From NCBI GenBank assembly GCA_032718475.1, contig JAUCBJ010007292.1, positions 1 through 39,544 on the forward strand: DNA of 39,544 nt. The letters run 5' to 3'. Below the pieces are notes generated by a model. That model was not told the origin of the DNA. It worked only from the letters and a program-made list of their open reading frames with translations, and did not search any database. Below, in pieces: positions 1-39,544 of this stretch. Position numbers and translations under genes: made by a program. The stretch comes from Nemertoderma westbladi (lineage: Eukaryota; Animalia; Xenacoelomorpha). Every line of letters starts with the position of its first letter. Within the stretch, counting starts at the first letter, position 1.

Positions 1-3000
1 TACATATCGGATGTGCCACGCTACATATCGGATGTGCTACATATCGGATGTGCTACATATCGGATGTGCTACATATTCGGATGTGCTACGATACATATCG
101 GATGTGCTACATATCGGATGTGCTACGATACATATCGGATGTGCTACATATCGGATGTGCTACGATACATATCGGATGTGCTACATATCGGATGTGCTAC
201 ATATCGGATGTGCTACGCTACATATCGGATGTGCTACATATCGGATGTGCTACATATCGGATGTGCTACGATACATATCGGATGTGCTACATATCGGATG
301 TGCTACGATACATATCGGATGTGCTACATATCGGATGTGCTACATATTGGATGTGCTACGCTACATATCGGATGTGCTACATATCGGATGTGCTACATAT
401 CGGATGTGCTACGATACATATCGGATGTGCTACGCTACATATCGGATGTGCTACATATCGGATGTGCTACATATCGGATGTGCTACATATCGGATGTGCT
501 ACATATCGGATGTGCTACGCTACATATCGGATGTGCTACATATCGGATGTGCTACATATCGGATGTGCTACATATCGGATGTGCTACATATCGGATGTGC
601 TACATATCGGATGTGCTACATATCGGATGTGCACGCTACATATCGGATGTGCTACATATCGGATGTGCTACATATCGGATGTGCTACATATTGGATGTGC
701 TACGATACATATCGGATGTGCTACATATCGGATGTGCTACATATGGATGTGCTACATATCGGATGTGCTACATATCGGATGTGCTACATATCGGATGTGC
801 TACGATACATATCGGATGTGCTACATATCGGATGTGCTACATATTGGATGTGCTACATATCGGATGTGCTACATATCGGATGTGCTACGCTACATATCGG
901 ATGTGCTACATATCGGATGTGCTACATATCGGATGTGCTACATATCGGATGTGCTACATATTGGATGTGCTACGATACATATCGGATGTGCTACATATCG
1001 GATGTGCTACGCTACATATCGGATGTGCTACATATCGGATGTGCTACATATCGGATGTGCTACATATCGGATGTGCTACATATCGGATGTGCTACATATC
1101 GGATGTGCTACATATTGGATGTGCTACGATACATATCGGATGTGCTACATATCGGATGTGCTACATATTTGATGTGCTACATATCGGATGTGCTACATAT
1201 CGGATGTGCTACATATCGGATGTGCTACATATCGGATGTGCTACATATCGGATGTGCTACGCTACATATCGGATGTGCCACGCTACATATCGGATGTGCT
1301 ACGATACATATCGGATGTGCTACATATCGGATGTGCTACGCTACATATCGGATGTGCTACATATCGGATGTGCTACATATTGGATGTGCTACGATACATA
1401 TCGGATGTGCTACATATCGGATGTGCTACATATTGGATGTGCTACATATCGGATGTGCTACATATCGGATGTGCTACATATTGGATGTGCTACATATCGG
1501 ATGTGCTACATATCGGATGTGCTACATATTGGATGTGCTACGATACATATCGGATGTGCTACATATCGGATGTGCTACATATTGGATGTGCTACATATCG
1601 GATGTGCTACATATTGGATGTGCTACATATCGGATGTGCTACATATCGGATGTGCTACATATTGGATGTGCTACATATCGGATGTGCTACGCTACATATC
1701 GGATGTGCCACGCTACATATCGGATGTGCTACGATACATATCGGATGTGCTACATATCGGATGTGCTACGCTACATATCGGATGTGCTACATATTGGATG
1801 TGCTACGATACATATCGGATGTGCTACATATCGGATGTGCTACATATTGGATGTGCTACATATCGGATGTGCTACATATCGGATGTGCTACATATTGGAT
1901 GTGCTACATATCGGATGTGCTACATATCGGATGTGCTACGCTACATATTGGATGTGCTACGATACATATCGGATGTGCTACATATCGGATGTGCTACATA
2001 TTGGATGTGCTACGATACATATCGGATGTGCTACATATCGGATGTGCTACATATCGGATGTGCTACATATCGGATGTGCTACATATCGGATGTGCTACAT
2101 ATTGGATGTGCTACGATACATATCGGATGTGCTACATATCGGATGTGCTACATATCGGATGTGCTACATATCGGATGTGCTACATATCGGATGTGCTACA
2201 TATCGGATGTGCTACATATCGGATGTGCTACATATCGGATGTGCTACATATTGGATGTGCTACGATACATATCGGATGTGCTACATATCGGATGTGCTAC
2301 ATATTGGATGTGCTACATATCGGATGTGCTACATATCGGATGTGCTACATATCGGATGTGCTACATATCGGATGTGCTACATATTGGATGTGCTACATAT
2401 CGGATGTGCTACATATCGGATGTGCTACATATCGGATGTGCTACGCTACATATCGGATGTGCTACATATCGGATGTGCTACATATCGGATGTGCTACATA
2501 TCGGATGTGCTACGCTACATATTGGATGTGCTACGTTACATATCGGATGTGCTACATATCGGATGTGCTACATATTGGATGTGCTACATATCGGATGTGC
2601 TACATATCGGATGTGCTACATATCGGATGTGCTACATATCGGATGTGCTACGCTACATATCGGATGTGCTACATATCGGATGTGCTACATATCGGATGTG
2701 CTACATATCGGATGTGCTACATATCGGATGTGCTACATATTGGATGTGCTACATATCGGATGTGCTACATATCGGATGTGCTACATATCGGATGTGCTAC
2801 ATATCGGATGTGCTACATATCGGATGTGCTACATATCGGATGTGCTACATCGCGGATGTGCTACATATCGGATGTGCTACATATTGGATGTGCTACATAT
2901 CGGATGTGCTACATATCGGATGTGCTACATATCGGATGTGCTACATATCGGATGTGCTACATATCGGATGTGCTACATATCGGATGTGCACGCTACATAT

Positions 3001-6000
3001 CGGATGTGCTACATATCGGATGTGCTACATATCGGATGTGCTACATATCGGATGTGCTACATATCGGATGTGCTACATATCGGATGTGCTACATATCGGA
3101 TGTGCTCGTACATATCGGATGTGCTACGCTACATATCGGATGTGCTACATATCGGATGTGCTACGCTACATATCGGATGTGCTACATATCGGATGTGCTA
3201 CATATCGGATGTGCTACATATCGGATGTGCTACATATCGGATGTGCTACGCTACATATCGGATGTGCTACATATCGGATGTGCTACATATCGGATGTGCT
3301 ACATATCGGATGTGCTACATATCGGATGTGCTACATATCGGATGTGCTACATATCGGATGTGCTACATATCGGATGTGCTACGCTACATATCGGATGTGC
3401 TACATATCGGATGTGCTACGCTACATATCGGATGTGCTACATATCGGATGTGCTACATATCGGATGTGCTACATATCGGATGTGCTACATATCGGATGTG
3501 CTACGCTACATATCGGATGTGCTACATATCGGATGTGCTACATATCGGATGTGCTACATATCGGATGTGCTACATATCGGATGTGCTACATATCGGATGT
3601 GCTACATATCGGATGTGCTACGCTACATATCGGATGTGCTACATATCGGATGTGCTACATATCGGATGTGCTACATATCGGATGTGCTACATATCGGATG
3701 TGCTACGCTACATATCGGATGTGCTACATATCGGATGTGCTACATATCGGATGTGCTACATATCGGATGTGCTACATATCGGATGTGCTACGCTACATAT
3801 CGGATGTGCTACATATCGGATGTGCTACATATCGGATGTGCTACATATCGGATGTGCTACATATCGGATGTGCTACATATCGGATGTGCTACATATCGGA
3901 TGTGCACGCTACATATCGGATGTGCTACATATCGGATGTGCTACATATCGGATGTGCTACATATCGGATGTGCTACGATACATATCGGATGTGCTACATA
4001 TCGGATGTGCTACATATCGGATGTGCTACATATCGGATGTGCTACATATCGGATGTGCTACATATCGGATGTGCTACGATACATATCGGATGTGCTACAT
4101 ATCGGATGTGCTACATATTGGATGTGCTACATATCGGATGTGCTACATATCGGATGTGCTACGCTACATATCGGATGTGCTACATATCGGATGTGCTACA
4201 TATCGGATGTGCTACATATCGGATGTGCTACATATCGGATGTGCTACGATACATATCGGATGTGCTACATATCGGATGTGCTACGCTACATATCGGATGT
4301 GCTACATATCGGATGTGCTACATATCGGATGTGCTACATATCGGATGTGCTACATATCGGATGTGCTACATATCGGATGTGCTACATATTGGATGTGCTA
4401 CGATACATATCGGATGTGCTACATATCGGATGTGCTACATATCGGATGTGCTACATATCGGATGTGCTACATATCGGATGTGCTACATATCGGATGTGCT
4501 ACATATCGGATGTGCTACATATCGGATGTGCTACGCTACATATCGGATGTGCACGCTACATATCGGATGTGCTACGATACATATCGGATGTGCTACATAT
4601 CGGATGTGCTACGCTACATATCGGATGTGCTACATATCGGATGTGCTACATATTGGATGTGCTACGATACATATCGGATGTGCTACATATCGGATGTGCT
4701 ACATATTGGATGTGCTACATATCGGATGTGCTACATATCGGATGTGCTACATATTGGATGTGCTACATATCGGATGTGCTACATATCGGATGTGCTACAT
4801 ATTGGATGTGCTACGATACATATCGGATGTGCTACATATCGGATGTGCTACATATTGGATGTGCTACATATCGGATGTGCTACATATCGGATGTGCTACA
4901 TATTGGATGTGCTACATATCGGATGTGCTACATATCGGATGTGCTACATATTGGATGTGCTACGATACATATCGGATGTGCTACATATCGGATGTGCTAC
5001 ATATTGGATGTGCTACATATCGGATGTGCTACATATCGGATGTGCTACATATCGGATGTGCTACGCTACATATCGGATGTGCTACATATTGGATGTGCTA
5101 CATATCGGATGTGCTACATATCGGATGTGCTACATATCGGATGTGCTACGCTACATATCGGATGTGCCACGCTACATATCGGATGTGCTACATATCGGAT
5201 GTGCTACATATCGGATGTGCTACATATCGGATGTGCTACATATTGGATGTGCTACATATCGGATGTGCTACATATCGGATGTGCTACATATCGGATGTGC
5301 TACATATCGGATGTGCTACATATTGGATGTGCTACATATCGGATGTGCTACATATCGGATGTGCTACATATCGGATGTGCTACATATCGGATGTGCTACA
5401 TATCGGATGTGCTACATATTGGATGTGCTACATATCGGATGTGCTACGCTACATATCGGATGTGCACGCTACATATCGGATGTGCTACATATCGGATGTG
5501 CTACATATCGGATGTGCTACATATCGGATGTGCTACATATCGGATGTGCTACATATCGGATGTGCTACATATTGGATGTGCTACATATCGGATGTGCTAC
5601 GCTACATATCGGATGTGCCACGCTACATATCGGATGTGCTACGATACATATCGGATGTGCTACATATCGGATGTGCTACGATACATATCGGATGTGCTAC
5701 ATATCGGATGTGCTACGCTACATATCGGATGTGCTACATATCGGATGTGCTACATATTGGATGTGCTACGATACATATCGGATGTGCTACATATCGGATG
5801 TGCTACATATCGGATGTGCCACGCTACATATCGGATGTGCTACGATACATATCGGATGTGCTACATATCGGATGTGCTACGCTACATATCGGATGTGCTA
5901 CATATCGGATGTGCTACATATTGGATGTGCTACGATACATATCGGATGTGCTACATATCGGATGTGCTACATATTGGATGTGCTACATATCGGATGTGCT

Positions 6001-9000
6001 ACATATCGGATGTGCTACATATTGGATGTGCTACATATCGGATGTGCTACATATCGGATGTGCTACATATTGGATGTGCTACGATACATATCGGATGTGC
6101 TACATATCGGATGTGCTACATATTGGATGTGCTACATATCGGATGTGCTACATATCGGATGTGCTACATATTGGATGTGCTACATATCGGATGTGCTACG
6201 CTACATATCGGATGTGCTACGCTACATATCGGATGTGCTACGATACATATCGGATGTGCTACATATCGGATGTGCTACATATTGGATGTGCTACGATACA
6301 TATCGGATGTGCTACATATCGGATGTGCTACATATCGGATGTGCTACATATCGGATGTGCTACATATCGGATGTGCTACATATCGGATGTGCTACATATC
6401 GGATGTGCTACATATCGGATGTGCTACATATCGGATGTGCTACGATACATATCGGATGTGCTACATATCGGATGTGCTACATATTGGATGTGCTACGATA
6501 CATATCGGATGTGCTACATATCGGATGTGCTACATATTGGATGTGCTACATATCGGATGTGCTACATATCGGATGTGCTACATATTGGATGTGCTACGAT
6601 ACATATCGGATGTGCCACGCTACATATCGGATGTGCTACGATACATATCGGATGTGCTACATATCGGATGTGCTACGCTACATATCGGATGTGCTACATA
6701 TCGGATGTGCTACATATCGGATGTGCTACATATTGGATGTGCTACGATACATATCGGATGTGCTACATATCGGATGTGCTACATATTGGATGTGCTACAT
6801 ATCGGATGTGCTACATATCGGATGTGCTACATATCGGATGTGCTACATATCGGATGTGCTACATATTGGATGTGCTACATATCGGATGTGCTACATATCG
6901 GATGTGCTACGCTACATATCGGATGTGCTACATATTGGATGTGCTACATATCGGATGTGCTACGCTACATATCGGATGTGCCACGCTACATATCGGATGT
7001 GCTACGATACATATCGGATGTGCTACATATCGGATGTGCTACGCTACATATCGGATGTGCTACATATCGGATGTGCTACATATCGGATGTGCTACATATT
7101 GGATGTGCTACGATACATATCGGATGTGCTACATATCGGATGTGCTACATATTGGATGTGCTACATATCGGATGTGCTACATATCGGATGTGCTACATAT
7201 CGGATGTGCTACATATCGGATGTGCTACATATTGGATGTGCTACATATCGGATGTGCTACATATCGGATGTGCTACGCTACATATCGGATGTGCTACGCT
7301 ACATATCGGATGTGCTACATATCGGATGTGCTACGCTACATATCGGATGTGCTACATATCGGATGTGCTACATATCGGATGTGCTACATATTGGATGTGC
7401 TACATATCGGATGTGCTACATATCGGATGTGCTACATATTGGATGTGCTACGATACATATCGGATGTGCTACATATCGGATGTGCTACATATCGGATGTG
7501 CTACATATCGGATGTGCTACATATCGGATGTGCTACATATTGGATGTGCTACGATACATATCGGATGTGCTACATATCGGATGTGCTACATATCGGATGT
7601 GCTACGATACATATCGGATGTGCTACATATCGGATGTGCTACGCTACATATCGGATGTGCTACATATCGGATGTGCTACATATCGGATGTGCTACATATC
7701 GGATGTGCTACGATACATATCGGATGTGCTACATATCGGATGTGCTACATATCGGATGTGCTACATATCGGATGTGCTACATATCAGATGTGCTACATAT
7801 CGGATGTGCTACATATTGGATGTGCTACGATACATATCGGATGTGCTACATATCGGATGTGCTACATATCGGATGTGCTACATATCGGATGTGCTACATA
7901 TCGGATGTGCTACATATCGGATGTGCTACATATCGGATGTGCTACATATCGGATGTGCTACATATCGGATGTGCTACATATTGGATGTGCTACGATACAT
8001 ATCGGATGTGCTACATATCGGATGTGCTACATATTGGATGTGCTACATATCGGATGTGCTACATATCGGATGTGCTACGCTACATATTGGATGTGCTACG
8101 ATACATATCGGATGTGCTACATATCGGATGTGCTACATATCGGATGTGCTACATATCGGATGTGCTACGCTACATATTGGATGTGCTACGATACATATCG
8201 GATGTGCTACATATTGGATGTGCTACATATCGGATGTGCTACATATCGGATGTGCTACGCTACATATTGGATGTGCTACGCTACATATCGGATGTGCTAC
8301 ATGTCGGATGTGCTACATATCGGATGTGCTACATATCGGATGTGCTACGCTACATATTGGATGTGCTACGATACATATCGGATGTGCTACATATTGGATG
8401 TGCTACATATCGGATGTGCTACATATCGGATGTGCTACATATTGCATGTGCTACATATTGGATGTGCTACGATACATATCGGATGTGCTACGCTACCTAT
8501 CGGATGTGCTACGCTACATATCGGATGTGCTACGCTACATATCGGATGTGCTACGCTACATATCGGATGTGCTACATATTGGATGTGCTACGATACATAT
8601 CGGATGTGCTACATATCGGATGTGCTACATATTGGATGTGCTACATATCGGATGTGCTACATATCGGATGTGCTACATATTGGATGTGCTACATATCGGA
8701 TGTGCTACATATCGGATGTGCTACGCTACCTATCGGATGTGCTACATATCGGATGTGCTACATATCGGATGTGCTACATATCGGATGTGCTACATATCGG
8801 ATGTGCTACGCTACGTATCGGATGTGCTACATATCGGATGTGCTACGCTACATATCGGATGTGCTACATATTGCATGTGCTACATATTGGATGTGCTACG
8901 ATACATATCGGATGTGCTACGCTACCTATCGGATGTGCTACGCTACATATCGGATGTGCTACGCTACATATCGGATGTGCTACGCTACATATCGGATGTG

Positions 9001-10437
9001 CTACATATTGGATGTGCTACGATACATATCGGATGTGCTACATATCGGATGTGCTACATATCGGATGTGCTACATCGCGGATGTGCTACATATCGGATGT
9101 GCTACGCTACATATCGGATGTGCTACATATCGGATGTGCTACGCTACATATCGGATGTGCTACATATTGCATGTGCTACATATTGGATGTGCTACGATAC
9201 ATATCGGATGTGCTACATATCGGATGTGCTACATATCGGATGTGCTACATATCGGATGTGCTACATATCGGATGTGCTACGCTACATATCGGATGTGCTA
9301 CATATCGGATGTGCTACGCTACATATCGGATGTGCTACATATTGCATGTGCTACATATTGGATGTGCTACGATACATATCGGATGTGCTACGCTACCTAT
9401 CGGATGTGCTACGCTACATATCGGATGTGCTACGCTACATATCGGATGTGCTACGCTACATATCGGATGTGCTACATATTGGATGTGCTACGATACATAT
9501 CGGATGTGCTACATATCGGATGTGCTACATATCGGATGTGCTACGCTACCTATCGGATGTGCTACATATCGGATGTGCTACATATCGGATGTGCTACATA
9601 TCGGATGTGCTACATATCGGATGTGCTACGCTACATATCGGATGTGCTACGCTACATATCGGATGTGCTACGCTACATATCGGATGTGCTACATATCGGA
9701 TGTGCTACATATCGGATGTGCTACGCTACATATCGGATGTGCTACATATCGGATGTGCTACATATCGGATGTGCTACATATCGGATGTGCTACGCTACAT
9801 ATCGGATGTGCTACGCTACATATCGGATGTGCTACATATCGGATGTGCTACATATCGGATGTGCTACGATACATATCGGATGTGCTACATATCGGATGTG
9901 CTACATATCGGATGTGCTACATATTGGATGTGCTACGATACATATCGGATGTGCTACCTATCGGATGTGCTACATATAGGATGTGCTACATATCGGATGT
10001 GCTACATATCGGATGTGCTACATATCGGATGTGCTACATATCGGATGTGCTACATATCGGATGTGCTACATCGCGGATGTGCTACATATCGGATGTGCTA
10101 CGCTACCTATCGGATGTGCTACGCTACATATCGGATGTGCTACGCTACATATCGGATGTGCTACGCTACATATCGGATGTGCTACATATCGGATGTGCTA
10201 CATATCGGATGTGCTACGCTACATATCGGATGTGCTACGCTACATATCGGATGTGCTACATATCGGATGTGCTACATATCGGATGTGCTACATATCGGAT
10301 GTGCTACATATCGGATGTGCTACATCGCGGATGTGCTACATATCGGATGTGCTACATCGGATGTGATACATATCGGATGTGCTACGCTTCATATCGGATG
10401 TGCTACATATCGGATGTGCTACATATCGGATGGTGCT
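1..10437. repeat. Satellite array, 16-bp monomer TACATATCGGATGTGC with 21-bp (+GCTAC or +GATAC), 20-bp and TTGG variants; runs off the left edge
   Basis: Uninterrupted head-to-tail repeats are directly visible, ending at ...CGGATGGTGCT immediately before the LTR terminal TG. Confidence 0.99.
10433..10437. other. Target-site duplication GTGCT, left copy (right copy 22267-22271)
   Basis: The same 5-mer flanks both outer LTR ends and is part of the satellite monomer; 5-bp TSDs are typical of BEL/Pao. Confidence 0.9.
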
Positions 10438-11662
10438 TGTTCGCGCTTTCAGACTTTTGGCAGTTTAACCCACCAAATTAAGATGTCTTCTAGATATTAA
10501 ATCAGTTTTTAGTCTATGACAAGTATTTGATTCACTACACTAGTCGAAACCAATCCGTGCGCGACCATTCACCCGCTGGAGATTCCCGGGAGATTGGGTT
10601 CGACGGTTTAATTTTATTGCTATGTAAGCCTAATGTATTATTCGACTGACAGTATTATATAATCTCTGACAATATTATTCACCTTCGGGAATATTAACAG
10701 TTCCTTTAGGACGTGGCGCTTTATCTATATAAACAGAGTTATGACTTAAACTACTCACAACGATATGGCTTAATTATAATTCACATATATGGCGCATTCT
10801 TTAGGAATTGCTTCTTTAACAGACTCACTCATACACAATGCTGCACAATACTGCACACTAATCTGCCAATCTTCACTGATTTTAGTCACATATAAAAGGA
10901 ACACAGGCTGACTCATGTAGGGTCTATCAAATAACATTAGATTCACTTCAAACCACTTTAACATAAGTCACAATCGTTATTGGTAACCTTTCTCTCTTAC
11001 CTTCGGTATATCAAGAATATTGGGTTGCGGGGTTATTTATCGTTATTCCAAATATAATAATTCATCAACCATATTATGAAGAACTGACAGCAAATAACAG
11101 TATAAAACAACAACTGAACACTGATTGTTACGAGTTTGCAATGTTTCAGCAGTCAGGATGTATGATCAGTTAGCAGTAGTCTTTAGGTATGCCGATATGT
11201 CAGGTCAGTTAAAGGATATATGTCCTTATAATTAAACCTACTAGTGTAAAACTAAAAACTGAAAACACGGAGGTGCCAAAAGCCGGTTCTTAGGCTCTGG
11301 GCAAAAACATAACACTGAACTACTGAGTTTCTGTATATACCTCCAACACAGAGACAACAAACGCTCTGATTGGTCAACCTGAACAACGAGAGAACAGAGA
11401 AACAAAGAAATGTCGACGTGGCAATATCAGCTGCTAGCCGTCGTCATGGTAGCGACACTGTTTTCAAGAGTATCGAGCTTTTACGTCACGGAATTACGGA
11501 TTATGTCCTCTAAAGTACAAATACAGAAGAAATAGCTTTTATGTCCGCTAAAACACCAGTACAGCAAGGACACGGCCTTTTTATGCCTGGTAAACCAACT
11601 ACAGAGTACTTTACGGGAAAAATAAGGAAAAATAACCGGACAATTCAGCAAAAGCTTTTACA
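10438..11662 (-). repeat. 3' LTR of element A
   Basis: TGTTCGCGC...AAAAGCTTTTACA; matches 21042-22266 at offset 10604 with two substitutions (11042/21646 and 11411/22015). Confidence 0.97.
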
Positions 11663-11670
11663 CCGCTCCC
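11663..11670 (-). promoter_or_regulatory. Polypurine tract (GGGAGCGG) abutting the 3' LTR
   Basis: Minus strand reads ...TTTTCTGGGAGCGG|TGTAAAAGC; short G-rich tract at the expected position. Confidence 0.7.
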
Positions 11671-11740
11671 AGAAAATGGGATTTTCAGTCTATAAAATAT
11701 AAAAATCACAGTTTCTAAAACATAAAGATACTCTGAACAG

Positions 11741-13050
11741 TTAGTCTTTCTTACGCAGACGGCGTTTACGCAGTTTTTTGAGGCTAGCAAGAGTCTTTTT
11801 CTCTTTGGGGGGAGCCACTTTACTAGGAGGGCCATAACTCCTGGGTGAAGGGTGCAATATGATTGCATCAGAAGGTGTAGGATTGTGGTCGAGGTATCTG
11901 CCGTTTCGATATGCTTCTCCTCGAGCTGATTTTCCTCCGCTCGTAGCTGGATACGTTCATCCAAAAACTCTCGCAGAGAATAGGATCGTCCAAGTTCGAT
12001 AACTTCTTAGAGATTCTGGATTTCCCAATCGAATTGAGATAAGGCCAATTCGTTCATCGATTGGACTTACTGTTATAACTTACGTTTATCTGAACAAACG
12101 CAGGTTTCCCTTTTGATCTTTATAGAATAGCGTTTAACTCGTTTCGTACAACGCTCTCCTTCACCTTGATGAGGGGTTGTATCGCGTTAAACGGGGACGA
12201 CCATACGGTTGGATAGTGATATTAGGTGTCCGCGTCACAATCCGGCTAGGTAAGATGGGCGGCTAGCTAGAAATCACTGTCGGAGTGTTACCGATTAATT
12301 GTTAGGGTAGCACTAGATCTTTGAACAGTGAATACAGTCCGCGAGGATCCGCGACACCACCAGGATCGCAGGTCTGAGGTCCAACTAAGGAATGAGGAGG
12401 TTTGACCGAGTATTCCGGGACTCTGATCGTAGGTTTACTCCAGGATCGTTCGAGCCGAGTGAGCATAGGTGATACGTCAACAAGTTTCGGTTTACGTGGA
12501 TGTTTATGTCTTTCCGTTTATTAGTTGGGTCTAGAGCGTTTATCGTAATAATACCAAAGACGCACGTTTGGTAGGGTAAACGCGGGTGATATTTGTTTGT
12601 TGTTACAATGCTTCTATCAAGAATTCCAAATATACGTTGGAGTTACCGCGTCCATTTGTTTCTTTAGTGTCTTTTCTTTCGAGTCGATTTCGAATAGAAT
12701 TTTCGCATTCGAATTTCAGTTTATGGTTCCGACTCCGCTGGGCAGGATATATAGTCGACATAGTCCGTATTGTGTAAATCGATAGGATGACCAGTAGTTA
12801 AGAAGCCCATATACGTACCATTACGCTGCGTATATCGAGCAGCGAATTTTCTATAGTCCAACTCACACGTGAGCTGCTCTTGGGACATTGGCGGTTCGAT
12901 ATAACGACCATCGTCCTCCGCAGCAGTTGGACTAACGTCGCCGCGTATTAAGCTATCAACAAATGCTTGTAAAAGTAGAGTATATCGCTCCCCGATACCA
13001 AGACCATCTTCTATCAACTCCGTCATATCTGCTATATGAGTTTATCCATA
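11741..13050 (-). pseudogene. Possible decayed accessory ORF(s) between pol remnant and 3' LTR
   Basis: More GC-rich than adjacent 13300-14680; minus-strand open stretches (12721-13026; MNELALSQFDWEIQNL*EVIELGRSYSLREFLDERIQL...; second frame ending ...LASLKKLRKRRLRKKD* at 11741) broken by stops and frameshifts. No recognisable family. Confidence 0.4.
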
Positions 13051-13860
13051 TTATAATGAGTCCACATTTAGGCGAGCGGGCGTCGCTGCCTACCCCAATC
13101 AACCCCCGGACAGTACGAGATCCTCAGCGCCGATGTGTCGTCGCCGCTGTACTTTCGCCAACGACGTAGCCGCACAACGACAACGACAACCGGCACAAGT
13201 CACTCGACTGTCCGTCCCAAAGGCTTAGATGTACTTCAGGTTTTCCTTGGAGAGTTAGGTTACTTTCACGATTGCGACTAGCTACTGTAAACACACCTTA
13301 GTAGTAACATTCGCCTATAAACTCACAAATACCACACACACAACTTGTCACAAATTACACACACTCGGGTCACTTGTCCGTTAGTCAATGCCTTCCAGAA
13401 TGTCACTGTATTATTATGTATCCTTGGATACTAGTAGTGCGCTATTTATTCCCTATGCTATTCAATGGGACAAGCTTTCTATTGTTCTTTTAACTCAATT
13501 CTAATTCTAGCGTGGTTGTTGCTATGGTGACATTATGCAAAGCTAGCGGTAGAATTAGGGTGATTCCAATGCATACAGATCTGGGATGTTATTTAATAGT
13601 ATTCTTTAATAGTCAATGTTCTGTTTTATACATGACTTTATGAATTTTATCGGCTATTGACTATGTTTGGGAGACTTTCGCACACTCATATGCATAATAA
13701 GATAAATCTCCGCTCCCTTGATCTATTAATTAATGGAATTTTGGGAACTTTATAAATTGCGTAAAAATGGCAATTTATTAAATTCATTAAAAGGCATGAA
13801 TTTAAATTTATTCCCTGAAATTTTATTATTTGATAATTAAATGGACATATTTTGATTCTA

Positions 13861-14140
13861 GAACATGTCTAGGGACACAAGATCCTTAATTCTATGACAA
13901 TTGTCTTTTTTAAGAATATCGGTAAATGCTACGATATCTTAATTGACTAGAATTGTTGGAGGATCTGAATTTTACAGATTTTGATTTATTAGATTTGCAA
14001 ATATTAAATAATTAATATTTGAGATGGGCACCGATTTATTCCAGAACTTGTCTGGGGACGTTAACCACTGATTCTAGAATTTGTCTTTCAAGTATATCGG
14101 TGGGTGCCGCGATATCTTAATCGACTAGAATTACAGATGG
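13861..14140. repeat. Diverged direct duplication (about 180-bp period) containing an ATATCG-N10-CGATAT hairpin in each copy
   Basis: GAACATGTCTAGGGAC...ATATCGGTAAATGCTACGATATCTTAATTGACTAGAATT versus GAACTTGTCTGGGGAC...ATATCGGTGGGTGCCGCGATATCTTAATCGACTAGAATT. Confidence 0.75.
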
Positions 14141-14682
14141 TCAAAGGGTTTAACAGATTTATTTTGCGTTATACGCTACTGTTAAAGGGACATCACGCTA
14201 CTATATGTATTATTTAATATACGGTATGAGAGCAATATCGCACGAAGCAATGTCAGTGTGAAGAGGCAAGTCGTTTCCAAGGTCTACCCAGAGCTTGGTT
14301 TAGCCGAGACACGAGGATCTGAACTTTGCATTCCTAATACTCTGCCTACCAATAATACTTAAATATAGTAGTGGCTTTATTGTACTTTAATAAGTACGGA
14401 CATTTCATCTTACTGTAGTCACGTATTTATAATATGATACGGAGAGTAAGGAAAGAGGAAAAGAATTATTTCTTGCCGTCGCATTAAATATAATATATAC
14501 GTAATTAAGTAATAAACGCGAATATATATTGCACTAATCTACTAAATAATCGCTAAAATAACATTCTACTGAATAAAATTAAAGAAAACGATTATAATAA
14601 AATTACATAGTAATACATACATAAATATAAAAATAATAAAATAATATAAAATAATAGAGTCACACACCCACTCCATATGTTG

Positions 14683-17600
14683 TTACGTTATGGAGTCCCT
14701 AGATGTTTGAAGGATTAGGGAGGTGGTCGTGGGAAGAGAATCTTGCCTTCCACAGTTTCCGGAGAGTCCTCCATTCCCTTCCGATAAACACAAACGACCG
14801 ACTGGGTGATTGAGTCGCTGCATCCTGAATACAATTCCAGGTTTCCTCTTCGTCCTGGAATAGTGACGATAGAAACATCGCTCAAAGTATATGACGGCGT
14901 CACAAAGCCGATTCCAGGAGCTATAGTGGTCCGTCGCTCTCTGCAGGAGAGGTGAGAGTCCCTGCGAGACATCTGATGTTCCAGAGCTCCAATCGCTCTC
15001 TCTGATCTTCATGAAGGATCCACTCGCGGTGGGGAGGTTCAGATCCACGGCGTCGTCCCTGGCAACATGTAATACCGACAGATCTATCCCGGGTTCAAAT
15101 AACTCCGATCCACCCGTCCGGGTTTCAGGTTCGACTTTCTCCGCTCCCTTGGCTGGTCTAATCTCAGTCGGAGTAAGATGGGGAGGCCATTCATTCTCCT
15201 TACTCAGGAAGTCGGGTTCACCTAACCGGTCTATAGTATCTGTCAGTTCTTGAGGAGTTGCTCCTCTGGAAGCGATGTCTGTTGGATTAAACTTCTTGGG
15301 GCAATATCTCCATTGATCTACATTGGAGCTAAGATTGTCATTATCTGAGGAGTGTGGTGTTCCCTCAGTTGGGTCGTCTCCCTCACTAGTATCATCTTCC
15401 CATTCACTCACCTGGCAGACACGATCTTGAAGCAGTCTTTCCCTGAGCGTTCTACGGGAAGGTCCAGTAAGGTACCAACCTACTCTAGTTCTTACCGCAT
15501 AGGTCTGTAGTGGCTGCGGTTGAGCAGGCCGTTTCTCTAATGTCTCCAGCGCCTCATGCGCGTTTTGGCCGATGAGTATTTGCACTCCAGGATAATCAGT
15601 CTGGAATCGAGGTATGTTAAGATGTTGGATGCTCTCATCCTCGTCCCAATTATAAAGGTCTGCTTGAGTAGTAGCGAAGTTCTTTATAGCCACCATTTTC
15701 ACTGACCTTATACTGTATTCTCCTAGTTTATCCTGTGGGGTGGACAACTCACCTATATAATAGTCGGCAGCTACAGTAGAATTCCAAACCTGCATGATCC
15801 CTGACATGTTTAGCTTGGTTCGGAACTTGGGTTGTCCAGCAAAGATGACTTCGGCTAGTTCCCTATCGATGAATGTTCCTGTGCTACCGGAGTCCAGGAG
15901 GGCGTTCACTATATAGCTCTTCTGAGGTCCGTGGACCCGTAACTGGACTACAGGAAATTCTCGGATTCCTATATTGGAAGTTGGCGCTTTCCAAGATGGT
16001 TGTTGATCGGAAGTAGTTAAGGTAAGGTCGCTGTCTGTGTCTTTCTCATACACGAGTGCTCGATACACTGCGGTGGTGTTTATTAGGTAACAGGATTCGT
16101 TTTGGTCGGAGAACTCGTCCGTATAGAATCCTTCCATCTCAGATTGATCAGTGTCGTTCACATCACTGAATTGGACATGTAGTTCGGACTCACTTACCTG
16201 ACTCGGGCTGTTTCGTTCGAATTCCGTGTGCAACAAGATATGATGTTTTGCGCCGCACTTTGCACACCTTGCGTCGGAGTTACAGGTTCGCCGTTGGTGT
16301 CCTCGTCTGAGGCAATTATAACACAACCGCTTATCCCACATGACTTCACGTCTATCCTCGAGTGATTTCCTCAGGAATTTATCACACGCATTTAAACGGT
16401 GGGGCCCGTCGCACAGCACACATTTCGGCTTGATGTTACTTACTTTAACCTGTGCTATGTGGTGCACACTTGTTCTTTCCTCGGGCTTTCTTACCTGAAT
16501 TCCTTTAGGAGACGTAGGAGGGGTTTTTTGTACCGGTTCCCTTCTGTCATTGGGTCGAGACTTGGATTTACTTACCTGTTCTTTAGGCATTTTATTGACA
16601 TAATAAGGCCTGTCAGTGTCTTTCCCGCTGTCCTCTCCTTGAGAGGTTTGGCTTTCACCGTCGTCGGTATAACATACTGGTGTTACCCTTCTCCTAGAAA
16701 CGGGTTTCTCACTTACCTTGTTTTCCAATGTCTTCTCTCTGGACTGCCTTAGGAGCTGTAATTTCACTTCTCTATCTAAGAATGACATGAGATCAGTCAT
16801 GGTAGGGTCTCGTCGTTGTTGTTCCATCATATATAACACCTTCTTATCCCAGCGTGTACCTACTCCACCCTTGGGCAAAGCAGATGCTAAGGCTCTTACA
16901 ACCATAGAATTCTGGTATTCATGAGACTTACCTAGCCAATCTAATTGTCTACAGATCTCCTGAATCTCATCGGAAAACTCGATAATTCCGCTACTAATAA
17001 ACTTTCGGGGCGCTACTAACTTGGCATACAAGTACCCAGCGATATTATTCCTATTTCCATACCTGATGTTTAGTGTATCCCAAACTTGTCTTAATCCGTC
17101 TGGATGTCCAATAAACTTTAACGCCATTAACTTGGGAGATCCTTCCAAGCACTCGATGAGGTATCTAAGTTTTTCTCCATTAGATAGTACAGAGTTCTGT
17201 ATGTTATCTTTGTAATATTCATTAAAAGGTAACCATTTCATCTCATCTCCATTGAACTTGACGATCTCTCCAACCTTTACCGCTTGCCGGGCTTCGGTTC
17301 TAGCCATTTGACGCGTAAAACTTTCTTGGGCCGTTGTGCTATTTAATATCGAGTTATCGGTATATAAATTCCTCGGATTATGATCAGTTCCATAGGGAAT
17401 ATCATTACAAACAGGTCTATAATTACCCTTAATAGGGTTCACTATAGGAGTTTCTACTTCGCTAGCAGTATAGATGCGTGTAGGCTCCACACCTTGCGCA
17501 TGAGATACTTCAGACCTAACGGGTTGACACATTGTTACAGAGGGTGGTGGTATACCCTTTTGGGTGTTTACTAATTTATCGCGTTCAAGCGCGATACTTT

Positions 17601-18879
17601 GCTGCACTTCTTGCAACTCTAGCCTACTTTCCCTCACTGTTCCCTTTAAATGTTGGACAGTCCCTTCCAACTCTCGGACCTGTTGGGAGGAGCGTATCTG
17701 ATTCTCCTTCATCTCTCCAAGGAGAATATCCATCCCCCGCCGTCTCTCGTCTACCCAATCAACCGCCGAAACGGGATCCGCCAACGTCGTAGCGGGCGGA
17801 CGAGGGACAACGGGCGACAAATTATGAATAATTCGCTCGGGGTCCAGGACCTGAACTGTATCCGGGACAGTTCTACGGGGCACAGGTAGCTTAGTGCTAT
17901 GCAAAGGGAATTTAGAAGTAGTTTCAGGGAGCACAGGTGTATCTATCACCGAAGGGGTGATTTCAAGAACAGGCCTAATTATTTCAGGCTCATCTACTAT
18001 AGTAGGGAGTCTTTCGATTTTAATTATTTGGTCTGTGGGCTCTGTACTACCTAAGTTGGTGTTATTTAGTTGCCTTCTAACAGCTGGAGGCAAATCAGGC
18101 AATTTCTGACGGTGGAATGTTCTTTTACGTCTGCTTAGACGAGATCTATTTCCTTTGCCTTCAGTATCGGTGGTATCGCCTTCCTCAGAAGATGTATATC
18201 CCTGTCTTTTGGGAGTAGATCGATTCATCATCTGCATATTACTAGCTGTTAACTGTTTATTTATGCAGTCTTGATTCTCCTGAATGGTTTCCAATTCTAA
18301 TTGGGTGGTTTCTTCGGAAGCTCTCCGTTCTGCTTCTGCTACTGCCTCGACCGCTGCTACAGCCGCCTTTCTTTCTGCTTCGGCCGCTGCTGCTGCCACT
18401 TTTCTTTCGGCTTCTGCCTCTGCCTCTGCCGCTGCCACTTTTCTTTTGGCTTCTGCCTCTGCTTCTGCCGCTGCCACTTTTCTTTTGGCTTCTGCCTCTG
18501 CCTCTGCCGCTGCCACTGCCGCTTTTCTTTCTGCTTCTGCCGCTGCGACTGCTGCTGCCACTGCCGCTGTATTTCTGTCTTCTATACGTTTTTTCTTGAT
18601 TTGTTCTTCTTGGTCTCTAGCGATGCGGAGTTGTTCATCGAATTTAGCTTGGTTCGCCGCTAACCTATCCACATCAATTGCATCCAACACACGCTGGGCT
18701 CCTTCACTATTAGGGCTAAGCCCATCTAGTCTTCTCCGCAACTCTTCATCACCTACGAAACGCTGATAGTCTGACAGATAGATGTCAATGGCATCCCTCT
18801 TATGCGGTTTCTCTGCTGTCACTTCGCTCTCGGTTGTATCTAGTAGACTGTCTGACAGGTTCTGCTTTGCGTCAGACAT
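14683..18879 (-). CDS. gag: Gag-protease polyprotein (1398 aa) fused to an RNase H C-terminal remnant; RT and integrase absent
   Basis: DUF1759-like capsid region (KFNGDEMKWLPF...EKLRYLIECLEG); knuckles CVLCDGPHRLNAC, CYNCLRRGHQRRTC, CAKCGAKHHILLH; protease ALLDSGST...ILIGQ...RTRVGW; then QWRYCPKKFNPTDIASRG and YSSWNRL. No YxDD or DDE motif seen. Confidence 0.92.
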   Translation of the reverse strand: MSDAKQNLSDSLLDTTESEVTAEKPHKRDAIDIYLSDYQRFVGDEELRRRLDGLSPNSEGAQRVLDAIDVDRLAANQAKFDEQLRIARDQEEQIKKKRIEDRNTAAVAAAVAAAEAERKAAVAAAEAEAEAKRKVAAAEAEAEAKRKVAAAEAEAEAERKVAAAAAEAERKAAVAAVEAVAEAERRASEETTQLELETIQENQDCINKQLTASNMQMMNRSTPKRQGYTSSEEGDTTDTEGKGNRSRLSRRKRTFHRQKLPDLPPAVRRQLNNTNLGSTEPTDQIIKIERLPTIVDEPEIIRPVLEITPSVIDTPVLPETTSKFPLHSTKLPVPRRTVPDTVQVLDPERIIHNLSPVVPRPPATTLADPVSAVDWVDERRRGMDILLGEMKENQIRSSQQVRELEGTVQHLKGTVRESRLELQEVQQSIALERDKLVNTQKGIPPPSVTMCQPVRSEVSHAQGVEPTRIYTASEVETPIVNPIKGNYRPVCNDIPYGTDHNPRNLYTDNSILNSTTAQESFTRQMARTEARQAVKVGEIVKFNGDEMKWLPFNEYYKDNIQNSVLSNGEKLRYLIECLEGSPKLMALKFIGHPDGLRQVWDTLNIRYGNRNNIAGYLYAKLVAPRKFISSGIIEFSDEIQEICRQLDWLGKSHEYQNSMVVRALASALPKGGVGTRWDKKVLYMMEQQRRDPTMTDLMSFLDREVKLQLLRQSREKTLENKVSEKPVSRRRVTPVCYTDDGESQTSQGEDSGKDTDRPYYVNKMPKEQVSKSKSRPNDRREPVQKTPPTSPKGIQVRKPEERTSVHHIAQVKVSNIKPKCVLCDGPHRLNACDKFLRKSLEDRREVMWDKRLCYNCLRRGHQRRTCNSDARCAKCGAKHHILLHTEFERNSPSQVSESELHVQFSDVNDTDQSEMEGFYTDEFSDQNESCYLINTTAVYRALVYEKDTDSDLTLTTSDQQPSWKAPTSNIGIREFPVVQLRVHGPQKSYIVNALLDSGSTGTFIDRELAEVIFAGQPKFRTKLNMSGIMQVWNSTVAADYYIGELSTPQDKLGEYSIRSVKMVAIKNFATTQADLYNWDEDESIQHLNIPRFQTDYPGVQILIGQNAHEALETLEKRPAQPQPLQTYAVRTRVGWYLTGPSRRTLRERLLQDRVCQVSEWEDDTSEGDDPTEGTPHSSDNDNLSSNVDQWRYCPKKFNPTDIASRGATPQELTDTIDRLGEPDFLSKENEWPPHLTPTEIRPAKGAEKVEPETRTGGSELFEPGIDLSVLHVARDDAVDLNLPTASGSFMKIRESDWSSGTSDVSQGLSPLLQRATDHYSSWNRLCDAVIYFERCFYRHYSRTKRKPGIVFRMQRLNHPVGRLCLSEGNGGLSGNCGRQDSLPTTTSLILQTSRDSIT
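18340..18570 (-). repeat. In-frame 39-bp tandem repeats encoding Ala/Glu/Lys/Arg helical repeats (VAAAEAEAEAKRK) in the Gag N-terminus
   Basis: Visible in DNA (GCTTCTGCCTCTGCCTCTGCCGCTGCCACTTTTCTTTTG-like units) and in the translation. Confidence 0.9.
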
Positions 18880-20214
18880 GCTTATGTGTACAGTTGAATG
18901 TCTACTGCTGTATTACAGTCTGAGCAAGTCTAGTAACTCAGTATTAACTGCTAGCCTAGTAATTAATTACCGGTACTGCTACTCAGTGTAGCGTGATATA
19001 TATAATATATTAGAATACCGGTATGCTTATAGTATATATAACTATTATTACAGACTAGGTTTATCACAGAATACCGGTATAATTTTAGCACAAATATATA
19101 TAAAAATATAATAGGCCTATCGGAATACCGGTATACAGCTTACAGTTTGTAGTATATATAATTCTGAAATAGAATTAATTACACGTACCGGTATAATTTC
19201 AGCCTAGATTATAGAAATAAAGATAATAGGCCTATCGTAAATACCGGTATATCAATTATTTTAAAATAACTGAATTTCTGAACTTTAGGGTTACTTGGTT
19301 ACTTTAACTTACTTTATTACCGTTATTTAAGCAGTAATCCAACTGATATTGAGACCTAATGGTTGTATGGTAGGCCTACTATTTATAAATCGTTAGATTT
19401 GATTTATAATATATATATACCCGTTTTAATGGGTTTTGTCAATGTTGAAATAAATGTTATTATTTCTGGGGAGTAATCACTACACAAAGCGGTACGCTTT
19501 CAGTGAAGTGTTACTTATAGGACACTAAAACAAATAATTCTAATTTACCTAAGTTACTTAATACTACAAATTACGTACAATTCGGGTGAGATTACAATCT
19601 CTAAATAAACACAAAAATTTACAAAAAACACAAAATACGAATTTTTAGGGTAATTGTACAAGAAGTCTACAAACCAGCCTAACAAAGGGTTAGAAAACTG
19701 ATTATTACAGCGGACAGGGTACTACGGTATTTGAAATAATAAGTAGTAGTAAATACACTGCGTTGTCTAGATAGGAAAATACCACCGCCTGACGACCTAT
19801 AGCCGTATCGCTATAGGTTCTACGTTATGTATCACGGAGTGTTCCTACCTAGAAGTTAATAGAGCTAATCGAATGTGCCTATCAACCACTTTACAACACA
19901 GATATAATGTCTACAATAATTACTTCGGAAAGTACTGTACACTAAACCCTAAATTAGGTACGAGTACTTGTATAACAAATAATCAGTAGTTAAATATACT
20001 TGAACAGCTAAAAGAACCACGGCATCTGCTGGAGTGACCGATGCACAAAATCACCAGTCTTTACCTACGCCAAGCAGCCCGTGTAGTACCGAGGTTAATT
20101 TAACTATAGCGGTATGTATAACAAACACAATTACTGTAGGAACAAACTTGGGGACTTGAATGTTGCGAATAATCGCATAAACTCTGAATAATAAATATTA
20201 CGCTACGCGTACAA

Positions 20215-20790
20215 ACTACTCAAACAAAATACAGACAGAACACTGACAGACTACTATCAAGCCTAAACAAACTACGGTATATGCAGACTCCGAAATGATT
20301 AGGGAGTATGCGCTCTAACCCAGTAGTGCGACTTATTCTTTAGTTGGGGGATTACCTTACAGCGTTCGCTGCCCCTACTGCCTAATCGTACTTAATCGGA
20401 CAGATGATCTACACACGCGGCAATCCGTTCAGACCTAATAACAGCCAGACAACTATCCAGCCTACAAATTATCTAAATAAAATTATACGCTACCCGTACA
20501 GACTTACACAAACAAAGTACAGACTAAACAATGGCAGACCACTCTCAAGCCTAAATAAACCACAGGACATGCAGACTCCGAAATGATTAGGGAGTATGCG
20601 CTCTAACCCAGTAGTGCGACTTATTCTTTAGTTGGGGGATTACCTTACAGCGTTCGCTGCCCCTACTGCCTAATCGTACTTAATCGGACAGATGATCTAC
20701 ACACACTGCAATTCGTTCGGACTTAACAGCAATCAGACAAAAGCTCGGCCTACAAATCGTCTGTACAATCTGATCAGGCTTACACGCCTT
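20215..20790. repeat. Tandem duplication (288-bp period) in the 5' leader of element A
   Basis: 20281-20416 is identical to 20569-20704; the flanking parts of the units are diverged. Confidence 0.92.
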
Positions 20791-21029
20791 CTGTTCAATA
20801 CTGGCCTACAAATAAATAAAACTTGACAGAAATAAGTAAACCATATAAAGGTATAAGGGGTGATCAATCCCTAATCCCCTAAACAGCCTACCGGTATATA
20901 ATTATCAAAATCGAATAATACTGCTGTACCTGTACTGCTGTAGGTACCGGTCCGGGTGGTTAGGTAGTCAGGCCTACTGGGTACCGGTTGCCGGTACTTC
21001 AGCTTTATTGCCTACTGCAATACAGAAGC

Positions 21030-21041
21030 TATATCCTTTAA
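21030..21041 (-). promoter_or_regulatory. Non-tRNA primer-binding site of element A (TTAAAGGATATA)
   Basis: Immediately follows the 5' LTR terminal CA; no TGG; perfect 12-nt complement of LTR segment 21813-21824. Confidence 0.8.
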
Positions 21042-21812
21042 TGTTCGCGCTTTCAGACTTTTGGCAGTTTAACCCACCAAATTAAGATGTCTTCTAGATA
21101 TTAAATCAGTTTTTAGTCTATGACAAGTATTTGATTCACTACACTAGTCGAAACCAATCCGTGCGCGACCATTCACCCGCTGGAGATTCCCGGGAGATTG
21201 GGTTCGACGGTTTAATTTTATTGCTATGTAAGCCTAATGTATTATTCGACTGACAGTATTATATAATCTCTGACAATATTATTCACCTTCGGGAATATTA
21301 ACAGTTCCTTTAGGACGTGGCGCTTTATCTATATAAACAGAGTTATGACTTAAACTACTCACAACGATATGGCTTAATTATAATTCACATATATGGCGCA
21401 TTCTTTAGGAATTGCTTCTTTAACAGACTCACTCATACACAATGCTGCACAATACTGCACACTAATCTGCCAATCTTCACTGATTTTAGTCACATATAAA
21501 AGGAACACAGGCTGACTCATGTAGGGTCTATCAAATAACATTAGATTCACTTCAAACCACTTTAACATAAGTCACAATCGTTATTGGTAACCTTTCTCTC
21601 TTACCTTCGGTATATCAAGAATATTGGGTTGCGGGGTTATTTATCATTATTCCAAATATAATAATTCATCAACCATATTATGAAGAACTGACAGCAAATA
21701 ACAGTATAAAACAACAACTGAACACTGATTGTTACGAGTTTGCAATGTTTCAGCAGTCAGGATGTATGATCAGTTAGCAGTAGTCTTTAGGTATGCCGAT
21801 ATGTCAGGTCAG

Positions 21813-21824
21813 TTAAAGGATATA
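21813..21824 (-). promoter_or_regulatory. Putative self-primer segment in LTR A (minus strand TATATCCTTTAA; also at 11209-11220)
   Basis: Exact reverse complement of the PBS-position sequence. Confidence 0.75.
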
Positions 21825-21860
21825 TGTCCTTATAATTAAACCTACTAGTGTAAAACTAAA

Positions 21861-22057
21861 AACTGAAAACACGGAGGTGCCAAAAGCCGGTTCTTAGGCT
21901 CTGGGCAAAAACATAACACTGAACTACTGAGTTTCTGTATATACCTCCAACACAGAGACAACAAACGCTCTGATTGGTCAACCTGAACAACGAGAGAACA
22001 GAGAAACAAAGAAACGTCGACGTGGCAATATCAGCTGCTAGCCGTCGTCATGGTAGC
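21861..22057 (-). promoter_or_regulatory. Candidate U3 promoter elements: Inr-like TTCAGTT (21861-21867), CCAAT box (21970-21977), X-box-like GTCGTCATGGTAGC (22044-22057)
   Basis: Similar motifs occur in the same order in the diverged LTR B (TTCAGAC about 26246-26252, CTGATTGG 26383-26390, GTTTCCATGCCAGC 26428-26441). Function is inferred. Confidence 0.4.
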
Positions 22058-22266
22058 GACACTGTTTTCAAGAGTATCGAGCTTTTACGTCACGGAATTA
22101 CGGATTATGTCCTCTAAAGTACAAATACAGAAGAAATAGCTTTTATGTCCGCTAAAACACCAGTACAGCAAGGACACGGCCTTTTTATGCCTGGTAAACC
22201 AACTACAGAGTACTTTACGGGAAAAATAAGGAAAAATAACCGGACAATTCAGCAAAAGCTTTTACA

Positions 22267-24991
22267 GTGCTACATATCGGATGTGCTACATATCGGATGT
22301 GCTACATATCGGATGTGCTACATATCGGATGTGCTACATATCGGATGTGCTACGCTACATATCGGATGTGCTACATATAGGATGTGCTACATATCGGATG
22401 TGCTACATATCGGATGTGCTACATATCGGATGTGCTACATATCGGATGTGCTACGCTACATATCGGATGTGCTACATATCGGTTGTGCTACATATTGGAT
22501 GTGCTACGATACATATCGGATGTGCTACATATCGGATGTGCTACATATCGGATGTGCTACATATCGGATGTGCTACGCTACATATCGGATGTGCTACATA
22601 TAGGATGTGCTACATATCGGATGTGCTACATATCGGATGTGCTACATATTGGATGTGCTACGATACATATCGGATGTGCTACATATCGGATGTGCTACAT
22701 ATCGGATGTGCTACATATCGGATGTGCTACATATCGGATGTGCTACATATCGGATGTGCTACATATAGGATGTGCTACATATCGGATGTGCTACATATCG
22801 GATGTGCTACATATCGGATGTGCCACGCTACATATCGGATGTGCTACATATCGGATGTGCTACATATCGGATGTGCTACATATCGGATGTGCTACATATT
22901 GGATGTTCTACGATACATATCGGATGTGCTACATATCGGATGTGCTACATATTGGATGTGCTACATATCGGATGTGCTACATATCGGATGTGCTACATAT
23001 TGGATGTGCTACGAAACATATCGGATGTGCTACGCTACATATCGGATGTGCTACGATACATATCGGATGTGCTACGCTACATATCGGATGTGCTACATAT
23101 CGGATGTGCTACGCTACATATCGGATGTGCTACATATCGGTTGTGCTACGCTACATATCGGATGTGCTACGCTACATATCGGATGTGCTACGCTACATAT
23201 CGGATGTGCTACGCTACATATCGGATGTGCTACATATAGGATGTGCTACATATCGGATGTGCTACTTATCGGATGTGCTACATATCGGATGTGCTACATC
23301 GCGGATGTGCTACATATCGGATGTGCTACATATCGGATGTGCTACATATCGGATGTGCTACATATTGGATGTGCTACGATACATATCGGATGTGCTACAT
23401 ATCGGATGTGCTACATATTGGATGTGCTACATATCGGATGTGCTACGCTACATATCGGATGTGCTACATATCGGATGTGCTACATATCGGATGTGCTACG
23501 CTACATATCGGATGTGCTACATATCGGATGTGCTACATATCGGATGTGCTACATATCGGATGTGCTACATATCGGATGTGCTACATATCGGATGTGCTAC
23601 ATATTGGATGTGCTACGATACATATCGGATGTGCTACATATCGGATGTGCTACATATTGGATGTGCTACATATCGGATGTGCTACATATCGGATGTGCTA
23701 CATATTGGATGTGCTACGCTACATATCGGATGTGCTACGCTACATATCGGATGTGCTACGCTACATATCGGATGTGCTACATATCGGATGTGCTACATAT
23801 CGGATGTGCTACATATCGGATGTGCTACATATCGGATGTGCTACATATCGGATGTTCTACATATTGGATGTGCTACGATACATATCGGATGTGCTACATA
23901 TCGGATGTGCTACATATTGGATGTGCTACATATCGGATGTGCTACATATCGGATGTGCTACATATTGGATGTGCTACGCTACATATCAGATGTGCTACGC
24001 TACATATCGGATGTGCTACGCTACATATCGGATGTGCTACGCTACATATCGGATGTGCTACGCTACATATCGGATGTGCTACGCTACATATCGGATGTGC
24101 TACATATCGGTTGTGCTACGCTACATATCGGATGTGCTACGCTACATATCGGATGTGCTACATATCGGATGTGCTACGCTACATATCGGATGTGCTACAT
24201 ATCGGATGTGCTACATATCGGATGTGCTACGCTACATATCGGATGTGCTACATATCGGATGTGCTACATATTGGATGTGCTACATATCGGATGTGCTACA
24301 TATCGGATGTGCTACATATTGGATGTGCTACGCTACATATCAGATGTGCTACGCTACATATCGGATGTGCTACGCTACATATCGGATGTGCTACGCTACA
24401 TATCGGATGTGCTACGCTACATATCGGATGTGCTACGCTACATATCGGATGTGCTACATATCGGTTGTGCTACGCTACATATCGGATGTGCTACGCTACA
24501 TATCGGATGTGCTACATATCGGATGTGCTACGCTACATATCGGATGTGCTACATATCGGATGTGCTACATATCGGATGTGCTACGCTACATATCGGATGT
24601 GCTACATATCGGATGTGCTACATATCGGATGTGCTACATATCGGATGTGCTACATATCGGATGTGCTACATATCGGATGTGCTACGCTACATATCGGATG
24701 TGCTACATATCGGATGTGCTACATATCGGATGTGCTACATATCGGATGTGCTACATATCGGATGTGCTACATATTGGATGTGCTACGATACATATCGGAT
24801 GTGCTACATATCGAATGTGCTACGATACATATTGGATGTGCTACATATCGGATGTGCTACATATCGGATGTGCTACATATCGGATGTGCTACGCTACATA
24901 TCGGATGTGCCACGCTACATATCGGATGTGCTACGCTACATATCGGATGTGCTACGCTACATATCGGATGCGCTATGCTACATATCTGATG
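22267..24991. repeat. Continuation of the 16/21-bp satellite array
   Basis: Same monomer and orientation, resuming at the TSD; degenerates at the right end (...GCGCTATGCTACATATCTGATG). Confidence 0.99.
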
Positions 24992-25230
24992 ATTCTCCAG
25001 ACCCAACAACAGTCCGACAACAGTCCGGCCTACAATTATCTGAACAATCTGAGCAGACTTACACGCCTTCAGCTCAATATTAACTTACTAGGAAATAAAA
25101 CTGACAGAAATAGACCTAAGTAAAATCCCAATAAAACCAGGCGTCCCCGATTTAATATCGAGACCTACCGGTATACAATAATCAAAATCGAATAATACTA
25201 ATGTACTTATACTGGAAGTACCAGTTAGGA

Positions 25231-25382
25231 CAGTTGGGCCTACAGACCTACAGCAGTACCGGTTCAGGCAGTTAGGCCTACGGACCTACAGCAGTACTGG
25301 TTCTGGCAGTTGGGCCTACGGACCTACAGCAGTACCGATTCTGGCAGTTGGGCCTACGGACCTACAGCAGTACCGGTTCAGG
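25231..25382. repeat. Four tandem 38-bp repeats in the leader of element B
   Basis: CAGTTGGGCCTACGGACCTACAGCAGTACCGGTTCWGG x4. Confidence 0.93.
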
Positions 25383-25433
25383 TTTACCGGTCGACCGGTA
25401 CTTTCAACTTTATTGCTCACTGCAATAAAGACA

Positions 25434-25444
25434 ATAACTGTTAT
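25434..25444 (-). promoter_or_regulatory. Non-tRNA PBS of element B (ATAACAGTTAT), complementary to LTR segment 26197-26207
   Basis: Abuts the LTR end; 11-nt perfect complement lies at the position homologous to 21813-21824. Confidence 0.75.
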
Positions 25445-26634
25445 TGTACGCGCTTTTGAAGACCTTTAGCAGTTTAACCTGCTAAAATTTATATGTCTTT
25501 TGGTTTATAAATAGACTTTTAGTAAATGACGAGTATTTAATACCAATAAACACAACATTAGCCGAAGCCAGCCTAGTGCGCGTCCATTCACCCGCTGGAT
25601 ATACCCGGGAGACTGGATTCGGAGGGCTTAGATTGTTATTGCAGTGTAAGCTTACTGTATTATTCGATTGATCGTTAATAAATAATTCCTGACTAATATT
25701 ATTCACTTTCGGGAAATATTAACAGTTCCTTTAGGACGTGGCGCTCTATCTAGGTAAACAGAGCTATGACTTATACTAAACACAACGGTAAGTCGGTAAG
25801 GCTTATGATTCACGTATGAGGCGCATTCTTTAGGAAATGCTTAGTTATCAGCCACAATCATGCACACTACCGGTACCACACAATACTGCACAATAATCTG
25901 CCGACCGTCAATGAATTTTATCATATATAAAGAGAACAGCAATTGACTCATGTAGTGTCTATCGAATAGCATTAAACTCACTACAAACCACGATGATATA
26001 AGTCGCAATCGCTATATGTAACCTGTCTCTCTAACCTGTAGTGTATCAAGAAAATTGGGAAATTTGGGTTCTTTATAGATGTTCTCCAAATAATAATATT
26101 CAACCAACTGATACAAATAATAACAGTAAATAGCATTAAGACGGTAGGTTAAGATATGATATGATTGTTTGGTTAGTTGATAATTATGGCGAATTGATAA
26201 CAGTTATACGTTCTATAATCTAAGCCTACTAATGTTTCTTCTAAAGTCTGAAACGAATTGACTCTAGAGCCGGTGTTCTTGGCCTAGATAGAAACAACAC
26301 AACAGTATCAAGAAAAAACAGTAAGACTGAACACTCCTAGCACGATCTGTAGAAAATCTCCACATCGACAGTAAAAATCACCCTGATTGGCTGTTAAGCT
26401 AAACAAAGAACCATGTGTCCAATGGCCGTTTCCATGCCAGCAACCAGCTGTTAGATGTCGTAATCTGAATCATCAAGGCTACGCTGTGCTAGAGTATTTG
26501 ACGCATTGCGGGTTTTATGCCTTACCATGTCCGCCAAAGCACACATATAGAAGAATGACTTTTATGTCCGTTAAAACACCTATAACGGTACTTTGCGGGC
26601 GAGGGGACTGATTATATCCGCAAAAGCTTTTACA
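25445..26634 (-). repeat. 5' LTR of element B (1190 bp, TGTACGCGC...AAAAGCTTTTACA)
   Basis: Homologous end to end with LTR A, with conserved termini and a more diverged U3-side half. Confidence 0.92.
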
Positions 26635-28480
26635 TATAGAGTATTTAACCAGAGCTTTAAGAGTTACAGGTGATCTAATATACATAAAATCGTCAAGTTG
26701 CGCAACACCATAGGCGGACATTGCAGCTCTTAACAAAGTCGATTGATCTAATCTAAGAACACAATCTAGTAGAAAATGCGATTCGGATTCAGGCTCACCA
26801 CATAAACAGGCACAATCATCAATGTCACCATATCTGCTTATCATAAGAGCCAGGTTGCCCTGACCGAGCACCAAACCGAGAATGAAGGATTCACGAGCTC
26901 TACCACAGGCTAGATTTATGGGTGTAAGTGACGGCAGCTGGTTTGTTTTGATCAGAGAATCGTTCAAATTGAGAGACTTTTTCCATACATCCTGTGTATA
27001 CATTTTCATTTGTCCTTGAGTGTAGTGCAATTGCCGTGAGTCTATATTCTCGATTTCAATTAAACGACTAGATCTCTCATTGTTTAACCACGCAATATAG
27101 GTTTTCACATCGTTCAAGTGTGAGGCAAAACTGTTTTTTAAGGACAGTTCGGAAATCGCTTTCAACGACATTGTAATGTCTTCCGATCTCGACAATGATT
27201 TCAACAGATATTTGGTCCTGATTACCTGACAAAATATTTCGGGAGGCGGAATGCCACATATCACTTCTAGTTTATTTCTGTGAGGGTTATATAAAGCACC
27301 AACAGATTGTTTTAGCATTATGCCCCATAGATCATTAAGAATTTTTATGGCTTCCCGATTCATCCATACTGGTGATGCATACAATAGTCTTGGTAGTAGT
27401 ACCGACTGTATTAGCTTTGTTGCTGCTTGTAGGTTTATTCCGCTGGATGGCTTCACAAATTTACTTATGAGATCCCAAATACTCCAGAATTTTTGCAATA
27501 GTGACCTGATATGAAATTCAAAGGACATATTAGAGTCAAAAATGACTCCAAGAATTTTGGTCTCATGAATATAGCTACATACACTATTCCCCATGACTAT
27601 TTTAGGTAAGGCATCATAGTCAATGTGAGGCATGTTTATTATCACAATGTCTGTCTTTTCTCCATTAGTTTTTAGTCGCCATTTTGTACACCATGTACTA
27701 AATTGGCTACAGTCTGTTTGAACTTGACTTAGGCAGACTAACAGGGCCTCCATTGATTGATCACATCCTCTATAATTAGAGCTATCATCTGCGTATTTGT
27801 ATTGTGACAACAACTCTACAATGTAGAAACAGAAAAAGTCCATTGAAAGGACACGTCCTTGAGCTAACCCGATTTCAACATCTAGACAAAACGTTTCTGA
27901 TTTGTAGTCATTAACAACTATTTCTATATTACGGTGTTTTAATATGGTTGTGATGCATTTCAGAATTTTCCCCCTAATACCGGCATTATATAATTTATAG
28001 AGGAGTCCGTTTATCCATATAGAATCAAAAGCCTTCTCTACATCTATAGTAGTTAAAACACCTGATCTACCATTTGATGTATCTTCTTTTATCATACTTG
28101 TTAATTTATATAGGTAGTCTACTGTGCTCGAGTTAGGTTTGCAGAATTGTGATTTGTCGCAGTGTGGTCCAACTAAATCTTGAATTCTATGTTTGATCAA
28201 CCGTTCAAAAAGTTTACCAAAATATGACGATATAGAGATAGGTCGGTATGAACCTGGGAATTTGTAATCTCTTTTACCTGCTTTTTTGATAAACTTATTC
28301 ATATTCAATGGCCATGGCCATATATTACTCTCAAATGTTAGATTAAACAAATGTAAAGTGAGTGACCGCGCCCAAAAGCCCATAGATGTTATAAACTTTG
28401 GATGTATTCCATCACAATCCATTGACTTACCACTACATTTAATTTGTTTTATTTCATTGTGAGGGGTACCATTAATCAAC
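26635..28480 (-). mobile_element. 5'-truncated non-LTR retrotransposon (I/Jockey-group-like) ORF2: RT plus C-terminal CCHC finger, interrupted by LTR B
   Basis: YRPISISSYFGKLFERLI, DVEKAFDSIW, GLAQGRVLS, YADD, KILGVIFDSNMSF, CLCGEPESESHFLLDC. The last 40 or so residues of the tracked 654-aa ORF are read-through into LTR B. Confidence 0.92.
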
Positions 28481-28645
28481 CTGTCGTTCTGTCGTTCTGT
28501 CGCGTTTTTTTTCAGTATTTTATTTTAAACGTTAATAACTCGGCCAATCCTTGATGAAATCTATCCAAACTTGGTACACATGTTGTTTGGCAAAAGTTTG
28601 AAAATTTTCCAAGTAGAATTTGCGTGGGGCCTTCGTGCAGCATCA
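28481..28645 (+). mobile_element. Possible non-autonomous Helentron/DINE-like fragment
   Basis: CTGTCGTT short repeats followed by ATAACTC...TGAAA...AAACTTGGTACACATG, resembling the core of such elements; recognised from memory only. Confidence 0.3.
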
Positions 28646-29341
28646 GTGTAACTGTTATTGCAGTTATAATAAATTTATTTATCCAAATTTAAAATGCGTT
28701 AAATTATTATTACTGTAGGATAAATCAGCTGGGTTTCTGACAAATTTTGCAATACATTGTGGCTGTCTGCATTGTGTACTGTCAGGCTGTACTCAATCCC
28801 TGAATCGAGAATCCTGCAATCAGTCAATACTGCAAATATTGGTCAGCCGGTACCATACACTGCAGACATGCCATATCATGTAATCTAATTAAACATGGCC
28901 ATGGCAACCCTTGCGGTGATTATAGTTTAGGCCTAATAGCCCAGTACCGGCACCGGTAATAATAATATAATAGTTTAGATAGTCACCGCTAATCATTCAG
29001 TCATTGGCACGGTACACCGTATTGCTGTACTGCCGTTGTAGTGCGCACCGTAGGTACCACCCTACTACCGGTACCGGCTGACCGGTGGCAACAAGCACTT
29101 CAGCACACTTGCACAGCACTGCAGCAACAGCACTACCGGCGATACACAGGTTGGAATTTATGTAGAGTTTGCTCAACAGTACAGATATAAAATAGTTATC
29201 TAAATTATATATATTACTATTGACAAGTATTGAAATATATACCGTTATTCGTGTTATCAGTATTTGCAACATCTGACATTGAAGAGGTGAGAGAAGATGA
29301 ATACCGGCACTCAACAAAACCAACGCTTATCACAGGTCGGT

Positions 29342-29625
29342 ATGGTTACCTCGAAACCGGCGCGACTGTCCACTCGAATACAACTTCAAAACACAAACGC
29401 CAACAATAAACTGAAAGCGAATCGAACGTTTTCAGAAGAATCTGTCATTGGGACGAAGAAAAGGAAGCCGAAACCACGGGATGGACCACAGCTAAGATTG
29501 AATGCTCCCATTGTCAGAGTTCCTGGACCGAAATTGAAACACCAATTGCCGATGGGCTTGATCTCTCAAACCAAAACTTTCTCTGCGGGGTTTGCGTGGC
29601 AGTAAAGATTGAAAGTCTGGAAGCT
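29342..29625 (+). pseudogene. Frameshifted fragment with a PHD-like zinc finger, probably a LINE (CR1/L2-type) ORF1 N-terminus
   Basis: An untracked frame reads ...KIECSHCQSSW...NFLCGVCVAVKIESLEA (CxxC...W...FxCxxC then a coiled-coil start). Confidence 0.4.
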
Positions 29626-29979
29626 GGCATCCCTAGGTATTATTATTATAAAGAGCGTCAGCCTGCGTTTAATAAATATATTTTAATACAAAACAGGTCG
29701 AACGCAAAGAGGCTTATAATGAAGACGAGTACTGCATTGATTATATTCCTATAAACCACCTGGCTTTGCATATTGAACGTGCGTTTGGAAATAAGTTCGT
29801 GCTACCCTTCCGTGGGTGGTAGATGTCGCGGTTATGTATTGGTGGGTGGGGGGGGGGGGGGGGGGGTGCAGATTAAAAGGGGTGAACACGTACTGTCCCC
29901 CTTTCTTTGATTAATTGGTGGTGTGGGTTAATCTCTCATAACCTGATTTTGTGATACAGTCGCACAATTTTAATTTGTA

Positions 29980-30945
29980 TCTCATAACTGGGCCTCGTGC
30001 TGCGCGAAGGCCCCACGAACGTGTATCCTATTACGTATCTCAACAAGTTTGTCTACATGTTGTTGCCAACTATTTGCTTCCATTAGTAACCGGTATCCGG
30101 GTGTGTTTGCTTGCCTACATAACTCAAAAACATGTGTAAATGGGAGTTCACTATTCTGACTTTTCAATCATTTTACATATAAATCTTTTCCTAGCACGTG
30201 AAATTAAGTACTTGAGGGGTGGTGCTCCTACTTCTACCAGAGGGGTGGTGCTTCTACTTCTACAAAACAAATATCCGTGGGGGTTTGAGCCCTAACACCA
30301 AGAATACCTTTTTTTCAATTAGACTGGTGTCACTCGTTAATATCTGATCCATATACTAGGCCAGATAATACTGCAGCATCAATTACGCGTTTTTTAATTG
30401 CAAAAGGTAGACTTGTGTTCGTGCTCGTAAAAATGATAAATTTATTGACAGTTTCTTCGCACTTAAGCCGGTGGTGGTAAGTGTACTCTGGACCTTCCCA
30501 TCTGCACAAAAAGGTACTCCCAAATATACATACACAGCACAATAATTTACAACCAAATTATTAATAGTCAGCGGCGCCTCATCACCTAGACTAGGGTTAA
30601 TGACAAAAAATTTCGTTTTTTTTTCGTTAATTTTCATTCCAGATGAATTACAAAATGTAACCAGAGTTTTTAGTTTCAGCAGTGCATTAGTGCGGCAACT
30701 AGAAAAAATCACAGTATCGTCCATCAAAAGTAATAAATGGATTGCCCCCAAGAAACCGTCATCCACAACTTCGGATCATCTTAGCTAATCTATTAATGTA
30801 AATGCAAAAGAGCACCACGCTAGATGGGGCACCTTGCCGGACACCAATAACAGACAAAAACATAGCAGTTTTAAGAATGTGCTTCGTACATTTATAAACA
30901 GCTTGCACCGCTAATAACATTGTTTTTCCGCATCCACGTTTTTGT
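29980..30945 (-). mobile_element. Decayed non-LTR retrotransposon RT fragment with an LMDD catalytic motif
   Basis: Across frameshifts: RGCGKTMLLAVQAVY...GVRQGAPSSVVLFCIYINRL / DDGFLGAIHLLLLMDDTVIF...GMKINEKKTKFFVIN...YVYLGVPF / AAVLSGLVYGS. Confidence 0.88.
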
Positions 30946-30958
30946 ACTTGAGTCTGGC

Positions 30959-31610
30959 GCTACATCGGATGTGCTACATCGGATGCGCTACATCGGATGT
31001 GCTACATCGGATGTGCTACATCGGATGTGCTACATCGGATGTGCTACATCGGATGTGCTACATCGGATGTGCTACATCGGATGTGCTACATCGGATGTGC
31101 TACATACCGGATGTGCTACATCGGATGTGCTACATATCGGATGTGCTACATCGGATGTGCTACATCGGATGTGCTACATCGGATGTGCTACATCGGATGT
31201 GCTACATCGGATGTGCTACATCGGATGTGCTACATATCGGATGTGCTACATCGGATGTGCTACATCGGATGTGCTACATCGGATGTGCTACATCGGATGT
31301 GCTACATCGGATGTGCTACATCGGATGTGCTACATCGGATGTGCTACATATCGGATGTGCTACATCGGATGTGCTACATCGGATGTGCTACATCGGATGT
31401 GCTACATCGGATGTGCTACATCGGATGTGCTACATCGGATGTGCTACATCGGATGTGCTACATCGGATGTGCTACATCGGATGTGCTACATCGGATGTGC
31501 TACATCGGATGTGCTACATATCGGATGTGCTACATATCGGATGTGCTACATCGGATGTGCTACATCGGATGTGCTACATCGGAGGTGCTACATATCGGAT
31601 GTGCTACATA
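30959..31610. repeat. Short satellite array, 14-bp monomer GCTACATCGGATGT with occasional 16-bp units
   Basis: Directly visible; differs from the main monomer by lacking one AT dinucleotide. Confidence 0.98.
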
Positions 31611-33805
31611 AATGCGGCTTTTGGTCTCGAATCAACAGATAAGCTGAATTAACATGTAAATTGTTGAATGTCAAATGAAACTTTTATAAACGAAAGCGAC
31701 GTGATTTAGTAACTGAGGGTAAATCAGATTAATTCAACAACAAGGGGATTAATGCCTGTCTCTTAACCCGAAACATAAGCCAGTCCCTCAAGTAATTCGC
31801 TAAATTGAGATTGTTCGCCCTTGAATTATGATTGCTCGGCCCTCGGAGCTTCAACTAATCTATATTTTCGAGGTCATCCAATTATGCCACAAACCAGTTC
31901 TACTCATATATCTTCTTTATTCGAAATATATATTAATTTTTGTGACATAAATCACAGTTATTAATGAATATGAAAACTTCATTATTTTACAGTCGTATTA
32001 TGTGATGGATGACTAATTTATTGAGAATGTTTCCGTTTTCTTCCAGCTTGGTTTAGCACTCTTATCGCATTTGGTACGGTACTTAAAAAGGCGTGTTTCT
32101 CACTTGGATATTATCAGATTTCACCCACGATATCATAAAAATATTATTTAAAGAATTATTAGACATTAAGAAGCTCAGCTTATCTATTATCTCTATTAGC
32201 CTATTAGCAACAATTATTGTAATACTGTTGATACACCAACAACACTAAACCTCTCCATGAGCCTGTGTGCGTACGTTCTGTCAGAGGAACTAGTTTATCA
32301 CCACTTGCTTTGGTTCCTGTCCCGGAATCTACCACCACGTTCCTCAAAAGACCCCTTGATAAAGCTCTACGAAAAGCATCAACTGACCCTATTGTGGTTC
32401 GAACCCTGTACCTTGGTTTCTTGGCTATTGCCACTATATCCCTACTGGGAGAGATGATGATTTTATTCCTACGTAATGGCCTATCATATTTGGCCTTTTA
32501 TCAATAACTCTTGACTTTGAGTGTTTGGAATAAGGCCGAAATTTGATAGCCCTCTCCATAAATTCTTCATACGACGTGGTTTAGACACACACTCCCGGCT
32601 GTACCGGATTCGATCGCCGATAGTTGTTGATGGTTTTGGTATATTCTATTACATTTACGTATCCAAATAATATAGCAAAGAAAAGGGGATTACATCATAA
32701 TTCATATCCATAAATGTATGTAATACATTAGATCGGAGGTATCACGGTACATTCATATATAAAATCAAATAAACTTATCTTTTTATTTATTTTATTTAAT
32801 TTTTTATAAATTCGAGTGAATGTGGGGGGGGGGGGGATATGACATTAAATTTATGTTGACTTATAAATTACTTACAATTACAAACAACATTGTAGTCTAC
32901 ATTACCAAACAGTACTACTGTTATTGGTCCCGTGGAGTTATTATATTATTTTTCGTTATTTTGTATCTGTATTACAATAATTATTGAACGCTGAGAACGG
33001 CAGTGGAACTAAAGAATCGGTATCATAAATCAGTACCATATGGCTTATAAATCCAACAATGAAGTGATAATCCTGGTTTTTATTATGTTTATTTTGTTTA
33101 TGGTAATGTGGTTTATTTGGTCTGACAGCACACAGAAAATAATTTCATTGAAAAATAAATGCAGTATAATAATGGGTATTCATTTGAAGATGAGTGTGAG
33201 ATGTTTATATTCGATAATTATAGATCCCATACCGAATGATTGACTGATAATATGTGCATAATTACAATATTTAGTATTTTAATATGAAGTTATCAAAATA
33301 GTAAAGGTTTATTCGGCCGTTAGGCCTGAGATTTGGCCTACTAGGCCTACGTACAAATTTTAACGATTAACAGTATTTCCAGTGCGGTCCCTCCAGAACT
33401 TTACTCCCCAGAGGATACTCCAGTACTCATTTAGAGATGCGCGCCCTGGCTCCGTATAAAAGATATCATATGAGGAAAAGTATAATTTATATGGGAAATT
33501 ATCCTTGATTAAGCGGTTGTTTATGATTACAATAGGGCCTACCTACACGTACTTGAGCTACAGTATACTGGGTTCAGGCTATGGATATGCCGCCATAATT
33601 AATAATATTAATTACATTCCACCTATACCACTAGTACAGTAGCCTACATACCCACTTTAAACCTCTTGAAGTGAACGCTCTGCTAAATTAAATCAAAACA
33701 CTTCATAATCAACATTATTTGGAATCGGTAGTTAAATCCCAGCTCAATGTGCTATTCAGTGTAATAATATGAAAATAATTATATTCCATATTTTATTTTT
33801 TTATG

Positions 33806-34014
33806 TTAACATTGTGTATTTATTTAATATTGTATTTGTAACCGAGTAATACATGAAGGTTAACATTGTGTATTTATTTAATATTGTATTTGTAACCGAG
33901 TAATATAAAGTTTAACATTGTGTATTTGTTTAATATTGTATTTGTAACCGAGTACTATAAAGTTTAACATTGTGTATTTGTTTAATATTGTATTTGTAAC
34001 CGAGTAATATAAAG
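33806..34014. repeat. Minisatellite, four copies of about 52 bp
   Basis: TTAACATTGTGTATTTRTTTAATATTGTATTTGTAACCGAGTAATATAAAG starting at 33806, 33860, 33912 and 33964. Confidence 0.95.
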
Positions 34015-34107
34015 GTACCCCTGGAAAATTTTTTAATTTTAATGAATAAGAAAAATTAAGTAAAATAATTATATCAAACTAATTTAATTTATTAAATTTG
34101 ATTTCAG

Positions 34108-34277
34108 GAGCTTGGTGGTATTACACAACAGATTGTAGTTCATCCAAAACGTCGCCTCCTTATTCCAACCTAAACGGAAAGTTTGGAACAGACGGAACTA
34201 TTTACTGGCTGACATGGCTCCCCAACGAACCGCTGCAGTCCACAGAAATTAAAATACGACCGAGAGGACCCCATTAA
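34108..34277 (+). CDS. Terminal coding exon of a fibrinogen-related domain (FReD; ficolin/FREP/angiopoietin-like) protein
   Basis: Acceptor TTTCAG| then (G)AWWYYTTDCSSSKTSPPYSNLNGKFGTDGTIYWLTWLPNEPLQSTEIKIRPRGPH*, matching the fibrinogen-C signature GAWWY..C..SNLNG...IxWxxW...TEMKIRP. Not in the ORF track. Confidence 0.88.
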
Positions 34278-34597
34278 TCTCACAAATCGTCTCTAATCAC
34301 TTCTTATCATTTAAATTACATAATTGTATTAAAATAATATCGTATTATAATAATGAATATATTAATTGTATGTGCTATATGGTAGGCCGACCTCGATAAC
34401 TAATTAGTATTCCTGAATTATTTTGTACAATAGAGAATGTATTATTTGTAAGTTCAGCAATCGCAACCACATATTATCTGGTCATGGAAATGGTTTTTCG
34501 AATTATTACTTAAACTCTATTTGTTAACTTTGTCATAGAAACGGGAGATAAATTAATTGAAATTTTGTGATACTGTATAACTTATTTAAATAATAAA

Positions 34598-35399
34598 ATA
34601 ATGGCCCGTATGCATAAAACACTTACGACACTCGACATGACGAACTACTGTAGTACCCCGTATAATTTAAAACAGGACAAATGAAAACCAGTTACAACTG
34701 GAATTCCGGAATACCTACAGTACCGGTACTTCATAATATTAAAACCACCACCACCACCACCACCTTTACGCTTTATATACTGTACAGAACATTTGTTGCT
34801 ATTGTTGCTTGTGCGAGATAAAACTCTTACTCCGACTCGAGCGCAAGATCTTTCCGAAACCACTGTCATGATCTGCAGCATATGGGGGTCATTGCCTGGT
34901 CAGAGTATGTGCCTGCTAAGACACTTATTTCGGGACATACAGTAGCAGGTAGTGGATTCATCACTAGGAAGGGAATAAATTGAATTGTTAAGATTTAAAT
35001 GTTATTTGCTGGATCCGCCCATACAGTACAAAGTAGCAAACAACCGGAGTGCGAGCTAAGTGCAGACAGAGGATTCATTAAACTGATAGCAAACACGATA
35101 TATAGCTACCGGTACCGGTAACGACACGTCACTGTATAAGCCTGTACCTGAATGCCTAGTATGAATTATGTACAGTAAATAAGATGAATGTTTACTTGTT
35201 GCCTGGCAACATTTACGATGATCGTAACTTATGGATCGTAAATAGAGTTACGATCATCGTATCTGCGATTAATCGTAAGTTACTTTATGCATACCAAAAT
35301 ACGATCGTCGTTCTTACGATCATCGTAACTCAAGTTACGATCGGAAAAAAGAAACGATCATCGTAAAATTACGATCGCTTTATGCATACGGGCCATTAT
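34598..35399. mobile_element. Non-autonomous DNA transposon (PIF/Harbinger-like MITE)
   Basis: 21-bp perfect inverted repeat ATAATGGCCCGTATGCATAAA (34598-34618 / 35379-35399); subterminal TTACGATSATCGTAA-type palindromes at 35210-35376. The 3-bp flanks (TAA/TTA) are not identical. Confidence 0.55.
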
Positions 35400-36583
35400 G
35401 TATGTAAAATGTTAGCTTATGTTTTTTAGGGATTTTTATGGTGTTTATTTTAAGGTAGGCCTAGGCCGTGGTAGGTTGATGTTACATGTTTTCTTTATAA
35501 CAAACCAATGTGCAGTGCAATGTTACCATGAATGGATAAAAATTATCCGCCATTCATGAATCGAATTCATGAATTATTTTTTTCATTATTGTTTAATACA
35601 ATTTTAAAATAATAAGGACAGTTTTTGACAACAATTTATAATTAATGAATTATCATTATTAACGTAACGATATGCAACATTGTAATATAAATTACGTATT
35701 ACACACAGTAATAATAATATGTAATTTTTAACTGCATCTCTAAATTATAAACTATTAACGCGATCTAATATAATAATTTATAGCGTATAATAGATGGAAA
35801 TAGTTATTACTGTTTTATAATTTATTCAACATTGTGTTTTTGTTATAGACTGATACAATTTATAATTAAAGAATAAATTCTATGGATGTTGCAATATGTC
35901 AATTATTTATCAAAGTTCACTAGTAAAGCGAATGTACAGTAACTAAATATAATATAAATGTAACTAAATTATAACAATATACTTAAAGTTTCCATCCAAT
36001 GTCTACATAATAGAAGGTTGTTAATTACAAACTCATTGAACTTGAAGTTTAACTTATGAAAACGCTTCAATTCCGAAAGCGTCCGTGATAAAATAATGAG
36101 GCGTATTTTTTACTTTGACGGAAAATGTCAAGGAATTCCTTCTACAGTAACAACTGGAGTTCCATTAACTAACTCTGCGTTCAACCGAGCGACGTTAAGT
36201 GTGTGCCACACTTCCTTGCAATTCAACTATTTTTTCAGTATATTCGAATTCGCTAATGTCAGATTAACTTTCTACTAAGGTCATGTATTAAATCGTTGTA
36301 TTGATTCGAATTTCAGTCAAATACACGCATTTAACGCGTTAAATTATTATTATTAAACATTTTTTTTTTATTGATGAATTAGATAAATAATTGAAGCTAC
36401 AGTACTACCAATAATTAGAACAGAAAATACTAGTTTCAAATTTACGCCTTTCAGATGTTTTGCATCAAAATCGCATATCTCACAAAACTGGCATACACTA
36501 TCACTGCGTAGGGCCTACCTTTTTCATTGTTTGTTGATAAATATGACAATAAAATTTATTCTCAGAAGAATATCTCCAAAATA

Positions 36584-37709
36584 GATGTGTAGTACAATTC
36601 GGTCCCGGACAATTCCGGACAATTCGGTCCCAAAACACTAAATAAATGGGACCGAATTGTCCGGGACCGAATGGTTCGTTGTTCGGGACCGCATTGTCCT
36701 AGGACCGCATTGTCCTAGGACCGCATTGTCCTAGGACCTCATTGTCCTAGGACCGCATTGTCCTAGGACCTCATTGTCCTAGGACCGAATTGTCCGGTAA
36801 TTGATTAGTGTTTTTTTTACTAGCTAGAATATCTTTAAACTTTCTAATTACTGTATTTTTTTTTATTTTTGTTAATAGTAAGTGTTCGATTCGAGAACAT
36901 TATTAAATATTATTTATTAAGGTGTAGCTAGTGTCTTTTTTACTAGCTAGCGTTTTCTTGAAATTATTATAAAAGAATTTGTAAAATCATTGATATTTCA
37001 GAATTAGGCCTAATTAGCTAAACTGTTGCTGATTATATTAAATACCAACAATATTGATGATATTATAACAGTCCCTGAATGAGATCCAGCTATTATCTAG
37101 GATAATAATTTAGGCTTCTTAACCAACCAACAACACATACAGTATACTTACGCAATATATAAAAAAAATCAGTTTTAAACATTTTAAATAGATACAACTA
37201 GCTAGTAAATAATTCACAAGCTCCATAAAAACACCATAGGTACCATAACTAATGTTAACAAAAAAAAGTAAATTTTTTTATTTTCAATAAAATACTAGCT
37301 AGGAAAAAAACACTAGCTACCATATAATTATATATATTAAGGTTCTAGAACATTCACCATTATATAGTACCAATTAAATTTGGTCCCGGGCAATTCGGTC
37401 CCGGACAAATCGGTCCCGGCCAATTCGGTCCCGGACAAGTCGGTCCCGGACAATTCGGTCCCATTAATATGCATGTTTTGGGACCGAATTGACCTAGTCA
37501 GTATCCAGACAATTCGGCCCCGGACAATTCGGTCCCAGACAATTCGGTCCCATTAATATGCATGTTTTGGGACCGAATTGACCTAGTCAGTATCCAGACA
37601 ATTCGGCCCCGGACAATTCGGTCCCAGACAATTCGGTCCCAAAACACAAAATAAATGGGATTGAATTGTTCGGGACCAAATTTTCCGGGACCGAATTGTC
37701 CTGCTTCCC
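36584..37709. mobile_element. Non-autonomous Mutator-like/foldback element with repeat-rich long inverted termini
   Basis: Arrays of ACAATTCGGTCCC/GGACCGAATTGTCC at both ends; termini GATGTGTAGTACAATTC and (reverse complement) GGGAAGCAGGACAATTC align; near-identical 9-bp flanks TCCAAAATA / TTCAAAATA. Confidence 0.75.
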
Positions 37710-37875
37710 TTCAAAATATTGATAAAAGTATTGTTCAACACAATTTGCAACAATTATTTTAGAAATTGGGATTGAAAGAGAACAACGATTTACCAGTTTA
37801 AAATTAAATTGTTGTCGTTATTTCTAACACCGATAGTAGTAGAGTCTTGGGCGGCTCGGTGACAGTTGGACAGTC

Positions 37876-37895
37876 ATGACTCATCGATGAGTCAT
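37876..37895. promoter_or_regulatory. Perfect 20-bp palindrome with two AP-1-like sites
   Basis: ATGACTCATCGATGAGTCAT contains TGACTCA and TGAGTCA; function unproven. Confidence 0.35.
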
Positions 37896-38602
37896 AGCAC
37901 GTATAGGGTGTGATTGGGTGTCATTGGCGCCAGGCTGTCTGGGTGACACCTCCCAATTAGGCTAATTAGACCCTAATTGATGGGTGTCATTAATTAATTA
38001 GTACATTTAATCCCTAATAGGTGTCTTACAACTCATAATTAGGGTTTAATTGATTATTCTAATTAATCAGACCAATTAGCACTCTAACACCCAATGGGTA
38101 ATGACTAATGAGTGATGTCTAACCATTGCCTAGAGGCCTAAACGGGTGTCATAAGTGACATCTCTACCCTTTTATTTATTAATATTTATTCAATTGTATT
38201 ACTTATTTAATTTATAAATTGATATATTATCTATCTATTTTTAGAATTACAAATAAATAGTTTTTAGTACTTACTGAATGACGTCATTGATGGCACCACC
38301 CCGGCTACCGCCCCACCATGGACTTTAAGCTCGCCATATTTTGCCTTAGGGTATACAGGTCCCATACTAGTAACGAATTACTCTATTGCGGCCCTCTTTC
38401 GATGACATCATCTTTGGCACCACATTGGCTACCATTGATAACATTAGGCAAGCTACTACTCGCCTCATGCGACATCAACAAAGCTGGTTCCTCTTTGGTT
38501 TAATTATAAACTACCCCCCCCCCCCTGCGCCCTGATTGGCTACTCCAATCTAGTCCCCCTCTATAACCGCCCCCGTTCACCGCATTCCCATTATTAAATG
38601 GT

Positions 38603-38618
38603 TAATAATTATATAATA

Positions 38619-38656
<38 letters not shown>

Positions 38657-38668
38657 TAATATAATAAT
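38603..38668. repeat. (TAA)n microsatellite
   Basis: Direct observation. Confidence 0.95.
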
Positions 38669-39300
38669 TATAAATATCATAATTGTTACTATCAATAAGA
38701 ATATAGAGACATGTTTGGTCTTCTCACTTGCATGAGATTTAATTGCACCCTTTAGACATCCATTGCACAATCGGGGATCCAAAATATATATTGACCATGA
38801 CAAAAAACCGTCAGGAGTAAAATATTTCAATAACCCAATTATACACCTATATAACATATATAGGTCTACACAGTAATACACATGAATGTATTACATAGAT
38901 ATATGTATTACATATATATATATAGATACATATATTACAGCAGAGTTACGTTTTATTGTACTGTAGTACAAAAATACGGAATTCAAATAACGTAAATTAA
39001 ATATATAAATTTGATCGATTAGAAACGAAGTAAATTAATTATAAATTAAATTAAAATGTATAAATTTGTATATACTCAAATAATAGTACAGTATCATGTC
39101 TGACGATGTTTACAATAAAGGTCGCCTAAGGCCTACGACTGTACTGTATACTCTCATGGACGAACATAGTGTATGTACCTTTAACTTCAACACAAATACA
39201 ACAAACTGTGTTATACACTAACAAATACTGCTGTAAAAGTACTGGTTGGTTATACTGTACTGCGTAGGCCTACTGAGTGACTGCAATACAGAGTTGCGAA

Positions 39301-39543
39301 TTACTGAGTTTTTTTACTTCTTAGAATCTCAAGTTTCTCCCTGGCAATTGCCGTCTTAACTTTAATAAGTTCAGTCTCTGCGAGATGTTTATCCCTCTCC
39401 GCCAATAAGGCTGCAACATGCGCTGAATCAATATCAGCTTTCGTCACAGCCTTACAGCTAACGGCACTAATGGCCTGTGAAGGTCGTGTTGGGACGATTG
39501 AGATTGATGGCCGAATAATGGTAGGAGCATTATCGCTATCATG
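39301..39543 (-). CDS. 3' end of a reading frame entering from the right edge; C-terminal coiled coil, possibly a Myb/SANT-type (Harbinger-associated) protein
   Basis: 80 stop-free codons ending ...TKADIDSAHVAALLAERDKHLAETELIKVKTAIAREKLEILRSKKTQ*; the family assignment is a guess from the helix pattern. Confidence 0.5.
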   Translation of the reverse strand, partial: HDSDNAPTIIRPSISIVPTRPSQAISAVSCKAVTKADIDSAHVAALLAERDKHLAETELIKVKTAIAREKLEILRSKKTQ

Positions 39544-39544
39544 A

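What the first reader, a model, noticed from the sequence alone, without database searches (positions are those of the whole stretch)
21030..21824. Apparent tRNA-independent self-priming in a BEL/Pao retrotransposon
Seen: on the element's sense (minus) strand the 5' LTR ends ...GCGCGAACA and is followed with no gap by TTAAAGGATATA, with no TGG to pair with a tRNA CCA end. The LTR itself carries the exact 12-nt complement TATATCCTTTAA (21813-21824), about 440 nt from its 5' end. The geometry fits priming: the 3' end of the LTR segment pairs with the base next to the terminal CA, so cleavage 3' of the duplex would give a primer that copies U5. Established: S. pombe Tf1 and related Tf1/sushi Ty3/Gypsy elements prime this way using an 11-nt duplex and RNase H-dependent cleavage, whereas BEL/Pao elements are generally described as tRNA-primed. 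Inference: an independent origin of self-priming in Belpaoviridae. I am not aware of a prior description but cannot search the literature.
Basis: partly seen in the sequence, partly recalled or inferred. Interest (0 to 1): 0.92.

Follow-up and report, generated by a model that had tools for sequence, protein, structure and literature searches.

The report
Self-priming signature in BEL/Pao retrotransposon
A recently inserted jumping gene of the BEL/Pao type has no tRNA landing site; the 11 letters where DNA copying should start are instead exactly complementary to a stretch of its own terminal repeat, and a diverged sister copy and many distant relatives keep such a match with different letters, so these elements likely start copying with a piece of their own RNA.

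Summary
Observation confirmed. A young BEL/Pao-derived element (minus strand 22266-10438; 1225-nt LTRs with 2 differences; 5-nt target duplication) has no TGG after its 5' LTR. The next 12 nt are the exact complement of LTR 21813-21824 (0 of 3000 shuffles).

New here: (1) A diverged sister LTR in the window (26634-25445) keeps an 11-nt match at the homologous place through four compensatory changes. (2) In 31 of 39 public BEL/Pao loci tested (of 82 fetched) the primer site has an 11-15-nt self-complement, modal length 11 as in Tf1; most lie across a predicted splice junction in the LTR. The blind subset gave 23 of 29 against 1.1 expected. (3) The element lacks RT, most of RNase H and integrase, so enzymes must come in trans.

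Best reading: Tf1-like self-priming (about 0.72 in cis; about 0.85 tRNA-independent in some form). Not shown: transcript start, cleavage, primer on cDNA; host tRNAs untestable. A weak TATA just upstream of the segment is a real rival. ICTV describes the family as tRNA-primed; 10 literature searches found no BEL/Pao self-priming. This scan noted it before in other genomes.

The parts
21042..22266 (-). 5' LTR of element 1, 1225 nt, TG...CA
   Evidence: direct repeat with 10438-11662, 2 differences
10438..11662 (-). 3' LTR of element 1
22267..22271 (-). target-site duplication AGCAC (other copy 10433-10437), inside a 16-nt satellite array
21030..21041 (-). primer-binding position, offset 0 from the LTR end, no TGG; conserved core 21031-21041
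21813..21824 (-). putative self-primer segment in the 5' LTR (core 21813-21823); 771 nt from the LTR end
11209..11220 (-). copy of the segment in the 3' LTR
21045..21168 (-). predicted 6-bp helix beside the primer site: 21045-21050 with 21163-21168; one compensatory change in element 2
   Evidence: pair probability 0.37-0.96 in six windows
21060..21081 (-). predicted U5 hairpin, kept in element 2 with changed pairs
   Evidence: z -0.68 in element 1, -2.39 in element 2
21918..21977 (-). CCAAT box (21977-21973) and TCAGT (21922-21918), both present in element 2: candidate promoter about 100 nt upstream of the segment
   Evidence: function inferred
21829..21834 (-). weak TATA-like TATAAG 11 nt upstream of the segment: would put a start downstream of it (rival)
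14683..18879 (-). open Gag-protease frame (DUF1759, three zinc knuckles, aspartic protease) running into the tail of the RNase H region; no RT, no integrase
11663..11670 (-). short purine-rich tract abutting the 3' LTR (likely PPT)
25445..26634 (-). LTR of element 2, a diverged sister (about 77% in the 3' half), followed by a truncated leader to about 24990
   Evidence: end fixed by homology only
25434..25444 (-). element 2 primer-binding position, offset 0, no TGG
26197..26207 (-). element 2 complementary segment, 17 nt after the shared TAGTAGG as in element 1

Best explanation
This non-autonomous BEL/Pao-derived retrotransposon has an 11-nt site after its 5' LTR that is exactly complementary to a segment inside that LTR, and it likely uses that segment of its own transcript, not a tRNA, as the primer for reverse transcription. 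Shown: the element's anatomy, the absence of a tRNA-type site, the complement, its covariation and its spread in relatives. Inferred steps, by analogy with Tf1: the transcript starts at or upstream of the segment (candidates 21825, two bases before it, or about 21920); the segment pairs with the primer site, helped by a helix at the end of U5; RNase H supplied in trans by an autonomous relative cuts just 3' of the duplex; RT extends the new 3' end into the terminal CA, U5 and R; the strong-stop DNA jumps to the 3' R, which must reach past the cut (a candidate AATAAA lies at LTR position 1045). Plus-strand synthesis would copy the primer into the new primer site, which would explain perfect complementarity and a sharp length of 11.
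For: 12-nt match at offset 0, 0 of 3000 shuffles. Element 2: 11-nt match at the homologous place, 4 of 11 positions changed on both sides, rough chance 4e-5; each site matches only its own LTR (12 and 11 nt against 5 and 8 crosswise). Relatives with the LTR end fixed by a direct repeat: 8 of 10 have 11-15 nt, 1 has 10, 1 none, 0 of 10 have TGG; 0 of 192 control 25-mers reach the observed length in each of the 9. Blind scan: 23 of 29 against 1.1 expected. Among 28 representatives plus the two window elements the duplex is 11 nt in 20, 12 in 5, 13 in 4, 15 in 1, with 28 different 11-mers; Tf1 uses 11 (PMC7175516). In most relatives the complement exists only across a GT..AG junction, so the partner must be RNA. 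The window elements share the relatives' flanking letters C(-3), A(+10), C(+12) (20, 26, 17 of 28). Predicted pairing 0.95 for element 1 if the RNA starts at the segment. U5-end helix with one compensatory change.
Against: No RNA data: no run on record as RNA held the sequence and all laid runs were contigs. A weak TATA-like word 10-11 nt upstream of the segment in both elements could start transcription downstream of it. In element 2 the site is nearly palindromic and forms a local hairpin; long-range pairing probability only 0.21-0.29, absent from all four MFE folds, and 2 of 120 control 25-mers reach 11. For element 1 the pair was absent from the MFE of one fold starting at 21922. The loop is 750-770 nt against 44-234 nt in relatives. 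The second Tf1-type flanking helix depends on the folding window (0-0.94 in element 1). 7 of 39 tested loci show no match and 43 of 82 were not tested. The element's tree position is unsure (end branch 2.14). Host tRNAs could not be searched.
Confidence: 0.72

Rival explanations
1. Still tRNA-independent, but the primer comes in trans or from elsewhere: a short LTR-derived RNA (other copy, solo LTR, second genome in the particle) or the 3' LTR copy supplies the 11 nt, and the 5' copy need not be on the transcript.
For: Weak TATA just upstream of the segment; 750-770-nt loop; low cis pairing in element 2; the family is abundant in the laid runs; the segment is also in the 3' LTR.
Against: A cut in the 3' copy with a start downstream of the segment would lose LTR sequence (reasoning); conserved CCAAT and TCAGT lie upstream of the segment; each site matches its own LTR, not the sister's.
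Confidence: 0.13
2. The duplex is structural (packaging, translation or polyadenylation switch) and priming uses some other, unknown host RNA.
For: The LTR-leader region folds better than shuffles (z -4.6) and has other conserved helices; covariation alone does not show priming.
Against: The duplex starts 0-4 nt after the LTR end in all 30 cases, is fully Watson-Crick and peaks at 11 nt (the scan looked for perfect matches only, but 31 of 39 passed it); no other primer site is visible; 28 different 11-mers cannot all match one host RNA.
Confidence: 0.1
3. A tRNA fragment (half-tRNA or organellar tRNA) primes, and the LTR match is chance or a relic.
For: Half-tRNA priming is known in some Copia lineages (PMC6317226); host tRNAs were not available, so not excluded directly.
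Against: Shuffle and control counts; a tRNA switch gives no reason for the LTR segment to change in step at four positions; junction-only matches in relatives.
Confidence: 0.03

Closest known systems
Tf1/Tf2/Tj1 and the Tf1/sushi group (Ty3/gypsy chromoviruses)
   Same: No tRNA site; 11-nt complement between an LTR segment and the site after the terminal CA; a helix next to the site (PMC7175516; PMC4600332; bioRxiv 10.1101/2022.12.06.519325).
   Different: Different superfamily (BEL/Pao Gag and protease); segment not shown to be the RNA 5' end; 770-nt loop; second flanking helix uncertain; no own RT or RNase H; in most relatives the segment is split by a predicted intron.
TAR (Houba, Osr-1) Ty1/copia and Tcn1 elements of plants
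   Same: Self-priming predicted from sequence by a criterion (10 nt or more, starting 0-5 nt after the LTR) that both window elements meet (PMC6317226).
   Different: Other superfamilies and hosts.
Belpaoviridae / BEL-Pao as profiled by ICTV
   Same: TG..CA LTRs, Gag with DUF1759 and three zinc knuckles, protease, RNase H tail, PPT.
   Different: ICTV gives an 18-nt site for tRNA-Arg or tRNA-Gly (PMC8742986); absent here. RT and integrase absent; 11.8 kb against 4.2-10 kb.
Sailor lineage (Sinbad, Sparrow, Surcouf) and Suzu clades of BEL/Pao
   Same: The relatives that carry the signature form a large non-insect group; these names are my recalled best guess for it, from PMC6238403.
   Different: No named reference was in the tree, so the clade name is untested; that paper has no mention of PBS, tRNA or priming.

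Membership tests
BEL/Pao (Belpaoviridae) | LTRs with TG..CA ends and a target-site duplication | tested here: met
BEL/Pao (Belpaoviridae) | BEL/Pao-type Gag (DUF1759, three zinc knuckles) and protease | tested here: met
   Pfam DUF1759 E 7.5e-12; matches to full BEL/Pao polyproteins; profile E 3e-66
BEL/Pao (Belpaoviridae) | Pol with RT, RNase H, integrase | tested here: not met
   only the RNase H-region tail; no RT or integrase by tblastn, blastx or profile in six frames. Filed as a non-autonomous derivative, not a full member
BEL/Pao (Belpaoviridae) | 18-nt site complementary to the 3' end of tRNA-Arg or tRNA-Gly | tested here: not met
   no TGG within 8 nt of the LTR end in either element or in 10 of 10 relatives with a fixed end
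BEL/Pao (Belpaoviridae) | polypurine tract of about 10 nt before the 3' LTR | tested here: met
   8-nt tract, 7 purines, 11663-11670
Tf1/sushi group | Ty3/gypsy chromovirus ancestry | tested here: not met
   protein is BEL/Pao-type; not a member
Tf1-type self-priming (works like) | about 11-nt complement between an LTR segment and the site just after the 5' LTR | tested here: met
Tf1-type self-priming (works like) | [quoted passage not shown] | not testable with these tools
   no raw RNA reads
Tf1-type self-priming (works like) | three-duplex 'pretzel' fold | tested here: inconclusive
   U5-end helix in both elements with one compensatory change (0.30-0.96); leader helix 0-0.94 and 0.25-0.99 by window
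Tf1-type self-priming (works like) | RNase H cut 3' of the duplex and extension by RT | not testable with these tools
   needs bench work; enzymes not encoded by this copy

The most novel reading that the evidence does not exclude
Self-priming is the normal priming mode of a large non-insect branch of BEL/Pao. In most members host splicing of an LTR intron builds the 11-nt primer; intron-less forms like this one arose repeatedly, and here the system is exploited by an abundant family that keeps Gag and protease but borrows RT, RNase H and integrase.
Probability: 0.55. Interest if true: 0.87.

Novelty: new variant of a known kind. Interest (0 to 1): 0.74.

Why it matters
The ICTV profile describes Belpaoviridae as tRNA-primed. 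A covarying 11-nt self-complement across a wide BEL/Pao branch would change that description, make self-priming a feature of all three LTR superfamilies, and bear on whether self- or tRNA-priming came first. The same length as in Tf1 points to a shared enzymatic constraint. The splice-junction form in relatives would tie reverse transcription to host splicing. Practically, LTR finders that score a tRNA site would miss or mis-end these elements. Each prediction has base-level coordinates and can be tested with 5'-end and cDNA sequencing.

Tried and rejected
No whole genome is held for the window, so no survey of intact copies or host tRNAs. No RNA holder listed. Laid contigs were short and could not link a primer site to its LTR segment; the 40 best-supported variants shown included none in either 12-mer, but 104 rows were not shown, so this is no evidence. 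Viral contig scans found no relatives. No tRNA genes in the window; Rfam gave one sub-threshold hit (E 0.7). MAFFT misaligned the 5' halves of the two LTRs; homology of the segments rests on the shared TAGTAGG anchor and spacing. No TATA-like word was enriched at -36 to -22 from the duplex in relatives (3 of 28), so the start site could not be inferred. Helix searches with a 7-bp minimum gave nothing above shuffles for the U5 end (82 and 83 of 100) or the element 1 leader (48 of 100; element 2: 5 of 100). The strong leader helix came partly from my window end cutting off a competing hairpin; one search corrects it. I saw no convincing conserved intron in the window's LTRs by motif inspection. 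The RT frame at 26515-28524 is not the element's RT (no BEL/Pao hit there). The tree left out 6 loci with short pieces and could not place element 1 firmly. Look-ups of earlier findings by sequence, by place and by further words were empty. No structure or complex prediction was run.

Full report
1. The observation. The window holds an LTR element on the minus strand, 22266 to 10438, inserted in a 16-nt satellite. Its LTRs (21042-22266, 10438-11662) are 1225 nt with 2 differences and are flanked by AGCAC on both sides, so it is young and its ends are certain. The 12 nt after the 5' LTR (21041-21030) are the exact complement of LTR 21824-21813. 0 of 3000 dinucleotide shuffles of the LTR gave this at offset 0, 2 of 3000 at offsets 0-3; 3 of 9368 internal 12-mers have a complement in the LTR. 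There is no TGG in the first 8 nt.

2. What the element is. One long frame (14683-18912) carries DUF1759 (E 7.5e-12), three zinc knuckles and an aspartic protease, then passes straight to the tail of the RNase H region of BEL/Pao polyproteins. No RT or integrase was found by tblastn with 4 polyproteins, blastx of the flanking internal DNA against 169 proteins or a profile in six frames. Contigs in two of the four laid runs, some about 16% diverged, span the protease-to-tail junction (records 18, 19, 29), so the RT-less layout is shared by other copies. Best database relatives are only about 30% identical. It is a non-autonomous BEL/Pao derivative.

3. A natural control in the window. A second, diverged LTR (26634-25445; 76.8% over 723 nt in its 3' half and leader) ends GCGCGTACA and is followed at offset 0 by ATAACAGTTAT. 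Its exact complement lies at 26207-26197 (6 of 3000 shuffles), 17 nt after the same TAGTAGG as in element 1. The two sites differ at 4 of 11 positions and the two segments differ at the matching 4 positions with the complementary letters (rough chance 4e-5). Crosswise matches are 5 and 8 nt. The 12th pair of element 1 is not kept, so the core is 11 nt. Caveats: this LTR's end is fixed by homology only; its site is nearly palindromic and forms a local hairpin; predicted long-range pairing is 0.21-0.29 against 0.95 for element 1; 2 of 120 control 25-mers reached 11.

4. Relatives. With an alignment of 15 full-length BEL/Pao proteins I fetched 82 loci (73, 9). Earlier notes of this scan had suggested primers formed at splice junctions, so I searched for both contiguous and junction matches. 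Group A, 10 loci whose LTR end is fixed by a direct repeat: 8 have 11-15 nt across a GT..AG junction, 1 has 10 nt contiguous, 1 has none (L058, an older copy; one search shows a weak donor at the matching place); 0 of 10 have TGG; in each of the 9, 0 of 192 control 25-mers reach the observed length. Group B, 29 loci with the LTR in the contig but no fixed end: a blind scan of every ACA gave 11 nt or more in 23 (17 junction, 5 contiguous, 1 ambiguous) against 1.1 expected. I set the group B ranges by hand after a first scan and relaxed the acceptor and offset rules after reading misses; the null used the same relaxed rules. Several loci are near-copies (L053/L059, L060/L068, L062/L065). 43 of 82 loci were not tested because I had no LTR boundary for them. 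Among 28 representatives chosen from the passing loci, plus the two window elements, duplex length is 11 in 20, 12 in 5, 13 in 4, 15 in 1; offsets are 0-4; 28 of 30 11-mers differ. The window elements share the relatives' commonest letters at -3, +10 and +12 (20, 26, 17 of 28), which fits homology of the segment but is weak. A FastTree tree of 97 rows spreads the signature over a large group apart from the four arthropod-named proteins, with contiguous forms nested among junction forms (L023 beside L035; L006 near L002 and L003); element 1 is a long branch (2.14) of unsure position outside the core of that group. The junctions are predicted from motifs; no RNA was seen. The query selected non-insect elements, so there was no tRNA-primed positive control.

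5. Fold. With the primer site held free, both elements form a 6-bp helix between the end of U5 and LTR sequence about 115 nt upstream, with one compensatory change; probability 0.30-0.96 over 12 windows. A second helix between the leader and the LTR, as in the Tf1 'pretzel', is possible in both but depends on the window (0-0.94, 0.25-0.99). So the pretzel is inconclusive.

6. Mechanism. See Best explanation. Shown: anatomy, complement, covariation, spread. Inferred from Tf1 (first 11 bases pair with the site; RNase H cuts between bases 11 and 12; PMC7175516): start at or above the segment, cut, extension, strand transfer. The start is unknown. For: CCAAT and TCAGT about 100-120 nt upstream in both LTRs, and a C-purine step two bases upstream. 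Against: a weak TATA 10-11 nt upstream of the segment in both. The enzymes must come from an autonomous partner that I could not see.

7. Literature. Whole text read: ICTV profile PMC8742986, which gives an 18-nt site for tRNA-Arg or tRNA-Gly. Passages read: PMC6317226 (self-primers in Tf1/sushi, Tcn1, TAR), PMC4600332, PMC7175516, bioRxiv 10.1101/2022.12.06.519325, PMC3601003, PMC6934838, PMC8220671, PMC5443660, PMC6238403. Term look-ups found no PBS, tRNA or priming passage in the BEL/Pao papers PMC554778, PMC3118150, PMC6238403 or in PMC2774666. Ten searches (listings only, apart from the papers named) showed no report of self-priming in BEL/Pao. The library lacks most subscription journals, Repbase reports and GyDB pages, and I read no supplements, so a prior mention is not excluded. 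The primary Tf1 papers were not read. Seven earlier notes of this scan report the same signature in other genomes; they are unchecked and not counted as evidence.

8. Verdict. Real, strongly covarying and clade-wide; a known mechanism in a family where it is not on record; priming itself not demonstrated. New variant of a known kind, interest 0.74.

Noticed in passing
window 14683-18912 (-): Abundant RT-less family with an open Gag-protease frame. Of the 40 variants listed, those in the protease part fall 13 of 22 at third codon positions, those in the tail 4 of 18: a hint of selection on the protease only; 217 rows were not shown.
   Followed up: partly
window 26515-28524 (-): A separate RT frame (Pfam RVT_1, E 1e-17), not BEL/Pao-like, probably non-LTR type (untested), runs into the start of the element 2 LTR, which seems inserted in it.
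   Followed up: partly
window 20-10437, 22267-24892, 30959-31609: Long 16-nt satellite arrays host both LTR elements; a related 14-nt array lies at 30959-31609. Possibly centromeric or subtelomeric heterochromatin (guess).
   Followed up: no
window 21003-21022 and 25406-25430 (-): A hairpin just after the primer site, kept in both elements, contains AATAAA in its 3' arm; it competes with a leader-LTR helix and might control premature polyadenylation.
   Followed up: partly
window 21170-21203 (-) and 25585-25621 (-): Conserved hairpin with the palindrome CCCGGG in both LTRs; a possible dimerisation signal (guess).
   Followed up: no
window 18913-21029 and 11663-14682 (-): A 2.1-kb leader with a 288-nt duplication (20183-20740) and 3 kb of DNA without protein hits before the 3' LTR.
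   Followed up: partly
L074-L082: Nine contigs filed in prokaryote genome assemblies carry BEL/Pao elements: likely animal host DNA contaminating those assemblies.
   Followed up: no
P0001: A BEL/Pao polyprotein with an N-terminal SAP domain by precomputed Pfam (PF02037).
   Followed up: no
window 36594-37701: Clusters of 15-16-nt repeats in direct and inverted arrangement, resembling the ends of a small non-autonomous DNA element (guess).
   Followed up: no

What the first reader, a model, noticed from the sequence alone, without database searches (positions are those of the whole stretch)
25434..26207. Compensatory covariation of PBS and self-primer in diverged element B
Element B has a different PBS-position sequence (ATAACAGTTAT instead of TTAAAGGATATA). 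Its LTR carries the matching perfect complement at 26197-26207, at the homologous position: both sites are followed on the + strand by TATAAT and CCTACTA, and both lie 40-42 nt downstream of a TTCAG Inr-like motif. Several bases changed at both sites while pairing was kept, which is the phylogenetic signature of a functional duplex. Caveat: B's 11-mer is AT-rich and nearly palindromic.
Basis: seen in the sequence. Interest (0 to 1): 0.88.

Follow-up and report, generated by a model that had tools for sequence, protein, structure and literature searches.

The report
Co-varying self-primer in BEL/Pao retrotransposons
Two related jumping genes of the BEL/Pao type lack the usual tRNA landing site and carry instead 11-12 letters that match a spot in their own terminal repeat, with four letters changed in step at both places, so they likely start DNA copying with a piece of their own RNA, a route so far described only in other retrotransposon groups.

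Summary
Observation confirmed. On the minus strand, element A is a young BEL/Pao-related LTR element (LTRs differ at 2 of 1225 sites; Gag-protease present, RT and integrase absent). B is a sister 5' LTR plus leader, 75% identical to A's. In both, the bases right after the LTR's terminal CA are not tRNA-like. They are the exact complement of a site about 760-780 nt upstream in the LTR (A 12 nt, B 11 nt). The two LTR sites align in register; 4 pairs changed on both sides and 1 end pair is broken (chance about 1e-4). Among distant BEL/Pao relatives with a defined LTR end, 9 of 10 families show their own 10-13-nt complement, 7 of them across a predicted splice junction; the tenth has a TGG-type site and none. 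Best reading: Tf1-like self-priming (about 0.7), with the covariation probably produced partly by RT copying the primer back into the PBS. Against simple pairing: folding models put the duplex 10-18 kcal/mol above a fold in which a third, also co-varying LTR segment masks the primer. The 'TTCAG Inr' is unproven. No RNA data were available. Not found in print for BEL/Pao in 9 searches.

The parts
25445..26634 (-). Element B 5' LTR (1190 nt, TG...CA), 75% identical to A's LTR; inserted at the 3' end of a LINE RT frame
25434..25444 (-). B primer-binding-site position, 11 nt, directly after the LTR CA; no TGG in the first 10 nt
26197..26207 (-). B candidate self-primer, exact complement of the PBS
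25799..25861 (-). B internal 'decoy' segment predicted to pair with and mask the primer site
24990..25433 (-). B leader remnant, homologous to A's leader, with about 3.5 copies of a 38-nt repeat; ends at the satellite array
25657..25669 (-). B LTR arm of a 13-bp LTR-leader helix (partner 25198-25186), conserved in A
25636..25646 (-). B LTR arm of an 11-bp helix with leader +17..+27 (25428-25418), next to the PBS
26326..26390 (-). B promoter-like motifs: CCAAT box (26390-26383) and GTTCAGT initiator-like motif (26332-26326); predicted only
21042..22266 (-). Element A 5' LTR (1225 nt)
10438..11662 (-). Element A 3' LTR; 2 mismatches to the 5' LTR; 5-nt target duplication GTGCT in the 16-nt satellite
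21030..21041 (-). A primer-binding-site position, 12 nt; no TGG in the first 10 nt
21813..21824 (-). A candidate self-primer
21371..21424 (-). A internal 'decoy' segment predicted to mask the primer site
21239..21251 (-). A LTR arm of the LTR-leader helix (partner about 20921-20909)
14683..18879 (-). A ORF, 1398 aa from the first Met: BEL/Pao Gag (DUF1759), cysteine-rich knuckle, protease, then a short remnant matching residues about 1180-1280 of the BEL/Pao profile; no RT or integrase match
11663..11670 (-). A short polypurine tract directly before the 3' LTR
26635..28524 (-). Non-LTR (LINE) RT frame into which B inserted; not B's pol

Best explanation
Elements A and B are BEL/Pao-related LTR retroelements whose primer-binding site is the exact complement of a co-varying 11-12-nt site in their own LTR, and they likely prime minus-strand DNA synthesis with that stretch of their own RNA instead of a tRNA. 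Shown: the anatomy, the complementarity starting at +1 after the LTR CA, the register, the four double changes, and the same signature in distant families. Inferred steps: (1) transcription starts about 100-120 nt upstream of the site; (2) in the default fold the primer is masked by an LTR-internal helix; (3) in the particle, Gag chaperoning, splicing or a separate LTR-derived RNA frees it to anneal to the PBS; (4) a cut just 3' of the primer, by analogy RNase H as in Tf1, gives the 3'-OH; (5) plus-strand synthesis copies the primer back into the PBS, so primer mutations are carried over and the pair turns over quickly. A must borrow RT, RNase H and integrase in trans.
For: Shuffles 0/5000 and 4/5000; 4 double changes, p about 1.2e-4; no cross pairing. 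No TGG in the first 10 leader nt of A or B, while A has near-identical LTRs and a target duplication, so it moved recently with this PBS. Relatives with an LTR end fixed by LTR-pair divergence: 6 of 6 metagenome families and 3 of 4 further elements examined afterwards have a 10-13-nt complement at offsets 1-5, each reached by at most 2 of 300-400 shuffles. The fourth, L083, has TGG at +5 and no complement (154/300). Sister elements L079 and L080 (78% identical) show two further double changes. AATAAA or ATTAAA lies downstream of the primer site in A, B and 7 of 8 relatives, as a 5' cut-and-prime model needs. Helices next to the PBS resemble the Tf1 'pretzel' (bioRxiv 10.1101/2022.12.06.519325, passages): a U5-end helix with one compensatory change and a U5 hairpin with one double and two single changes.
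Against: RNAfold gives the primer:PBS duplex a probability near 0; forcing it costs 10.0 (A) and 17.7 (B) kcal/mol, and 5.0 and 14.3 if the RNA starts at the primer. The loop is 750-770 nt. B's duplex is 9 A-U pairs of 11. No RNA, TSS or cleavage data exist for these elements. Only two subfamilies from this genome were available, and A is a very long, unplaced branch relative to the other families, so they support the group, not this lineage. No host tRNA set could be tested. An unanchored scan was no better than its nulls (22 of 45 families against 17 and 21).
Confidence: 0.7

Rival explanations
1. The pairing is a structural or regulatory long-range helix (5'-3' cyclisation with the 3' LTR copy, or a packaging/translation switch), and priming uses something else.
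For: The primer site has two mutually exclusive partners, both co-varying. The same site is present in the 3' LTR copy (11220-11209).
Against: The helix starts at +1 to +6 after the LTR end in every family and is 10-13 nt long. It replaces rather than accompanies a TGG site, and the TGG-type element has none. No other primer site is visible.
Confidence: 0.13
2. A host RNA (internal tRNA fragment, half-tRNA or small RNA) primes, and the LTR site is a mimic that masks the PBS.
For: Half-tRNA priming exists in Copia lineages (PMC6317226, passages). The host tRNA set was not available.
Against: A and B differ at 5 of 12 PBS positions, and at least seven different PBS sequences each match only their own LTR; each would need its own host RNA plus a matching mimic.
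Confidence: 0.07
3. The natural 3' end of an element RNA, ending at the primer site in the 3' LTR or in a short LTR transcript, primes without any RNase H cut.
For: It supplies a 3'-OH directly, and a short or spliced transcript would lack the masking segment. Donor-like sites lie between primer and decoy in both elements (21604, 26035).
Against: Canonical poly(A) hexamers lie downstream of the site, none upstream, in A, B and 7 of 8 relatives.
Confidence: 0.07
4. Chance or a mutational artefact: B's site is an AT-rich near-palindrome and the match is accidental.
For: 9 of 11 bases are A/T; the palindrome extends to 17 nt across the LTR end in B (hairpin 25447-25431); one global alignment mis-registered the sites.
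Against: 4/5000 shuffles, and the match falls in the register of A's non-palindromic site; same signature in 9 of 10 anchored families.
Confidence: 0.03

Closest known systems
Tf1/Tf2 (Schizosaccharomyces pombe), Tj1 and the Tf1/sushi group of Ty3/gypsy chromoviruses
   Same: No tRNA site; an 11-nt-scale PBS next to the 5' LTR complementary to the element's own LTR; flanking helices beside the PBS (PMC7175516, PMC4600332, bioRxiv 10.1101/2022.12.06.519325; passages).
   Different: Different superfamily (BEL/Pao Gag-protease). In Tf1 the primer is the first 11 nt of the RNA; here it probably lies 100-120 nt inside. It sits 750-770 nt from the PBS and is predicted to be masked by a third co-varying segment. 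In many relatives the primer spans a predicted splice junction.
BEL/Pao elements (Belpaoviridae, Semotivirus) as described by ICTV
   Same: LTRs of up to 1.2 kb with TG...CA ends, PPT, Gag with DUF1759, protease, metazoan-type relatives (PMC8742986, whole text).
   Different: ICTV describes an 18-nt PBS for tRNA-Arg or tRNA-Gly; A and B have no TGG site. A lacks RT and integrase.
Plant TAR/Houba/Osr-1 (Ty1/copia) and Tcn1 lineages, predicted self-priming
   Same: Self-priming predicted by the same criterion: an LTR region complementary to at least 10 nt starting 0-5 nt after the 5' LTR (PMC6317226, passages). A and B meet it.
   Different: Other superfamilies; no masking helix or spliced primer is mentioned in the passages seen.

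Membership tests
BEL/Pao (Belpaoviridae) | Direct LTRs with TG...CA ends, target duplication, PPT | tested here: met
   A. B has one LTR only and is assigned by 75% LTR identity and leader homology to A.
BEL/Pao (Belpaoviridae) | BEL/Pao-type Gag and protease | tested here: met
   Pfam DUF1759 E 7.5e-12; 19 of 19 protein hits carry PF05380; profile E 9e-79.
BEL/Pao (Belpaoviridae) | Pol order PR-RT-RH-IN and placement on an RT tree | tested here: inconclusive
   No RT or integrase match in A's interior; the Gag-PR tree leaves A as a long unplaced branch.
BEL/Pao (Belpaoviridae) | 18-nt PBS complementary to the 3' end of tRNA-Arg or tRNA-Gly (ICTV description) | tested here: not met
   No TGG in the first 10 leader nt of A or B. 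So filed as BEL/Pao-related by Gag-protease homology, not as a typical member.
Tf1/sushi group | Ty3/gypsy chromovirus ancestry | tested here: not met
   Gag-protease is BEL/Pao type.
Tf1/sushi group | PBS next to the LTR complementary to the element's own LTR | tested here: met
Tf1/sushi group | Self-primer is the 5' end of the RNA | tested here: inconclusive
   No RNA data. Promoter-like motifs lie about 100-120 nt upstream, and a conserved helix arm lies 10-18 nt upstream of the site.
Tf1/sushi group | Three-duplex 'pretzel' around the PBS | tested here: inconclusive
   A U5-end helix is shared by A and B with one double change; an 11-bp PBS-adjacent leader helix is seen in B only; it competes with a leader hairpin.
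Tf1/sushi group | RNase H cleavage 3' of the primer releases the 3'-OH | not testable with these tools
   Needs biochemistry.

The most novel reading that the evidence does not exclude
A large part of the BEL/Pao superfamily has dropped tRNA priming for an internal self-primer. This lineage gates priming with a three-way RNA switch: an LTR-internal anti-primer helix, co-evolving with both primer and PBS, hides the primer until splicing or cleavage removes the mask. It is the intron-less counterpart of relatives that build the primer by splicing. The PBS is rewritten from the primer in each cycle, so each subfamily drifts to a private primer code.
Probability: 0.25. Interest if true: 0.88.

Novelty: new variant of a known kind. 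Interest (0 to 1): 0.72.

Why it matters
The ICTV profile lists BEL/Pao replication as tRNA-primed and poorly understood. Self-priming has been described only for the Tf1/sushi and Tcn1 groups and predicted for some plant Copia lineages. If BEL/Pao elements self-prime from an internal, sometimes splice-built and here masked primer, then tRNA-free priming arose in a third superfamily by a different layout. PBS-based annotation would miss these elements. The A/B pair gives a natural swap experiment with exact predicted cut and priming positions.

Tried and rejected
More subfamilies from this genome could not be obtained: no genome is held, and no read or run data were available. Exact LTR motifs found nothing in metagenome, genome or viral contigs and only the three LTR copies in the window. 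A BEL/Pao protein scan of viral contigs confirmed 0 of 38 candidates. R-scape-type statistics were therefore not possible. Ribozyme or known RNA family: Rfam gave one weak unrelated hit at E 0.84 in 10000-30000; no tRNA gene in the window. The RT frame beside B as B's pol was rejected: its relatives are endonuclease-RT LINEs. A spliced primer in A or B was rejected: best junction match 9 nt in A and none in B, against 12 and 11 contiguous. The unanchored scan of 45 families was uninformative, and its acceptor pattern also missed known cases. One search had a bug in the junction search, fixed. Phylogenetic placement of A failed (long branch; quick tree only). One search timed out and was rerun without the large alignment.

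Full report
Setting. The window is eukaryotic repeat-rich DNA; the host was not identified. Everything relevant lies on the minus strand. Element A has LTRs at 22266-21042 (5') and 11662-10438 (3'), which differ at 2 of 1225 sites and are flanked by a 5-nt duplication inside a 16-nt satellite. Its ORF encodes a BEL/Pao Gag (DUF1759) and protease; all 19 database hits are BEL/Pao polyproteins. No RT or integrase match was found in its interior, so it is a young non-autonomous copy. Element B is one LTR (26634-25445, 75% identical to A's) with about 450 nt of homologous leader that ends in the satellite. The RT frame next to B is a LINE that B interrupted.

The observation. The bases directly after each LTR's terminal CA are the exact complement of an LTR site: A 21041-21030 with 21824-21813 (12 nt), B 25444-25434 with 26207-26197 (11 nt). 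Dinucleotide shuffles reach this in 0 and 4 of 5000 trials at offset 0, and in 4 and 16 of 5000 with offsets 0-3. A global MAFFT alignment misplaced the LTR sites, but a local alignment and a pairwise global one put them in register, and the upstream 50 nt alone select that register by a narrow margin (25 against 24 of 50). Of 12 pairs, 7 are unchanged, 4 changed on both sides and remain Watson-Crick, and the last is broken in B; the combinatorial estimate is 1.2e-4. Neither leader has TGG in its first 10 nt.

Relatives. No other subfamily from this genome was reachable. A BEL/Pao profile fetched 78 metagenome loci, the best of 559 confirmed, forming 57 families. In 49 of the 57 the LTR end could not be fixed, so they were not tested. 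In 6 families it is fixed by divergence of LTR copies: all 6 have a 10-13-nt complement at offsets 2-5, reached by 0-2 of 400 shuffles; 5 span a predicted GT..AG junction and 1 is contiguous. Two more (L012, L045) also match, but their ends were set after inspection; a first trial end for L012 gave no match. L060 has TGG at +2 as well as its 10-nt junction match. I looked at junctions because earlier scan notes suggested it; those notes are leads, not evidence. As a later test, 12 loci came from genome contigs. Eight with flanks were examined and 4 had full LTR pairs: L079 and L080 (junction, 11 nt, 0 and 2 of 300), L082 (contiguous, 11 nt, 0 of 300) and L083 (TGG at +5, no complement, 154 of 300). 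L079 and L080 are 78% identical and differ by two double changes. Four families share one primer sequence and cross-match each other; the other types match only their own LTR. A is a long, unplaced branch relative to these families, so they speak for the group and not for A's lineage. An unanchored scan was no better than its controls.

RNA structure. Folding A and B separately from the putative start site gives the primer:PBS duplex a probability near 0; forcing it costs 10.0 and 17.7 kcal/mol, or 5.0 and 14.3 if the RNA starts at the primer. In both, the primer region pairs instead with a homologous segment about 400 nt downstream in the LTR. Using registers read from the two folds, 14 of 22 pairs are unchanged, 1 changed on one side, 4 on both sides and 3 are broken. 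Matched arms co-fold at -22.4 and -15.2 kcal/mol, swapped arms at -6.6 and -11.9; the segment ranks first of 194 LTR windows in A and second of 188 in B. Other shared helices are a U5-end helix with one double change, a U5 hairpin with one double and two single changes, and a 12-13-bp LTR-leader helix kept across a repeat insertion in B's leader. In all, 40 of A's 238 confident pairs map exactly onto B's (no null computed). Folding of 1-kb RNAs is unreliable, so these are predictions. Rfam has no match.

Mechanism. Tf1 pairs its first 11 nt with the PBS and RNase H cuts after base 11 (PMC7175516, passages); flanking duplexes form a 'pretzel' (bioRxiv 10.1101/2022.12.06.519325, passages). I propose the same chemistry with a different layout. 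A CCAAT box and a GTTCAGT motif are conserved about 150-180 and 97-122 nt upstream of the site, so the primer is probably internal; TTCAG as initiator is not excluded, and TTTCAG also fits a splice acceptor. Poly(A) hexamers lie downstream of the site in A, B and 7 of 8 relatives, which fits a cut in the 5' copy followed by strand transfer. In tRNA-primed elements the plus-strand strong-stop DNA ends in PBS sequence (PMC7175516, passage); that it is copied from the primer is my own knowledge. With a self-primer, a mutation in the LTR site would be copied into the PBS, giving matched changes without a mismatched intermediate. Three of the four A/B double changes are transversions on both sides, which fits this. 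The decoy cannot be rewritten this way, so its changes suggest selection on a masking helix. All steps after complementarity are inferred.

Literature. The ICTV profile gives an 18-nt tRNA-Arg or tRNA-Gly PBS and calls replication poorly understood (PMC8742986, whole text). Self-priming is reported for Tf1/sushi, Tcn1 and plant TAR/Houba/Osr-1 (PMC6317226, PMC4600332, PMC6934838; passages). Term searches within BEL/Pao surveys found no mention of primer or tRNA in PMC3118150 and PMC6238403, only PCR primers in PMC554778, and only generic PBS text in PMC8220671. PMC3601003 mentions hairpin priming only for chromoviruses and as an ancestral idea (passages). Nine library searches showed no report of self-priming in BEL/Pao. 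The library lacks most subscription papers and Repbase reports, and no supplements were read. I recall an internally encoded tRNA-like primer proposed for the nematode element Cer7, but could not verify it. Eight earlier notes of this scan raise the same idea in other genomes; none matched the decoy search words.

Verdict. The covariation is real and homologous. It most likely marks tRNA-free self-priming in a BEL/Pao-related lineage (0.7), a new variant of a known mechanism. The masking helix and the likely internal position of the primer are the features that set this pair apart. Interest 0.72.

Noticed in passing
window 21424-21371 and 25861-25799 (minus): LTR-internal segment that pairs with the primer region in both elements. 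Of 22 register-matched pairs, 14 are unchanged, 1 changed on one side, 4 on both sides and 3 are broken. A conserved hairpin branches from its middle.
   Followed up: yes
window 21604 and 26035; 20806 and 25089 (minus): Donor-like sites conserved in both LTRs between primer and decoy, and acceptor-like sites conserved in both leaders. An intron between them would remove both the decoy and the PBS.
   Followed up: no
window 21460-21150 and 25920-25570: Most conserved LTR block (81-89% in pieces), with two copies of CCTAAAG and several predicted hairpins; no Rfam match.
   Followed up: partly
L006, L012, L021, L026, L045, L060, L062, L079, L080: PBS complementary only to the exon-exon joint of a predicted GT..AG intron in the LTR; L008 and L082 carry the complement contiguously. 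In L064 the 5' LTR copy has lost the acceptor AG.
   Followed up: yes
L009, L019, L055, L063, L073: Further candidate self-complementary PBSs from the unanchored scan, not counted because the LTR end is not fixed.
   Followed up: no
window 1-10430, 22267-24985, 30960-31610: 16-nt satellite (with 21-nt variants) hosting element A; a 14-nt variant array lies at about 30960-31610.
   Followed up: no
window 11663-14682: About 3 kb of A's interior 3' of the ORF has no BEL/Pao protein match; small open frames at 11611-12006 and 12721-13041 (the latter without a Pfam hit).
   Followed up: partly
window 36600-37710: Arrays of 15-16-nt GGACCGAATTG-type repeats in inverted arrangement, possibly a non-autonomous DNA transposon.
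   Followed up: no
L079-L090: BEL/Pao elements occur in prokaryote genome records, most likely host contamination; L083 is a complete LTR-pair element inside a Wolbachia chromosome record.
   Followed up: no
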